A stretch of 64,000 nt of DNA from Steroidobacteraceae bacterium (GCA_965279665.1 OZ257256.1:1475871-1539870), one strand, 5' to 3'; shown: positions 1 to 64,000, numbered from the stretch's first letter. The notes: generated by a model not told the origin, from the sequence alone. Numbers and translations: made by a program.

Positions 1-22
1 AATCCGGCCGCGTTCGAGTAGG

Positions 23-42
23 GCGCGTCCGGGTCGACGCGC
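23..42 (-). terminator. GC-rich hairpin just downstream of the fabI stop (possible intrinsic terminator, no U-tract)
   Basis: gcgcgtc (23-29) pairs with gacgcgc (36-42) around a 6-nt loop, 12 nt beyond the fabI stop codon (54-56). Confidence 0.25.
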
Positions 43-53
43 GCCGCGTTCGA

Positions 54-854
54 CTAGCCTTCCGCTTCCTGCGGAAAGCTCATGCCAACGGTGTTGAAGC
101 CACCGTCCACATAGAGGATCTCGCCGGTGATGCCGCCGGCCAGATCCGAGCTGAGGAACGCCGCGGCGTTGCCCACATCCTCGAGCGTGACGTTGCGGCG
201 CAGCGGCGCGACCTCGGCCACCCGTGACAGCATCTTGCGAAATCCGCCGATGCCCGCGGCAGCCAGTGTCTTGATCGGGCCTGCCGAGATGCCGTTCACG
301 CGGATGCCCTGCGGACCGAGATCCGCCGCCAGGAAGCGCACGTTGGCTTCGAGACTCGCCTTGGCGAGACCCATGACGTTGTAACTCGGGATCGAACGCA
401 CGGCGCCGAGATAGGACAGCGTCAGGATCGCGCCATGCCGGCCCTGCATCAGCGGCGCGGCGCCGCGGGCGAGGGCGGTCAGGCTGTAGCTCGAGACATC
501 GTGCGCGATGCGGAAAGCCTCGCGGCTGGTCTGTTCCGTGAAGCCACCGGCGAGCGCTTCGCGCGGCGCGAACGCGACGGCATGCACGACGATGTCGAGT
601 GAACCCCAGTCACGCTTCAGGTTCGCGAACACCGCATCGAGCTGGGCGTCATCGGTCACGTCGAGCGGCAGCACGATCTTCGAGCCGACCGACGCCGCCA
701 GCGGTTCGACCCGCTCGCGCAGCTTGTCGCCGGCATAGGTGAATGCGAGTTCGGCACCTTCGCGATGCATCGCCTGCGCGATGCCCCAGGCGATCGAACG
801 CTCCGTCGCCACGCCCACGATCAGTGCGCGCTTGCCTGCGAGAAATCCCATCAT
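54..854 (-). CDS. fabI: enoyl-[acyl-carrier-protein] reductase (NADH) FabI
   Basis: 266-aa ORF. It has the '[10 protein letters not shown]' nucleotide-binding loop. The '[24 protein letters not shown]' Tyr-x6-Lys block is almost identical to E. coli FabI. Confidence 0.95.
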
Positions 855-904
855 CGTCCCCTTCGTTCTCGTGAGAGCAGAGCCGATTCAATCGGCCCGA
901 CGCG

Positions 905-2590
905 TCAGCGGCGACGCGGCATGTTGATCGAAAGCTTCTGGCCGGGCCGCAGCGGACTGTTGGCGACGAGGCCGTTCCACGACAGCAGCTGCGCCACCGT
1001 GACGCCGTGCAGCCGCGCGATGCGATACAGCGAATCGCCACGGCGCACGGTGTAGCGAACGGTGCGTGCGCTGCCGCTGCCACTCGATGAACTCGAGCGC
1101 GACGACCCACGCGCATCCGCCACCTTGAGCCGCTCACCGGCTTTCAGCGTCTGCCCGGGCTTCAGGCCGTTCAGGCGCATCAGCGTGTTCACGTCCATCT
1201 TGTTGCGACGCGCGATCGCCCACAGCGAATCACCGCGCCGCACGACATGGATCACCGGTCGGCGCGCACCGCGCGACGTGGCGCGACCGCCGCCGCGATC
1301 GACGCGCGCCGCCGCGTTCAACACCTTCTGCGGCAGCGCGGTGCTGCCGGAGGGGACGCGCAGGTCCGTGCCCACCGAGAGCGGGCCGTCGCCCAGGCCG
1401 TTGATCGAGCGGATCACCTGCGGCTCGGTCTTGTATTGAGACGAGAGCGAGGCCAGGGTTTCGCCGGGCTTCACGACATGGTGAGTGACGCGCAGCAGCT
1501 CATCCGGCGTCAGCTGCGAAAGATTCTGGCGCAGCAGGTCCGCGGCATCGGCCGGCACCAGCAGGTGATGCGGACCCTGCGGTGGCGTCGCCCAGCGGTG
1601 GAAGGCGGGATTCAGCTCGAACAGTTCTTCATGCGTGATGCCGGCGAGATCGGCCGCGAGCTTCAGATCGATCTGGCTGCCGGTCTCGACGCGCACGAAG
1701 TACGGTTCGTTCGGGATCGCGCCGAACGCGATGCCATAGGCCTCCGGGTTCGCGACCAGGCGCTTCATCGCCAGCAGCTTCGGCACGTAGGCGCGCGTTT
1801 CCGTCGGCAGCTTCAGGCTCCAGAAGTCGATCGGCTTGCCGGCGGCGCGATTGGCGCGGATCGCGCGGGCCACGCAGCCTTCGCCGCAGTTGTAACCGGC
1901 GATCGCGAGCAACCAGTCGCCGTTGAATTCATCGTGCATGAACTGCAGGTAATCCAGCGCGGCGCGCGTCGACTCCAGTACGTCGCGGCGGCCGTCGTAC
2001 CACCAGTTCTGGTTCAGGCTGAAGCGCTGGCCCGTGCCCGGGATGAACTGCCACAGGCCGGCCGCGCGGGCGCGCGAATAGGCGTAGGGCTCGAACGCGC
2101 TCTCCACCACCGGCAACAGCGCGATCTCCAGCGGCATGCCGCGGCGCTCGACTTCGCTGACGATGTGGTGGAAGTAGAGCTCCGAGCGGCCGAAGACGCG
2201 CTCGAGGTACTCGGGATTGTTCGCATAAAAGCGAAGCTGCACATCGATGCGCGACTGATCCGGATCCTCGAACTGGAAGCCCGCGCGGATACGCTCGAAC
2301 AGATCCGCATGCGGTGAGGCGGCGGTCTGGGTCGCACTGCCGGCAACGGGCGCTGTCGCGGGCAGCGGATCAGCGGCGGCAATCGTGGGCGACGCTGCGG
2401 CGGGCGCGGGTGGCGTGGATTCGGGAACGACGGTGGCGGACTGCGGGGGCGTCTGCGCCGGCGGGGCCGCAGATGACGCGACCGGCGCGGGAGAAGGGGG
2501 AAGCTCCCGGTCGTACAACGAAGCGCATCCAGGCAGGAGCGCGAAGGCAACGAGAGGCAGGGCGGTTCGACGCAGCTTCGAGATCAGCAA
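905..2590 (-). CDS. mltD: membrane-bound lytic murein transglycosylase D-like lipoprotein with three LysM repeats
   Basis: SLT core 'LPVVESAFEPYAYSRARAAGLWQFIPGTG'. Three C-terminal LysM-like repeats ('HVVKPGETLASLS', 'HVVRRGDSLWAIARR', 'YTVRRGDSLYRIARL'). The ORF runs to 2674, but a TTG at 2590 gives a clean lipoprotein signal '(M)LISKLRRTALPLVAFALLPGC'. Confidence 0.88.
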   Translation of the reverse strand: MLISKLRRTALPLVAFALLPGCASLYDRELPPSPAPVASSAAPPAQTPPQSATVVPESTPPAPAAASPTIAAADPLPATAPVAGSATQTAASPHADLFERIRAGFQFEDPDQSRIDVQLRFYANNPEYLERVFGRSELYFHHIVSEVERRGMPLEIALLPVVESAFEPYAYSRARAAGLWQFIPGTGQRFSLNQNWWYDGRRDVLESTRAALDYLQFMHDEFNGDWLLAIAGYNCGEGCVARAIRANRAAGKPIDFWSLKLPTETRAYVPKLLAMKRLVANPEAYGIAFGAIPNEPYFVRVETGSQIDLKLAADLAGITHEELFELNPAFHRWATPPQGPHHLLVPADAADLLRQNLSQLTPDELLRVTHHVVKPGETLASLSSQYKTEPQVIRSINGLGDGPLSVGTDLRVPSGSTALPQKVLNAAARVDRGGGRATSRGARRPVIHVVRRGDSLWAIARRNKMDVNTLMRLNGLKPGQTLKAGERLKVADARGSSRSSSSSGSGSARTVRYTVRRGDSLYRIARLHGVTVAQLLSWNGLVANSPLRPGQKLSINMPRRR

Positions 2591-2674
2591 TGTTCCGTCC
2601 CCTGCGTGGGTGGAGTGCAAAGAGTGGCGCGTATTTAACCCGCAAGTCCAGAAAATTGCTATCGTTTTGGTCAC

Positions 2675-3385
2675 ATGTCCGGCTCATTGAATGACTGGCT
2701 CCACAGTTCTCGCGGCGAGGCATTGCGCGCCGCAGAAGCCTCGCTGTTGAGCGAGGCGCTGGATGACTGTTTCGGCTGGGAAATGCTGCAGATCGGCGCC
2801 TGGGGCGCAGGACGCGATCTGATCGCCGGCGCGCGCACGCGTCGCCAGACTGTGATCTCGAGCACAGTTGCGCCGGGCGTCGATGTCCAGTCGCGCCTCA
2901 CGCAGCTGCCCGTCGCGAGCGATTCGGTGGATGCCGTGCTGCTGCCGCACACGCTCGAGTTCGAAGCCGATCCTTACGCCGCGCTGCGCGAAGTGGATCG
3001 CGTGCTCACGGGCGAGGGCAAGTTGCTGATACTGGGTTTCTCGCCGTGGAGCCTGTGGGGCGCGCGCTCGCGTGCCTCGCGCGGCGGGTTTCCACCGCAG
3101 CTGAGACGATTGCTGTCCGAAGGTCGACTGCGCGACTGGCTCGTGCTGCTCGGCTATGAGGTGGCCGAGGCGCGCCGGTATCTGTACGAAGCGCCCTGGG
3201 GTGCGCCCGTGCCGCCGCAGCAGAGCCTGCATCGCAGCCTGTTCAAGCCGCTGCCCGCCGGCGCGTATCTGCTGAAGGCGCGCAAGCGCGTGTATGCGGT
3301 GTCGCCGTTGCGGATGCGGCTGCTCGAACGTGCGCACCTGATCGGTGGACTCGTGAAGCCCACCGCGCAACGCAAGTCGGAGTAA
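2675..3385 (+). CDS. class I SAM-dependent methyltransferase (Methyltransf_11-like)
   Basis: 236-aa ORF with '[11 protein letters not shown]', '[12 protein letters not shown]' and '[16 protein letters not shown]'. It sits between mltD and rnhA, as in many gammaproteobacteria. Confidence 0.7.
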
Positions 3386-3389
3386 TTCC

Positions 3390-3830
3390 CTGGACACGAC
3401 AGTCGAGATCTATACCGATGGCGCCTGCAAGGGCAATCCGGGCCCGGGCGGTTGGGGCGCCACGCTCGCCTGGGGCGAACACTTCCGCGAACTCTCCGGC
3501 GCCGAACGCGACACCACCAACAATCGCATGGAGCTCACTGCCGTGATCCGCGCGCTCGAAGCGCTGAAGCGACCGATGAGCGTGAAGATCTACACGGATT
3601 CGCAGTACGTGCGCCTCGGCATCACCGAATGGATGACCGGCTGGAAGGCGCGCAACTGGCGCACCGCCGACAAGAAGCCGGTGAAGAACCGTGACCTCTG
3701 GGAAGCGCTCGACGCGGCGCAGGCCCAGCACCAGGTCGAATGGCACTGGGTCAAGGGACATTCGGGCGTGCCCGGCAACGAGCGCGTCGACGCGCTCGCA
3801 AATTCCGCGATCGAAGCTCTGCTGGCGTAG
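3390..3830 (+). CDS. rnhA: ribonuclease HI (apparent CTG start codon)
   Basis: The frame reads '[26 protein letters not shown]...[17 protein letters not shown]...[10 protein letters not shown]...[20 protein letters not shown]', a full RNase H fold. The ORF track only shows it from an internal ATG (3528). There is an in-frame stop at 3354-3356. No ATG, GTG or TTG lies between that stop and the conserved N-terminus. GGAG (3379-3382) sits 7 nt before the CTG at 3390. Confidence 0.85.
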
Positions 3831-3857
3831 AATCCCCGCTTTCCAACGAGCCCGCGC

Positions 3858-4583
3858 ATGCGCCAGATCATCCTCGATACCGAAACCACCGGCCTCGAAG
3901 CCGAGCGCGGCCATCGCATCATCGAGATCGGCTGCATCGAGCTCGTCAACCGGCGCACCACCGGCCGCAGCTTCCACCGGTATCTGAATCCCGAGCGGGA
4001 CATCGACGAAGGCGCGCAGGCCGTGCACGGCATCTCGCGCGCCCAGCTCGAGCACGAGCCGAAGTTCCGCGAGATCGCCACCGAGCTGGTCGAGTTCATC
4101 GCCGGCGCCGAGCTCGTGATCCACAACGCCTCGTTCGACGTCGGCTTCCTCGATGCGGAGTGGAAGCGCCTCGAGGGCGAAAAACGCCGCACCGCCGACC
4201 TCTGTCGCATTCTGGATACGCTTGCTCTGGCGCGATCGCTACATCCCGGCCAGCGCAACTCCCTCGACGCGCTGTGCAAACGCTACAGTATCGACAACTC
4301 CGGCCGCGACCTGCACGGCGCATTGCTCGACGCGCAGTTGCTGGCGGATGTGTATCTGGCGATGACGGGCGGGCAGAGCGCGCTCGCCCTGCACGAGGAC
4401 ACCGGAGGCCGGCGCAACGCAGATGCGACGCAGACCGCCGAACAGCGCGGCTGGACGCGTCCGGTCGAAGCGCTGGTGGTGCGGCAGCCGTCCGAGGACG
4501 AGCTGGCGGCCCATGAGGCCTTCCTCGAGAAAGTCGCCAAGGCGAGTGGTGGGAAGGTCCTGTTTCGCGAGGTGGGTCACTGA
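3858..4583 (+). CDS. dnaQ: DNA polymerase III epsilon subunit (3'-5' proofreading exonuclease)
   Basis: Exo motifs 'IILDTETTGL', 'LVIHNASFDVGFL' and 'HGALLDAQLLADVYL'. The rnhA-dnaQ neighbourhood is conserved. Confidence 0.95.
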   Translation: MRQIILDTETTGLEAERGHRIIEIGCIELVNRRTTGRSFHRYLNPERDIDEGAQAVHGISRAQLEHEPKFREIATELVEFIAGAELVIHNASFDVGFLDAEWKRLEGEKRRTADLCRILDTLALARSLHPGQRNSLDALCKRYSIDNSGRDLHGALLDAQLLADVYLAMTGGQSALALHEDTGGRRNADATQTAEQRGWTRPVEALVVRQPSEDELAAHEAFLEKVAKASGGKVLFREVGH

Positions 4584-4618
4584 CCTAACCGCAGCAAGAG
4601 TTCCCGCGAATCGTCTGA

Positions 4619-5932
4619 ATGGATTCCTGGGGTTCTTGTGTGTTGGGGGTTTTGGTGGACAGTCTTCGCAATCTGAAAGTCGGCGTCGTGGGTCTCGGGT
4701 ATGTGGGCCTGCCGCTCGCTGCAGAACTCGGCAAGCATTTCGACACGGTCGGCTTCGACGTCAAGGCAGCGCGCATCCGCGAGCTGAAGGCCGGGCGTGA
4801 CAGCACTCTCGAAGTGTCGCCCGCCGAGTTGCGGCAATCGAAGAAGCTGCGCTTCTCCACGGACCTGCGCGATCTGAAGCGCGCCCGCGTGTACATCGTC
4901 ACCGTGCCGACGCCGATCGACGAATACAAGCGGCCGGACCTGACGCCGCTGGTCAAGGCCAGCGAGAGCGTCGGTCAGGTGCTGAAGAAGGGCGACGTCG
5001 TGGTGTACGAATCCACGGTGTATCCGGGCTGCACCGAAGAGATCTGCGTGCCGATCCTCGAGCGCGTCTCCGGCCTGAAGTACAACCGCGACTTCTTCGC
5101 CGGATACAGCCCGGAGCGCATCAATCCCGGTGACAAGCAGCATCGGCTGCCGTCGATCAAGAAGGTCACCTCCGGCTCGACACCCGAGATCGCGAAGTTC
5201 GTCGACCAGATCTACGCGACGATCATCACCGCGGGCACCCACTGTGCGTCGTCGATCAAGGTCGCCGAGGCGGCCAAGGTCATCGAGAACACGCAGCGCG
5301 ACGTCAACATCGCGTTGATCAACGAACTCGCGCTGATCTTCAACCGCCTCGGCATCGATACCGAGGAAGTGCTGAACGCCGCTGGTACGAAGTGGAACTT
5401 CCTGCCGTTCCGTCCGGGCCTCGTCGGCGGCCACTGCATCGGCGTGGACCCGTACTACCTGACGCACAAGGCGCAGGAAATCGGCTACCACCCGGAAATG
5501 ATCCTCGCGGGTCGTCGCCTGAACGACAACATGGCGATCTACGTCGCCGGCGAGATCGCGCGCCTGATGAGCGACAAGCGGCTGCATGTGAAGGGTGCCC
5601 GCGTGCTGGTGCTCGGCCTCACGTTCAAGGAGAACTGTCCGGACATCCGCAATTCCAAGGTCGCGGATGTGGTCAAGGAACTGGCCAAGTTCGGCGCGAA
5701 GGTCGAAGTGTACGATCCGTGGGCCACGCCGTCCGAAGCCAGGCACGAGTACGGCATTTCCTTGACCAAGACCCTGAAGGCGGGTCGCTACGATGCCGTG
5801 GTGGCGGCCGTCGGCCATGACGAGTTCAAGAAGTGGGGCATCCGCGGCGTGCGCCGGCTGTGCAAGCCGAAGCATGTGGTGTATGACATCAAGCATGTGT
5901 TCAAAGCGAGCCAGACGGACGGACGGTTGTAA
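4619..5932 (+). CDS. nucleotide-sugar 6-dehydrogenase (UDP-glucose/GDP-mannose dehydrogenase family, TviB/WbpO/CapL-like)
   Basis: Rossmann '[19 protein letters not shown]' and catalytic Cys block '[15 protein letters not shown]'. The true start may be TTG 4652 or GTG 4655. Confidence 0.9.
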
Positions 5933-5935
5933 TTC

Positions 5936-6943
5936 ATGAAGGTTCTTGTCACCGGCGCGGCAGGGTTCATCGGCTCGCACGTGAGCCAACTGCTGCTCGC
6001 GCGTGGGGATGAGGTGGTCGGGCTCGACAACCTCAACAACTATTACGACCCGACCCTGAAGCAGGCGCGGCTCGACCGGCTGCTGCCGCTGAAAGGCTTC
6101 CGCTTCGTGAAGCAGGAACTCGCAGATCGTGACGGCATGGCGGCACTGTTCGCGCGCGAGAAGTTCCATCGCGTCGTGCATCTGGCCGCGCAGGCCGGCG
6201 TGCGGTATTCGCTCGAGAATCCGCATGCCTACATCGACAGCAACGTCACGGGCACGCTGAACGTGCTGGAAGGTTGCCGGCATCATGGCGTCGAACATCT
6301 GGTCTTCGCCTCGACCAGTTCGGTGTACGGCTTGAACACCAATATGCCGTTCACGGTTCACAAGGGCGTGGACCATCCCCTGTCGCTGTACGCCTCGACG
6401 AAAAAGGCCAATGAGCTGATGGCGCACAACTACGCCGCACTGTTCAAGCTGCCCTGCACGGGGCTGCGCTTCTTCACGGTCTATGGCCCCTGGGGTCGGC
6501 CGGACATGGCGCTGTTCCTGTTCACGCGCAATATCCTCGAAGGCAAGCCGATCGACGTCTTCAACTACGGACGCCACAAGCGTGACTTCACGTTCGTCGA
6601 CGACATCGCCGAAGGCGTGGTGCGGGCGCTGGATCGCCCCGCTGCGCCGAACCCCGAGTGGTCAGGCGATCATCCGGATCCGGCGACCAGCAGCGCGCCG
6701 TTTCGCCTGTACAACATCGGCAACAACAGTCCGGTGGAACTCTCGCGCTACATCGAAGTGCTGGAGGACTGCCTCGGTCGCAAGGCCGAGCGCAACCTGT
6801 TGCCGCTGCAGCCCGGTGACGTGCCGGACACTTTCGCGGACGTCGAAGACCTGGTGCGGGATGTCGGCTATCGGCCGGCCACACCGGTGGAAGTCGGCGT
6901 CCGCCGCTTCGTCGACTGGTATCGCGGTTATTACAAGGTCTAG
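5936..6943 (+). CDS. NAD-dependent nucleotide-sugar epimerase (UDP-glucuronate/UDP-hexuronate 4-epimerase-like)
   Basis: '[16 protein letters not shown]', '[11 protein letters not shown]', and the 'YASTKKANE' YxxxK catalytic motif. Confidence 0.85.
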
Positions 6944-6995
6944 ATGACCGCCTGCGCCTGCTAGAATTCCGGGCAATCGCTGCCCGGAGTTCCGC

Positions 6996-8189
6996 ATGTC
7001 CGCCAAGCCCCTGCCCACACCTGCCATGCAGGTGCCGCTGCTCGATCTCAAGCCGCAGTACCGCGCGCTCAAGGCGGAGATCGATGCGGCGATCGAGAAG
7101 GTCTGCGATTCGCAGGGCTTCATCCTCGGGCCCCAGACCAAGCAGCTCGAGGCGGACATCGCCGCCTACAGCCAGTGCAAGCATGGCATTGGGGTCTCCT
7201 CAGGCACGGATGCGCTGCTGGTCGCCCTGATGGCGCTCGACATCGGTGCTGGCGACGCGGTAATCACGACGCCGTACACGTTTTTCGCCACCGCCGGCAC
7301 CATCGCGCGCACCGGCGCGCGGCCTCTCTTCGTCGACATCGATCCGGTCAGTTTCAATCTCTCGATCCCAGCGCTCGAGGGCTTCCTCGCCCGCGATTGC
7401 GCCTATCACGAGGGTCGGCTCGTGCATCTGGCGAGCGGCACCACCGTCAAGGCGCTGATGCCGGTGCACCTGTACGGCCAGATCTGCGACATGCAGGGCA
7501 TCATGCGGCTCGCGCGCCATTACGGGCTGCGCGTGATCGAAGACACGGCCCAGGCCATCGGTGCCGCAGACGCAGCGGGGCGCGTGGCCTGCAGTATCGG
7601 CGATATCGGCTGTCTGTCGTTCTTCCCGACCAAGAACCTCGGCGCGTTCGGCGATGCAGGCATGTGCGTGACGAACGACGCCGCGCTCGCGGCCAAGCTC
7701 ACGATGCTGCGCGTGCATGGCATGGAGCCGAAGTACTACCACCAGCTCGTCGGCGGGAATTTCCGCATCGATGAGCTGCAGTCCGCCGTACTCGTGATCA
7801 AGCTGAAGCATCTCGATGCCTGGAGCACGAAGCGCGCCGAGAACGCATGCTTCTACTACGGCGCGTTCGAAAAGGCGGGCCTGAAGGGCCGCATCACGCT
7901 GCCGCAGGCGGCGCCGGGCGTACGGCATATCTACAACCAGTTCATCATCCGCGCGCCGCAACGCGACGAGTTGCGCGCACACCTCGGCAAGTGCGGCGTC
8001 GGCGCCGAGATCTACTATCCGGTTCCGCTGCACCTGCAGCAGTGCTTCGGCTACTTGGGGCAGGGTATGGGCAGATTCCCCGAATCCGAGCGCGCCGCGC
8101 GCGAGACACTCGCGCTGCCGATCTTCCCGGAGCTCGCCCGCGAGCAGCTGCAGTACGTCGTCGATTGCATCGCGAGCTTCTATTCATGA
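6996..8189 (+). CDS. DegT/DnrJ/EryC1/StrS-family PLP-dependent sugar aminotransferase
   Basis: 'GVSSGTDALLVALMAL', 'FFPTKNLGAFGDAG' (PLP-lysine context) and 'YYPVPLHLQ'. Confidence 0.9.
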   Translation: MSAKPLPTPAMQVPLLDLKPQYRALKAEIDAAIEKVCDSQGFILGPQTKQLEADIAAYSQCKHGIGVSSGTDALLVALMALDIGAGDAVITTPYTFFATAGTIARTGARPLFVDIDPVSFNLSIPALEGFLARDCAYHEGRLVHLASGTTVKALMPVHLYGQICDMQGIMRLARHYGLRVIEDTAQAIGAADAAGRVACSIGDIGCLSFFPTKNLGAFGDAGMCVTNDAALAAKLTMLRVHGMEPKYYHQLVGGNFRIDELQSAVLVIKLKHLDAWSTKRAENACFYYGAFEKAGLKGRITLPQAAPGVRHIYNQFIIRAPQRDELRAHLGKCGVGAEIYYPVPLHLQQCFGYLGQGMGRFPESERAARETLALPIFPELAREQLQYVVDCIASFYS

Positions 8190-9796
8190 CATTGGCGTCG
8201 AACACGCCGGCCTGGGCGACGCTGGAGAAGCTCGTGCTCGAACGCGGCTCGCGCTCCGTCGCCGGGGCGTTCGCGGCAGATCCGACGCGAGGCGATTCGA
8301 TGTCGGCCGAAGCTCTCGGCCTGCTGCTGGATTTTTCCCGCCAGCGAGTCGATGCCGAAGTAATCAGCGCGCTGACGCGCCTCGCTGACGAACGCGATCT
8401 GCGCTCGCGCATCGAATCGATGTTCCGCGGCGCCGTGATCAACGTGACCGAGAAGCGCCAGGTACTGCACGTGGCGCTGCGCGGCGCGACTGCTGATGCG
8501 GGCGCCCATTCGAACGCCGAAGCCAATCCCTGGGGCGCGGACATCACGAGCGCCGTGCTCGCGGAGCGGGCGCGCATGCTCGCGTTTGCAGAGAACGTGC
8601 GCGCGGGCCGCATTCGCAGCAGTTCGAAGCAGCCGTTTCGCCATGTGATCAACATCGGCATCGGCGGCTCGGACCTTGGTCCCTGCATGGCCGTCGAGGC
8701 GCTGCGCGGTCTCGCCGCGGGCGGGCCGCAGGTGCGCTTCGTCTCGAACGTGGACGGCGGCGATCTGATGGATGCGCTCGCGGACGTCGATCCCGCGACC
8801 ACGCTGTTCGTCATCTGCTCCAAGACCTTCACGACTCAGGAGACCCTGGCGAATGCGCGCACCGCGCGGGCCTGGCTCGCGAGCCGGCTCGGCGAGGCGG
8901 CTGTGCGTGACCATTTCGCAGCCGTGTCGGTGAATGCATCCGCGATGGATACGTTCGGCGTGCATCCGGACTATCGCTTCGAGATGTGGGACTGGGTCGG
9001 CGGTCGCTATTCGCTGTGGTCGTCCATAGGTGTGTCTCTGGCCATCGCCATTGGCGCCGCAGAGTTCGAGCGACTGCTGGCCGGCGCGGCGGCGCTCGAT
9101 GCGCACTTTCGCAGCGCTCCCTGGACTCGGAACCTGCCGGTGCTGATGGGTCTGATCGGCGTCTGGAACATCAACTTCCTGAAGCTGCCGACGCTCGCCG
9201 TGCTGCCGTATGAGTCCCGCCTCAAGCGCTTCCCGGCCTTCCTGCAGCAGCTCGACATGGAGAGCAACGGCAAGCGCGTCACGGCAAGCGGCACGACGCT
9301 GGACTACGAGACCGCGCCCGTGGTCTGGGGTGAGCCCGGCAACAACGCGCAGCATTCGTTTTTCCAGCTGCTGCACCAGGGCACCCCGCGCGCCGCGCTG
9401 GATTTTCTGCTGCCGGCGGAATCGTCGAGCGCGCTGCCGGATCATCAGGAACTCGCGATCGCGAACTGCCTCGCGCAGGCCGAGGCCTTCATGTGCGGCC
9501 AGGCCGGCGTGCCGCCGCAGCGTGTACACGAGGGGAATCGGCCGAGCTCCATCCTCGCGTTCCGGCGTCTCGACGCGTACACGCTTGGTGCGTTGATCGC
9601 GCTCTACGAGCAGAAGGTGTTCGTGCAGAGCGTGATCTGGGGCATCAACGCATTCGATCAATACGGCGTCGAACTCGGCAAGAAGCTCTGCGAAGGCGTG
9701 CTGCCGATCGTGCGCGGTGAAGCTGGGGCCGGCGCAACGCCGGCTTCGATGAAGCGTGTGCTGGGCTATCTCCGCGGTTCGCCTGGCGGGGGCTGA
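8186..9796 (+). CDS. pgi: glucose-6-phosphate isomerase
   Basis: 'HVINIGIGGSDLGP', 'FVICSKTFTTQET', 'GGRYSLWSSIG', 'GEPGNNAQHSFFQLLHQG'. The ATG at 8186 overlaps the aminotransferase stop as ATGA. The longer ORF from 7847 is an out-of-frame overlap artefact. Confidence 0.93.
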   Translation: MTLASNTPAWATLEKLVLERGSRSVAGAFAADPTRGDSMSAEALGLLLDFSRQRVDAEVISALTRLADERDLRSRIESMFRGAVINVTEKRQVLHVALRGATADAGAHSNAEANPWGADITSAVLAERARMLAFAENVRAGRIRSSSKQPFRHVINIGIGGSDLGPCMAVEALRGLAAGGPQVRFVSNVDGGDLMDALADVDPATTLFVICSKTFTTQETLANARTARAWLASRLGEAAVRDHFAAVSVNASAMDTFGVHPDYRFEMWDWVGGRYSLWSSIGVSLAIAIGAAEFERLLAGAAALDAHFRSAPWTRNLPVLMGLIGVWNINFLKLPTLAVLPYESRLKRFPAFLQQLDMESNGKRVTASGTTLDYETAPVVWGEPGNNAQHSFFQLLHQGTPRAALDFLLPAESSSALPDHQELAIANCLAQAEAFMCGQAGVPPQRVHEGNRPSSILAFRRLDAYTLGALIALYEQKVFVQSVIWGINAFDQYGVELGKKLCEGVLPIVRGEAGAGATPASMKRVLGYLRGSPGGG

Positions 9797-9799
9797 ACG

Positions 9800-11311
9800 A
9801 TGCCTCGCGCTGCAGGATGCGGCCGGGCTTGGCGAGCAGGACTTCTCGGCGCGTTGATCACGGTCGGCGCAGTTGGCGCAGCTCATGCCGGCAGCGGCTG
9901 GATCGAAGTGCGCGATACCGGGATTCGCGCGGATCTGCAGTACCTTGCGGATCAGGGCGTTCTGGCCATTCCTCTCAACACATGGCCGATGCCTGCGGCA
10001 ATGGTGCGGGACGCAATGGATGAGGCCGGCGCGCGGAGTCCATCCAGCTCCGATGCGGACATCACCGATACCTTGAGCCGCGTGCGTAGTTGGCTCGATC
10101 CGGATTCGGCTGATGGCCTGCGCTTCGGCTCGTACGCCGCCGGGTCCGATACGCCACGGCTTCGCGAGCTCGCGGCGGCCTGGCGCGAAGGCGCGGAGTT
10201 CGGTGCGAGCGCCGAAAGTGTCGGCGAACGTGTCAGCGCTCGGCTGGAAGTGTCCGGCACGCGTGCGCGCGGCGGCGAGGAGTCGTTACGGGTCGACGGC
10301 TCGCATGTCTCCGGCGAACTCGCGGGCTGGGTGGTCAGCGCGAATCTCCTCGACCGGCACTGGGGGCCATCCTTCGAGAGCAGCCTGATTCTGTCGGACA
10401 ACGCGCGGCCGATGCCTGCACTGATGCTCGATCGTGCGAGCGCGAAGCCGTTCGAGACGAAATGGCTGCGCTGGATCGGGCCCTGGCGCGCAACCCTGCT
10501 CGCTGCGAGGATGGAAAGCGAACGCGTGGACGTCGATCATCCGCTGTTCCTCGGCGCGCGCGTCGAAATACAGCCGAAGCCGTGGCTGAACATCGGCCTT
10601 TCGCGCACCGCGCAGGCCTGCGGGCGAGGGCGGCCCTGCAATCTGAAGACGCTCAAGGATCTGCTGCTGGGCAATGACAATCTCGGTATCGATGCCACGT
10701 CTGCCACGGAGCCGGGCAACCAGATGGCCGGGTTCGATGTGCGCATCCGGTCGCCGTGGGCGGGCATTCCCGTCGCGGTGTATTCGCAGATGATCGGTGA
10801 AGACGAGTCCGGATATCTGCCGGTGAAGTATCTCGGCCAGTTCGGCGTGGAGACCTGGCGAGTGCTGCCGGGTGGCGGGCAGCTGCGGGCCTTCGTCGAG
10901 TATGCCGACACCACCTGCTCGTTCAATCGTCCCGATCCGCGCTTCAATTGCGCTTACGTGCAGGGCGTCTTCAATCGCGAGGGCTACCGGTATCGCGGAC
11001 GCAGCATCGGTCATACGGCGGATGGCGATGCCGAGATCTGGAGCACAGGTTTGCGATGGCGGACACCGCGCAGCGACGAATGGAACGCGCATCTGCGCAC
11101 CGGCACTTTGAACAGGGACGCTGGCATCGATACTCGCAATACCGTCAGCGCCTTCGCCGCCGACTATTCATCGGCCAGCCTCGGCTGGCGCGGCGCTCGT
11201 GGCTGGGGCGACCTGCAGGTCCAGTTCGGAGTCGAGCGCTACGAGCCGCTGGCGGGTGGCGGGGCGACGGGTGGATTTGGCAGCGTGAGGCTCGAGAAGA
11301 GCTGGCGTTAG
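9800..11311 (+). CDS. wzi: capsule assembly protein Wzi family (outer-membrane beta-barrel lectin), paralogue 1
   Basis: Signal peptide ending 'GAAHA'. N-terminal 'IRADLQYLADQGVLAIPLNTWPM' motif. Also 'HWGPSFESSLILSDNARPMP', 'WLRWIGPW', 'GNQMAGFDVRIRSPW' and 'IGEDESG'. Confidence 0.8.
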   Translation: MPRAAGCGRAWRAGLLGALITVGAVGAAHAGSGWIEVRDTGIRADLQYLADQGVLAIPLNTWPMPAAMVRDAMDEAGARSPSSSDADITDTLSRVRSWLDPDSADGLRFGSYAAGSDTPRLRELAAAWREGAEFGASAESVGERVSARLEVSGTRARGGEESLRVDGSHVSGELAGWVVSANLLDRHWGPSFESSLILSDNARPMPALMLDRASAKPFETKWLRWIGPWRATLLAARMESERVDVDHPLFLGARVEIQPKPWLNIGLSRTAQACGRGRPCNLKTLKDLLLGNDNLGIDATSATEPGNQMAGFDVRIRSPWAGIPVAVYSQMIGEDESGYLPVKYLGQFGVETWRVLPGGGQLRAFVEYADTTCSFNRPDPRFNCAYVQGVFNREGYRYRGRSIGHTADGDAEIWSTGLRWRTPRSDEWNAHLRTGTLNRDAGIDTRNTVSAFAADYSSASLGWRGARGWGDLQVQFGVERYEPLAGGGATGGFGSVRLEKSWR

Positions 11312-11521
11312 TCGAAGAGTGCAAGGTGCTCCAAAGTGAGGCACTCGTGAATCGTGAATTGCCAATGCTTCGGGATTAAGAAGAGCGGCTTGTCAGCTTC
11401 ATCGCATCGCGTTCGCAGAAGCACTGTATCCCAGTGCGACGACCCCGGAGGTTTTCCAGATCTGGCTGGATGGAGGGCGGGTGGATGTGTCGCGATTCGT
11501 TTCGATGTTGCTTCAGGAATA

Positions 11522-11959
11522 CTAGCCTTCGATCAGCGGATTGCGCACCCGCAGTGCCGGCATGCGCGAGAAATCCCGATCCGCCGACCACAGTTCTGAG
11601 ATTCCATGACTGATGCAGATCGCGGCGATGCGCGCATCGTGAATCTGCGATCCAGCGAGTTTTCCTCTGGTCACCAACTGATCGAGGATTTCGAGATGTC
11701 GCGGGCCTTCGCCTAGCAGATCGCAGTTGGACTCGGCTTCAAGGGCGCGCAGCGTTGCGAGCGCGTCGGCGGGAGAGGTCGCGCTCTTCAGGCGGCGAGC
11801 ATTCGTGACCGTCGCGAAGAATTCATACACCGCTGGCCAAGGAATCGCCCACCGGGATGGCCCCGCTTGCAAGCGCGAAATGCAGCTCTTCGCTTGTGCA
11901 TGCCATGGCGAGTCGGCGCGGTGGGCGTAGACGAGAATGTTCGTATCGAGCGCAATCAT
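11522..11959 (-). CDS. vapC: type II toxin VapC (PIN-domain ribonuclease)
   Basis: 145 aa with PIN acidic residues in 'IALDTNILV', 'VYEFF', 'IHDARIAAI' and 'SADRDF'. It overlaps the upstream antitoxin by 4 nt. Confidence 0.88.
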
Positions 11960-12252
11960 GTGTTCGGTGGATACGGCTCGATCCCGAGCATTTTCTTCTC
12001 GCGGTCTTCGTAGTCGTCGTAAATGGCCTGCATCAAGCCGAGCTTGTCGTAAGGAGGCAGCAGCCAGCCTTCGCCCGACGTCGGCAGCGGGGTTGGCGTT
12101 CTCGCCGCGCCCGACGCGCGCTCTTTCAGCACGGCCCGCAATCCGTCTTCCACCAGTGCGCGAACGGTGGTGCCATCGCGCTGCGCAATCTTGCGGGCGC
12201 GCTCGAGCAGGGCGTCCGTGATTTCTATCGTAGTCTTCATATGGGTAGCCAT
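11956..12252 (-). CDS. vapB: type II antitoxin, VapB-like (N-terminal ribbon-helix-helix-like DNA-binding segment)
   Basis: '[42 protein letters not shown]'. The start is ATG 12252 or ATG 12240. The ORF-track extension to 12351 is unlikely. It is translationally coupled to vapC. Confidence 0.75.
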
Positions 12253-12276
12253 ATTACTCCACCCATACGTATGGGT
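12239..12276 (-). promoter_or_regulatory. candidate VapB autoregulatory operator
   Basis: A perfect 16-bp palindrome ACCCATACGTATGGGT (12261-12276) lies immediately 5' of vapB. An inverted repeat ATATGG-gtag-CCATAT (12239-12254) spans the start codons. Confidence 0.45.
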
Positions 12277-12433
12277 CATACTTCTGCGGCATCGCCGCGC
12301 CGCTCGACGGTTGAAGCATCGCAGCAACCCGGCGCGCCGCCTGACCCCCATTTGTGGCGCAAACGCCTGATTTCATTGCACCGACCCCGCTCGGCCACGT
12401 ATTATGTCGGGATAGGTCAAGGGGGGTTTCCCG

Positions 12434-13948
12434 TTGTTTTACAAGCACTTGCTGCGTTTCGTTGCAGCAGTTTCCTGTATCTGTGCCACGCCGGCAGCGG
12501 TCGCGGACCCCTGGCTGGCCCCCGGCGACCTCGGATTGCGGCATGACATCGAACTTCTGGCTGACGAAGGCATCATCCGCTCGCCCGTCACCACCTGGCC
12601 GATGTCCTGGCCCGATATCGCGCGCGACGTGCTCGCCGCGTCGACTGCATCCACGCAGAACCCGCTGATCGAAGGCGCTTTGCAACGCGTCGCGCGCGCC
12701 GCCCGTGCGGCGTCCACGCCGGGGCCCGGCGGCCTCGAGATCCGCGTCGCCGGCGCTGCAGAACCCACCGAACTGCGCACCTTCAGCGACACACCGCGTG
12801 ATCAGGGCGAAGCCGCCGCCGCGATGTCATGGCTCGGCGAGCGCTTCGCCGCGCGACTCGAAGTCACCGCCGCCGCAGATCCGATCGATAACGCCACCGT
12901 GCGTCTCGATGGCTCGTATGTCGGCGTGAACGTCGGCAATTTCATGATCTCCGGCGGCCTCATGCAGCGCTGGTGGGGACCCGGATGGGAGGGCAGCCTG
13001 ATCCTCGGCACGAATGCTCGGCCGATTCCGAGCCTCACGGTGGAACGCAATTACACCGATGCATTCAAGACGCCATGGTTGCGCTGGATCGGACCGTGGC
13101 GCGCGAGCCTCGCGGTGGGACAGGCAGATCGCGGTGACACCGCTCGCGACGGCACGCTGGCCGTGCTGCCGGACGTGAAGTACCTTGCCGCGCGCGTGAA
13201 CTTCAAGCCCAAGCCCTGGCTCGAGTTCGCGCTGACGCGGAGCGCGCAGTTCTGCGGCCAAGGACGCGAGTGCAATCTCGGCACCGTGGGTGATCTGCTC
13301 CTCGGCAGGGACAATCAGGTGGTCAACGGCAGCACCGCTACGCAGCCCGGCAATCAGATGGCCGGCTACGATGTTCGCGTCCGATCGCCTTGGAAGAAGT
13401 TGCCGGTCGCAGGTTATTTGCAGTTGATCGGCGAAGACGAAGCGAGCGGTCTGCCGAGCAAGTTCATGGGACTGCTCGGCGGCGAAGTGTGGGGCGCCAA
13501 CCGGTTCGGCAGCTGGAGATTGCGTGGCGAGTTCGCGGATTCCGCGTGCACCTTCACGCGCAGCACGCCCCAGTTCGATTGCGGCTACCGCAACGGCCTT
13601 TTCCCGCAGGGCTACACCTACCGCGGTCGGGTGATCGGGCATTCTATGGATAACGATGGTCGGATGTACTCCGCTGCGGCTTTGCTCGTGCGACCTTCAG
13701 GTGAAACCTGGAGCCTGCTGGTTCGAAAGGTGAATCTGAATCGCGGCGGCGGGTTGGATTCAGCGCATGCGTTGAGCCCAGGCCCGGCCGAGATCAAGAA
13801 CGTCGAGCTCCAGTACAATCGTGGGCTGAAGTTGGGTGGCCTCGGCTCCGGTCAGTTGAGAATTGGCCTCGGCTTCGATGATTCATCGGGTCCTGTGCGG
13901 CAGTCGACGGACCTACGAGGCTTTCTGGAATGGCGACAGGGATTCTGA
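12434..13948 (+). CDS. wzi: capsule assembly protein Wzi family, paralogue 2
   Basis: TTG start and signal peptide 'FYKHLLRFVAAVSCICATPAAVA'. Also 'LRHDIELLADEGIIRSPVTTWPM', 'WWGPGWEGSLILGTNARPIP', 'WLRWIGPW', 'GNQMAGYDVRVRSPW' and 'IGEDEASG'. Confidence 0.8.
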   Translation: MFYKHLLRFVAAVSCICATPAAVADPWLAPGDLGLRHDIELLADEGIIRSPVTTWPMSWPDIARDVLAASTASTQNPLIEGALQRVARAARAASTPGPGGLEIRVAGAAEPTELRTFSDTPRDQGEAAAAMSWLGERFAARLEVTAAADPIDNATVRLDGSYVGVNVGNFMISGGLMQRWWGPGWEGSLILGTNARPIPSLTVERNYTDAFKTPWLRWIGPWRASLAVGQADRGDTARDGTLAVLPDVKYLAARVNFKPKPWLEFALTRSAQFCGQGRECNLGTVGDLLLGRDNQVVNGSTATQPGNQMAGYDVRVRSPWKKLPVAGYLQLIGEDEASGLPSKFMGLLGGEVWGANRFGSWRLRGEFADSACTFTRSTPQFDCGYRNGLFPQGYTYRGRVIGHSMDNDGRMYSAAALLVRPSGETWSLLVRKVNLNRGGGLDSAHALSPGPAEIKNVELQYNRGLKLGGLGSGQLRIGLGFDDSSGPVRQSTDLRGFLEWRQGF

Positions 13949-16764
13949 TGCGCAGCGTGCAATCGACATTCGCGACTCTCGCGGGGCCCTTCATTCTGGC
14001 TGCATCGCTGACACTCGCCTTCAGCGCCGCGCCATCGTTTGGACAGGTGCCCTCGGCCGAACAGATCGAGCTGCTGCGAACACTAAGTCCGGAAGATCGC
14101 GCAGCGCTGATGCAGCAGCTCGGCATCGGCGATTCTTCGATGGGCGCGAGCGCCGCGGCGAGCAAGGATCGTGACACGGGCAGCGGCGCCGCAAGTCGTG
14201 GTGCCAGCCTCGCAGACCTGCAGCGCCTCGATACGACGTTGAAGGCCGACGACAGCGTCCTGATCGACATCGATTTCATCAAGGCGAAACCTGCAAGAGT
14301 CGAGTCTCCGGGGCCGGGCCTTCCGCCCGTGTCCGTTCCTGGGGAGCCGGCGCCCACATATGAGCCGCAAGAGCGGCTGGAGCTCGAGCGCGTCATTGCA
14401 CTGATCCGGGCCCGCAATCCGTATGTGATCAATCGTACGGGCGCCCTTGAGCTGCCCGGCTTCCTGCCGATCGTCCTGGCGGGGCTTTCCGACGAGCAGG
14501 CGACCCGACGTTTGTCGGTGGAGCCATCATTGCTGAAGCTCGCAGTGAAGGTAACGCGCTTGCCGGTCGCCAAGCAGGGCGTCGCCGCGCTGAAGCCCTT
14601 CGGCTATGACCTGTTCAGCGAATCCCCCTCGACGTTCGCCCCGGTGACGGACGTGCCGGTCCCGAGTGACTACATCGTCGGTGCGGGTGATGAGCTGATG
14701 GTGCAGCTCTATGGCAGCCAGAACCGCAGCTTCAGATTGACTGTGGGTCGGGATGGCCGCGTCAACTTCCCGGAGCTCGGGCCGATTTCCGTAGCGGGCC
14801 AGCGATTCAATGCCGTGGCGGCCAGTCTCGAGTCGCGCGTATCTCGCCAGATGATCGGCGTGCGTGCCTCCGTAAGCATGGGGGACACCCGTTCGATTCG
14901 CGTGTTCGTGCTTGGCGAAGCGAATCGTCCTGGCTCCTACACGATCAGCGGATTGGGCAGCGTCACCACAGCGCTGTTCGCCTCGGGCGGAGTGAAATCA
15001 ATCGGCTCGCTGCGCGATATCCAGCTGAAGCGCCAGGGTGCCGTGATTCGGCGCATCGATCTTTATGATCTGCTGATCCGCGGCGACACCAGCAATGACG
15101 CGAAGCTGCTGCAGGGCGACGTGATCTTCATCCCGCCCGCCGGGCCGACTGCGGCAATCGATGGCGAAGTTCGGCGTCCAGCCGTTTACGAGCTCAAGGG
15201 CGAGACGAATGTTGCGGATCTGGTGGCGCTCGCCGGCGGGCTGACGTCCGAAGCGGATAACAGCCGTGCTGCCGTCGTGCGCATCAATGAGCAGCGTCAG
15301 CGCGTAGTGTTGAACGTGCCGCTGAACACGGCCGAGGGCCGAAGCGAACGACTGCGCAATGGTGACAGCCTGCGCGTGCTGCGGCTTCGCCCAACCCTGG
15401 ATTCCGGCGTCGCGATCGAGGGCTTTGTGTTCCGGCCCGGCGTCGTCGCGTGGCGCGAAGGACTGCGCCTGTCCGATGTGATTCCGTCGGTGGATGATCT
15501 GCGGCCGAACGCGGACCTCAACTATCTGGTGATCCGACGCGAACTCCCTCCCGATCGGCGCGTTGCGGTGCTGTCTGCCGACCTTTCGGCGGCGCTGAGG
15601 GCGCCTGGCTCATCGAGCGATGTCCAGCTCGCGCCGCGGGATCGGATCATCGTGTTCGACGTGGAGTCCGGGCGCCAGCAGGTGCTGGCTCCTTTGATCG
15701 ACGAGCTGAAGAGGCAGTCGCGGCTCGACCGCCCGACGGAGGTCGTCAGTGTGGCGGGGCGAGTGAAGGCTGCCGGCGATTATCCGCTCGAGCCGGGCAT
15801 GCGCATCAGTGACCTGCTGCGCGCCGGCGGCAATCTGCAGGACGCTGCCTACGGAGCGAAGGCGGAGCTCACCAGATATCGTGTCAGTTCCGGGGGGCGT
15901 GAAACCGAACTGATCGAAGTGGATCTGGCGGCCGTGAATCGTGGCGACGCGACCGCAAACGTACTGCTGCAGCCGTTCGACTACCTGAACGTGAAGGAAT
16001 TGCCCGAGTGGGGTGAGCAGGAGCAGGTCACCGTCTCCGGCGAAGTGCGTTTCCCGGGAACTTACCCGATCCGCCGCGGCGAGACGCTGCGCTCCATCCT
16101 CGATCGTGCTGGCGGTCTGACGAGCCTTGCGTTCCCGAGCGGCGCGGTATTCACGCGCGTGGAGCTTCAGCAGCGCGAGCAGCAGCAGATCGACCGGCTC
16201 GCGGAACGCCTGCAGAGCGATCTTGCCGTCGCAGCACTGCAGGGCTCACAGGCCAACCAGGCTGGAGCAGGACAAGCTCTCGCCGTAGGCCAGTCGCTGC
16301 TGAGCCAGTTGAAAGGCGCGAAGGCCGTTGGACGGCTCGTCATCGATCTCGACCGCGTCATCGCCAGCGCCCCGAATTCCGCGAACGACGTCGTGCTGCG
16401 AAGCGGCGATCAGTTGATCATTCCGAAGACGAAGCAGGAAGTCACCGTGATCGGCGAAGTGCAGAACACGACGTCGCATCTGTACCGCGAATCCCTCGGG
16501 CGCGACGACTACATTGCGCTGAGCGGTGGTCTGACTCGGAAGGCCGATGACGGCAGGATCTACGTGGTGCGTGCGGACGGCAGCGTGATTTCGAGCGAGA
16601 GCAGCGGCTGGTTCCGTCGCGGATCGCAGGTCGCGATCAGACCCGGAGACACGATCGTGGCGCCGCTCGATACGGAGCGGCTGCCTACCCTCCCGCTGTG
16701 GCAGGCCGTGACCCAGATTGTCTACAACCTCGCCATTGCGGCTGCGGCCGTGAATTCCTTCTGA
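13948..16764 (+). CDS. large outer-membrane polysaccharide export protein (OPX; Poly_export domain plus multiple SLBB repeats)
   Basis: Non-lipoprotein signal peptide '[32 protein letters not shown]'. '[18 protein letters not shown]' Poly_export motif. Repeated 'GEV..PG.Y....G.(T)L.d.i..AGG' SLBB units. Hydrophobic C-terminal helix '[18 protein letters not shown]'. The ATG at 13948 overlaps the wzi stop; an alternative ATG is at 13930. Confidence 0.85.
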
Positions 16765-16780
16765 ACCCGGAGATCCCGAA

Positions 16781-17737
16781 TTGACGACTGCTAACGCATA
16801 TCCGCGCAGGATCGCCGTGACGGGCGGCGCCGGCTTTCTCGGGTCCCATCTGTGCGCCAGATTGCTGGCGGATGGTCACGAAGTGCTCTGTATCGACAAC
16901 TTCTTCACCGGTCGCCGCAGCAATGTCGCGCACATGCTCGCCAATCCACGGTTCGAGCTCATGCGGCATGACGTCACTTTCCCGCTGTACGTGGAAGTCG
17001 ACGAAATCTACAACCTCGCCTGTCCCGCCTCGCCTATCCACTATCAGTTCGATCCCGTACAGACGACCAAGACCAGCGTGCATGGTGCGATCAACATGCT
17101 GGGGCTCGCCAAGCGCGTCAAGGCCAAGATCTTTCAAGCCTCGACCAGTGAAGTTTACGGGGATCCTGCGGTACATCCCCAGACCGAAAGCTATTGGGGG
17201 AACGTCAATCCGGTCGGGATCCGGTCTTGCTACGACGAGGGCAAGCGATGCGCGGAAACGCTGTTTTTCGACTACTGGCGGCAGCACAAGCTTCGCATCA
17301 AGGTTGCGCGGATCTTCAATACCTACGGCCCGAACATGCACCCGGCCGATGGTCGCGTCGTGTCCAACTTCATCGTTCAGGCGCTTCGTGGCGATCCGAT
17401 CACGGTGTACGGCAAGGGCGATCAGACGCGCGCTTTCTGCTACGTTGATGATCTGATAGAGGGATTCGTACGTCTGATGGCGACGAACGATGACATCACC
17501 GGGCCGATAAACCTCGGTAATCCTGGTGAGTTCACTATTCTCGAGCTCGCGGAACTTGTAATTGGGCTTACCAAATCGCGTTCGACGATAGTATTCGCGC
17601 CGCTACCCAGCGATGACCCGATGCAGCGGAGACCGGATATTGGCATGGCACAGAGTGTGCTCGGCTGGGAGCCCAGGGTTCCACTAGTGGAGGGGCTGGG
17701 CCATACGATCCGTTACTTCAGGGAACTTGTGACTTGA
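16781..17737 (+). CDS. UDP-glucuronate decarboxylase (UDP-xylose synthase)
   Basis: '[16 protein letters not shown]', 'IDNFFTGR', '[15 protein letters not shown]', '[10 protein letters not shown]', '[14 protein letters not shown]' and 'IFNTYGP' match the UXS family throughout. Confidence 0.92.
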
Positions 17738-17744
17738 TCATTCG

Positions 17745-18710
17745 GTGCTCGAAATTGGATTTGGAGCGAGTTGCTTCGCGGGTGCGGAGATGAGCGTCGA
17801 TGCCCCGTCGGGCGTGATCGCGAATACGCTGCTAGCGGAGATCTTTCGCGCGCTGTTGCGCCGATGGTGGATCCCTGCACTCACGGTAATGGTGTGCGCG
17901 GGGCTCGCTGTCTTCTATGCAATCAACGCACCGCGGGTCTACCGTGCAGAGACACTGCTGGTACCCACCGCCGAGGAACGGGTCGGTCTGGGTGGCGGCG
18001 ATCTTGCGCGCTTTGCGTCGCAGTTTAGCGGCTTATCCTCCCTGGTCGGCCTGGCTGGTGGAAGCACGGGTAGCGGCAAGGAGATCGCGATGGCAACGCT
18101 CACATCGCGCGGATTTCAGGCACGCTTGGTCGACGAACTGGGACTGATGCGAGTGTTCTTTGAGGATCGGTGGGATCCAGAAAGCAGATCGTTCCAACCC
18201 TCGTGGACCGGCGCGGTGCCCACAGTCGACGACGCCATAAAGTATTTTAATGAGCAGGTTTTCTCGGTTTCCGAAGATCGGAAGACAGGCCTTCTGCGTC
18301 TGCGGATCGAGTGGTACGACCGCAAGATCGCCGCGGAGTGGGCCAACGAGATCGTTCGACGCATCAACGAGTCGATGCGTGCGCAGGCCAGCGCGGAGGC
18401 AAAGCGGAGCATTGAGTTTCTGGAAGCGGAACTTAAGCGAACGAACAACCTCGAAGTGCAGAGATCGATTTACAGCCTCATGGAAGCGCAGGTAAATCGG
18501 ATCATGCTCGCGAATGTTCGCGAGCAGTACGCGTTCCGGGTGCTGGATTTCGCGGTTCCCCCGTCGGAGCGAAACTCGGTGCGACCACGCAAGGTCCGGA
18601 TAGTGCTTATCGGACTGATGGTCGGGATCGGCCTGGGTGTCGGTCTGATTCTGCTTTTCGAGATAACGCTGCCGCGGCGGAAAGCGCTCGCGGTTGGCAG
18701 CTTGAGGTAG
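17745..18710 (+). CDS. Wzz-like polysaccharide co-polymerase / chain-length determinant without a kinase domain
   Basis: N-terminal TM followed by 'PRVYRAETLLVP'. Long coiled-coil periplasmic region. C-terminal 'RPRKVRIVLIGLMVGIGLGVGLILLF' TM. The start may be ATG 17790. Confidence 0.75.
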   Translation: MLEIGFGASCFAGAEMSVDAPSGVIANTLLAEIFRALLRRWWIPALTVMVCAGLAVFYAINAPRVYRAETLLVPTAEERVGLGGGDLARFASQFSGLSSLVGLAGGSTGSGKEIAMATLTSRGFQARLVDELGLMRVFFEDRWDPESRSFQPSWTGAVPTVDDAIKYFNEQVFSVSEDRKTGLLRLRIEWYDRKIAAEWANEIVRRINESMRAQASAEAKRSIEFLEAELKRTNNLEVQRSIYSLMEAQVNRIMLANVREQYAFRVLDFAVPPSERNSVRPRKVRIVLIGLMVGIGLGVGLILLFEITLPRRKALAVGSLR

Positions 18711-18716
18711 CGCCGC

Positions 18717-19565
18717 GTGGAAGAGGTCGACGGTTTCAAAGCATTCACTCTCCGTTCACGGAGCTGCGCCCGCAGCGTCGCAAGAATCATGTTGAAGCGG
18801 GTTCGGCGGGATCGCAGCGTGGTGGCTGATGAATATCACCGCGGGCACTGGGCTCGGGTCTTGGAGCGTCGCGCGTGGGACGGCGCGTTCAATCTCGAAG
18901 CGTTTCTTGTCGGGGATGACGACCGCGAGATCTTCGCGCGCGCCGAGTCGCGAGTCCATCGAACACGCGTTCAGGATTACTATCGCTATCGTCTTCAAGC
19001 CTTGCCTAAGCTGCTTGAGGAGATGATCGGTGGGCGCGACGGGGTCGTCGAACTTGGGAGCGGATTTGGCTACAACCTCTTTGCGTTGTCGCTGGCCTGG
19101 CCAGGTTCCACGATGACTGGTCTTGAGCTCTCGGAGAATGGACTCGAGGCGGCGGGCGCAATCGCGGGGCATTTTCGCCTCGGCGACAGACTTCAGTTCA
19201 ACCAGATCGACCTCACGGTCCGGGGTCATCCCGGATTCGCAAGCGTTCGAGGGCGACCGGTGTTTACGTTCTTCTGTCTGGAACAGATTCCGTACGATAT
19301 CGAAGCAGTGGTCGCAAACATTCTCGATGCGCAGCCGTCGCGCATCGTGAACATCGAGCCAAGCATCGATATGTTTCGGCCATACCGATTCTCGGACTGG
19401 CCGAACTACCTGTACGTGAAGTCGGTGGACTACCAGACGCGCCTGACAGAAGTGCTAGCTTCGCTGGAGGCTCGTGGACGAATCAGAATCGTCGAGCGCC
19501 GCAGGATGCCGTTCTCGCCGACCATTCAGAACGAGGGTTTAGCAGTCGCATGGGAGCCGGTCTAA
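18717..19565 (+). CDS. class I SAM-dependent methyltransferase
   Basis: Motif I 'VVELGSGFGYNL' and motif II-like 'VFTFFCLEQIP'. It overlaps the next gene. Confidence 0.65.
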   Translation: MEEVDGFKAFTLRSRSCARSVARIMLKRVRRDRSVVADEYHRGHWARVLERRAWDGAFNLEAFLVGDDDREIFARAESRVHRTRVQDYYRYRLQALPKLLEEMIGGRDGVVELGSGFGYNLFALSLAWPGSTMTGLELSENGLEAAGAIAGHFRLGDRLQFNQIDLTVRGHPGFASVRGRPVFTFFCLEQIPYDIEAVVANILDAQPSRIVNIEPSIDMFRPYRFSDWPNYLYVKSVDYQTRLTEVLASLEARGRIRIVERRRMPFSPTIQNEGLAVAWEPV

Positions 19566-20149
19566 TGTCGATCGATGGTCTTGACTATTCTGCAGCCTTT
19601 CGCGCGGCGATTGACGCGGCTCGGGACCGGCTCGCGCGGTTGGTCGTAGAATCGGACCAAGTCGCCGCCGCAGCAGGCCTACTCATCGCGTGTTTCCGAG
19701 CCGGCGGCAAGGTCATGTTCTGCGGCAATGGCGGCTCAGCGGCCGACAGCCAACACCTTGCAGCCGAGTTCATGGGACGCTATCTCAAGGATCGCGATCC
19801 GCTACCGTCGATCGCACTGACCGTGGACACTTCGGCGCTCACGGCCATCGGCAACGACTATGGCTACGAGCAAGTGTTCTCTCGCCAGCTGCGCGGAATC
19901 GGTCGTGGCGGCGACGTCCTGGTCGGAATCTCCACGAGCGGTAACAGCGGGAACGTCGTGCGTGCGTTCGAGGCTGCACGTGAAATGGGCATCTCGACCC
20001 TGGCGCTCACTGGAGCGGGCGGCGGTCTCCTCGCTGATCTGGCCGATATCGCCATCAAGGTGCCGAGTTCGCGAACGAATGAGATTCAGGAGATGCACAT
20101 CATGATCGGCCACATGCTGTGCGGGTTCGTTGAGGACGCTGTTTGCTGA
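19565..20149 (+). CDS. gmhA: D-sedoheptulose-7-phosphate isomerase (SIS domain)
   Basis: 'FCGNGGSAADSQHLAAEF', 'LTVDTSALTAIGNDYGY', 'GISTSGNSGNV' and 'EIQEMHIMIGHMLC'. The ATG at 19565 overlaps the upstream stop (TAATG). An alternative ATG is at 19550. Confidence 0.9.
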   Translation: MSIDGLDYSAAFRAAIDAARDRLARLVVESDQVAAAAGLLIACFRAGGKVMFCGNGGSAADSQHLAAEFMGRYLKDRDPLPSIALTVDTSALTAIGNDYGYEQVFSRQLRGIGRGGDVLVGISTSGNSGNVVRAFEAAREMGISTLALTGAGGGLLADLADIAIKVPSSRTNEIQEMHIMIGHMLCGFVEDAVC

Positions 20150-21330
20150 AACAGGCTGCATTCCTTGTAGGAGGCATGGGAACCCGGCTGGGCGATCTCA
20201 CGAGATCGACACCGAAGCCACTGATCGACGTCGGCGGCAGGCCTTTCATCGACTACCTCATCGACGAGGTGGCTCGACACGGTTTCTCCGAGGTCCTGCT
20301 TCTGGCAGGCTACCTCGGTGAGCAGTTCGTCGCTCACTACGACGGCATGCAGCGGCTGGGCGCCACTATTCGTGTCGTGACCGAGCTGTCCCCCCTCGGT
20401 ACGGGCGGGGCAGTACGCGGCTCTCTTCAGCGGCTCGACCGGCAGTTCCTGCTCGCCAATGGCGATACCTTTTTCGATATCAATCTTCGCGCGCTGAGCG
20501 CGCCGCCGCCAGGCTACCTTACGATGGCGCTGCGCTCTGGGGTGGAAGGGGGGCGCTATGGGCGCGTCACCGCGGACGCAGGTCGAGTTCTGGGCTTTCA
20601 CCCGCCGGTCGACAGGCAGGCCGATCCGATCAACGCGGGCATCTACATCGTTTCCCGGGAGGTCGTGGAAGCGAGACCGGAAGGGCGGTCGTCAATAGAG
20701 CAGGATTGGTTTCCGGAATTGGCGTCTGCCGGACGCATCATCGGTTGTGAATTTGCCGGTTACTTCATCGACATGGGGGTGCCAGAGGATCTTGAACGCG
20801 CGCGGAGGGAACTACCGCTCCGAACCCGCCGGCCCGCGGTGTTCCTCGATCGCGACGGGGTCATCAACGTGGACCGTGGCTACGTGCATCGGCCCGAGGA
20901 GTTCGACTGGATCGATGGAGCCCAAGCTGCGATCAGGCTGTGCAATGACCTCGGCTACTTGGTATTCGTCGTATCGAACCAGGCAGGGGTTGCGCGCGGA
21001 TTTTATGGCGAGCAGGACGTTCGCGACCTGCACCGATGGATACAAGAACAGCTCGCAGTGCATGGCGCCCATGTCGATGCCTTCGAGTTCTGCCCGCACC
21101 ACCCCGATGGACGCATCGAGCCCTATCGGCGCAACTGCAGGCGGCGGAAGCCGGGTTCGGGCATGATCCAAGACGTCCTTGAGCGATGGCCCGTCGATCC
21201 TGCGAAGAGCTTGCTCGTCGGCGACAAGGACAGCGACATGGCGGCAGCGGTCGCTGCCGGGATCCGCGGGCACCAGTTCGAGGGCGGCAATCTGCTCGAC
21301 TTCCTGGCGCCGTACCTCGCGGAACGGTGA
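20143..21330 (+). CDS. bifunctional heptose-1-phosphate nucleotidyltransferase (HddC-like) / D,D-heptose 1,7-bisphosphate phosphatase (GmhB, HAD) fusion
   Basis: The N-terminal half has 'AFLVGGMGTRLGDLTRSTPKPLIDVGGRPF' (NTP-transferase G-loop). The C-terminal half has 'VFLDRDGVIN', 'VSNQAGVARG', 'CPHHPDG', 'RRKPGSGM' and 'VGDKDSDM' (GmhB/HAD motifs I-IV). Confidence 0.85.
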   Translation: MLKQAAFLVGGMGTRLGDLTRSTPKPLIDVGGRPFIDYLIDEVARHGFSEVLLLAGYLGEQFVAHYDGMQRLGATIRVVTELSPLGTGGAVRGSLQRLDRQFLLANGDTFFDINLRALSAPPPGYLTMALRSGVEGGRYGRVTADAGRVLGFHPPVDRQADPINAGIYIVSREVVEARPEGRSSIEQDWFPELASAGRIIGCEFAGYFIDMGVPEDLERARRELPLRTRRPAVFLDRDGVINVDRGYVHRPEEFDWIDGAQAAIRLCNDLGYLVFVVSNQAGVARGFYGEQDVRDLHRWIQEQLAVHGAHVDAFEFCPHHPDGRIEPYRRNCRRRKPGSGMIQDVLERWPVDPAKSLLVGDKDSDMAAAVAAGIRGHQFEGGNLLDFLAPYLAER

Positions 21331-21336
21331 GGGCGC

Positions 21337-22167
21337 TCAGAGCACCGACCGGCCGCCGTCGATTACGATGTTCTGGCCAGTCATGTAGCTCGACGCGTCC
21401 GAGCAGAGAAACTGCACGGCAGATCGGTATTCGTCGCGCATCGCCATGCGCCCCAACGGAATCAGGTCCGACAGGCGGCTGACAAACTCCTCACCCTGCC
21501 CATTGAATACGCCACCGGGTGATAGCGCATTGACGCGGACACCGTGGCGAGCCCAATAGGTCGCGAGGTACTTCGTCAGACCGACCAGCCCGTGCTTGAT
21601 GACCGAGTAAGTCACGGGCTTAACGGGCTGAAGCATCTCGTCGTCGAGATCGTCTCGACGGTAGAGGCGCTGGTCCGGTGCGATCACGGACAGGTCCGAA
21701 GCGATGTTGAGAATCACGCCCTGTCCGCGTCGGGCCATGGATGCCCCAAACGTGCGAGCGCAGAGCATCGCGCCAGTCAGCCCGACATCGATCTCGAGGC
21801 GCCACTGGTTCAGGTCGAAGACTTCGAGTCGGGTGCCATTGGCCACCCCCGGCGTGGCAGAGACCTTGGCGTCGATGGCAGCATTGTTGACCAGGATGTC
21901 GACCCTGCCGGCCAAATCGTGCAACGCGTCTATAGAGGCCAACGAGGTGACATCGAGGCGGTGGCCTTCCACCCGATTGCTGCCGGTTTCCTCCGCGACC
22001 GCACGCGCTGCAGCCTGAGCCCTGTCTTCGGCGATGTCGGCTATCAGCACTCTGGCGCCAAGCGCGGCCAGGGCAGCCGCGTGCTGCGGGCCGAGCAGTC
22101 CAGCGCCACCGGTGACGATCGCTGTGCGGCCTGTGAGGTCGAATTTGCGGTCAGGGGCTGTCGACAT
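21337..22167 (-). CDS. SDR-family oxidoreductase (PtmA-like; paralogue of 30421-31224)
   Basis: 'GRTAIVTGGAGLLG', 'YSVIKHGLVGLTKYLA' (YxxxK). It shares 'SDLSVIAPDQRLY' with 'SIYGIVAPDQRIY' of the other copy. Confidence 0.85.
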   Translation of the reverse strand: MSTAPDRKFDLTGRTAIVTGGAGLLGPQHAAALAALGARVLIADIAEDRAQAAARAVAEETGSNRVEGHRLDVTSLASIDALHDLAGRVDILVNNAAIDAKVSATPGVANGTRLEVFDLNQWRLEIDVGLTGAMLCARTFGASMARRGQGVILNIASDLSVIAPDQRLYRRDDLDDEMLQPVKPVTYSVIKHGLVGLTKYLATYWARHGVRVNALSPGGVFNGQGEEFVSRLSDLIPLGRMAMRDEYRSAVQFLCSDASSYMTGQNIVIDGGRSVL

Positions 22168-22185
22168 GAATGCACCTCGAAGCGA

Positions 22186-22944
22186 CTAGCCTCTGATCTG
22201 CCCACCGTCAGCGACATAGATCGCACCTGTGACGAATCCCGCCCGAGCCGACGCCAGGAACGCCACGATTGCCGCGACTTCCTCCGCAGTTCCGAATCGT
22301 CCGAGTGCGACGTCCTTTTCCAGCATGCTGCGGACACCCTCCGGATCTTTGGCAACGCGCTCCTGCCAACTGCCGCCGTCGAACAAAATGTTCCCTGGCG
22401 CTATCGCATTGATCCGGATGCCTTCCTTCGCCAAAGGGCGCGCCAAGCCGCGGACCGTTGCATTGAGCGCTGCCTTCGCTGCGGAGTAGGTCACCGGCGC
22501 GCCCAGCGCCTCGATACCGCAGATCGAGGATATGCAGACGATAGAGCCGCCACCAGTTGCACGCATCGCCGGTCTGACGGCCGCGATGACGTGCGTCGCC
22601 GACAGTAGATTGATGTCCAGCACGCGCTGCCACTCATTCGCGTCTTCCTCTCCAGGGGGTACCGACCTGCCACTGCCGACGTTGCAGACGGCGATGTCGA
22701 TGCGCCCCCAGCGATCCTCGGCCTCGCGGACGAAACGCGCAGCCTGCTGACGGTCTGTGGTGTCGCATCGGTGCGTTGACGCCGCCGCGCCAATTTGCGC
22801 TTGCGCTACCTCAAGTTGCTCGAGTGTACGAGCGGCGATGGCGACACTCGCGCCTTCAGCCACGAAGGCCCGCGCGATCGCTAGTCCGATGCCACGGCTC
22901 CCGCCTGCGACGATCGCCACCTTGCCTACGAGTTCGAGATTCAT
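22186..22944 (-). CDS. SDR-family oxidoreductase (FabG-like)
   Basis: 'GKVAIVAGGSRGIGLAIA', 'NVGSG' and 'YSAAKAALNATVRGLA'. Confidence 0.85.
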   Translation of the reverse strand: MNLELVGKVAIVAGGSRGIGLAIARAFVAEGASVAIAARTLEQLEVAQAQIGAAASTHRCDTTDRQQAARFVREAEDRWGRIDIAVCNVGSGRSVPPGEEDANEWQRVLDINLLSATHVIAAVRPAMRATGGGSIVCISSICGIEALGAPVTYSAAKAALNATVRGLARPLAKEGIRINAIAPGNILFDGGSWQERVAKDPEGVRSMLEKDVALGRFGTAEEVAAIVAFLASARAGFVTGAIYVADGGQIRG

Positions 22945-23789
22945 AATCGCCGCGCTGCCAGCCAGCCTGCCGTCATCGCTGCATACCCAGCGAGTACGCC
23001 CGCGTGATCACCGTCAGTCGCCCTCGCGGTCTGAAGGATAAAGCGTCCTTCAAACCTGGAGTCGCGGAGCAGCGCGAACGCTCGAGGCAGGTCGGCATTG
23101 CCAGTACCAAGCGGCACCGTGGTGCCACCGAGTACTCGGTCCTTGACATGGACGTTCCGGATGCGAGGTCCATATGCGGAGATCTCCTCGCCGCAGTCGA
23201 AACCCAATGCCGCACTGTTGCCGATATCGTAATTCACACCGAAGCAGTCGACGGGTAGTTGCTCGATGAATCGAGCGAGTTCCTGGGGTCCGTAGTCGCA
23301 CTCAAACGCGACGACAAGTCCGTCGCGCCTGAGGCGATCGGCGCGCGAGCCGAATTCGTTGGCCACCACCTGCTCATGATCGGAACTCGCCATGGCGCCA
23401 GCATCGACGAGAGGTACGACGACGATGCCGATGCCGGCCGCGGCACAGGCATCGAGGACGAGATCGAGCTCTGCGAGCCGCGTGGCACGCTCGGAGCCCG
23501 CGGTTCGCCAGAAGGGGGCCTGCATGAAGATGTCGCCGGTCAATGAGACCGGGCGCACGCCGTGTCGGCGAGTGAGCTCTGCGATCTCGCGCTGGCCCGC
23601 ATCCGTCAGCAAAGGGTTCTCGCGAAACCTCTCATGATCGAGAGTCCACTCGAGCATGCCGAGCCCGAGTGCCTCTGCAGCCGGGAACTCGTCGCGCCAG
23701 TGCGTCCAGGGAAACGCCTGGATGCGCCCGTCGACCAGCGGCGAGAGCCTGCCCTGCATGAAGCCGATTCGGTTGAGACTGCTCATCAC
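22941..23789 (-). CDS. sugar-phosphate isomerase/epimerase (xylose-isomerase-like TIM barrel, UlaE/SgbU-like)
   Basis: 'RIGFMQGRLSP...W..EF..A..LGLGMLEW', 'VAFECDY', 'VNYDIGNS' and 'VHVKDR' are typical of the AP_endonuc_2/TIM-barrel family. Confidence 0.7.
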   Translation of the reverse strand: MMSSLNRIGFMQGRLSPLVDGRIQAFPWTHWRDEFPAAEALGLGMLEWTLDHERFRENPLLTDAGQREIAELTRRHGVRPVSLTGDIFMQAPFWRTAGSERATRLAELDLVLDACAAAGIGIVVVPLVDAGAMASSDHEQVVANEFGSRADRLRRDGLVVAFECDYGPQELARFIEQLPVDCFGVNYDIGNSAALGFDCGEEISAYGPRIRNVHVKDRVLGGTTVPLGTGNADLPRAFALLRDSRFEGRFILQTARATDGDHAGVLAGYAAMTAGWLAARRL

Positions 23790-24556
23790 TGATCCACGGC
23801 GACCAAGCCATTCGCCGTCCAGCCGCCATCAATGAAGATTTCCTGGCCTGTCATGTATGCCGACGCGTCCGAGGCTAGGAAGACCGCTGCACCGGCGATG
23901 TCCTCCGGGTCGCCCCAGCGTCCCAGCAGGGTATGGCTCTGACGTTGCCGGTTCAGCGCAGGATCGTTGAAGCTCCTGTCCGTCATCGCCGTGTGCACAT
24001 AGCCTGGCGCCAGGCTGTTCACCCTGATGCGCTCACCTCCGAGGTCGACCGCGAGAGCGCGAGTGAGGCCTGCGAGTCCCGACTTCGCGGCCACGTAGCC
24101 CGGATTCCCGGGGAATCCCAGCCTCGAATTGATGCTGGTGATGTTGATGATGCTTGCTGCCTTCGAGCGGCGCAGCGCAGGTAGCAGTGCGAGTACCAGT
24201 CGATACGGTGCGATGAGGTCGACCTCGAGAGTCGTGCGCATGCGCTCGATCTCCCTCTCGGCATCCTGTGCGGGCGGCAGGCTGATCGCCGCGGCGTTAA
24301 CGAGGATATCGAGGCGACCCGATGACGAGTCGATCACGCGGCGCACGGCTTGCGGAGCGTCCGCGCTCCCGACGTCCAGCGAAAGGTGCCGAAGCCGCGA
24401 GGTATCGTGGCCGCCGCTGCGGCTGATCGCCAGCACGTCGGCTCCAGCGTTACAGAGGGCGAGCGCGATGGCCGCGCCTATGCCGCGAGAGGCGCCGGTG
24501 ACGACGGCTTGGCGGCCCTCAAGCGGCGGGCACATGGTCCGGTGCAAGTCAGACAT
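23786..24556 (-). CDS. SDR-family oxidoreductase
   Basis: 'GRQAVVTGASRGIGAAIA', 'NAAA' and 'YVAAKSGLAGLTRALA'. Confidence 0.85.
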   Translation of the reverse strand: MSDLHRTMCPPLEGRQAVVTGASRGIGAAIALALCNAGADVLAISRSGGHDTSRLRHLSLDVGSADAPQAVRRVIDSSSGRLDILVNAAAISLPPAQDAEREIERMRTTLEVDLIAPYRLVLALLPALRRSKAASIINITSINSRLGFPGNPGYVAAKSGLAGLTRALAVDLGGERIRVNSLAPGYVHTAMTDRSFNDPALNRQRQSHTLLGRWGDPEDIAGAAVFLASDASAYMTGQEIFIDGGWTANGLVAVDQ

Positions 24557-25250
24557 AGCCGTAACCGCGCATGATGGCCTCGCACAGCCGGATGTCTTCC
24601 GGCCGGTCGATCTGGAACATCTTATGGCGTTCCATCACGGACATGCCGATACGCCCGCCCAGCCGATTCATGGTCTGCCGGAGTTGGGACGGGCGAAACA
24701 CATAGAATGAACCATTCTCCAAGTAGCGCTTCTCGATCTCCTGGCGGCGGCGCCTGTTCCGCCAGTCGTAGTTGACGGACTCGGCGAGACCATCCGCGCT
24801 GACACGCCAGTTGAAGAAGTCCTCCACCTCGCAGACGGTCAGGACGCTGTCCAGCTTTTCCGTCGCCAGAAGCGAGATCGCTTGATCAATGTCCGATGGC
24901 TCGCGGATCGGCGACGTCGCCTGCATCGCGACCACGAGGTCGAACGTCCCGGACTGTCGTTCCCGCGCGTCGAGGGCGTGCAGCCAAGCCGACTCGGAAC
25001 TGGCAGTGTCGCCGGCGATGTCCGGTGGCCGCGGCACTGCCACTGCGCCGAAGGCCTGAGCAGTAGCGAGTATTTCGTCACTGTCGCTCGATACCGCGAC
25101 TTCGGCGATTGCGGCAGACGCGCGCGCCTGCTCGATAGACCAGGCCAGCAGCGGTTTGCCGCAAAGGTCGATGAGGTTCTTGCGGGGGATGCCCTTTGAG
25201 CCTCCGCGGGCTGCAATTACAGCAAGGATGCGCGGGCGCGAATCCTTCAA
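24549..25250 (-). CDS. acylneuraminate (CMP-ulosonic acid) cytidylyltransferase family, copy 1
   Basis: 'ILAVIAARGGSKGIPRKNLIDLCGKPLLAWSI' P-loop-like CTP-binding motif, 'MQATSPIR' and 'NGSFYVF'. Confidence 0.88.
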   Translation of the reverse strand: MKDSRPRILAVIAARGGSKGIPRKNLIDLCGKPLLAWSIEQARASAAIAEVAVSSDSDEILATAQAFGAVAVPRPPDIAGDTASSESAWLHALDARERQSGTFDLVVAMQATSPIREPSDIDQAISLLATEKLDSVLTVCEVEDFFNWRVSADGLAESVNYDWRNRRRRQEIEKRYLENGSFYVFRPSQLRQTMNRLGGRIGMSVMERHKMFQIDRPEDIRLCEAIMRGYGYV

Positions 25251-27169
25251 AGGTATGGCTCCAGCTTGTCGAGCGCCACCCAGAAGCCTTCGCCCAGGTT
25301 CTTGTGCCCCTGCCAGATCTCGGGAATGAAGCTCGCGTGCGGTGCATGGACTTGCATCGTCTCGCCGAGTGCCCGGAAGTCGATCTCACCGTCTCCAACC
25401 TGCAGGCCTTCGCCGTCCACGCCGCGCGCGTCGCCAAGATGATAGTGCGCCGTGTAGGGTCCGAGCGCCGCAATTCCCTGCAGGAAGTCGAATCCGAAGT
25501 GATTGGCCGCAAGCCGGGTATGGGACACATCGACGCACATTCGCAGACTGAGCTCCTCACAAACGTGAGCGGACTCTTCCGGGAGAATGAAGATGTTCTG
25601 GTGCCGCTGCCCCCCAAAATGCCACGGGAAAGGGGCCATCGTCTGCGGTATGAGTTCTACGCCATCGAGGTCAAGCTCGCGAAGGCTGCGAGCGAAGGTC
25701 TCGTACAGGCGGGGCTTCTCGGACCCTGCCAACGGCACGTCGGTAGAGAACCCACCGACGTTTGCCACGATCGGTGGTCGCTCGGTGCCGGGAAAGTAGG
25801 GCTTCAGCGCGCGCGTGATGTCGATGACGCGCTGGGTTTCGCGGATCGAGAACTGACGGTATTCCTCGTCGGCGGAAGCGAGGTCCATCAGTCTGCTCCC
25901 TGAAAACAGTTCCGGCGCGTGTACGACGAATCCTACCGAGTAGGTACCGGAGAAGTACGACGCCGGATCGCGGTCCATGTCCTGATAGCTCAGATGGAAC
26001 TCGATGACGTCGGGCTCGGACCGTGCGATAAATGCGAGGGCATCGTGGTACCGGACCGGCACGCCCCATGGACGCTTGAACCGGTAGCGGCGCAGCGCGC
26101 TGGCGTCGTCCGCGAGATCGGATGCGAAGAAGTAGTCGTCTGCACCCACTTTTCGGTGCAGACGGCGGCCTATGAGGCCCGGCAGGTTGATCGGTGAGAG
26201 TCCTTGGCCCGGGCTTCTGACAATAACGTCGGATTCCTCGACGAGATGACCGGCGGCCAGGTCGCGCGAAGCGACTAGGCTCTTCGCGAGATTCTCTCGA
26301 TTGATCAGTTCTCCCTGACTGAGCGGCCGTTCGCCGTCGACGCTGGCGACCCCCATGGCGCTCTCCACTTCTCGAATGCCAGTGACCAGCGACGCGAACT
26401 CCCCTGGCTCTAGGCTCGCGGCATGGTCAGGACCTTCCATAGTTCGGTCGAGCGTGATGTGCCGTTCTACGATGCAGGCGCCGAGTGCGACGGCGGCCAA
26501 GGTCACCGCGGTACCGCGCTCGTGACCCGAGTAGCCGATGACCGGATGCAGTTCGCGGAGCGTCTCCATGAAGCGCAGGTTGATGTTGTGGAATGCCGCC
26601 GGGTACGTGCTCTGGCAGTGCAGGAGCGCGAATGCCGCCGAGCGGGCACCGAGAAAGTTGACCACCGCCGTGATCTCGGCAAGACGGCTCATCCCGGTCG
26701 AAAGAACGAAAGGCTTGCCCGTGGCTGCGATCGCCCCGAGAAGAGGCAGATTCGTCAGGTCCGCTGATGCGACCTTGTAGGCCGGGACGTCGAAGGATTC
26801 TAGCGCTCGCAGGCTCGAGACGTCCCAAGGCGTGCACAGATATGCGATGCCGCGCTGGGAGCAGTATTCTTTGAGTCTCCGATGCTTTTCCGGAGGCAGT
26901 TCGAACCTGCGCAGCAGGTCGAGCGTGTACTCGACCGAGAGATCGTCCTCACTTCCGGCGAGGCTACGCGCTCGGTAGACTTCCTCGAGCTTGCGCATCT
27001 GGAATTTCGCGCAATCTGCCCGTGCGTCGACTGCAGCATCGATAAGAGAGATGGCCCGATCGAAGTCGCCGTTGTGGTTGTTGCCGACCTCTGCGATGAC
27101 AAAGCACGCTTCGCCAGGGCCGACACTCCGGTCGGCAATCCGCAGTTTGTTCGAAGGAAACTGGGTCAT
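25247..27169 (-). CDS. NeuB-family PEP-condensing ulosonic-acid synthase (NeuB + SAF) fused to a C-terminal xylose-isomerase-like TIM-barrel domain
   Basis: Starts at ATG 27169 ('MTQFPSNK'). The ORF-track extension to 27514 overlaps the upstream gene. NeuB motifs 'FVIAEVGNNHNGD', 'ADCAKFQ', 'YKVASADLTN', 'STGMS', 'LLHCQSTYP' and 'GYSGHE'. SAF-like 'LVASRDLAAGHLVEESDVIVRSPGQG'. A further ~290 aa follows ('IEFHLSY', 'VVHAPE', 'VANVGG', 'CVDVSHT', 'HYHLGD'). Confidence 0.85.
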   Translation of the reverse strand: MTQFPSNKLRIADRSVGPGEACFVIAEVGNNHNGDFDRAISLIDAAVDARADCAKFQMRKLEEVYRARSLAGSEDDLSVEYTLDLLRRFELPPEKHRRLKEYCSQRGIAYLCTPWDVSSLRALESFDVPAYKVASADLTNLPLLGAIAATGKPFVLSTGMSRLAEITAVVNFLGARSAAFALLHCQSTYPAAFHNINLRFMETLRELHPVIGYSGHERGTAVTLAAVALGACIVERHITLDRTMEGPDHAASLEPGEFASLVTGIREVESAMGVASVDGERPLSQGELINRENLAKSLVASRDLAAGHLVEESDVIVRSPGQGLSPINLPGLIGRRLHRKVGADDYFFASDLADDASALRRYRFKRPWGVPVRYHDALAFIARSEPDVIEFHLSYQDMDRDPASYFSGTYSVGFVVHAPELFSGSRLMDLASADEEYRQFSIRETQRVIDITRALKPYFPGTERPPIVANVGGFSTDVPLAGSEKPRLYETFARSLRELDLDGVELIPQTMAPFPWHFGGQRHQNIFILPEESAHVCEELSLRMCVDVSHTRLAANHFGFDFLQGIAALGPYTAHYHLGDARGVDGEGLQVGDGEIDFRALGETMQVHAPHASFIPEIWQGHKNLGEGFWVALDKLEPYL

Positions 27170-27180
27170 CCGGTCACCCG

Positions 27181-28629
27181 CTAGGCGATGGCATCGGCGC
27201 GGCCCGCACTCGTGCCCGCCCCAGCAATGTTGCCAAGCACGGGGGTCGCCGCCGCGGGTAATTCGGACAGCCGGGTGCGCCACGAACGCAGACCGCCGTC
27301 CTCGAACATCACCCTCTCGCAACGGTAGCCGCGACTCGACATGACGTCGAGGACCCGACACTGCTGGAACGGCGGCACGAAGAACATGAAGAACCCGCCG
27401 CCGCCGGCGCCGAGAATCTTGCCGCCGAGGGCGCCCTGGGCGATCGCGGTGTCGTAGATCCCGTCCAGTTCGCCATCGCTGATCATCGGGCTGTCCTGAC
27501 GCTTCAGGACCCATGCCTCATGCAGCAGGCGTCCATAACCGTAGACGTCGCCACGCAGCAGACGACGCTTCATTTCAAGAGTGAGTTCCTTGGTACGGCC
27601 GCGCGACGCAGCCGACTTGGCTCCTGGCGAGAGTAGTCTTGCGCGCTGATCCCGGTGAATGGCACCCGAGTCGTGCTTGCGGCCCGTGTAGCAGAGTAGC
27701 AGGGTCTCTTCGAGTTCCGAGATGGTCTTGGGTTCGAGACGCAGAGGAAAGATCACGTTGTGGTCCGCGGTGAATTCCATGAAGTTGAATCCGCCGAACA
27801 CCGCTGCATATTGATCCTGCCATCCGCCCGGAATGTTTAGGATCAGGCGCTCGGCCTGGAATGCCATTTCCGAGATCTGGTGCTTATCCCAGGGATCCGA
27901 CCGGAATTCGTTGAAGCAACCGATAACAGCCGCAGCGACAGAAGCGGATCCACCAAGCCCGGAACCAACTGGATAGTCAGCCGCCACTTCGATCTCGAAG
28001 CCAAAACCAGGCTGGATCATTTGAATCACCGAAACGATGAGGTCCAGTTCCCCGTTTAGCTCGAGGTCCGCTGGCGAGACCGCTTCGACCGTTCGCTTTA
28101 GGTCGTGAGAGTAGATTCGCACGCGCGAGTCGGTGCGGCGGCGCAGCGTGGCATGGGCATACTTGCGAATTGCGGCATTCATAACCACGCCGCCCTGATC
28201 GACGAAATAGTGTGTCAGGTCGGTTCCGCCGCCGCCGAAGGTGATACGCGCCGGCGCCCTGGCGCGCGCGAAAACTTCCTCCTCGGCGTCCGGACGGAAG
28301 TCGCTGCGGCTGCATAGATCAACGAGGCGGCGCTGGGTGTCCAAGATCGGTACGTGGTGCACGCGGTGGTCCAGCAGTTTCAGTATTTGTTCCCGCGCGG
28401 TGCCAGCAGCGGCCCAGATGAACTCCTGATTCATGAATGCTGCGAGGCTCGCTCCGAGGTCGTTGTCCGTGAGCAGCCGACGGCGAATGTCACCGTCGGT
28501 GATACAACCGACGATGCGGGCGTCGCTGTCGGTCGCGAACAAAATTCCCAGCTGGTTTGCGTTGAGTTGACGAAACGCCTCCTGGATCGTCGCTGCCGCA
28601 GGAATGCACACACTTCTCAACTTCGACAT
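27181..28629 (-). CDS. CBS-pair domain fused to a GHMP sugar kinase (HddA / heptose-7-phosphate kinase-like)
   Basis: The N-terminal ~115 aa form a CBS pair ('ARIVGCITDGDIRRRLL', 'HHVPILDTQRRLVDLCSRSDF'). The kinase part has 'RAPARITFGGGGTDLTHYF', 'DYPVGSGLGGSASVAAAVIG' (GHMP motif II) and 'GGKILGAGGGGFFMFF' (motif III). Confidence 0.85.
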   Translation of the reverse strand: MSKLRSVCIPAAATIQEAFRQLNANQLGILFATDSDARIVGCITDGDIRRRLLTDNDLGASLAAFMNQEFIWAAAGTAREQILKLLDHRVHHVPILDTQRRLVDLCSRSDFRPDAEEEVFARARAPARITFGGGGTDLTHYFVDQGGVVMNAAIRKYAHATLRRRTDSRVRIYSHDLKRTVEAVSPADLELNGELDLIVSVIQMIQPGFGFEIEVAADYPVGSGLGGSASVAAAVIGCFNEFRSDPWDKHQISEMAFQAERLILNIPGGWQDQYAAVFGGFNFMEFTADHNVIFPLRLEPKTISELEETLLLCYTGRKHDSGAIHRDQRARLLSPGAKSAASRGRTKELTLEMKRRLLRGDVYGYGRLLHEAWVLKRQDSPMISDGELDGIYDTAIAQGALGGKILGAGGGGFFMFFVPPFQQCRVLDVMSSRGYRCERVMFEDGGLRSWRTRLSELPAAATPVLGNIAGAGTSAGRADAIA

Positions 28630-28770
28630 ACAAGTCTCGATTCCCGACCGAATGGCCAGTTACCATATGATTTTGCCATATCGAGCCGGCGGAAAACCGA
28701 TGTCCGAAGCAATCTGTGTCTTGGTATCCAGGATCTGTGCGCGTGGTCACAGGGGTAGGCAATCCCTGTG
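28630..28770. promoter_or_regulatory. divergent control region between the two ulosonic-acid operons; inverted repeat over the SD/start of the plus-strand operon
   Basis: 138-bp gene-free spacer. CACAGGG (28748-28754) and CCCTGTG (28764-28770) form a 7-bp inverted repeat with a 9-nt loop. The repeat covers the AGGGG/GGTAGG SD-like purines and the GTG start (28768). Confidence 0.4.
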
Positions 28771-29739
28771 AGGATCCTGGTTGCCGGGACCGGTTCTATC
28801 GGTCGACGTCACGTGGAGTCCATTCGGGCGCTTCGCTCCGGAGCCGAATTCGTGTTCCTGCGACGCGATGTCCGCGCCGACGAGTACTCCCGGTCCCTCG
28901 GCGCGACCATCGCCACGGACATCGACGAGGCGCTGGCACTCCAGCCCGACATGGCCATCGTCGCCAATCCCTCGCATGGTCATGCTGAACTCGTGCTCAC
29001 ACTGCTGAAGGCCCGGATGCCTATGTATGTCGAGAAGCCGGTGGCGACGGATGCGTCGCAGATCGCGGCGATCCGCGGCGCAATGGTTCTGCAGGACCCG
29101 CCGACCGTTCTGTGCGGCTGCAACCTGAGGTTCCTGCCGGCGTTGCAGGTGTTGCGTGGACTGCTGCGAGACGGGCGAATCGGCCGTGTCGTCCGTGCCA
29201 CGTTCCAGGTCGGTCAGTGGCTGCCTTCGTGGCGTCCAGGGATCGATTACCGTCATTCGTACAGTGCCCGCCGCGACCTCGGTGGCGGCGTCGTGCTTGA
29301 TCTAGTGCACGAACTCGATGCGGCTCTCTGGTTACTCGGCGAGCTCGACGTTGCTGCGGCAGTGGGCGGCCATTGCAGCAGCCTCGAGATCCATAGTGAA
29401 GATGCGGCCTGGGTGCTGCTCTCGCGCCCGGAAGGTCCCGTCGTCGCTGTCGGCCTGGACTATATCGCGCGCCGTCCTCTGCGCCGGTACGAGTTCATCG
29501 GTGAGGACGGCACTTTGGTGATCGATCTAATCAGTCGCAGCATGGCTGTCGAGACGGCGTCGGGCATCGAGCCTGTCGAGATGCCCGAAGGTGCCTTCGA
29601 CATCGCGCAAACGTATCGAACAGCGATGACGGAGTTCATGGACGCCATGGCTCGCGGGTCGCAGACCAGCCAGGACCTGGCTGAGGGGCTGCGATCGGCA
29701 GAACTGGCCGTGCGTGCCAATGGAATGATCCGACAATGA
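28768..29739 (+). CDS. Gfo/Idh/MocA-family NAD(P)-dependent oxidoreductase (PtmF-like)
   Basis: 'MRILVAGTGSIGRRHV' Rossmann start and the 'VEKPVA' (EKP) motif. Confidence 0.85.
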   Translation: MRILVAGTGSIGRRHVESIRALRSGAEFVFLRRDVRADEYSRSLGATIATDIDEALALQPDMAIVANPSHGHAELVLTLLKARMPMYVEKPVATDASQIAAIRGAMVLQDPPTVLCGCNLRFLPALQVLRGLLRDGRIGRVVRATFQVGQWLPSWRPGIDYRHSYSARRDLGGGVVLDLVHELDAALWLLGELDVAAAVGGHCSSLEIHSEDAAWVLLSRPEGPVVAVGLDYIARRPLRRYEFIGEDGTLVIDLISRSMAVETASGIEPVEMPEGAFDIAQTYRTAMTEFMDAMARGSQTSQDLAEGLRSAELAVRANGMIRQ

Positions 29740-30428
29740 CCACGATCGCCACGATCTGCGCGCGCGGTGGATCCACGGGGCTGCCGCGAAAGAACATCCG
29801 GCCGCTGCTGGGGAGGCCCCTGATCGTCTGGACCATCCAGCAGGCGCTTGCGGTTCCGCGTATCGATGCCACCTTCGTCTCGACCGACGACGACGAAATT
29901 GCTGCCGTCGCCGCGGCCGCTGGTGCGCGCGTGCTCGGCCGGCGTCCGGCCCATCTCGCAACCCAGACGGCCCCAAAGATCCCGGTCATCGAGCACCTCG
30001 TGGGGCAGGTAGAAGCGACTGGGCTCGCCGTCGATTGCATCGTCGACCTGGATCCGACCTCGCCGCTGCGGGCGGTCACCGACATCGAAGCCTGCATCAA
30101 TCTGCTGACGGATGAAGTCGACGCGGTCATCACGGGATTCCCGTCTGAGAAGAATCCTTACTTCAACATGGTCGAGCAGCAGGCTGACGGGAACTTCAGG
30201 CTGGTGAAGCAGCCGCCGGGAGCAGTCGGTGGGCGGCAGCAGGCGCCACTGGTGTACTCCATGAATGCGTCCGTCTATGTCTGGCATCGACGGACGCTGG
30301 CGCTCGGATTGTGGGGAGGACGGGTGCGCCTGCACTCCATGCCGCGCGAGAGATCCATCGACATCGATTCGCTCCTCGACTTTCGTCTGGTCGAGATGAT
30401 TCTTCAGGAGAGGCTGGCGCATGACTGA
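29736..30428 (+). CDS. acylneuraminate (CMP-ulosonic acid) cytidylyltransferase family, copy 2
   Basis: 'TICARGGSTGLPRKNIRPLLGRPLIVWTI' and 'LDPTSPLR'. ATGA overlap with the upstream gene. Confidence 0.88.
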   Translation: MTTIATICARGGSTGLPRKNIRPLLGRPLIVWTIQQALAVPRIDATFVSTDDDEIAAVAAAAGARVLGRRPAHLATQTAPKIPVIEHLVGQVEATGLAVDCIVDLDPTSPLRAVTDIEACINLLTDEVDAVITGFPSEKNPYFNMVEQQADGNFRLVKQPPGAVGGRQQAPLVYSMNASVYVWHRRTLALGLWGGRVRLHSMPRERSIDIDSLLDFRLVEMILQERLAHD

Positions 30429-31224
30429 TTCGCGGTTTCGCCTAGACGGGCGCGTCTGCGTGGTGACGGGGGGTGCCGGAATCCTGGGCGAGCCCATGTG
30501 TCACGCGCTGCTGACGCAGGGTGCGCGCGTGGCCGTCCTCGATCGGGAGACAAGCAGTCTCGAGGCGGCGCTGTCGCGCATGCCGGCGGCCTTCCGCGAT
30601 CAGGTGGTGATGGTTCGCGCTGACATCACCGATCGCGAAGATCTCGTCCGCGCACGCGCGGATATTCGATCGGCACTCGGCGACGCGGACGTTTTGGTCA
30701 ACAACGCGGCGGCGAAGAGCGCCAATTTCTTCGAGCCGTTCGAGTCGTTCCCGCTCGCGGACTGGAACGAAGTCATGGGCGTGAACCTGACCGGCGCCAT
30801 GCTGTGCTGCCAAGTGTTCGGCGCGTCGATGGCCGAACGCCAGCGTGGCAGTATCATAAACACCCTGTCGATCTACGGAATCGTGGCGCCCGACCAGCGC
30901 ATCTACGAAGGTGCGTTCTACGAGGGCATGGCGATCAACACGCCTGCCGTTTACAGCGCCAGCAAGGCGGGCCTCTGGGGACTGACGAAGTATCTCGCAG
31001 CCTACTGGGGGGCGGCGGGCGTCCGGGTCAACGCCATCACGCCCGGAGGAGTCTTCAGCGGCCAGAACGACGCCTTCGTGCAGCGCTACAGCGCGCGCGT
31101 GCCTCTCGGGCGAATGGGCCAGCGCGAAGAGATGGCGTCGGCTGTGGTCTACCTTGCGTCGGACGCGTCGTCCTACGTGACGGGGCTGAATCTGGTGGTG
31201 GACGGGGGGCTCACGGCATGGTGA
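30421..31224 (+). CDS. SDR-family oxidoreductase (PtmA-like)
   Basis: 'GRVCVVTGGAGILG', 'NNAA' and 'YSASKAGLWGLTKYLA'. Confidence 0.85.
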   Translation: MTDSRFRLDGRVCVVTGGAGILGEPMCHALLTQGARVAVLDRETSSLEAALSRMPAAFRDQVVMVRADITDREDLVRARADIRSALGDADVLVNNAAAKSANFFEPFESFPLADWNEVMGVNLTGAMLCCQVFGASMAERQRGSIINTLSIYGIVAPDQRIYEGAFYEGMAINTPAVYSASKAGLWGLTKYLAAYWGAAGVRVNAITPGGVFSGQNDAFVQRYSARVPLGRMGQREEMASAVVYLASDASSYVTGLNLVVDGGLTAW

Positions 31225-32249
31225 GTTCATCTTCGTGCTACGTGATCGCCGAGGCCGGCGTCAACCACAACGGCTCGCTTGATCTTGCGCTGCGCCTGAT
31301 CGACGCGGCGGTTGAGGCCGGCGCCGACGCGGTCAAGTTCCAGACTTTCCGCGCCGAGACGCTCGTCGGCGCCGGTGTGTCGAAGGCGGCATACCAGGAG
31401 CGTGCTACCGGCGGCGGTGATCAGCGGGCGATGCTCAAGGCGCTGGAACTCGCGTTTGAAGACCACGTCGCGCTATACGAACGCTGCGTGGAGCTCGGAA
31501 TCGAATTCCTGTCGACGCCGTTCGACGCGGAGGCGCTCAAGTTCCTGGTCGGCCTCGGCATGCGTCGCGTCAAAATTGCGTCCGGAGAGTTGACCAACCG
31601 ACCATTCATCGAGCTCGCCGCGTCCACGGGTCTGCCGATCATTCTCTCGACGGGGATGGCGGAGTTGTCGGAGGTCGGCGAAGCGATCGATTGGATCCAA
31701 CGTGCGCGCCCGTCGCCGATGCCGACCGCCGAAATCGTGCTGCTTCACTGCACATCGAACTATCCGACGGCGCTCGTGGACGTGAACCTGCGCGCGATGT
31801 CGACCATGGCGCAGGCATTCGGGCTGACCGTTGGCTACTCGGACCACACTGCAGGAATCGAGGTGGCGCCTCTCGCCGTTGCGCTCGGGGCGATGGTGAT
31901 CGAGAAGCACTTCACGCTGGATCGTTCACTACCGGGCCCCGACCACATGGCGTCGCTTGAGGTGCCCGAACTGCGCGAGATGATCCGGTCCATCCGGTCC
32001 GCCGGTATTGCGCTTGGCGATGGTGCGAAGGCGCCCCGCCCGGCCGAGATCGCAGTCAGGGATCTGGTTAGGCGCAGCGTCGCGGCCCGACACGACCTGC
32101 CGGCTGGCCACGTGCTGCGAAGCGAAGATCTGAGCTGTATGCGTCCCGGAACCGGGATTCCGCCCAAAAACCTCGGTTCCGTCGCAGGGCGCTCGTTGCG
32201 CCGGGCAATATCTGCCGGCGCATTGATCACGGAGCAGGATCTGGCGTGA
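31218..32249 (+). CDS. neuB: N-acetylneuraminate/legionaminate synthase family (NeuB + SAF)
   Basis: The ATG at 31218 gives 'MVSSSSCYVIAEAGVNHNGSL'. Also 'ADAVKFQTF', 'VKIASGELTN', 'STGMA', 'LLHCTSNYP' and 'GYSDHT'. The ORF-track start at 30804 lies inside the preceding SDR gene. Confidence 0.92.
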   Translation: MVSSSSCYVIAEAGVNHNGSLDLALRLIDAAVEAGADAVKFQTFRAETLVGAGVSKAAYQERATGGGDQRAMLKALELAFEDHVALYERCVELGIEFLSTPFDAEALKFLVGLGMRRVKIASGELTNRPFIELAASTGLPIILSTGMAELSEVGEAIDWIQRARPSPMPTAEIVLLHCTSNYPTALVDVNLRAMSTMAQAFGLTVGYSDHTAGIEVAPLAVALGAMVIEKHFTLDRSLPGPDHMASLEVPELREMIRSIRSAGIALGDGAKAPRPAEIAVRDLVRRSVAARHDLPAGHVLRSEDLSCMRPGTGIPPKNLGSVAGRSLRRAISAGALITEQDLA

Positions 32250-33376
32250 GTCGGCGAGTGCTCTATGTATCTGGGACGCGTGCGGACTTTGGTCTGATGC
32301 GCTCTACGCTGTTGAGGCTTCAGGCGGACGAGCGGCTGGATGTGGCCGTCTGCGCAACCGGTCCGCACCTCATGCAGGAGCATGGCATGACGGTGACCGA
32401 GATTCGCGAGTCCGGTCTGCGCGTGGCCGCCTGCGTCGAAGCCCCCGTCGCGGTCAGCACTGGAGCGGGGATGGCGAAAGCCGTCGCCGCGTCGCTTGCG
32501 GGAATCGTCGACGTCATCGAGCGCGAGAAGCCCGAAATCGTGATGCTGCTCGGGGATCGGGGCGAGATGCTGGCCGGAGCGATCGCAGCCGTACATGTTG
32601 GAATACCCATCGTGCATCTGCACGGCGGAGAGCGCTCCGGAACGATCGATGAACAGGTTCGGCACGCGATCTCGAAGTTGTCGCACTTTCATTTTGTCGC
32701 AACTCAGGCTTCCCGGGAACGGCTGTTGCGGATGGGTGAGTCGGCTGACAGGGTGTTCGTCACGGGCGCGCCCGGCCTGGACGGGCTATTGGATTCGGTG
32801 CAATGCAGTCGAGAGTCGCTCGCCGCCGAAGAGGGGCTGGATCCCGGCAAACCGATCGCTCTAATGGTGTTTCATTCCGTGGTGCAGGACGCTTTGGAGG
32901 CTGGTGACCAGGCGGCGGCCATCCTGCGCGTGCTAGCCAAAAAAGGCCTGCAGGTGGTTTGCCTGCGGCCCAATTCAGACGCCGGTGGCAGCGCGATCCT
33001 CGACCGTCTGCAGCAGCAGCGCTCGTCACGGTTCCGCCTGCACACCCACTTTCCGCGCGCACGTTTTGTAGGCTGGATGAGCGCCGCTGATTTCATGATT
33101 GGCAATTCGAGCAGCGGCATCATCGAGGCGCCCGTCTTCGGCGTTCCCGTCGTCAACGTCGGCGACCGGCAAGCGTTGCGTGAAAGATGCGCGAACGTGA
33201 TCGACTCTGATTACACTGACCGCTCGATCAATTCTGCTGTGGAGCTCGCGCTGCAACGCGGCCGGCGGTCGACCGAAAACTTGTACGGCGATGGGCATGC
33301 AGGCGAACGTATCGCGGCGCTCATTGCCGTACTCCCGCTGCATGCCGGCCTTCTCAAGAAAATCAATGTCTACTAG
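32246..33376 (+). CDS. neuC: UDP/GDP-N-acetylhexosamine 2-epimerase (hydrolysing), NeuC family
   Basis: 'VLYVSGTRADFGLM', 'VMLLGDRGEMLAGA', 'VHLHGGERSGTIDE' and 'IGNSSSGIIEAP'. Confidence 0.9.
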   Translation: MSRRVLYVSGTRADFGLMRSTLLRLQADERLDVAVCATGPHLMQEHGMTVTEIRESGLRVAACVEAPVAVSTGAGMAKAVAASLAGIVDVIEREKPEIVMLLGDRGEMLAGAIAAVHVGIPIVHLHGGERSGTIDEQVRHAISKLSHFHFVATQASRERLLRMGESADRVFVTGAPGLDGLLDSVQCSRESLAAEEGLDPGKPIALMVFHSVVQDALEAGDQAAAILRVLAKKGLQVVCLRPNSDAGGSAILDRLQQQRSSRFRLHTHFPRARFVGWMSAADFMIGNSSSGIIEAPVFGVPVVNVGDRQALRERCANVIDSDYTDRSINSAVELALQRGRRSTENLYGDGHAGERIAALIAVLPLHAGLLKKINVY

Positions 33377-33995
33377 ACGGCTGATTCTCATTGGTGCCGG
33401 CGGCCACGGCAGCGTTGTCTATGATGCCGCTCGTCTGTCGGGTAGATGGGAGGTTGTCGAACTGCGCGACGATCGCCAGGTCGAGACCGGCGGGCGGTTT
33501 GATGGCCTTGCCGTCCGCGTTCCGGCGATTCCCGCCGAGTCGCTCGAGAATGCAGAGGTTCACGTGTCGATCGGCGACAACACGATCAGGGCACGAATCT
33601 GCTCCTCCCTGCGCGCACTGGGCGCACAGGTCGTTCCAATTGTTCATCCAGCTGCGATCATCGCGCGTACGGCAACGCTCTCCCCTGGTGCGTTCGTGGC
33701 CGCGGGAGCCGTCGTGGCGCCGCACGCGCGGGTCGGCGAGGGCGTCATCATCAATCATGGCGCTGTTGTGGACCACGACTGCGTGGTCGGGGCATGGACA
33801 CATGTCGCGCCGGGAGCGTTGCTTGGGGGCGGCGTGCTTGTTGGCTCCGATGTGCTGATGGGGACAGGTTGCGTGGTGCTTCCGGGTTTGTCCGTCGGCG
33901 ATGGATCAACCGTCGGCGCTGGCGCGGTCGTGACCCGGCCAGTAGACGCCAAGAGTGTGGTGATCGGAATGCCTGCGCGGAGGGTCAATTCGTGA
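33366..33995 (+). CDS. NeuD/PglD-like sugar N-acetyltransferase (left-handed beta-helix)
   Basis: The ATG at 33366 gives 'MSTRRLILIGAGGHGSVV'. The C-terminus has hexapeptide repeats ('VGEGVIINHGAVVDHDCVVGAWTHVAPGALLGGGVLVGSDVLMGTGCVV'). Confidence 0.85.
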   Translation: MSTRRLILIGAGGHGSVVYDAARLSGRWEVVELRDDRQVETGGRFDGLAVRVPAIPAESLENAEVHVSIGDNTIRARICSSLRALGAQVVPIVHPAAIIARTATLSPGAFVAAGAVVAPHARVGEGVIINHGAVVDHDCVVGAWTHVAPGALLGGGVLVGSDVLMGTGCVVLPGLSVGDGSTVGAGAVVTRPVDAKSVVIGMPARRVNS

Positions 33996-35461
33996 TGCGA
34001 CCGGCAACACCGTTTCTCGTCGGACGGGATGCGACCCTGCGCGATGCTTTCGGGAAGATCGAGCGCGGCGCCTGCGGGATCGCACTGCTGGTGGAGACCG
34101 ACGGCAGGCTGGTACGCACGGTCACTGATGGAGATCTACGGCGGTTGATCCTGGGGGGTGCCGATCTCTCCAGCCAGATGTCGGGGCTCCCTGCACGGGC
34201 GTCGGTCACTGCCGGTACGGAAGTCGATCCGGCACGGGCACTTGAGATTCTCAACGAGCGCAAGATTGATCACCTCCCGGTAGTCGACGAGCAGGGCCAT
34301 CCGGTCGGGGTCTATTTCCGGCGCGACATCGACGCACAGATCTTGCTGTCGACGCCGCACATGGGCTCCTTCGAGCGGGAGTACGTGGATGAGGCGTTCA
34401 GGACTAACTGGATCGCGCCACTCGGACCCAACGTCGATGCCTTCGAGCGCGAGCTTGCCGCTTACGTCGGTATTGGGCACGCCGCCGCCGTCGTCTCTGG
34501 CACGGCGGCGCTGCACCTGGCGCTGAGACTGGTCGGGGTGCAGCGGGGCGATCGCGTCTTTTGCTCCAGCTTCACGTTCGTCGCGAGTGCCAATCCGATT
34601 CTGTACGAGGGCGCAGTCCCGGTATTCATCGACTCGGAGCCGGAGTCATGGAACATGTCCCCGCTTGCTCTTGAGCGCGCGCTCGAAGACGCGTCGCGCC
34701 GTCGACAGCTGCCGAGAGCGGTGATCGTCGTCAATCTCTATGGGCAGAGCGCCGACATGGATCCGCTGCTGGAATTGTGCGGACGGTACTCGATTCCGGT
34801 CATCGAGGACGCTGCGGAGTCTCTCGGGGCGTCCTATCGCGGCCGGAAGAGTGGAACTATTGGGCGGATCGGCACGTACTCGTTCAACGGTAACAAGATC
34901 ATCACTACTTCCGGCGGCGGCATGCTCGTGTCGGACGACGAGGATCTTATCCGGCACGCCCGCAAGCTCTCTACACAGGCTCGCGAGCCGGTTGGTCACT
35001 ACGAGCACTTAGAGGTCGGGTACAACTACCGAATGAGCAATGTGCTTGCGGGTATTGGAAGAGGTCAACTCAAAGTTCTCGACGCGCGAGTCGCCGCGCG
35101 GCGACGGGTATTCCAGCGGTACGTCGACGGCGTCAGCGGCGTTGCCGGGCTCGAGTGGATGCCCGAGCAGTCGTTTGGAACGTCGACGCGCTGGCTGACG
35201 GCAGCAGTAGTGCGACTAGATGGTGGTCCGGAGAGGCTAATCGCAGCTCTTTCTGGGCATCGCATAGAGGCCCGTCGCGTTTGGAAGCCGATGCACCTTC
35301 AACCACTCTTCCACGGTGCTGAGTACTTTGAGCACAAGCATGGAAACGACGTATCGCGTGACCTATTTGAGCATGGCGTCTGTCTACCATCAGGTTCGAA
35401 CCTATTGGAAGACCAGCTGGACCGAATCATCGAGGCTCTGCGAGCTGCGCTTGCGGGTTGA
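33995..35461 (+). CDS. CBS-pair domain fused to a DegT/PglE/LegC-like sugar aminotransferase
   Basis: The ATG at 33995 overlaps the upstream stop. CBS pair ('GRLVRTVTDGDLRRLIL', 'HLPVVDEQGHPVGVYFRRDI'). Then 'LSTPHMGSFEREYVDEAF', 'VVSGTAALHLAL' and 'SFNGNKIITTSGGGML' (PLP-lysine). Confidence 0.88.
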   Translation: MRPATPFLVGRDATLRDAFGKIERGACGIALLVETDGRLVRTVTDGDLRRLILGGADLSSQMSGLPARASVTAGTEVDPARALEILNERKIDHLPVVDEQGHPVGVYFRRDIDAQILLSTPHMGSFEREYVDEAFRTNWIAPLGPNVDAFERELAAYVGIGHAAAVVSGTAALHLALRLVGVQRGDRVFCSSFTFVASANPILYEGAVPVFIDSEPESWNMSPLALERALEDASRRRQLPRAVIVVNLYGQSADMDPLLELCGRYSIPVIEDAAESLGASYRGRKSGTIGRIGTYSFNGNKIITTSGGGMLVSDDEDLIRHARKLSTQAREPVGHYEHLEVGYNYRMSNVLAGIGRGQLKVLDARVAARRRVFQRYVDGVSGVAGLEWMPEQSFGTSTRWLTAAVVRLDGGPERLIAALSGHRIEARRVWKPMHLQPLFHGAEYFEHKHGNDVSRDLFEHGVCLPSGSNLLEDQLDRIIEALRAALAG

Positions 35462-36993
35462 AGCTGCGAGTGCCACCGATGTTCCGCATGCTCTTTGTCA
35501 ATACTGCGGTTTCGGGCCTAGTATTTGCGGTCTCCAGCGTGCTGGTGCTCCTTTTGGTACCGATCTTGCTCGGTGCATATGGCGCATCCGGGTTGGGATT
35601 GATCATGCTCGCCAGGGCGTTTCTACCGACGGGACTGGGCGCCCTCTTCGATCTTGGGGTGTCGGAGGTCGTCGCTCAGGCCGTCGCGCGCGCGAGAGAG
35701 AGCAAAGAGTGGTCCACGGCAGGCGGCCAGGTGACCTTGCTCGCAGGAGTCGCTTTACTCGTTGGCGGGCTGCTCGGAGCCGGCTTGTGGGGTTACGCGG
35801 GAGCTTTAGCCGAGATACTGCGGGTGAACGATTCGCAATCTTCCAGCTTCGCCGAGCTGCTGCAGCTCACTGGGGTTGCTCTGGTCCTGCTCTTTCCGGC
35901 GCTGGTGGCGGAAGGCGTCGTCAAGGGATTCGAGGCCTATTGGGCGCTCCGCCTAGCCGAGCTAGTGCCAACCGTGGGCTACGTTTTGGGATCCGTCGCG
36001 CTGGTCGAATTTGGCTACGGCTATCAGGCCGTTGCCCTGATGTTCCTCGGTTCCATTCTGCTGCGCGCGTTGATTACCATTGTCATCGCTATCAACTTGT
36101 CGCTGCGCGCGAATCTGCGCATGCAACGATGCGCGCGGCTTGATCGTGCTGACGCGCTCGAGCGCTGTCGACTGATGTTCGCGGGTAAGGCGGTCACAGC
36201 TCTTCAGACGCAGGCTCCTCCACTCGCGATCGGGGCGTTGATTGGTCCAGCCGGCGTTGGTGTGTACGACGTTCTTTCCCGATTGCCGAGGTTCGCTAAG
36301 TCGATCCTTGGCCTCCTTACGTCCCTGTTGACGCCGATCAGTGCTCGTCTCGACGAGGCCCGTGACACGGACGGGCAGCGACGGCTGGGAAGTGCGGGAG
36401 TACTGCTCGTGCCGTTGCTGGTCATTCCGGTGCTGGGCGCTGCGGCACTGCTGTCGGCGCCTCTGCTCGGTCTCTGGCTTGGACCCGAGTACCGGAGCCT
36501 CTGGGGCTGGCACTCGGCGATGTTCCTCGTCACGACTTTGGCGTCGCTGGTTAGTTTCGCGTCGGTCGTAGTGATGGTCAGGAAGGCTGATGCGCGCCGG
36601 GTCATCCGGATGACGGCCGTCATGGTCATGGCTCAATACGGTATCTCGCTGATTGCCGTCGGCTTACTGCAGGAACGTGCGTTCATCCTCGGGCAGGTAC
36701 TGGCTGCTGTGATGGTGTTTCCGTTCCAGCTTAGATTTCTGCTGTTGGCGCAGGGGGTGCCCATGGCTGCACTGGTCAGGCTCCTCGCATCACTGATCGC
36801 GATGAGTGTCTCCGTGGCAGTCGTCGCGCCGATCGTGGTCGACCGAATACAAGATCTGCTGACCACACTTCTGGTCGGTGCTTGCTGGGCGATCGCTTGG
36901 TGGCTTCTGTTGACTCGCGTTTTGCTGACTGGTGCGCAACGCCGCGCTGTGAGCAATGCCCTGAATGGACTCCTGGCATCTGGGCGGCGGTAG
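35458..36993 (+). CDS. wzx: Wzx-type polysaccharide flippase (MOP superfamily)
   Basis: ~500-aa highly hydrophobic protein with about 12-14 predicted TM helices. It has the typical position and size of a flippase. TTGA overlap with the upstream stop; an alternative ATG is at 35479. Confidence 0.7.
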   Translation: MKLRVPPMFRMLFVNTAVSGLVFAVSSVLVLLLVPILLGAYGASGLGLIMLARAFLPTGLGALFDLGVSEVVAQAVARARESKEWSTAGGQVTLLAGVALLVGGLLGAGLWGYAGALAEILRVNDSQSSSFAELLQLTGVALVLLFPALVAEGVVKGFEAYWALRLAELVPTVGYVLGSVALVEFGYGYQAVALMFLGSILLRALITIVIAINLSLRANLRMQRCARLDRADALERCRLMFAGKAVTALQTQAPPLAIGALIGPAGVGVYDVLSRLPRFAKSILGLLTSLLTPISARLDEARDTDGQRRLGSAGVLLVPLLVIPVLGAAALLSAPLLGLWLGPEYRSLWGWHSAMFLVTTLASLVSFASVVVMVRKADARRVIRMTAVMVMAQYGISLIAVGLLQERAFILGQVLAAVMVFPFQLRFLLLAQGVPMAALVRLLASLIAMSVSVAVVAPIVVDRIQDLLTTLLVGACWAIAWWLLLTRVLLTGAQRRAVSNALNGLLASGRR

Positions 36994-38129
36994 TGATTGC
37001 CATATCCGCAAAGCTGGGCTATTTCGACTGGCTTCGGGCGCTATCCTCGCAGAGCGTCGTGGTCGGTCACGCGCTGAACATTTTTCTGCCGTCACTGTTC
37101 ATGGTCGAGCGTGCCGACGGATTCCTGGAGGCCGCGAGGAATGTGCCGTACATCCAGAATCTTGGCGTCGTAGTGTTCTTCGCGCTGTCGGGCTATCTCG
37201 TGACGTCCTCGGTCGTGCGAAAGGCGCGAATGCCGCACTACTCATTCGAAGCATTCCTCGTTGATCGGGCGACACGCATCTTTGTTCCTCTGTTGCCTGC
37301 GATTGCGCTCGTCTGGATCTTCGATACCTTGCTTCTAGGGGCGGGAGCCGATAATCCGTACACTGACGTCTCTCTAGGTCCCTGGACCGTCATCGCAAAC
37401 GTGCTGATGATCTTCAACCATCCGGCAATGTCAATCGCCGCGAAGCTTACGGGCATCCCCGGCGCCGCGACCGGCCCAATCGGCACCGCCGATCCGTTCT
37501 GGACTGTGGTCCTCGAGTGGTGGATCTACGTAACGTTTGGGTTGTTTGTTCTCAAGATACTCAACGGGCGTCGTCTCGGTTTCTCGGGAGCAGCGTTACT
37601 GCTGTTCGCTCTCGCGCCGCTCGTCGTTTCCCTCAGTGGCGGTTCCGGTCTGATACTCGCATGGCCCGTCGGCATGCTGGTTGCGATTGCCGAACCGACT
37701 CTGCGTTCCGTGAACGCTCGGCTGATCGGCGCAACCGTGGTTCTCGCCGTGGGCGTGGCCGTTGCGGTCTGGTTGCGGACGCGATTCGATTTCTATGCAC
37801 CCGTCTTCGTCGTATGCTTTGCGTACGCAATGACGGCGGTCGTGACGCTGGATCGCCGGCCGGAACCGCTGGCACAAAAGACCGCCGGCGGAAGCCTCTT
37901 TGTCGAGCGACTTTCAGACTATTCCTACTCTCTTTACCTCGTGCACTTTTCCATTCTGATCTACCTGCAGTTATACCTCCCGCGGCACTGGAATCCCGTC
38001 GCTTCGATCTTGCTGTCTGTGGTGGTGTGCAACGGTGCCGCGTTCGGGTTCTGGTGGCTGTTCGAACGCCACTATCTAAATGTGCGTCGCGCTGCACTGC
38101 TGAGGCTCGAGAACAGTCGATTGCGCTGA
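36993..38129 (+). CDS. acyltransferase family 3 membrane protein (polysaccharide O-acetyltransferase)
   Basis: The GTG at 36993 overlaps the wzx stop. 'YFDWLRALSSQSVVVGHAL', 'VVFFALSGYL', and about 10 TM helices typical of Acyl_transf_3. Confidence 0.7.
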   Translation: MIAISAKLGYFDWLRALSSQSVVVGHALNIFLPSLFMVERADGFLEAARNVPYIQNLGVVVFFALSGYLVTSSVVRKARMPHYSFEAFLVDRATRIFVPLLPAIALVWIFDTLLLGAGADNPYTDVSLGPWTVIANVLMIFNHPAMSIAAKLTGIPGAATGPIGTADPFWTVVLEWWIYVTFGLFVLKILNGRRLGFSGAALLLFALAPLVVSLSGGSGLILAWPVGMLVAIAEPTLRSVNARLIGATVVLAVGVAVAVWLRTRFDFYAPVFVVCFAYAMTAVVTLDRRPEPLAQKTAGGSLFVERLSDYSYSLYLVHFSILIYLQLYLPRHWNPVASILLSVVVCNGAAFGFWWLFERHYLNVRRAALLRLENSRLR

Positions 38130-38171
38130 ATCCCGTCCTTTCACAACGGCTTCGCCGAATTCGCCCACACA

Positions 38172-39059
38172 ATGCAAACACCGCTGATCAGTCGAGCCAT
38201 CTGGCATCTTCATCGCACGCCCGCTGCGGCAATGCTGAAGCAGGCGCTGCGCCTGGCGCATGGCGGCGCATGTCGCCAACGTCGCGCACTGCTTTCGCAG
38301 CTTCCTAGCGACCCGGTGATTAGCGCGTTGGCCAAGTCCCTTGATGACGAAGGGCACGTCATGCTGAGTCCCGTTGCTGATCCAGCGCTCCTTCAGACGC
38401 TTTGGCGTCATGGTGTGGACAAGCTCCAGCGCCGTGAGCATCTTGCGCAGAGCCAGGCCACCAAACACAAGAGTTTCTGGGTTCGCTTGTCTGACGAAGA
38501 CGTCGTCGATGGTCAGTTCGATGTCGGCAACCCCATGGTGCGCTTCGCGCTGCAACCGAGAATTCTTGCGGTGATAGCGCAGGCTTTCGGAGAAGTGCCG
38601 CAGTTATCGGACGTGCTGATGTCGCTATCATCTGATTCCGATCCAGAACTGAAGTATTCTCAGCTCTGGCACAGGGATTACGACGATGTCAGGACCATAA
38701 AGCTTTTCTCGTACTTGACGGATGTGCTGTCTGAGGAAGACGGTCCATTCACATTCATTCCAGGCGCGGAGTCAGATCGTGTTCGTTTCACTACCAGAAC
38801 TCATTTGCCGGATGCGCAGTTGCTACGGAGCGGGGTCTTGCACCCCCGCTCCGTAAAGGCACCGCGCATGTCCGTGTTTGCCGTGGAGACTTCGCGTTGT
38901 CTGCACATGGGAAGCCGGATGGCGCCCGGACATGCGCGCCTGCTGTACACTGCGACATTCATCAGGTACCCGCGTCTTTACCCCGAGCCGCCGCCCCGAT
39001 TCCGGCTCGAGACGGCTGCCGACAATCTGACGCGAGCTGTGCTCACGGCCGGCCATTAG
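38172..39059 (+). CDS. hypothetical protein, possible Fe(II)/2-oxoglutarate dioxygenase (PhyH-like)
   Basis: 'LWHRDYDD' (HxD), 'IKLFSYLTDV..EDGPFTFIPG' and the distal 'RCLHMG' His resemble the PhyH facial triad. This is a by-eye assignment only. Confidence 0.4.
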   Translation: MQTPLISRAIWHLHRTPAAAMLKQALRLAHGGACRQRRALLSQLPSDPVISALAKSLDDEGHVMLSPVADPALLQTLWRHGVDKLQRREHLAQSQATKHKSFWVRLSDEDVVDGQFDVGNPMVRFALQPRILAVIAQAFGEVPQLSDVLMSLSSDSDPELKYSQLWHRDYDDVRTIKLFSYLTDVLSEEDGPFTFIPGAESDRVRFTTRTHLPDAQLLRSGVLHPRSVKAPRMSVFAVETSRCLHMGSRMAPGHARLLYTATFIRYPRLYPEPPPRFRLETAADNLTRAVLTAGH

Positions 39060-39080
39060 CCCTTCACCGAGAGCGCCGTA

Positions 39081-40472
39081 GTGCATCTTGGAGTCATCGT
39101 AGATCACCCGAAGCGCGACCTGCCCGGGGCAGTGATGTTGGCCGCGGCGCTTGTTCGCCGGGGCTGCCGCGCGAGCATCATTCCGCTCTATGAGCAGGGC
39201 GTAGACGTTCCGCTCCTTGGGCTGGATGCCCTGATTGTCACCTTCGCACGACCTGCGAATGTGGATCTCGTCGACGGCTACAAACGCATGGGCTTGCCGG
39301 TCTATGTGCTCGACACCGAGGGTGGCGTACTCACGGAGTCCGGTGCCAACTCGCCGGAGCAGCTTGCGCGGTATGTATCACGAAGCGGCTTTCGGGAGCT
39401 GCTGGCCGGCTATTTTTTCTGGGGCTCGCGAACCCGTGATGCGTTCGTCGCGGATTCCGGCATGCCAGCGCCCAGGTTGCGGACCACTGGCTGCCCTCGC
39501 TTCGACTACGCGAGCCCGCGATGGTGGGACCTGCTCGACTTCGAGTTACGCGACTACATCCTAGTCAATGCCAATTTTCCGCTGGTCAACCCGCTGTTTG
39601 TGCGCACGCCGGAAGAGGAGGTCGGATCTCTGGTGGCAGCCGGCTGGGATCGCCAGTACGTCACTCAAATGTTCGAAGATCTCAAGCGGATCATGTCGGG
39701 GTACGTTGCTTCCGTCTTGGAAATGGCGCGGCAGTTTCCCGATCTCACAGTTCTCGTCCGGCCGCATCCGTTCGAGCGCGCCCGGACCTACATCGATGCG
39801 TTCGCACAAGTCCCGAATATTCGGGTGGACGGGCGCGGAAGCGTCCTCAATGTCATCAGGAACGGCCGTTGCGTTGTGCACCTCAACTGCGGGACCTCGA
39901 TTGAGGCGACAATGCTTAGACGGCTGCCAGTTTCGCTCGAGTACCTCAATACGCCCCTGATGGCGAAGCACGGACCGCTGCCGAGCCGAATCAGTCTTCC
40001 GGTTCGTTCGGCGTCGGAGCTGTTCCATGTAGTAGCGAATCTAGAGAAACTGACGTCTGAATTTGCGTTCGAGCGGAACTACGGGGAAGAGATCAAGCCG
40101 TGGTTCCACGACAATGACGGTGCGGCCGCCGATCGCATCGTGGAGGCGGTGCTGGGCGACGTAGGTCGATGCGACCGTGGGCGCCACAGCATCGCATGGT
40201 CGCTGGGCAGCAGTCGGCGCAGAACGCGGCTTTCCCAAAGGATGCAGGCTCTCGCAGGGAATTTTCTTGGGTCGTCCACAACCTCTCGCTTGCGAGCACT
40301 GTCGAGTCCTGTGAGACAGGAAAAGCACTTTGGTCCGAGCACCGTCGCCGGCATGCTGGCGCGCATCGCAGCACACGAGTCGCGGCCGCCGCCCGTGTGT
40401 GTACACGCGCGTCACCCGTGGACCGGGCTCGCGCTGTCAACGGTGTCAGTGACACCAGGGCGCGGAGGATGA
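39081..40472 (+). CDS. hypothetical GT-B-like surface-carbohydrate biosynthesis protein (candidate ulosonic-acid transferase)
   Basis: GTG start. The N-terminus 'VIVDHPKRDLPGAVMLAAALVRRGCRASIIP' resembles the 'surface carbohydrate biosynthesis protein' families found next to nonulosonic-acid genes. 'VRPHPFE' and 'VVHLNCGTSIEA' look like a nucleotide-sugar-binding half. The C-terminal ~90 aa are Arg/Ser-rich. Confidence 0.4.
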   Translation: MHLGVIVDHPKRDLPGAVMLAAALVRRGCRASIIPLYEQGVDVPLLGLDALIVTFARPANVDLVDGYKRMGLPVYVLDTEGGVLTESGANSPEQLARYVSRSGFRELLAGYFFWGSRTRDAFVADSGMPAPRLRTTGCPRFDYASPRWWDLLDFELRDYILVNANFPLVNPLFVRTPEEEVGSLVAAGWDRQYVTQMFEDLKRIMSGYVASVLEMARQFPDLTVLVRPHPFERARTYIDAFAQVPNIRVDGRGSVLNVIRNGRCVVHLNCGTSIEATMLRRLPVSLEYLNTPLMAKHGPLPSRISLPVRSASELFHVVANLEKLTSEFAFERNYGEEIKPWFHDNDGAAADRIVEAVLGDVGRCDRGRHSIAWSLGSSRRRTRLSQRMQALAGNFLGSSTTSRLRALSSPVRQEKHFGPSTVAGMLARIAAHESRPPPVCVHARHPWTGLALSTVSVTPGRGG

Positions 40473-41848
40473 TCGTGGGTGCTGGTCCGACCATCGTTTT
40501 CACGACGCTGGCCCGCTATCAGACGGAGTTCTGGATTCGGATCGCCAGAGAGATGGCACAGAGCGGATATCGCGTCGCGTTCCTGTCCTTTGACGATCCG
40601 AGTACGGCGCAATTGCGTGCCGCGGGCCAGCGCGTGTATGGGCCGCCGAGGATCGACTACGAGCGCGACTATCCGCCAATTGACCTAGACAACCTGAACT
40701 TCTGGCTGTCACACGAGCGCTTCGTCTTCGGTGAGACACTGACGGCCAGGCTTGAGCGACGCCTGGCCGCCTACCTTCATTGCGCGCGAGAAGCTCTCGA
40801 GGAATTGCATCGCGAAGGGCCCGTCACGCTCGTCCAGGAAGTGGGAGGATTCCTTTCGGTCATCGCCAGTTTCTTCGCGGCGCGCGAACGCGGTATCGAT
40901 AACTGGTTCGTTGAGCCGGCCTTCTTTCGGGGGCGAGTGTTCCTAAATAGGAATTCCTTCGCTGCGCCTCGAATCACCGGGGCTTTGCCCGAGACGGTGA
41001 GTGTGCCCGTCGAGCGCTATTTGGCGGATACGATTGCGACCCAGTCGATCGTGGTGCCGCTCAAGGACCGACACCAGTATCGATCCGCTTCGCGCAAGGT
41101 ATTTAACCTGCGAAACGCAAAGCGGCTGGTAGAGAAGCTCGTTGACAAGCATGTGTTCCGCCGGCACATGGAGTTTGGGCACATCGGCCGCCATGCGTTC
41201 ACGCACCTCGCGATGGTGCGCAACAGCATTTCGATGCGGAGCAGCTACACTCCATTGTCCGAGGCTGGACCTTTCGTCTACTACCCCCTTCATGTTCCCG
41301 GGGACATGGCGCTCACACTGAGATCCCCGGAGTATCTGGATCAGTTGGCGCTCGTTGACTACCTCGCGAGAATCGTGCCTGCATCCCATCGCGTGGCGAT
41401 AAAGGAGCATCCGGCGATGATCGGCGCGCTCGATTCGACCCGCGTTCGCTCGCTGCTGCGACAGCACGACAACGTGGTCGTATTGCCTCCCGAGACCAAC
41501 AACTTCGACGTGCTCCGTGCGTCCACCGCGGTCGTCTCGGTGAACTCGAAATCCGGCGCAGAAGCAGCCTTGATCGGAAAGCGAGTGCTCGTACTCGGCG
41601 ACGCCTTCTACACGGAAGCCCCTATCGTCGAGACAGTGCGGAGACTGGCTGATCTCCCCGGAAGACTAGCTAGTTGTGTTGTGAACCCCCAGCCTCCTGC
41701 AGACGCTGTGACGGTCGCGAGGTACTTCGAGCTCGTGTGGCGCGGGTCATCGCCCGGCGAACTCTACGTAGGCTCGGAGTCGAGCGCGGCCACGTTTGCG
41801 CAGTCACTGAACGAGGCGATTCTCAGAGGCTCGAGCGGGGCGCATTGA
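40469..41848 (+). CDS. capsule polysaccharide biosynthesis protein (Capsule_synth family, KpsS/KpsC-like)
   Basis: The ATG at 40469 (GGAGG upstream, ATGA overlap) gives 'MIVGAGPTIVFTTLARYQTEFW'. 'VYYPLHVPGDMALTLRSPEY', 'VAIKEHPAMIG' and 'VVSVNSKSGAEAALIGKRVLVLGDAFY' match the KpsS/KpsC-type fold. Confidence 0.7.
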   Translation: MIVGAGPTIVFTTLARYQTEFWIRIAREMAQSGYRVAFLSFDDPSTAQLRAAGQRVYGPPRIDYERDYPPIDLDNLNFWLSHERFVFGETLTARLERRLAAYLHCAREALEELHREGPVTLVQEVGGFLSVIASFFAARERGIDNWFVEPAFFRGRVFLNRNSFAAPRITGALPETVSVPVERYLADTIATQSIVVPLKDRHQYRSASRKVFNLRNAKRLVEKLVDKHVFRRHMEFGHIGRHAFTHLAMVRNSISMRSSYTPLSEAGPFVYYPLHVPGDMALTLRSPEYLDQLALVDYLARIVPASHRVAIKEHPAMIGALDSTRVRSLLRQHDNVVVLPPETNNFDVLRASTAVVSVNSKSGAEAALIGKRVLVLGDAFYTEAPIVETVRRLADLPGRLASCVVNPQPPADAVTVARYFELVWRGSSPGELYVGSESSAATFAQSLNEAILRGSSGAH

Positions 41849-41849
41849 G

Positions 41850-43247
41850 ATGGCGTGGATCGGAGTCACGAGCGGATTGATGCTTCTCGCCTGGCTTTGG
41901 CGGTTCGTGCGTACGCGTCCGATTCTTGCAGTCGCCTTCTTCTTCATCTTTTTTCAGATCGTCCTGCGCACCAGCGCGTCAATATTCCTGGACGCATTCG
42001 GCCCCGTCTATGCCGTCGAGCTCGACGACGAGGTGGGCGGCACGGGCGCCACTCTCGGGTGGGCATTAGCGGTCGTGATCACGGTCCTGACGGTGGCGGC
42101 TTTCCTCTCTCCGCGTACCATTTCCCGAGGGCTGAAGCCTGCCGCTGGCCCGGCGTTGGATGAGGCGATAACGGTAGGAGATGTCGGCTTCTGGCTGGCG
42201 GCGCTTCTCGTATTTGCGCTCTACGCCGACATGATTGCCGGCGGCGTCATCCCGCTGCTAGAGGGGCTCGAGCGTTGGGAGTACACGGAACAGTACGCCG
42301 GTCCCGTGCATCGTTGGTTCTTCGAATTCGGCATTATCGTCGTGTTCGTTCTTGGCATGCTCAGCGTATATCCGCGCGCAATCGGTGGGCGTACCGATCT
42401 TCGATTCGTGGCCCTTCTTGGCGTGATATTTGTGTACTGCGTGCTGGCGGGGCACCGCTTCTCGATCTTCTATGCATTCGGCGCATACTTTCTGCTGCCG
42501 CGCGCCGTACTCTCGATGCCTGGTATTCCCGCTTCCGTCGAAGTGTCTGCTGCCTCACTTTGGATCCGGAGAGTGGCAGCTTCGCGGCTGGCCCGCTTCT
42601 CGGGAACTGCCGTCGCGATCGCGCTTGTAGCGTTCGCGCTGATCAATTCCCTATTGAACGTTCGCGGGTTCGCCCCGGCGCTGGCTCTCTTCTCCTTTGC
42701 ACAGCGCGTGCTTGTGCAGCCGCAGCAGATGTGGTTCGTGACTTGCGAGCGGGTGTTGACCAACGGGCAATACGACCCGGGTGCTGCGTTCGCATTCCTG
42801 TTCGACGACCCGATCGACCCGGAGCGAAATACGACGGTCCAGTATCTGATGGCGTTGGCGCTCGGCGAGCGCCGCGCCACCGAGATCATCGCGCAGGGAA
42901 TGCAGTACGCTGGTGGCTTCCCCGAGATCTTCTTCGAACTGGCGGGCCCCTATCTCGGCTGGCTGCTCGTCTTCCTGCTGGCGGTGTTTGTCGGCTCGCT
43001 GCTCAGGGGATTGTTGCGGGCCATCTTCGAAGGCCGGCTCCTGTCGGCATTTGCGATCCTGTACGTTCTCTTCGCCTTCTTTATCACCTACATCGGCGGG
43101 ATGCTGAATAATCTGGTCGCGGCGACCTTCTGGATCAAAGTCGCCTTCATGTTCGTGGTGCTCGCTCTGGAGCGGGGCAGCGATGGCAGGCCGCAACCCG
43201 TATTGCCTTGGGTACTGTGGGTGCCAAGACGAGTACTGCAGTCATGA
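41850..43247 (+). CDS. polytopic inner-membrane protein, candidate Wzy-type polymerase
   Basis: 465 aa with more than 10 hydrophobic segments and a large loop ('VQPQQMWFVTCERVLTNGQYDPG'). No other polymerase candidate lies in the locus. The assignment rests on context only. Confidence 0.45.
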   Translation: MAWIGVTSGLMLLAWLWRFVRTRPILAVAFFFIFFQIVLRTSASIFLDAFGPVYAVELDDEVGGTGATLGWALAVVITVLTVAAFLSPRTISRGLKPAAGPALDEAITVGDVGFWLAALLVFALYADMIAGGVIPLLEGLERWEYTEQYAGPVHRWFFEFGIIVVFVLGMLSVYPRAIGGRTDLRFVALLGVIFVYCVLAGHRFSIFYAFGAYFLLPRAVLSMPGIPASVEVSAASLWIRRVAASRLARFSGTAVAIALVAFALINSLLNVRGFAPALALFSFAQRVLVQPQQMWFVTCERVLTNGQYDPGAAFAFLFDDPIDPERNTTVQYLMALALGERRATEIIAQGMQYAGGFPEIFFELAGPYLGWLLVFLLAVFVGSLLRGLLRAIFEGRLLSAFAILYVLFAFFITYIGGMLNNLVAATFWIKVAFMFVVLALERGSDGRPQPVLPWVLWVPRRVLQS

Positions 43248-44011
43248 CCGCTGAGGCCCGCCAAGACCTCGTCTCGGTCGTCACTCCAGCTTGGCGCGCC
43301 TCCCGTTTCGTGGGCGAGACGATCCGCTCCGTCCAGGCGCAGGAACACGCGCACTGGGAAATGCTGGTCGTGGACGATTGCTCACCGGATGACACTGCAG
43401 CCGTTGTTGACAGCTTTGCAGAGCGCGATCCGCGTGTCCGTCTGATCCGGCAGCCTCGCAACGGCGGGCCTGCCGCTGCGCGCAATGCTGCGCTCGAGGC
43501 CGCGGCCGGCCGATACCTCGCGTTTCTCGATAGCGACGATCTCTGGCTGCCGGGAAAGTTATCGACTCAGCTGGCGTTCATGCGCAATGAGCGAGTCGCG
43601 CTCTCATATACCGAGTTCAGGCGAATCTCGGAGGATGGCGTGAGGACCGGCGATCGTGTGCAGGTTCCCCAGGCGCTGACGTATCGACAGTTGCTGTGCG
43701 ATACGTCGATCGCGACGTCGACTGTGATGATCGACCGGACGCTCGCCGGCGAGTTCCGGATGAAGAAGACGTACTACGACGATTTCGCCGCGTGGCTCGA
43801 GATCCTGCGTCGCGGCCACGTCGCGAGGGGCTTGCGGGAGGACCTTATGCGGTATCGCGTGGTTGGCAAGTCAGTCTCTCGGAACAAGCTGCGGTCTGCA
43901 GCCATGGTCTGGCGAGCCTATCGCGAAATCGAACACCTTGGTTTTCTCGATTCAAGCTGGTGCTTCCTGAACTATGCGATCCGTGGAACGCTCAAGTACC
44001 GTCGTTTCTGA
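43244..44011 (+). CDS. glycosyltransferase family 2
   Basis: ATGA overlap with the upstream gene. 'VSVVTPAWRASRF', 'VVDDCSPDDT' and 'FLDSDDLW' (DxD). Confidence 0.88.
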   Translation: MTAEARQDLVSVVTPAWRASRFVGETIRSVQAQEHAHWEMLVVDDCSPDDTAAVVDSFAERDPRVRLIRQPRNGGPAAARNAALEAAAGRYLAFLDSDDLWLPGKLSTQLAFMRNERVALSYTEFRRISEDGVRTGDRVQVPQALTYRQLLCDTSIATSTVMIDRTLAGEFRMKKTYYDDFAAWLEILRRGHVARGLREDLMRYRVVGKSVSRNKLRSAAMVWRAYREIEHLGFLDSSWCFLNYAIRGTLKYRRF

Positions 44012-44966
44012 TCGTTCGCGGGTCGCGGTGGTGACGGGCGCCCGCGGATTCGTCGGCGCACGGACCGTGCTTGCGCTGCGTGCCCGCGGTTGGCGCGTTC
44101 GAGCAGTGTCGCGTACCGCCCCGCAGGCGATAGCCGAGGGAGTGGACGGCGTATGCGTGCCGTGCCTCGAGGATCCGGCTGCATGGGACCGCGTGCTATC
44201 AGGGGCCGAGGTCATCGTGCACTGCGCAGGACTGGCACACGTCGCAGAGGCAGTCGCCGTCGAACGTCGCGACGCCTTCATGCGCGTAAACGTCGAGGGA
44301 ACTCTTTCACTCGCGTCCGCTGCCTTGCGGCAGGGCGTGAGGCGGATGGTGTTCGTGAGTTCGATCGGGGTCAACGGCAGTCGCACGGGGGATCGCCCGT
44401 TCAGCGAAGTCGATCCGCCCGATCCGAAGGGCGTATACGCCGATTCCAAGCTCAGGGCGGAAAGGGCTCTCAACGAGCTGGCACGCGATACTGCGCTCGA
44501 GACCGTGATCGTGAGGCCCTGTCTGGTTGTGGGACCCGGAGCGCCGGGCAACCTTGAGCGTCTCGTCTCTCTGCTGCGCCGGGGGCTTTGGATCCCGTTC
44601 GGTTCGGTCGACAATCGGCGAAGTCTGATCGGCGTCGATCGGCTCGCCGACCTTCTCGCAATCGCGGCGCAGCATCCGGCCGCAAATGGGCGCGTGTTTC
44701 TTGCCGCGCAGGACCCGCCCGTGTCGACGCCCGCCATCGTCCGCGCGCTCGCACGGGGGGCCGGACTCAAGCCGCGACTTGTCAGCGTTCCGGTGCCGAT
44801 GCTGCGCCTGCTTGGAACTCTGCTGGGGCGGCGCGTCGACATAGACCGTCTTTGTGATTCGCTCGAAGTCGACGCGTCGGCCGCGCGCGAACTGCTCGGC
44901 TGGACCTGCGATACATCCATCCTGAGCGAACTCGAGCGCGCCGCGGCAGTTCATCGCAATGTCTGA
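43974..44966 (+). CDS. NAD-dependent epimerase/dehydratase-family reductase (WbpK/WbpV-like 4-ketoreductase)
   Basis: 'VAVVTGARGFVGART', 'SSIGV' and 'YADSKLRAE' (YxxxK). It sits immediately before a WbpL-like gene, as in Pseudomonas O-antigen loci. The start is uncertain. Confidence 0.8.
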   Translation: MRSVERSSTVVSDRSRVAVVTGARGFVGARTVLALRARGWRVRAVSRTAPQAIAEGVDGVCVPCLEDPAAWDRVLSGAEVIVHCAGLAHVAEAVAVERRDAFMRVNVEGTLSLASAALRQGVRRMVFVSSIGVNGSRTGDRPFSEVDPPDPKGVYADSKLRAERALNELARDTALETVIVRPCLVVGPGAPGNLERLVSLLRRGLWIPFGSVDNRRSLIGVDRLADLLAIAAQHPAANGRVFLAAQDPPVSTPAIVRALARGAGLKPRLVSVPVPMLRLLGTLLGRRVDIDRLCDSLEVDASAARELLGWTCDTSILSELERAAAVHRNV

Positions 44967-45987
44967 TCTCGTTCTCGCAGCGTTGCTCTGCGCATTGAGC
45001 GTGCTGGCGTCGTGGGTGCTGACGGGCTTGATTCGCCGGCGCGCAATGCAGAGCGGAATGCTCGATCGCCCGAATGAACGCAGCTCGCACAACACGCCTA
45101 CGCCGCGCGGAGGAGGGCTCGCTGTTCTGATAGTGACGGGCGCCGGCATTGCAGTAGCTATCGCGATCGAGCTACTCCCGGCCGCGGTTGGGTTGGCAGT
45201 GTTGCCCGGGTACCTCGCGATAGGCTGGATCGGCTGGCGCGATGATCGGCAGGGCGTCCCCGCTTCGATACGTTTCGTCGTTCATCTCGCGTCTGCGGCC
45301 TGGCTGCTGGTCGTCATCGAGGCCACACTTGGCTCCGGCAATATGATCGCGTCGGTCCATGCGGTCGCGGTGGCGGGTTTCCTGTGGATCTCGATCGCAT
45401 GGGCCACCAATGTGTTCAATTTCATGGACGGCATCGACGGGATTGCCGGATCTCAGGGGATTTTCCTTGGAGCGGCCGGCGTCGGCATCGCGATTCTGCA
45501 GGGGCAACCGGGATTTGCGGTTCTCTGGGCAGTCGTCGCCGGAAGCTGCGCAGGATTCCTCGTCTGGAACTGGCCGCCCGCAAGAATCTTCATGGGCGAT
45601 GTCGGCAGCGGATCACTGGGCTTCCTGTGCGCGGCGCTGCCCGTCGTATCCGGTGGCGGTCGCCTGGATGCGATCTGGCCGTGGGTGATTCTGTGGAGCA
45701 CATTCGTCGTCGATGCGACGGTGACGTTGATTCGTCGGGCCATGCGCCGTGAGGCCGTCCACAAGGCGCACCGTAGCCACGCCTATCAGTGGATGTCGCG
45801 CCGCTGGAATTCTCATACGCGTGTCACGGTCTGTTTCATCTCGATCAATGTTCTCTGGGTCGCGCCGTTAGCGTACGTGGCGGCGCTTTGGCCGGCCCGA
45901 GGAATGGTTGCCGCCATGGGCTGTCTCGCTCCGCTGGTGGTGTTGGCGTTGATTGCTGGGGCCGGAAAATCCGAGACGTCGCCGTGA
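44959..45987 (+). CDS. wbpL: undecaprenyl-phosphate HexNAc-1-phosphate transferase (GT4/MraY-WecA family, WbpL-like initiating enzyme)
   Basis: 'DRPNERSSHNTPTPRGGGLAV', 'NVFNFMDGIDGIAG', and about 10 TM helices. Confidence 0.85.
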   Translation: MSDLVLAALLCALSVLASWVLTGLIRRRAMQSGMLDRPNERSSHNTPTPRGGGLAVLIVTGAGIAVAIAIELLPAAVGLAVLPGYLAIGWIGWRDDRQGVPASIRFVVHLASAAWLLVVIEATLGSGNMIASVHAVAVAGFLWISIAWATNVFNFMDGIDGIAGSQGIFLGAAGVGIAILQGQPGFAVLWAVVAGSCAGFLVWNWPPARIFMGDVGSGSLGFLCAALPVVSGGGRLDAIWPWVILWSTFVVDATVTLIRRAMRREAVHKAHRSHAYQWMSRRWNSHTRVTVCFISINVLWVAPLAYVAALWPARGMVAAMGCLAPLVVLALIAGAGKSETSP

Positions 45988-46060
45988 ACACTGTCTCCGA
46001 TGGGCGACAGTTCAGGGGAGCCCCCGACGCTGTCAACCGTCCAGCGGGGCCGCCGTTAAC

Positions 46061-46157
46061 TTGTTGTTGGATCTGACAATAAACGCATCAGGTTTTCCGT
46101 AGAATATTGACATAAGCACATTTGGTTGTTTAGCAACGCTTTTTTCAGGAGAGACGC
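46061..46157 (+). promoter_or_regulatory. AT-rich spacer with promoter-like hexamers upstream of the WbpM-like gene
   Basis: This is the only markedly AT-rich stretch in the locus. It contains cTGACA (46073-46078), TAGAAT (46100-46105) and TTGACA (46107-46112). AGGAGAG (46147-46153) precedes the GTG start at 46158. Confidence 0.4.
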
Positions 46158-48146
46158 GTGACTCGGGATTCGGCACGCAGCCAGGTCGGATCGTTGTTCA
46201 GAGGCCTTCTGGAGTTGCCGCGATTGCGCAAGCAACTCCTGATGCTGCTGTCCGATCTGGTCATGATGCCGCTGGCTCTGTGGTCCGCATTCGTCTTGAA
46301 ATTCGAGTCGCTGGTGCCGGCATTCATCGGTTGGCCAATGATGCTGGCCGTATCTGGGTTGGCCGCAGTGCCGATCTTTCTGAAACTCGGCCTTTACCGA
46401 GCGGTGGTTCGATACTTCGGATTGAACGCGATTTTCGCCGTGATCGGCGGCGTCACCTTGTCAGTACTGGTTCTGGCGGCGGTGGATCGCTTCTCCGGCG
46501 TCGATGCACTGACTCCTTCCCTGCTGGCGATCTACTGGGCGTTGGGAACGCTCTACGTCGGTGGTACCCGCATGGTCATGCGGTATGCCTTCAACCGTTA
46601 CACGGGACGCCATGCGGAGCGCGTGGCGATTTACGGCGCGGGGGAAGCTGGCGCGCAGTTGGCTGCTGCCCTGATGGGAGGGCGAGAGTGCTGGCCTGTG
46701 GCGTTCATCGATGACAAGCGAGCGCTGCATGGAACGGTGATCCACGGCGTCGAGGTTTTCGGGCCCGAGGCGCTCCAGCACCTCGTGCACCAGCGAGATA
46801 TTCGAGGTGTATTGCTCGCGATTCCGACAGCGTCTCGCCGGCGGAAGCGAGAGATACTTGCGCTGCTGGAGCCGTTGGGCCTGCATGTCAGGTCGCTGCC
46901 CGACATGTCCGACATTCTGACCGGACGTGCCGCGACGAACGAAGTACGGGAAGTCGATGTTGCGGATCTGTTGGGCAGGGATCCCGTACCGCCTAGCCCG
47001 CGTCTGTTCGACGCCTGCATCCGCGGCAAATCGGTCATGGTCACCGGTGCCGGCGGGTCCATCGGATCCGAACTGTGCAGGCAGATCGTGCGCGTGCAGC
47101 CGACCCGGCTCGTTCTTTACGAGAGCTCGGAGATCGCGCTGTACCAGATCGATCAGGAACTCGCGGGCATCCTGAAGCGAGAGAACCTGAAGGTCGAGGT
47201 GGTCTCTTTGCTCGGAAACGCTCATCACCGCGACCGCGTGCTCGACGTGATGACGACCTACCGTGTCCAGACCGTCTACCACGCGGCCGCGTACAAGCAC
47301 GTCCCGATCGTCGAGCAGAACGTCATCGAAGGCGTGCACAACAACGTTGTGTCCACATGGAATACCGCGGAAGCGGCGATGGAAGCGCAGGTTGAAACTT
47401 TCCTGCTGATTTCCACCGACAAAGCGGTGAACCCGACGAATGTGATGGGCGCGACCAAGCGCGTCGCGGAAATCGTTTTGCAGGGTCTGCACCAGCGCTC
47501 TACCAGGACCCGCTTCTGCATGGTCCGATTCGGCAACGTGCTCGCTTCATCCGGTTCTGTTGTGCCGCGTTTCTATGAACAGATTCGTGCCGGTGGCCCG
47601 ATCACGGTCACGCACCCGGACGTCACCCGGTATTTCATGACAATTCCGGAAGCCGCGCAGCTCGTTATCCAGGCGGGTTCCATGGCACGAGGCGGTGATG
47701 TGTTCGTGCTCGACATGGGGAAGCCCGTCAAGATCGACGAACTTGCGCGTCGTATGGTCAACCTCATGGGCATGACGGTTCGGAATGACGCAAACCCTGA
47801 CGGCGACATCGAGATCGCGTATACGGGGCTGCGTCCTGCGGAAAAACTTTACGAAGAATTGCTGATCGGCAACAACGTTTCCGGCACGGACCACCCCATG
47901 ATCATGCGCGCAGTCGAGCACGCGCTGCCGTGGGAAGAAGTCGAGTCCTGGCTCAAGGAGATGATGTCGGCCCTTCGCGGATTCGACTGCGAACGTGCCC
48001 TGCAGCTTCTGCAGCGCGCTGTCATCGAGTACGAGACGTCGCCGGAGCTCCACGATCTCGTAACCCTCGAAAAACGTGATCTGGCCGCCGAGCAGCGCAA
48101 GGTCACCGATCTGCAGTCCCGGCGTGCCCGTCAGGGCCTGAACTAG
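46158..48146 (+). CDS. wbpM: membrane-anchored UDP-HexNAc 4,6-dehydratase (CapD/WbpM/PglF family)
   Basis: Four N-terminal TM helices, 'VAIYGAGEAG', 'VMVTGAGGSIGSEL' and 'VMGATKRVAE'. 662 aa is the typical length. Confidence 0.92.
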   Translation: MTRDSARSQVGSLFRGLLELPRLRKQLLMLLSDLVMMPLALWSAFVLKFESLVPAFIGWPMMLAVSGLAAVPIFLKLGLYRAVVRYFGLNAIFAVIGGVTLSVLVLAAVDRFSGVDALTPSLLAIYWALGTLYVGGTRMVMRYAFNRYTGRHAERVAIYGAGEAGAQLAAALMGGRECWPVAFIDDKRALHGTVIHGVEVFGPEALQHLVHQRDIRGVLLAIPTASRRRKREILALLEPLGLHVRSLPDMSDILTGRAATNEVREVDVADLLGRDPVPPSPRLFDACIRGKSVMVTGAGGSIGSELCRQIVRVQPTRLVLYESSEIALYQIDQELAGILKRENLKVEVVSLLGNAHHRDRVLDVMTTYRVQTVYHAAAYKHVPIVEQNVIEGVHNNVVSTWNTAEAAMEAQVETFLLISTDKAVNPTNVMGATKRVAEIVLQGLHQRSTRTRFCMVRFGNVLASSGSVVPRFYEQIRAGGPITVTHPDVTRYFMTIPEAAQLVIQAGSMARGGDVFVLDMGKPVKIDELARRMVNLMGMTVRNDANPDGDIEIAYTGLRPAEKLYEELLIGNNVSGTDHPMIMRAVEHALPWEEVESWLKEMMSALRGFDCERALQLLQRAVIEYETSPELHDLVTLEKRDLAAEQRKVTDLQSRRARQGLN

Positions 48147-48181
48147 TCTGGTTGTAACCGGATTCGCCTAGAATCCTTCGG

Positions 48182-49603
48182 ATGCTGACCCCCGTCATCC
48201 TGTCCGGCGGTGCCGGAACCCGGCTCTGGCCGCTGTCCCGCGAGCTGCACCCGAAGCAACTCCTGGCCCTCACGAGCTCACGCACGATGCTGCAGGAAAC
48301 GGCGGCGCGCCTGGCCGGCATGCCGGCCGTGGCGGCGCCGGTGGTGGTCTGCAACGAGGCTCACCGCTTCATGGTGGCGGAGCAGATGCGCCAGCTCGGC
48401 ACGGCGCCTTCGGCCATCGTGCTCGAGCCGGCAGGCCGCAACACGGCGCCGGCGATTGCGCTTGCGGCGCATGCAGCGCTGGCGGCCTCGGGCGAGGGCG
48501 CGCTGATGCTGGTGCTGCCAGCGGACCATGTGATCCGGAACGTCGCAGCCTTTCAGGCGGCGGTGAAGGCGGCGCTGCCGGCGGCTGAAGCGGGCAAGCT
48601 GGTCACCTTCGGCATCGTGCCTTCGGCGCCGGAGACGGGCTACGGCTATATCCGTCGCGGCGGCGGTGTCGGTCCGATCTATCCGATCGTCCAGTTCGTC
48701 GAGAAGCCGGATGTCGCTCTGGCGAAGCAGTTCGTCGCGGCGGGGGACTATCTCTGGAACAGCGGCATGTTCCTGTTCCAGGCGAGGCGTTATCTGCAGG
48801 AGCTCGAGAAGTTCGCGCCGGACATCGCGAAGGTGTGCGCGACGGCCTATGCCGCGAGCACGCGGGATCTCGATTTCACGCGCATCGATGCGAAGCACTT
48901 CGAGCCCTGCCGCAGCGATTCGATCGACTACGCGGTGATGGAGAAGACGGCGGACGCGGTGGTCGTGCCGCTCGATGCAGGCTGGTCGGACGTCGGTTCC
49001 TGGTCCTCCCTGCACGATGCGGTTCCGCAGGACGCGAATGGCAACGTATTGCATGGCGATGTGATCGCGGAGGATTCCGAGGGCTGTTACGTGTATGCGG
49101 ACAGCCGCCTCGTGGCGACGGTAGGCCTGAAGGATCACGTCGTGATCGAGACCAAGGATGCGGTGCTGGTGGCGCCGAAGGACAAGGTCCAGGACGTCAA
49201 GAAGCTGGTGGCGCGGATCAAGGCGGAAGGTCGTGGCGAGCACCTGCTGCATCGCGAAGTGTTCCGGCCCTGGGGCAGCTACGACAGCATCGATGCGGGC
49301 GACCGCTTCCAGGTGAAGCGGCTGACGGTGAAGCCGGGTGCGTCGATGTCGCTGCAGCTGCATCATCATCGTGCGGAGCACTGGATCGTGGTCTCGGGTA
49401 CGGCCCGGATCACGCGCAACGATGAGGTGTTCCTGCTCGAGGAAAACCAGTCCACGTACATCCCGGTGGGCGCGAAGCATCGCATCGAGAATCCGGGAAA
49501 GATCCGGCTGCACATGATCGAAGTGCAGTCCGGCAGCTATCTTGGCGAGGACGACATCGTCCGCTTCGAGGATCGTTACGGGCGGGAAGGGTCGGGGAAA
49601 TAG
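48182..49603 (+). CDS. manC: mannose-1-phosphate guanylyltransferase / mannose-6-phosphate isomerase (type II PMI)
   Basis: '[17 protein letters not shown]', 'EKPD', 'RPWGSYDSI', and the cupin '[16 protein letters not shown]'. Confidence 0.95.
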
Positions 49604-49732
49604 TGGTGCCGCGAGGCCGCTCGCTGCCGCGGGATTCCTCGGCCTTCGCACGAGATTTGCAGCTCGTTGGGCGAAGTATCGGCCGCTAGCATTTCCGCCG
49701 TACGCCGCCAGTCGGCTCGCGGAGATCCTCCC

Positions 49733-50368
49733 TTGAATTTCAGGCTCGTTCTGTACGAAGCTCTGGCTAGCGCCAACGTCCCGAGTGATCAGGCTCGTGC
49801 GGTCGTGGAAGCGCTGGAGCACGAGATGTACACGGTGCTGGCGACGAAGTCTGATCTTGCGGCGAGCATGGAGCTCTTCAAGGAGCAGCTCGCGCGCTAT
49901 TCAGCCGAGATCCGTCAGGAACTGGCGGAACAGGACGGGCTGACTCGAAAAGAGTTCTATCAGCAGTTCGCTGAGTCGAACGCGAGCGTTCGTAGGGAGC
50001 TGCGTGAAGCGGTCGCCGGGCTCGCGAGTCAGGAGCAAGTGGCGAGTCTGCGGGCGGAGCTGGGGCTGCAGATGTCGTCCTCTGTGGCGGAGCTTCGGTC
50101 GGAGCTTCGGTCGGAGCTCAGTGAACGGATGGCCGGTCTCGCCCGAAAGGATCAGCTGGCAGCGGTGCACGCGGAGCTCAGCGAGCGGATGACGCTCATG
50201 GCCACGCGTGACCAGGTCAAGGGCCTGGTGACCTATGAGCAGTTTGATGCGGCTCTGACATCGGTTCGCAAGGAAATGGAACTGCTTCGGGCCGGCATGA
50301 CGATCCGCCTCGGGTCCATGCAAGCCATCGGACTCGGTGTGCTGTTCGCAGCGTTGAAGCTGACCTGA
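49733..50368 (+). CDS. DUF1640/CCDC90-like coiled-coil protein with a C-terminal TM anchor
   Basis: The TTG at 49733 follows GGAG. 'LYEALASANVPSDQARAVVEALEHEM..LATKSDL' resembles the DUF1640 N-terminus. It has repeated 'SELxERMxxLAxxDQ' heptad-like segments and a C-terminal 'AIGLGVLFAALKL'. The ORF track starts at 49667. Confidence 0.5.
   Translation: MNFRLVLYEALASANVPSDQARAVVEALEHEMYTVLATKSDLAASMELFKEQLARYSAEIRQELAEQDGLTRKEFYQQFAESNASVRRELREAVAGLASQEQVASLRAELGLQMSSSVAELRSELRSELSERMAGLARKDQLAAVHAELSERMTLMATRDQVKGLVTYEQFDAALTSVRKEMELLRAGMTIRLGSMQAIGLGVLFAALKLT
50089..50112 (+). repeat. perfect 12-bp tandem duplication inside the coiled-coil gene
   Basis: GGAGCTTCGGTC occurs twice (50089-50100 and 50101-50112), followed by a partial third copy GGAGCT. 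It encodes (A)ELRSELRSEL. Confidence 0.9.
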
Positions 50369-50386
50369 CCGAGACCCTGCGTCACC

Positions 50387-50779
50387 CTAGGCAAGCTTCA
50401 GCGCTGAGATCTTCGCGATCTCAGTGAAATCCCGATCGCGCGTCAGCAGTTCATGGCCCCCCTTGAGACAGGCCTGCGCGATCAGGCAATCCAAAATTGA
50501 TCGAATCGTCACGCCGCGCACCCGGCAACGCCGGTACAGATCGGCAGCGGCGCGATAGTCCTCCCATTGCAGTTCGGGCAACGTCTCCAGGCCGCCGAGC
50601 AGGTCCGAAATCCGGGCGCACTCCCGATCAGAGTGAATGCCCATCAGCAATTCGGTGACGACGACGTCCGGCACGGCCACCGGCTCATCTTCCGTGAGCG
50701 CGGCGGCCAGACGATTCGTTTCCTGCGATCTGCGACCGCCGAGGAAATCGATCCAGACGGAGGTATCGACGACGAGCAC
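50387..50779 (-). CDS. vapC: type II toxin VapC (PIN-domain ribonuclease), second module
   Basis: 'MLVVDTSVWIDFL', 'VVTELLMG', 'ILDCLIAQ' and 'LTRDRDF' supply the four PIN acidic residues. Confidence 0.88.
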   Translation of the reverse strand: MLVVDTSVWIDFLGGRRSQETNRLAAALTEDEPVAVPDVVVTELLMGIHSDRECARISDLLGGLETLPELQWEDYRAAADLYRRCRVRGVTIRSILDCLIAQACLKGGHELLTRDRDFTEIAKISALKLA

Positions 50780-50791
50780 TGGCCGGGGCCG

Positions 50792-50998
50792 TCAGTCTGA
50801 ACGCGAGCGGCGCAACTGCTCGAGATCGCCTTTCCAATCGATCTTGCCCCGAAGCTCCAGCAGCTTGCGGCGCTTCAGCAGGCGCGCGTACTCGACGAGG
50901 GCGGCGTTGACGGCCGCGCGCTTCGTTTCGAAACGGCCGAGCCGAAGTACGTCCCGCAGCGGCTTGTCGTCGATCTCGATGTGGGTCTTCATGTACAT
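50792..50998 (-). CDS. vapB: type II antitoxin VapB family (DUF2191-like)
   Basis: 68 aa, 'MKTHIEIDDKPLRDVLRLGRFETKRAAVNAALVEYARL'. It lies 12 nt upstream of vapC. Confidence 0.8.
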   Translation of the reverse strand: MYMKTHIEIDDKPLRDVLRLGRFETKRAAVNAALVEYARLLKRRKLLELRGKIDWKGDLEQLRRSRSD

Positions 50999-51022
50999 GA
51001 ATCGTATAGAATCATGTACATC
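50989..51022 (-). promoter_or_regulatory. candidate VapB operator (two palindromic ATGTACAT boxes)
   Basis: A perfect 12-bp palindrome TCATGTACATGA (50989-51000) overlaps the vapB start. A second box, TCATGTACATc (51012-51022), lies 23 bp away centre to centre. Confidence 0.45.
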
Positions 51023-51158
51023 AATGCAGCACTACCTGGAAAGTGTCCGGAATTGCACAGATATTCGATGCCGACTCGGGCATCCTTCCTCCCGAATCCG
51101 TCGGCCGAAGTAACATAATGCCGCCGATGGCCTGCCGTTTCTTCGGAGTGATTGCAGC

Positions 51159-52508
51159 ATGCGCGTAACGATTTTTGGCTCGGGCTATGTCGGTCTGGTG
51201 ACGGGCGCCTGTCTCGCGGATGCGGGCAACGACGTGCTCTGCGTGGACGTGGATGCGAGCAAGATCGAGCGCCTGAATCGTGGCGAAGTGCCGATCCACG
51301 AGCCGGGCCTGGACGCGCTGATCGAGCGCAATGCGAAGGCGGGGCGCCTGCGCTTCACGACGAATGCGGCGGAAGGCGTCGCGCATGGCCTGTTCCAGCT
51401 GATCGCTGTCGGCACGCCGCCGGACGAGGACGGCTCGGCGGACCTGAAGTACGTGCTCGCGGTGGCACGCACGATCGGCGAGAACCTGTCCGAATACCGA
51501 ATCGTGATCGACAAATCCACGGTGCCGGTCGGCACGGCGGACAAGGTTTCTGCGGAGATCGAGGCGGCGCTGGCGCGGCGCAAGGCGTCGGTGGAATTCG
51601 ACGTGGTCTCGAACCCGGAGTTCCTGAAAGAAGGCGCGGCGATCGACGACTTCATGCGCCCGGACCGCGTGGTCGTGGGCACGAGCAACCCGCGTACGGT
51701 GGAGCTGATGCGCGCGCTGTACGAGCCGTTCACGCGCAACCACGATCGCTTCGTCGTGATGGACGTGCGCTCGGCGGAGCTGACCAAGTACGCCGCTAAC
51801 GCGATGCTCGCGACCAAGATCAGCTTCATGAACGAGCTGTCGCGTATTGCCGAGAAGGTCGGCGCGGACATCGAGAAGGTCCGCGTCGGCATCGGCTCGG
51901 ATTCGCGCATCGGCTACAGCTTCATGTATCCAGGCGCCGGCTATGGCGGCTCGTGCTTCCCGAAGGACGTGCAGGCACTGGCGCGCACGGCGGCGGGGCA
52001 GGGCCTCAAGACTCCATTGCTGGAAGCGGTCGAGACGGTGAACCGCACGCAGAAGCAGGTGCTGTTCGAGAAGATCTCGAACCATTTCGGCGGCAAGCTT
52101 GCAGGGCGCACGATCGCGCTGTGGGGTCTGGCGTTCAAGCCGAACACGGACGACATGCGCGAGGCCTCGAGCCGCGTGCTGCTGGAGCAGCTGTGGGCGG
52201 CAGGCGCCACGGTGCGCGCCTATGACCCGGTGGCGATGGACGAGACGCGTCGCATCTACGGCGCGCGGCCGGATCTCATCTACGTGAATTCCGCGCTGGA
52301 GGCCGTGGCCGGCGCCGATGTGCTCGCGATCGTCACCGAGTGGAAGGAATTCCGCAGCCCCGATTTCGAGGCCCTGAAGGCGAAGTTGAAGCAGCCGGTG
52401 ATCTTCGATGGCCGCAATCTCTATGAGCCGAGCCTGGTGGCGCGGTTTGGCCTCGAGTACTACGCGATCGGCCGCGGCCGGTCGATCGAACAGGGGAAGT
52501 CCAAATGA
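51159..52508 (+). CDS. ugd: UDP-glucose 6-dehydrogenase
   Basis: '[20 protein letters not shown]', '[12 protein letters not shown]' and '[14 protein letters not shown]'. Confidence 0.95.
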
Positions 52509-53878
52509 AGCTGTCCGCATTCAAGGCCTACGACGTCCGCGGTCGCATCCCGGATGAGATCAATGCGCAGATGGCCCGCGACATCGGTCGCGCCTATGCG
52601 GCCTTCGTGAAGCCGAAGCGGGTGATCGTCGGGCGGGACATTCGCGCGTCGAGCGCGGAGCTGTGCGCGGCGCTGGCATCGGGGCTCACGGATTCGGGCG
52701 TGGATGTGCTGGACATCGGCCTGTGCGGCACGGAAGGCGTGTACTTCGCCACCTTCGATCAGAAAGTCGACGGCGGCATCATGGTGACGGCGAGCCACAA
52801 TCCGCCGGACTACAACGGCATGAAGTTCGTGCGCGAAGGCTCGCGACCGATCAGCGCCGACACGGGCCTGAACGCGATCCGGGATCTGATCGCTGCGGGC
52901 ACATTGCCGCCGATCGCGGCCGCCAAGGGCACGCTGCGCGAGGTCGAGGCCAATCAGCGCTACCTGAATCATTTGCTGAGCTATGTGGATGTGCCGAAGC
53001 TGAAGAAGCTGAAGGTCGTGGTCAACGCCGGCAACGGCGGCGCGGGGCTGGTCGTGGACCAGCTCGAGCCCCATCTGCCGTTCGAGTTCATCAAGATCAA
53101 TCACCAGCCGGACAGCAGCTTCCCGAACGGCGTGCCGAATCCGATGCTGATCGAGAACCGCAAGGTCACGGCCGACGCGGTGCGCAAGCACGGCGCCGAT
53201 GTCGGACTTGCCTGGGACGGCGATTTCGATCGCTGCTTCTTCTTCGACGAGACCGGCGCCTTCATCGAGGGCTATTACCTGGTCGGCCTGCTGGCCGAAG
53301 TGTTCCTGAAGCGCAAGCCGGGCTCGAGCGTCGTGCACGATCCGCGCGTGATGTGGAACACGATCGACATCGTGAAGTCGCTCGGCGGCACGCCGGTGCT
53401 GTGCAAGTCCGGCCACGCGTTCATCAAGCAGAAGATGCGCGAGGTCGATGGCATTTACGGCGGCGAAATGAGCGCGCATCACTATTTCCGCGATTTCGCC
53501 TACTGCGACAGCGGCATGATTCCGTGGCTGCTGGTGCTGCAGGTGATCTGCGAGTCAGGCAAACCCCTGAGTGCACTCGTCGGTGAGCGCATCGCGAAAT
53601 TTCCGTCGAGCGGCGAGATCAACAATCGCGTACCGGATTCGAAGGCGACGATCGCCGCCGTGCAGAGTCACTACGAGCGCGCCGCGAAGAGCCTGGATTT
53701 CACGGACGGCCTGTCGATCGATCTGGGCGATTGGCGCTTGAATTTGCGGGGTTCGAACACCGAGCCGCTCATTCGACTGAATATCGAGAGTCGCGCGAAC
53801 GCCCCTTTGCTCGCGGAAAAAACTGCCGAAGTGCTCGCACTTCTCGCGACGCTCGGCGCTGTTCCTGCTGATCATTAA
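52505..53878 (+). CDS. manB: phosphomannomutase/phosphoglucomutase
   Basis: '[15 protein letters not shown]' (active-site Ser), '[13 protein letters not shown]' (Mg site), '[10 protein letters not shown]'. ATGA overlap with ugd. Confidence 0.95.
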
Positions 53879-54230
53879 GTCGCATAAAAAATAAGTTAAT
53901 GACGACTTCGTGACAGCGTTCTCGCTGTCGCCGTGCGCAGACGTCTGTCGTCGGCAACAGGTTGCCGGCCTTGCTTTCTCACGTTCCAATGCTTGCGACG
54001 AAGATGGCAAACCCGCTGTAAGGCGGGGACGCAAAGCTTCCGGTCTTGCAGGAATCACACTGTGAGATAGCGGGGTTGCCAACTGAGGCGGATCGAAAAC
54101 GATCCACACCAGTTGTCGATTCCTCTCTCGATTTCCTCGCTGTCGCTGCGAGGAACTCGAACGCGAAGTTCCTGTGTTGCTGTCGAAGTCTGATTCGGGA
54201 CTTCCAACTCCAGCATCGGGCGTTCGAGAC

Positions 54231-55889
54231 ATGACCAAATCCGCTGCCTTCCTCTCCTCGCTGTCGCGCAATCTCGCGGTCGCCCTGCTGAGCACGGTCG
54301 TGCTCGCAGGCTGTCTCGACGATTCACCTCAGGTCACGCCGCCAGAGATCCAGGGTGTGCCGGCGACTGAAGTGACCGCGGGCACGACGTATTACTACAA
54401 GCCCACGCTGGCGGACTCATCTGCCGAAATCCTGGCCTTCGAAATTGCCGGCAAGCCGGATTGGGCGCAGTTCGACACGGTGACCGGTGAGCTCACGGGT
54501 ACGCCCCCCGACGCTGCCGTCGGCGAAACGAATCCGATCATCATCTTTGCGAAAGTTCGCCGCGGGCAGGGCAGCATCGGGCCGTTCCGCATTCGCGTGA
54601 TCAAGCGCAACACGACCCCGGCGCCGACGCCGCCTCCCGCGCCGGCTCCCGCGCCAGCACCGGCCCCTGCGCCGGCACCCGCTCCTGCACCGGCGCCCGC
54701 TCCTGCGCCAGCCCCCGCTCCGGCACCGGCACCCGCTCCGGCACCGGCACCGGCGCCAGCCCCCGCGCCGGCTCCGGCTCCTGCGCCGAACTCGCCGCCG
54801 GTGATCTCTGGCTCGCCGCCGGCGACTGTTGTCGCGGGTCAGGCCTACCGTTTCACACCGACCGCATCGGATCCGGATGGCAATACGTTGTCGTTCGTCG
54901 CGAGCAACCTGCCGGCCTGGGCGACGTTCAGCACGACGACCGGCACGATCAGTGGCACCCCGGGCTCCGCGGCCGTGGCCACCTATAACAACATCGTGAT
55001 CAGCGTCAGCGACGGCACGTCCAGTGCCTCGATGGCCGCATTCTCGATCGCGGTCGAGGCGCCGCCGAATCGCGCGCCGACGATTTCCGGCACTCCGGCA
55101 ACGACGGTAGCGGCCACGCGCGCGTATTCCTTCCAGCCTTCGGCGACGGATCCGGACGGCAACACGTTGACGTACTCGATCACGAACCGTCCGACCTGGG
55201 CGACCTTCAGCACGTCCACCGGCCGCCTCAGCGGCACGCCGGCCACGACGAACGTGGGCAGCTACACGGGCATCGTGATCTCGGTCAGCGATGGCACGGT
55301 GAGCACGGCGTTGCCGGGCTTCTCGATCAATGTGACGGCCGCGCCGAATGCGGCGCCGACGATCAGCGGCACGCCGACGCCGTCGGTGGTGGCGGGTACG
55401 GCCTACAGCTTCACGCCGACGGCGGCCGATGCCGACGGCAACGCGCTGACGTTCAGCGTCACCAACCTGCCGACCTGGGCGACGTTCTCGTCCACGACAG
55501 GCCGCATCTCCGGCACTCCGGCTGCGACGAACGTCGGCGCGTACTCGAACATCGTGATCACGGTCAGTGACGGCACGCTGTCGGCCTCGCTGCCGGCGGC
55601 CACGATCACGGTGACCGCAGCGCCGACGGCGACGGGTAGCGCGACGCTGTCGTGGGTGCCGCCGACCGAGAACGAGGACGGCACGCCGCTCGTGGATCTT
55701 GCGGGCTACCGCATCTACTACGGCACCAGCGCGGGATCGCTGACGAATGTCATCACGATCAACAGTGCCGGGACGACGACGCAGGTGATCAGCAATCTGG
55801 CGGCGGGTACCTGGTACTTCGGTGTGCGCGCGTTCACATCGAGTGGCACCGAGAGCGCGATGTCGGGCGTCGCGAGCAAGACGATCTGA
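54231..55889 (+). CDS. secreted lipoprotein: Ig-like (He_PIG/cadherin-like) repeats, (AP)25 linker and C-terminal fibronectin type III domain
   Basis: The ATG at 54231 gives the lipobox 'LSTVVLAGC'. One degenerate and three clear ~90-aa repeats carry 'ISGTP...Y.F.P.A.D.DGN.L.FS..N.P.WATFS..TG.ISGTP...NVG.Y..IVI.VSDG'. C-terminal FN3-like 'LSWVPPTENEDGTPLVDLAGYRIYYG...GTWYFGVRAF'. Confidence 0.8.
   Translation: MTKSAAFLSSLSRNLAVALLSTVVLAGCLDDSPQVTPPEIQGVPATEVTAGTTYYYKPTLADSSAEILAFEIAGKPDWAQFDTVTGELTGTPPDAAVGETNPIIIFAKVRRGQGSIGPFRIRVIKRNTTPAPTPPPAPAPAPAPAPAPAPAPAPAPAPAPAPAPAPAPAPAPAPAPAPAPAPAPAPNSPPVISGSPPATVVAGQAYRFTPTASDPDGNTLSFVASNLPAWATFSTTTGTISGTPGSAAVATYNNIVISVSDGTSSASMAAFSIAVEAPPNRAPTISGTPATTVAATRAYSFQPSATDPDGNTLTYSITNRPTWATFSTSTGRLSGTPATTNVGSYTGIVISVSDGTVSTALPGFSINVTAAPNAAPTISGTPTPSVVAGTAYSFTPTAADADGNALTFSVTNLPTWATFSSTTGRISGTPAATNVGAYSNIVITVSDGTLSASLPAATITVTAAPTATGSATLSWVPPTENEDGTPLVDLAGYRIYYGTSAGSLTNVITINSAGTTTQVISNLAAGTWYFGVRAFTSSGTESAMSGVASKTI
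54618..54788 (+). repeat. coding Pro/Ala linker; 25 consecutive Ala-Pro dipeptides (54639-54788)
   Basis: Read codon by codon. GCN-CCN occurs 25 times with mixed synonymous codons (gcg/gct/gca/gcc and ccg/ccc/cca/cct). Confidence 0.95.
54795..55619 (+). repeat. three tandem ~270-280-bp coding repeats (Ig-like domains) in the lipoprotein gene
   Basis: Repeat boundaries lie near 54795, 55062 and 55341, ending near 55619. Blocks such as 'WATFS(T/S)(T/S)TG(T/R)(I/L)SGTP' and 'IVI(S/T)VSDGT' are conserved. Confidence 0.85.
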
Positions 55890-55893
55890 GGCA

Positions 55894-55931
55894 CGTCAGA
55901 CACTTGCGGAATTTTCCTCAAGTGTCTGACG
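55894..55931 (+). terminator. perfect 13-bp stem hairpin 4 nt after the lipoprotein stop codon
   Basis: CGTCAGACACTTG (55894-55906), a 12-nt loop cggaattttcct, then CAAGTGTCTGACG (55919-55931). No downstream T-tract. Confidence 0.5.
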
Positions 55932-56058
55932 CGTTGGTCGATGCACGATTGACGTAGGCAGCGACCGACACACAGCGTCGGCAGTTGCCGACATATTGCG
56001 GGTGAAGTCGAGAGACGGTTTACTGAATCCCACGCTTGTTTTGAAAGGAGTTCGCCGA

Positions 56059-56505
56059 GTGCGACGCGAAACGGTACTGATCGCCCTGACCACGATTCTG
56101 CTCACTGCTTGCGGTGGCGGGGAGCCGGTGGTCGAGATCCAGCCGCCCACGTCCCCGGTGACTGGAACCCCCAACACGCCGACGACGCCAACCACGCCCA
56201 CGACTCCGACGACGCCCACCACGCCGGCGCCGAGCACTCCGACGGTAGGCAGCGCATCGCTGTCATGGCTTCCGCCGACCGAGAATGAAGACGGCACGGC
56301 ACTGGTCGATCTCGCCGGGTACCGCATCTACTACGGCAACAGCAGCGCGAACCTCGATCGCGTGATCACGATCGACGGCGTCGGCACGACGCGCTATGTG
56401 GTCGACAACCTGACGTCTGGCACGTATTTCTTCGGCATCCGCGCGGTCAACCGGGCCGGGGCGGAGAGCGCGATGTCGGGCATCGCTTCCAAGACCATTG
56501 GCTGA
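56059..56505 (+). CDS. small lipoprotein: (TP)n linker plus FN3 domain, paralogous to the C-terminus of 54231-55889
   Basis: The GTG at 56059, 8 nt after AAGGAG, gives '(M)RRETVLIALTTILLTAC' with a lipobox. 'TPNTPTTPTTPTTPTTPTTPAPSTPT' linker. FN3 block 'LSWLPPTENEDGTALVDLAGYRIYYG...GTYFFGIRAV'. The ORF track starts at 55996. Confidence 0.75.
   Translation: MRRETVLIALTTILLTACGGGEPVVEIQPPTSPVTGTPNTPTTPTTPTTPTTPTTPAPSTPTVGSASLSWLPPTENEDGTALVDLAGYRIYYGNSSANLDRVITIDGVGTTRYVVDNLTSGTYFFGIRAVNRAGAESAMSGIASKTIG
56167..56244 (+). repeat. coding Thr/Pro linker repeat
   Basis: Reiterated ACN-CCN / ACG-ACG-CCN codons encoding TPNTPTTPTTPTTPTTPTTPAPSTPT. Confidence 0.9.
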
Positions 56506-56528
56506 TCAGCTGATCCGGCCTCAGCTGA
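56506..56528. terminator. short hairpin at a convergent gene junction (possible bidirectional terminator)
   Basis: The palindromic octamer TCAGCTGA occurs twice (56506-56513 and 56521-56528) with a 7-nt spacer. The two copies are part of a 12-bp direct repeat TCAGCTGATCCG. Confidence 0.3.
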
Positions 56529-57267
56529 TCCGATAGCCCAGGTCGATCCCCGCGAGCTCGAAGCCGCGCCGGAAATCCCGGACGTGCTTTCCCATCCACA
56601 CTGACGCCTGTTCGGCTTTGCCATCCGCGACGGCCTCGAGCAGGCGGCGTTGCGCCACCGAGATGCGCGCCCGCGCGTTCGGCGCCTGATCGATCATCAC
56701 GATCAATGAACTCTGCAGCAGCTGCAGCAGCGGCTCCTGCATCATCGCGAGCACGGGGTTGTTGCTGGCGGCGGCGAGCGCGCGGAAGAAGTCGCCCACG
56801 CCTTCGACGGACTCCGCCGACCGAACGCCCGGTGTGGTGGCGCTGGCGGCGAAGCGCGCGGTGGCCGCTTCCAGCACGGCGAGTTGCGGGGCGGTGCGGC
56901 GCTGCGCGGCGGCCGCGGCGAGCGGCGGTTCCAGCAGTTCGAGGGCTTCGCAGATCTGATGGACCGTGACGTCCTGCAGCGCGAGGGCGCGACTGACGCC
57001 GCGCGCGACGGCGGCCGGGGCGGGGCGCGAGACGACGAGTCGCTTCGATCCCTTGCGCCGCTCGAGCAGGCCGTTGCTCTCGAGCTCACGCAATGCTTCG
57101 CGCAGCGTCGAGCGGTTCACGCCGAGCTGGGCGGCGAGGGCGGTTTCCGTCGGCAGCGTGTCGCCATCCTTCAGTGAGCGGCTCACGATCCGTTCGCTGA
57201 TGGCGGCCGCGACGCGTCGGTAGGTCGGCTCGCTGCGGATGGGATCGAAGGCGGGAATCGTGCTCAT
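56521..57267 (-). CDS. GntR-family transcriptional regulator (FadR/FCD subfamily)
   Basis: The N-terminal wHTH 'YRRVAAAISERIVSRSLKDGDTLPTETALAAQLGVNRSTLREALRELESNGLLERR' is followed by a helical FCD-like domain. Confidence 0.88.
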   Translation of the reverse strand: MSTIPAFDPIRSEPTYRRVAAAISERIVSRSLKDGDTLPTETALAAQLGVNRSTLREALRELESNGLLERRKGSKRLVVSRPAPAAVARGVSRALALQDVTVHQICEALELLEPPLAAAAAQRRTAPQLAVLEAATARFAASATTPGVRSAESVEGVGDFFRALAAASNNPVLAMMQEPLLQLLQSSLIVMIDQAPNARARISVAQRRLLEAVADGKAEQASVWMGKHVRDFRRGFELAGIDLGYRIS

Positions 57268-57281
57268 CGCGATATCGAGCC

Positions 57282-58421
57282 TCAGCCTTGCGACATCAAC
57301 TCGCGGCCGATCAGCATCCGGCGGATCTCCTGCGTGCCGGCGCCGATTTCGTACAGCTTCGCATCGCGCAGCAGTCGGCCGGTCGGGTAGTCGTTGATGT
57401 AGCCGTTGCCACCGAGCGCCTGGATCGCTTCGAGCGCGACTTTCGTCGCGCGCTCGGCGCTGAACAGGATGCAGCCGGCGGCGTCGGCGCGTGTCACGCG
57501 GCCGGCATCGCAGGCGGCGGCGACGTCGTATACGTAGGCGCGGCTCGCGGCGAGATCGGTGTACATGTCGGCGAGCTTCGCCTGCATCAGCTCGAACGTG
57601 CCGATCGCGACGCCGAACTGCTTGCGCTCGCGCACATACGGCAGCACGGTATCGAGCGCGGCCTGCATCAGTCCGAGCGGGCCGCCGGAGAGCACGACGC
57701 GTTCATAGTCGAGGCCACGCATCAGCACGCGCACGCCGCCATTGAGCTGACCGAGCACGTTGTGCGCCGGCACTTCGCAGTCCTTGAACACGAGTTCGCA
57801 GGTGGAGGAGCCGCGCATGCCGAGCTTGTCGAGCTTGGGGCTGGTGCTGAAGCCCGCGAAGCCGCGCTCGACCAGGAAGGCGGTGATGCCGCGCGGGCCG
57901 GCGTCCGGATCGGTCTTGGCATAGACCACGAGCACGTCGGCATCAGGGCCATTGGTGATCCACATCTTCGTGCCGTTCAGCACGAAGCGGTCGCCACGCA
58001 GTTCGGCGCGCAGCTTCATCGAGACGACGTCGGAGCCCGAGCCCGCCTCGGACATCGCCAGCGCGCCGACATGCTCGCCATTGACGAGCTTCGGCAGGTA
58101 TCGGTCCCGCTGGGCGTCGGTGCCATTCAGGCGGATCTGGTTCACGCACAGGTTCGAATGGGCGCCGTAACTGAGGCCCACGGACCCCGAGGCGCGCGAG
58201 ATTTCCTCCATGGCGACCACGTGGGCGAGGTAGCCCAGGTCCGCGCCACCCCAGCGGGCGGGCACGGTGAGGCCCATCAGGCCCATCTCACCCATCTCGG
58301 GCCAGAGGTCCCGCGGGAAGTCATTGCTGCGGTCGATCTCGGCAGCGCGCGGCGCGATCCGCTCGGAGGCGAACCGGCGCACGTGCTGCTGCAGTTCCTG
58401 CAGTTCGTCGGGGAGATGCAT
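57282..58421 (-). CDS. liuA: isovaleryl-CoA dehydrogenase
   Basis: The ATG at 58421 gives '[18 protein letters not shown]'. '[14 protein letters not shown]', '[19 protein letters not shown]' and '[32 protein letters not shown]'. The rest of the 901-aa ORF-track entry is antisense to the next gene. Confidence 0.92.
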
Positions 58422-58452
58422 GTCGGATTTCCCAAAAGAGGCTCTGGCAATA

Positions 58453-58465
58453 ATTGTCCGACAAT
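58453..58465. promoter_or_regulatory. GntR-type operator-like palindrome in the divergent liuA / carboxylase promoter region
   Basis: ATTGTC-c-GACAAT (58453-58465) fits the GT-N-AC core typical of GntR/FadR operators. It lies in the 96-bp spacer between the divergent starts. Confidence 0.45.
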
Positions 58466-58517
58466 CCGATAATAGGCGCAACCGGGGATTCTGGAGCCCC
58501 GCCTGGGAGAAACCGCC

Positions 58518-60125
58518 GTGGCTCGCCTGACCTCGCAGATCAACCCCCGCAGTGCCGAGTTCGTGGCCAACCAGGCCGCCATGCAGGCCCTCGTGTCGGA
58601 CTTGCGGACCCGAGCGGCCGCCGTCGCCCAGGGCGGCTCTACCAAGGCGGTGGAGAAGCACCGGGCGCGTGGGCGGCTGCTGGCCCGGGAGCGGGTGGAC
58701 CTGCTGCTGGACCCGGGCGCGCCGTTCCTGGAGTTCTCGCAGCTCGCGGCCCACGGCCTGTATGGCGGCGAGGTGCCGGGGGCGGGGCTGGTGACCGGCG
58801 TGGGCCGGGTCAGTGGCCGGGAATGCGTGATCGTCGCGAACGACCCGACCGTCAAGGGCGGCACGTATTACCCGATGACGGTCAAGAAGCATCTGCGCGC
58901 GCAGGAGATCGCGCGCGAGAACCGCTTGCCCTGCGTGTACCTCGTCGAGAGTGGCGGCGCCTTCCTGCCGGCCCAGGACGAGGTGTTCCCGGATCGCGAT
59001 CACTTCGGACGCATCTTTTTCAATCAGGCGAATCTGTCCGCAGCCGGCATCGCGCAGGTGGCCGTCGTGCACGGCAACTGCACTGCGGGCGGTGCGTACA
59101 TGCCCGCGATGTCGGACCAGAACGTGATCGTCCGCAACCAGGGGCAGGTGTTCCTCGGCGGGCCGCCGCTGGTGAAGGCCGCGACCGGCGAGGAGATCGA
59201 TGCGGAATCGCTGGGCGGCGCGGACGTGCACTGCCGCGAGTCCGGCGTCTGCGATCACTACGCCGAGAACGACGCGCATGCGCTCGCGATCGCACGGCAG
59301 ATTGTCGGCCGATTGAAAACACCGCCCGACACGCGACCGCCGCGCGCGCCGCGAGATCCGGCCTACGATCCGGCGGAAATCTACGGCCTGGTGCCGACCA
59401 GCCTCCGGAAGCCCTGGGATGTCCGCGAGCTGATCGCTCGCGTCGTCGATGACTCCCACTTCGAGGAGTTCAAGCAGCTGTATGGCAGCACGCTGGTCTG
59501 CGGCTTCGCGGACCTGTGCGGCTATCCCGTGGGCATCATCGCGAACAACGGCATCCTGTTCAGCGAGAGTGCTCTGAAAGGCGCGCACTTCATCGAGCTG
59601 TGCGCGCGCGAGCAGATCCCGCTGGTATTCCTGCAGAACATCACCGGGTTCATGGTCGGGCGCAAGGCCGAAGCGGGCGGCATCGCGAAGGATGGCGCGA
59701 AGATGGTGACGGCCGTGGCCTGCGCCAATGTGCCGAAATTCTCGATGATTGTCGGAGGCAGCTACGGCGCCGGCAATTACGCGATGTGCGGGCGAGCGTA
59801 TTCGCCGCGGCTGCTGTGGCAGTGGCCGAATGCGCGCACCTCGGTGATGGGCGGCGAGCAGGCGGCCAACGTGCTGCTGACGATCCGCCGCGATCAGCTC
59901 GCAAGTGAAGGCAAGCCGGCGCTGACCACGGAGCAGGAGAACGCGTTGCTCGATCCGATCCGCGCGCAATACGAACTGCAGGGCCATCCGTACTACGCCA
60001 GCGCGCGATTGTGGGACGACGGCATCGTCGATCCGCGCGACACACGGCGGGTGCTTGCGCTGGGCCTTTCGATGGCGCGCAACGCGCCGCCCGTCGAGAC
60101 ACGCTTCGGCATCTTCCGGATGTGA
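58518..60125 (+). CDS. liuB: methylcrotonyl-CoA carboxylase, carboxyltransferase (beta) subunit
   Basis: 535 aa with a GTG start. '[16 protein letters not shown]', '[14 protein letters not shown]', '[13 protein letters not shown]' and '[13 protein letters not shown]'. Confidence 0.92.
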
Positions 60126-60127
60126 CC

Positions 60128-62020
60128 ATGTTCAACACACTGTTGATTGCCAATCGAGGCGAGATTGCCTGCCGCGTGATCCGGACCGCGAAGCGGCTCG
60201 GTCTCCGCACCGTGGCCGTGTACTCGGATGCGGATGCCGGCGCACAGCATGTGCGCATGGCCGATGTCGCCGTGCGGCTCGGCCCCGCCGCGGCGCGCGA
60301 CAGTTATCTGAATGTCGAGCGCGTGCTGGCTGCGGCACGCGAAAGCGGCGCGGACGCCGTGCATCCCGGCTATGGATTCCTGTCCGAGAACACGGCATTC
60401 GCGCAGGCCTGCGCCGATGCCGGCATCGCGTTCGTCGGGCCCGGGATTGCGGCGATCGAATCGATGGGCAGCAAGCGCGCCGCGAAAGAGGCCATGGCGC
60501 GGGTCGGTGTGCCGGTGTTGCCCGGGTATCACGGTGAGCGGCAGGGGCTCGATGAACTCGAGTCCGAGGCCGAGCGCGTCGGTCTGCCATTGATCGTGAA
60601 GCCGAGCGGCGGCGGCGGCGGAAAGGGGATGCAGATCGTCACGGAGCGCGCCCAGTTGCGCGGTGCGCTCGAGGCCGCGCGCCGCCTCGCATCGAGTGCG
60701 TTCGCGGATCCGACCCTGCTGCTCGAGCGCTACCTGCCGGCGCCGCGGCATGTCGAAGTGCAGTTGCTGGCCGATACGCACGGCAAGGTGCTGCATCTGT
60801 TCACGCGGGACTGTTCGGTGCAGCGGCGGCACCAGAAGCTGATCGAAGAGGCGCCGGCGCCGGGAATTCCGGAGTCGGTGCGCGAGCGGCTGCATGCGGC
60901 GGCCGTCACGGTGGCGCGCACGATTGGCTATACGAATGCCGGCACGGTCGAGTTCCTGTACGCCGACGGCGAATTCTGGTTCATGGAAATGAACACGCGC
61001 CTGCAGGTGGAGCATCCGGTGACCGAGGCCATCACCGGACTCGATCTGGTCGAGTGGCAGTTGCGCATCGCGGCGGGTGAGCCGCTGCCGTTCGAACAGG
61101 CACAGCTCGCACTGCGCGGTCACGCGATCGAAGTGCGGGTGTGTGCGGAGGATCCGGATCACGATTTCCTGCCGAGTTCAGGGCTGTTGCATCGCGCGGA
61201 CTGGCCGGTGTCTGCCGCGGGCGTCCGGGTGGATGCGGGTTTCACGGCGGGCGATATCGTGCCGAGCGACTACGATTCCTTGCTTGCGAAGGTGATCGCG
61301 CACGGTCGCGACCGTGCTGAAGCTATCGACCGGTTGCAGGTCGCGCTGGCTCGCACCCATCTGGCGGGCGTGTCCGACAACGCGGCCTGGCTGCACCGTG
61401 CGCTCGCGACCGAGGCCTTTCGCGAGGGCGGTGTGACCACGCGATTCCTGGCCGAGCAGGCCGGGGCGCTGCAAGCGCCCGCGGATCCACCGCAGGCGGT
61501 ACTGCAAGCGGCGGCGCGCGCCGTGCTGTCCGAGCCGCGTGCGCGCGCAGCGCAGCGGAGCCAGGCATCGCCGTGGGAGATCGGCGATGCATTTCGCGTC
61601 AATCTCGCGTCGCCCAGTCAGGTCACGCTGCTCTGGCAAGGGCGCAAGCACGTGGTCGATGCGCAGGGCCATGCTCCTGTGAGTGATGTGATCACGGAGC
61701 TGCGGGGACACGACGTCGTCGCCTGGCACCGCGCCGAGAAATTCACGCTGGCGCTGCTGGATCCTCGCGAGATCGTCGCGACGAATTCAGCCGCCGAAGG
61801 CGAGCTCGTCGCCCGGCTGCCGGGGCTCATCGTGCAGCTCGCGGTGGCCATCGGCGATGCGGTCGAGGCGGGCCAGGTCGTGATGGTGGTGGAGGCGATG
61901 AAGATGGAGCACAGTATCGCCGCGCCCCAGGCGGGCCGGGTCCGCGCGCTTCACTACGCGGTGGGCGAGCGGGTGCTGGAAGGTGCGATCCTCGCCGAGA
62001 TCGAGGCGGATCCGGTCTGA
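60128..62020 (+). CDS. liuD: methylcrotonyl-CoA carboxylase, biotin carboxylase/BCCP (alpha) subunit
   Basis: The ATG at 60128 gives '[20 protein letters not shown]'. ATP-grasp 'GGGGKGM', '[14 protein letters not shown]', and the C-terminal biotinylation motif 'VVEAMKMEH'. Confidence 0.93.
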
Positions 62021-62105
62021 GGGCGGATCCGTCTGGTTGAATGCGGCGACGTCGGAACCTCCTGCCGGGGTTTGGGTCGAACCTGCATCGAACGGAGGAT
62101 TGTCC

Positions 62106-62810
62106 ATGTCCGCGAAAACTCTCTACCGCGCCAGTCGTGCACTGGCGGTTGCCTGCGTGCTGTTCACCGGCGCCAACGTTGCCGCTGCCAAGGATGCGCC
62201 GCAGCCCAACACCGAAGGACTCGTCGAAGTGAAGGTCGCGGGCCTGCAGCAGGTGCTCGCGACGCCGGATGCCGATCTGTCGCGCTACAAGGCGGTGATG
62301 CTCGATCCGATCGAAGTGACGTTCCACAAGAGCTGGGACCCGCGTCCGGCCGGGCGCTCGCTCGATGCAGGCGAGAAGACGAAGATCCGCAAGGACATGG
62401 CCGAGGTGCTGCGCAAGGAGTTCGTCGCCGAGCTCGGCCAGGGTGGGTATCGCATCGTCGACAGTCCGGGCGATGACGTGCTGCGCGTGCGCGCGGAGAT
62501 CCGCGACCTGTACATCAACGCCCCGGATGTCGATCGTGCCGCGACGATTCGCACCTACACCCGCTCGACCGGGGAAATGACGCTCGTCGCCGAGCTGCGT
62601 GACTCGGTCAGTGGTTCGTTGATCGCCAAGGCCGTCGATCGCCGCGTCGATCCCGACAGTGCCTGGTTCGAGTGGACCACGCGCATCGACAACGCCGACT
62701 CGGCGCGGCGTGCGGCGGAGAAGTGGGCGCGGGCCCTGCGCAGTCAGCTCGATGTCGCGCGCGCCTCGCTGCCGCGCACCAACCTCGAGAGCGATCTCAA
62801 GCGTCCCTGA
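62106..62810 (+). CDS. secreted/lipoprotein-like protein of unknown function (DUF3313-like)
   Basis: The ATG at 62106 follows GGAGG. Signal peptide 'MSAKTLYRASRALAVACVLFTGANVAAA'. 'LSRYKAVMLDPIEVTFHKSWDP' resembles DUF3313 proteins, from memory only. Confidence 0.45.
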   Translation: MSAKTLYRASRALAVACVLFTGANVAAAKDAPQPNTEGLVEVKVAGLQQVLATPDADLSRYKAVMLDPIEVTFHKSWDPRPAGRSLDAGEKTKIRKDMAEVLRKEFVAELGQGGYRIVDSPGDDVLRVRAEIRDLYINAPDVDRAATIRTYTRSTGEMTLVAELRDSVSGSLIAKAVDRRVDPDSAWFEWTTRIDNADSARRAAEKWARALRSQLDVARASLPRTNLESDLKRP

Positions 62811-62932
62811 CGGCTGCGCGACGGGGCGTCGCGTCGTGCGCAATATGTAGATGTAGCAGCGCACAGGCACTTCCGCGCATGTTCCGCGGCGCGCCATCGC
62901 GCGACACTACGCGCCAACTTCAGGAGAACCGC

Positions 62933-63412
62933 ATGGCACAGTTACTCGTGGTCGCCGATGGTGGTCGGGCACGGATTCTTCGCGTGACGTCGGCCAGACC
63001 CTGGAGTTTCGAGCCTCTCGCCGACATCGAGCGCGCTGCGGTGCGAACGGGGCGACGACTGGAAGGTGCAGGACCGCGGGGTACGGGAGCATTGGCGACG
63101 GCACGCGCGGGCGCGCACAGTGACGCGGACGCCCACGCCGGTGAATTGTTGCGATTTGCCAAGCGACTGGTGACTCGACTCGATCGTGAACGTCAGGCCG
63201 GTCGCATGGACAGTCTGCTGCTGATCGTCGAGCCGAAGTTCCTCGGCGTGCTGCGCGAGCACCTCTCCGCGGCGACCCGGCGACGCGTGCGCTGGGAACA
63301 CCCGCGCGATCTGGTCCGCGCCGACGACAAGCGCATCGCGGCAGCCCTGACTCGCGGCGGTGTGGTGGGAGAGATGACTCAACTCGGCAGGCCGCTGCGC
63401 GCGGCCAGCTGA
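62933..63412 (+). CDS. host attachment protein (Host_attach family)
   Basis: The ATG at 62933 follows AGGAG. 'MAQLLVVADGGRARILRV', 'FAKRLVTRLDRE' and 'LLLIVEPKFLGVLREHL' follow the family pattern. Confidence 0.65.
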   Translation: MAQLLVVADGGRARILRVTSARPWSFEPLADIERAAVRTGRRLEGAGPRGTGALATARAGAHSDADAHAGELLRFAKRLVTRLDRERQAGRMDSLLLIVEPKFLGVLREHLSAATRRRVRWEHPRDLVRADDKRIAAALTRGGVVGEMTQLGRPLRAAS

Positions 63413-63442
63413 GGGACTATCGACACGCACCGGGAGGTTGCC

Positions 63443-63895
63443 ATGGCGTGTGCAACAGATCCTCGAGGTCTCGTGCTGTATGTCGAAGATGATCGGCCGG
63501 TGGCCGACAGCACGGCGTTACTGCTGAAGGCCGCCGGCTATCGGGTCGTGACGGCCGAGGACGGGGACGTCGCGCTCGCCTGGATCCACGACAGCGAACT
63601 GCGGCCGGATGTGCTGCTCGTCGACTTCAATCTGCCCGGATCGATGGATGGCACCGAGGTGGCGGAGGCGGCCTGTCGTGCGATGGGCTACTGCGTGCCC
63701 ACCATCATCCTCAGCGGCAATCTCCCCAACGCTGAAGTGCCGTGGATGCCCGGCGTGCCCGTATTGCCGATGGCCAAGCCGGTCGATCCCGATCTGCTCT
63801 GCAAGGCCGTGCAGACGTTCATGGACTTCGGCCGTTTCGCGGCGTTGCGTCGTCGGCGCGCGCCTACGACGGCCCTCTGCGCGGACCGACTGTAG
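63443..63895 (+). CDS. single-domain response regulator (CheY-like receiver)
   Basis: 'VLYVEDDRPV', 'VLLVDFNLPGSMDGTEV' (phospho-Asp context), 'TIILSGN' and 'MAKPVDPDLL' (conserved Lys). Confidence 0.85.
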   Translation: MACATDPRGLVLYVEDDRPVADSTALLLKAAGYRVVTAEDGDVALAWIHDSELRPDVLLVDFNLPGSMDGTEVAEAACRAMGYCVPTIILSGNLPNAEVPWMPGVPVLPMAKPVDPDLLCKAVQTFMDFGRFAALRRRRAPTTALCADRL

Positions 63896-64000
63896 CCGCG
63901 GGCCGCAGGTCCCAGCATGACGCTGTGGGCAGACGCAGCCACCGTCAATGTGGCGGCGCGCGTCTCCCGAGGAGCGATACATGAACTGGGACCGAGTGGA

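Follow-up and report, generated by a model that had tools for sequence, protein, structure and literature searches.

A predicted oxygenase and two putative ulosonic-acid transferases in a Wzx/Wzy-type cassette of a Steroidobacteraceae bacterium

Several characterized enzyme groups resemble the three proteins described here. Genetic evidence identifies Tanf_01245, TFUB4_00887 and BFO_1060 of Tannerella forsythia as transferases of pseudaminic (Pse) or legionaminic (Leg) acid derivatives (PMC5420450). KpsC (GT107), the N-terminal module of WbbB (GT99) and KrkA (GT140) are retaining β-Kdo transferases. In KpsC and WbbB the Gln of a QXXXD motif binds the carboxylate, the Asp is the nucleophile and an HP motif binds CMP, and covalent sugar-Asp adducts have been trapped for WbbB, KpsC and KrkA (PMC12887879). 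As described in PMC12887879, which cites Walklett et al. 2024, the KpsS-like protein KpsS1 (GT118) of Acinetobacter baumannii is a retaining Pse5Ac7Ac transferase from a Wzy-dependent capsule locus. The PhyH-type enzymes SnoN (an epimerase), KanJ, HygX/AviO1, EctD, GriE and proline hydroxylase H11, whose substrates are sugars or amino acids, combine a double-stranded β-helix fold with an HxD...H triad, and several of them act on glycosides. KdoO, an Fe(II)/2-oxoglutarate (2OG) Kdo 3-hydroxylase, makes Ko on LPS and acts on an ulosonic acid that has already been transferred.

We analyzed a stretch of 64,000 nucleotides (the window) from a Steroidobacteraceae bacterium (GCA_965279665.1 OZ257256.1:1475871-1539870) in which three adjacent genes, g1, g2 and g3, are embedded in the following locus:

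21337..28629, minus strand: second CMP-ulosonic-acid operon (Pfam matches)
28768..35461, plus strand: CMP-nonulosonic acid (NulO) pathway, putatively legionaminic-acid type (Pfam and NCBIfam matches)
35458..36993, plus strand: candidate Wzx-type flippase (12 hydrophobic segments in the hydropathy profile; gene order in other loci)
36882..38129, plus strand: Acyl_transf_3 O-acyltransferase (PF01757 at 4.7e-28)
38172..39059, plus strand: g1, predicted PhyH-type Fe(II)/2-oxoglutarate oxygenase, soluble, 295 aa
39081..40472, plus strand: g2, TIGR04396 'surface carbohydrate biosynthesis' GT-B protein, 463 aa, GTG start
40469..41848, plus strand: g3, divergent Capsule_synth (KpsC/KpsS/WbbB-like) glycosyltransferase, 459 aa (PF05159)
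41850..43247, plus strand: DUF6418 polytopic membrane protein, candidate Wzy-like polymerase (PF19982 at 1.4e-13)
43208..44011, plus strand: GT2 glycosyltransferase, constant half of the cassette (PF00535 at 8.3e-36)

We consider it rather probable that, within a capsule or EPS cassette of the Wzx/Wzy-dependent type, the trio is the core that decorates the glycan and adds its ulosonic acids; g2 would add Leg, g3 a second ulosonic acid, and g1 would tailor the product.

The three open reading frames lie on the plus strand where the sequence-only reading had placed them, and the g1 motifs that it quoted, 'WHRDYDD' and 'CLHMG', are present within SQLWHRDYDD and SRCLHMGSR. The proposed coupling of g2 to g3 is likewise found, as an ATGA overlap at 40469-40472 with GGAGGA just 5' of it. 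The stop codon of g3 occupies 41846-41848, and the ATG of the next gene lies one base further on. A longer reading frame for g3 (40169-41848) was rejected, since homologues of 454-475 aa agree with the 459-aa product from 40469. The start of g1 is at 38172; the alternative start at Met21, used in a 275-aa database entry, was rejected because W11, R15 and P17 upstream of it are conserved in at least 90% of a 39-sequence alignment. Gaps of 42 and 21 bp surround g1, making the operon translationally tight. Each protein has hundreds of homologues (E < 1e-130 for g2 and g3, < 1e-76 for g1), and the trio is confirmed as genuine, conserved genes of the families originally named, with a PhyH-type fold and triad for g1, a TIGR04396 match for g2 and a PF05159 match for g3.

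The Leg-type pathway, whose label we take from its gene content, comprises GFO/MocA, CMP-synthetase, SDR, NeuB/LegI-type synthase, hydrolysing 2-epimerase, PglD-like acetyltransferase and CBS-aminotransferase genes. The second operon encodes a CBS-GHMP kinase, a NeuB-TIM-barrel fusion, a CMP-synthetase, three SDRs and an AP_endonuc_2 protein. In other loci Wzx usually lies directly upstream of the oxygenase gene, and the O-acyltransferase gene is an insertion between them at the present locus; the Wzx homologues in two of these loci (L001 and L003) match PF01943 Polysacc_synt. The DUF6418 protein has approximately 10-12 hydrophobic segments and is kept across cassettes. Together with the Wzx candidate of 12 transmembrane segments, two Wzi, one Wza-like and one Wzz/PCP-like protein are encoded, and no KpsM/T-type ABC transporter was seen among the scanned ORFs of the window, in agreement with the original description of a Wzx/Wzy-type locus lacking KpsMT. 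Besides the initiating transferase, the cassette encodes three glycosyltransferases only.

Wzx, oxygenase, g2-type, g3-type, Wzy-like and GT2 genes recur together as a cassette in Alphaproteobacteria (Bradyrhizobium among them), Beta- and Gammaproteobacteria and one cyanobacterium, next to the NeuB-TIM-barrel ulosonic-acid operon and a pathway for either Leg or Pse. In most genomes checked the NeuB-TIM-barrel fusion neighbours the cassette (11 of the loci of the neighbourhood survey and all five further genomes). The genome L008 has a g3 orthologue, no such fusion, and a Leg-type pathway paired with a Pse-class g2.

When the trees of 56 loci were compared, g2 fell into two deep clades that track Leg versus Pse with 2 changes, while the Leg/Pse label switches 13 times on the g3 tree and 13 times on that of GT2; GT2 tracks g3 and not the sugar type. 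Class A g2 proteins occur in 25 Leg loci and class B proteins in 34 Pse loci, with 1 exception, and phylogenetically independent pairs on the g3 tree changed in the same direction in 6.5 cases and in the opposite direction in 0 (p about 0.02-0.03). The same pattern is visible in Bradyrhizobium-like loci that differ in NulO type, where g3 and GT2 are 87-96% identical while g1 (39-45%), g2 (35-41%) and Wzx (32-36%) diverge. The 13 changes on its tree indicate that g3 is indifferent to the Leg or Pse sugar, and because the g2 clades follow this sugar while g3 ignores the switch, the Leg transferase is most likely g2, and g3 would serve the invariant second sugar, as judged from sequence comparison. 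The idea of one unusual transferase per CMP-ulosonic-acid pathway is independently supported by comparative genomics, by this co-variation and by the presence of the NeuB-TIM-barrel operon beside most cassettes. The g1 gene moves together with Wzx and the Leg/Pse portion of the locus. In two cassettes without g1 (L099 and L112), g2, g3 and GT2 are 90-94% identical to those of g1-bearing relatives and Wzx is 60-61% identical, a presence-absence link between Wzx and g1 that represents one single event. Physical linkage within a single recombination block, instead of function, could also explain why g1 and Wzx co-vary with NulO type.

The g2 protein matches TIGR04396 over its full length, scoring 276.4 bits where the cut-off is 125, with residues 4-429 aligned to model positions 2-426 of 427, and its AF2 model (pLDDT 90) has the two Rossmann-like domains of a GT-B fold in Foldseek searches. 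D78, E80, R227, H229, P230, E232 and N269 are invariant among its relatives (n=81), and the motifs D78-T-E80-G (D-x-E-G) and R227-P-H229-P230-F-E232 (HP) correspond, at presumably equivalent positions, to the D/E-D/E-G and HP motifs of the T. forsythia NulO transferases (PMC5420450). With those enzymes g2 further shares a GT-B/TagB-like architecture and the occurrence of strain- or clade-specific versions for Pse versus Leg. However, it is not a member of their family NF046086, scoring 60.4 bits (1.6e-16, mainly in the N-terminal 140 residues) against a cut-off of 200, and belongs to the separate TIGR04396. Homologues of g2 reach 71-84 bits with NF046086, and one was matched nearly full length. 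In contrast to the T. forsythia transferases, g2 is extended at its C-terminus by about 100 conserved, basic residues, and it presumably acts on a lipid-linked capsule repeat unit instead of a protein O-glycan. The top 49 Foldseek matches are UDP-GlcNAc 2-epimerases, which also have the GT-B fold, at a TM score of just 0.47-0.59; a TagF-like capsule polymerase was also matched. These best structural matches, like the score far below the NF046086 cut-off, are points against the preferred reading. The epimerase matches would suit an enzyme of the GT-B/2-epimerase fold that modifies nucleotide sugars, as epimerase or hydrolase, inside the Leg/Pse pathway, and such a pathway enzyme would also be expected to have clades that track NulO type. 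We nevertheless regard this as distinctly improbable: Pfam Epimerase_2 has no match in g2, the Leg and Pse pathways of these loci already encode, by gene content, the enzymes expected of them, with an Epimerase_2 or PseG-like gene of their own, the HP and D-x-E-G motifs and the relationship to NF046086 indicate CMP-sugar transferases (PMC5420450), and only one candidate transferase would be left for two ulosonic acids.

The g3 protein matches PF05159 Capsule_synth (3.5e-12; 46.8 bits against a threshold of 20) over profile positions 143-267 of 310 only, and a profile search of the PDB returned KpsC (6mgd, 2.5e-5) and WbbB (5e-5) at about 26 bits with partial coverage of the protein. With KpsC, WbbB and KrkA it shares the C-terminal Rossmann half of a modified GT-B fold, the HP motif, the nucleophile Asp in an xXXXD context and an N-S-x-x-G-x-E motif (PMC12887879). 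In the profile alignment K312-E-H314-P315 lies on the 'k-p-HP' of KpsC, giving a CMP-binding HP motif, and H275-V-P-G-D279 lies on QVESD. The GT99/GT107-type motifs for which 40469-41848 had been proposed to be examined are hence partly present, the HP motif and the Asp (D279) being kept and the Gln of QXXXD being replaced by an invariant His (H275); HxxxD, K312-E-H-P315 and N359-S-K-S-G-A-E365 are invariant in 107 relatives. The conserved acidic residues of the N-domain are those of H82-E83, Q123-E124 and E149, and, in contrast to KpsS1, a YE motif is absent.

These relationships raise the alternative that g3 is a β-Kdo transferase that draws on the housekeeping CMP-Kdo pool and adds Kdo as a residue or a cap, while another enzyme attaches what the second operon makes. 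The solved relatives from the profile search are all β-Kdo transferases, the Pfam family is Capsule_synth, and one genome has a g3 orthologue in the absence of the NeuB-TIM-barrel fusion. Yet besides g2, g3 and the initiating transferase only GT2 remains, and as CMP-ulosonic acids are not the donors expected of a GT2-type glycosyltransferase, that product would lack an enzyme to attach it. The NeuB-TIM-barrel operon moreover adjoins most cassettes, and the change of the carboxylate-binding Gln to a His that is invariant in 107 sequences suggests another donor. KpsS1, as it is presented in PMC12887879, is a nonulosonic acid transferase of the same lineage. Taken together, this makes a Kdo-transferring g3 improbable. 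In contrast to the KpsC, WbbB and KrkA systems, g3 belongs to a Wzx/Wzy-dependent locus without KpsMT, and its donor is probably not Kdo. KpsS1, likened here by its description in that source only, is the precedent for our preferred role of g3, as a member of the KpsS/KpsC lineage that uses a nonulosonic acid and not Kdo. It differs in that the Leg/Pse sugar is here assigned to g2, so that g3 would take a different, non-amino ulosonic acid. The missing Gln of QXXXD and the specificity of the nearest solved relatives for Kdo, not nonulosonic acid, count against our assignment of g3, and the L008 genome counts against the preferred reading as well. The label 'non-Leloir-looking' that g2 and g3 had received does not fit, both being predicted nucleotide-sugar (CMP-sugar) enzymes of GT-B type. 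'Uncharacterised' is half true, given the genetic evidence for distant g2 relatives (PMC5420450) and the account in PMC12887879 of KpsS1 as a proven Pse transferase. The families and the context given in the sequence-only reading stand, and its two-transferase idea is supported.

The AF2 model of g1 (pLDDT 92) has a double-stranded β-helix fold, which Foldseek matched to more than 50 PhyH-type structures with a probability of 1.0 and E values as low as 4.8e-10; PDB matches include proline hydroxylase H11, GriE, SnoN, KanJ, EctD and HygX/AviO1 (E 5e-10 to 5e-8). H167, D169, H245, R249 and R256 are invariant in 78 relatives. The predicted metal triad is H167-x-D169...H245 and the predicted 2OG-binding residue R256, 11 residues after the distal His as in the PhyH enzymes named above; this HxD...H...R spacing presumably agrees with the PhyH pattern. 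Unlike those enzymes, with which it shares 12-20% identity at TM scores of 0.5-0.6, g1 misses Pfam PhyH (no Pfam match even at E <= 1, and thus none at the PF05721 threshold), and its N-terminal helical region, about 95 aa long, is distinct. PF05721 is annotated in some g1 homologues and is weakly matched by 27 of the 39 aligned sequences (best 1.5e-7); no other Pfam family matched more than two of these sequences, the remaining matches being scattered at E 0.05-0.5. The hydropathy profile showed no transmembrane segment. In the collection of papers searched, none tied a PhyH-type enzyme to Pse or Leg. The sequence-only reading had suggested a post-assembly hydroxylation or Ko-like modification by g1; the oxygenase fold and the metal and 2OG residues are confirmed, and KdoO offers a functional analogy only, no sequence or structural link to g1 having been found here.

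The g1 gene is present in 23 of 30 cassettes and cleanly missing from 5 otherwise complete ones, and its optional presence in otherwise identical cassettes fits a tailoring role. Relatives with as little as about 30% identity still adjoin NeuB and CMP-synthetase genes, as seen in Verrucomicrobiota, a candidate-phylum (Peribacteria) genome and Cyanobacteriota, where methyl- and sulfotransferases are among the neighbours. Alternatively, g1 could hydroxylate the donor while it is still a free nucleotide sugar (CMP-Leg/CMP-Pse, or the CMP-ulosonic acid of the second operon), as CMP-Neu5Ac hydroxylase does. Such a reaction would agree with the co-variation of g1 and NulO type, with the distant relatives located inside NulO biosynthesis gene runs without g2 and g3 (L043 and L045), and with locus L004, where g1 directly follows the Leg pathway and neither g2 nor g3 lies within 10 kb. 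This seems rather unlikely, as the g2 proteins of g1-bearing cassettes share 91-92% identity with those of cassettes lacking g1, which is unexpected if the g2 donor differed, and g1 usually adjoins Wzx and not the pathway genes. The L004 locus also counts against the preferred reading. There is very little likelihood that g1 is a passenger, linked by operon history and acting on a small molecule or protein unrelated to the glycan: its dispensability in some cassettes would allow this, but linkage to NulO genes across several phyla at about 30% identity, invariant catalytic residues and the tight operon speak against it.

From these folds, motifs, conservation, gene linkage and co-variation we infer the following donors, order of steps, and substrate and reaction of g1 for the preferred cassette function. 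The three trio proteins are soluble. The repeat unit would be assembled at the cytoplasmic side of the membrane, with undecaprenyl phosphate as its carrier. There g2, as a GT-B enzyme whose HP motif would bind CMP, would move legionaminic acid from CMP-Leg, and sister clades of its family would do likewise for pseudaminic acid. As a member of the KpsC/KpsS/WbbB/KpsS1 lineage, g3 would transfer the second, invariant ulosonic acid supplied by the NeuB-TIM-barrel operon, likely by the double displacement with retention that is typical of that lineage; D279 would be the nucleophile, H275 would replace the carboxylate-binding Gln and H314-P315 would bind CMP. Most likely g1 would tailor the unit before flipping, and its likeliest reaction would be to hydroxylate the Leg/Pse residue or the N-acyl group on it, a SnoN-like radical epimerisation being less likely. 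The trio is a variation on known kinds of enzymes rather than a novel type of system, and the cassette to which it belongs recurs in many bacteria of soil and water.

The three genes lie in a tightly packed plus-strand gene run (28768-45987) of a 4.39-Mb host genome assembled as a single contig, and the GC content of the window is 60-68%. The trio, as delimited by an ORF scan, and the genes around it are listed here; Leg and Pse denote legionaminic and pseudaminic acid.

Features of the locus
Further upstream: two Wzi proteins, a 944-aa Wza-like protein and a Wzz/PCP-like protein
21337-28629, minus strand, diverging from 28629: second operon, with a CBS-GHMP kinase, a fusion of NeuB with a xylose-isomerase-like TIM barrel, a CMP-synthetase, three SDRs and an AP_endonuc_2 protein
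5' of the trio: Leg-type pathway, with GFO/MocA, CMP-synthetase, SDR, NeuB/LegI-type synthase, hydrolysing 2-epimerase, PglD-like acetyltransferase and CBS-aminotransferase
Between this pathway and the trio: 12-TM Wzx candidate, then an Acyl_transf_3 O-acyltransferase
38172-39059, plus strand: g1, 295 aa, PhyH-type oxygenase, 42 bp gap upstream
39081-40472, plus strand: g2, 463 aa, TIGR04396 protein, 21 bp gap upstream
40469-41848, plus strand: g3, 459 aa, Capsule_synth protein, ATGA overlap with g2
3' of the trio: DUF6418 polytopic (Wzy-like) protein, GT2 and epimerase
3' of the trio: WecA-like GT4 initiating transferase, WbpM/PglF-like dehydratase and ManC

The Wzx/Wzy-like, Wzi, Wza-like and Wzz/PCP-like gene content identifies this as a Wzy-dependent capsule or EPS locus, and no KpsMT-type exporter was found among the window ORFs scanned. 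The NeuB/LegI-type synthase of the Leg-type pathway scores above the TIGR03569 cut-off. Two further features of the surroundings were recorded. At 9800-16764, Wzi paralogues of 503 and 504 aa are followed by the Wza-like protein, which is unusually long and carries Poly_export and several SLBB domains. At 19550-21330 and 27181-28629, a GmhA-like SIS protein, an HddC-GmhB fusion and a CBS-fused HddA-like kinase make up a complete GDP-heptose route joined to the second operon. Within the trio, the ATGA coupling of g3 to g2 noted in the sequence-only reading was confirmed; the overlap is preceded by GGAGGA, and a single base separates the g3 stop from the ATG of the next gene. A longer ORF for g3 (40169-41848) was rejected, the homologues being 454-475 aa long, close to the 459-aa product from 40469. 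For g1, the residues W11, R15 and P17 are kept in at least 90% of the 39 aligned family sequences, and because of this N-terminal conservation we take the ATG at 38172 as the true start and rejected Met21, the start of a 275-aa database entry.

The product of g1 itself matched no Pfam or NCBIfam family, and PF05721 (PhyH) was matched weakly by 27 of the 39 aligned sequences. An AlphaFold2 model built from this alignment (pLDDT 92, pTM 0.91) retrieved only PhyH-type Fe(II)/2-oxoglutarate (2OG) enzymes from the PDB with Foldseek (E 5e-10 to 5e-8, TM 0.5-0.6), namely proline hydroxylase H11, GriE, the sugar epimerase SnoN, KanJ, EctD, AviO1/HygX and FtmOx1. Across 78 relatives, some of them distant, H167, D169, H245, R249 and R256 never vary, and neither do Q164, W166 and Y181. 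R256 lies 11 residues past the distal His, the position where PhyH-type enzymes carry the 2OG-binding Arg. The model, the structural matches and this HxD...H...R pattern bear out the proposal of a PhyH-like oxygenase, and both motifs quoted for it ('WHRDYDD' and 'CLHMG') are present. No hydrophobic segment was found in g1. At E <= 1e-30 the family has 75 members among 1.84 billion cluster representatives, rising to 347 at E <= 1e-10. Direct sequence searches of the PDB with g1 and with g2 gave no meaningful match (E 0.02-0.5 across the two, to de novo trefoils and an oxidoreductase); the g1 profile matched only 31 residues of HygX (E 0.1), and the g2 profile gave no PDB match. A suspected second PhyH-like gene, paired with the other transferase in one homologous locus (L005), proved to be a methyltransferase.

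The g2 protein matches TIGR04396 over its full length with 276 bits (cut-off 125) and its model has a GT-B fold (pLDDT 90), in agreement with the earlier likening of its N-terminus to GT-B-like 'surface carbohydrate biosynthesis' proteins; a literature search on that name found nothing relevant. Among PDB entries the model most resembles UDP-GlcNAc 2-epimerases, which have the GT-B fold, and a TagF-like capsule polymerase. NF046086, the 'BFO_1060 family glycosyltransferase', is matched weakly by g2 (60 bits, cut-off 200) and almost end to end by g2 homologues. Genetic work on T. forsythia showed that BFO_1060, Tanf_01245 and TFUB4_00887 attach a Pse or a Leg derivative to its S-layer O-glycan; the same paper calls these enzymes GT-B/TagB-like and notes their D/E-D/E-G and HP motifs (PMC5420450). 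Invariant in 81 g2 relatives are D78 and E80 (in D-T-E-G-G), R140, R227-P-H229-P230-F-E232 and N269.

The g3 protein matches Capsule_synth (E 3.5e-12), and its family profile found KpsC (6mgd, 2.5e-5) and WbbB (5e-5) in the PDB. In the alignment, K312-E-H314-P315 of g3 falls on the HP motif and H275-V-P-G-D279 on the Q-V-E-S-D of KpsC. WbbB, KpsC and KrkA work by double displacement, in which the Asp of QXXXD attacks as nucleophile; the carboxylate of the sugar is bound by the Gln, and CMP by the HP motif (PMC12887879). All 107 g3 relatives have the Asp, the HP motif and N359-S-K-S-G-A-E365, but the Gln is replaced throughout by an invariant His, so that the suggested search for GT99/GT107-type motifs recovered the nucleophile and the HP motif without the Gln. 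A KpsS/KpsC-like protein in a locus lacking KpsMT had been regarded as odd. Family and missing exporter both stand; the oddity does not, since A. baumannii KpsS1 (GT118), an enzyme of the g3 lineage from a capsule locus of the Wzy type, transfers Pse with retention, as recorded in PMC12887879, and a Capsule_synth protein without KpsMT is thus not anomalous. We also considered g2 and g3 as a fused pair or paralogues and rejected this: in profile-profile comparison (hhalign probability 23%, E 9e-4) they share only the CMP-binding half and are therefore separate families.

To view the trio across genomes, we scanned 4 relatives, 64 genome loci retrieved with the g1 profile and 80 metagenome loci retrieved with the g3 profile, using profiles of the three families together with the neighbouring proteins in the window. 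Homologues of g1 and g2 often share contigs, and a cassette in the order Wzx, (g1), g2-type, g3-type, DUF6418, GT2 was found in Burkholderiales, a gammaproteobacterial MAG, Salinisphaerales, many Bradyrhizobium species, Hyphomicrobiaceae and Sphingomonadales, with a looser form in a Spirulina MAG. The pathway next to it is of the Leg type in some loci and a bona fide Pse pathway in others, with a PseI that scores above the TIGR03586 cut-off. The NeuB-TIM-barrel fusion lies at most 10 kb away in 11 loci and just past the fetched flank in 5 further genomes; the locus of Bradyrhizobium centrosematis LMG 29515 (L034) also shares the HddC-GmhB fusion, SDRs and AP_endonuc_2 genes of the window. At 5191-5847 of L034, a formyltransferase-like gene occupies the expected place of PseH in the Pse pathway, hinting that pseudaminic acid is N-formylated there. 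In the genome of the closest relative (L006; G005:C2:78920-81181), the match to the fusion spans five in-frame stops (3 TGA, 1 TAG, 1 TAA), which may point to a pseudogene, to errors in the MAG assembly or to an artefact of the alignment.

The g2-type proteins form two deep clades, each with Alpha- and Betaproteobacteria. One class was carried by 25 Leg loci and the other by 34 Pse loci, with one exception (L008). The number of Leg/Pse label changes was 2 on the g2 tree (56 rows), 7 on each of the g1 (52 rows) and Wzx (56 rows) trees, and 13 on each of the g3 (53 rows) and GT2 (55 rows) trees. An earlier independent-pairs test on 26 loci had no power (p 0.5), after which the 80 metagenome loci were added; on the g3 tree, the g2 class then switched together with the nonulosonic acid (NulO) type 6.5 times against 0 (p about 0.02-0.03). 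Bradyrhizobium-like pairs that differ in NulO type are 89-94% identical in g3 and 87-96% in GT2, and in the same comparison 35-41% in g2, 39-45% in g1 and 32-36% in Wzx. The tree changes and pair identities divide the locus into two halves, a constant one comprising g3, GT2 and the second operon, and an exchangeable one comprising the Leg/Pse pathway, g2, Wzx and g1. The simplest reading of these sequence data is that g2 transfers Leg (in the window) or Pse, and that g3 would transfer the invariant second ulosonic acid. This keeps the initial idea of two unusual transferases for two CMP-ulosonic acids, which we infer from co-variation rather than demonstrate. In the exceptional locus L008 (a Burkholderiales MAG, DASRFM010000085.1), a Leg-type synthase and 2-epimerase accompany a Pse-class g2 on a long branch, and no PglD-like gene was found in the flank; its genome has three NeuB homologues, none of them TIM-barrel-fused, despite a g3 orthologue. 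The g2 of another locus, L029, sits on a very long branch. In L004 (GCA_900472245, UCHK01000003.1, 57-10921), g1 and GT2 flank the Leg pathway, with a 713-aa protein without family matches upstream and an IS110 transposase downstream, and no g2, g3, Wzx or Wzy was found within 10 kb; this locus may represent a different assembly route or be disrupted.

The oxygenase gene usually comes directly after Wzx. Of the 30 full-flank cassettes found by way of g3, 23 carry it and 5, otherwise intact, cleanly lack it; g1 is therefore accessory, as would be expected of a tailoring enzyme. One natural pair with and without g1 was available: L099 and L112 (metagenome contigs Ga0268296_1018 and Ga0209389_1000003, about 6986-11400), in which Wzx abuts g2 directly, are 90-94% identical to the g1-bearing L102, L106 and L108 in g2, g3 and GT2, and 60-61% in Wzx. 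From this single event one may suspect that the modification precedes flipping and is sensed by the flippase; linkage could account equally well for the Wzx divergence in the cassettes without g1. Even g1 relatives sharing about 30% identity, found among others in Chthoniobacter, Peribacteria and a gammaproteobacterial MAG, adjoin NeuB and CMP-synthetase genes, with methyltransferases, a sulfotransferase, Wzm/Wzt and a TagB-like protein as further neighbours. In a Chthoniobacter MAG (L040, 9812-15021), two distant g1 paralogues bracket a sulfotransferase and Wzm/Wzt genes; the Wzt carries a glycan-binding domain at its C-terminus, and a Leg-type pathway lies alongside. This arrangement suggests terminal-residue tailoring in an ABC-transporter O-antigen system. 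We conclude that g1 tailors a NulO-containing glycan, its predicted substrate, and that it most likely acts on the Leg/Pse residue or near it; the CMP-sugar is a serious alternative substrate. Enzymes of this fold hydroxylate by default; radical epimerisation, which the structural likeness of the model to SnoN would allow, is less likely. Literature searches on PhyH-type enzymes and Pse/Leg found, among the papers searched, none linking them. It is conceivable, though less likely than not, that g1 founds an Fe(II)/2OG family altering Leg/Pse within the lipid-linked repeat unit, whether by C-H hydroxylation or by an epimerisation like that of SnoN, yielding an undescribed NulO derivative read by a co-evolving Wzx, and that TIGR04396 proteins are general Leg- or Pse-specific polysaccharide transferases with a donor predictable from the clade.

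All three proteins are of known enzyme kinds, and both transferases have close functional precedents. New are the cassette itself, the TIGR04396 clade-to-donor rule, the HxxxD variant of the KpsC-lineage motif and the conserved PhyH-type oxygenase tied to NulO, which would extend the decorations of these sugars by a new kind. The cassette is carried by cultured strains of Bradyrhizobium, Sphingopyxis and Qipengyuania, so genetics is feasible; besides B. centrosematis LMG 29515, such carriers include Bradyrhizobium sp. RDT10 (L013) and Sphingopyxis sp. LK2115 (L028). The Leg/Pse transferases known to date are few, and there is demand for them in glycoengineering and in efforts to understand bacterial surfaces. 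The tracking of Leg versus Pse by TIGR04396 clade offers a sequence-based rule that makes a widespread, uncharacterised family testable, and the data point to a split of labour in which a KpsC-lineage enzyme serves a second, unstudied ulosonic acid.
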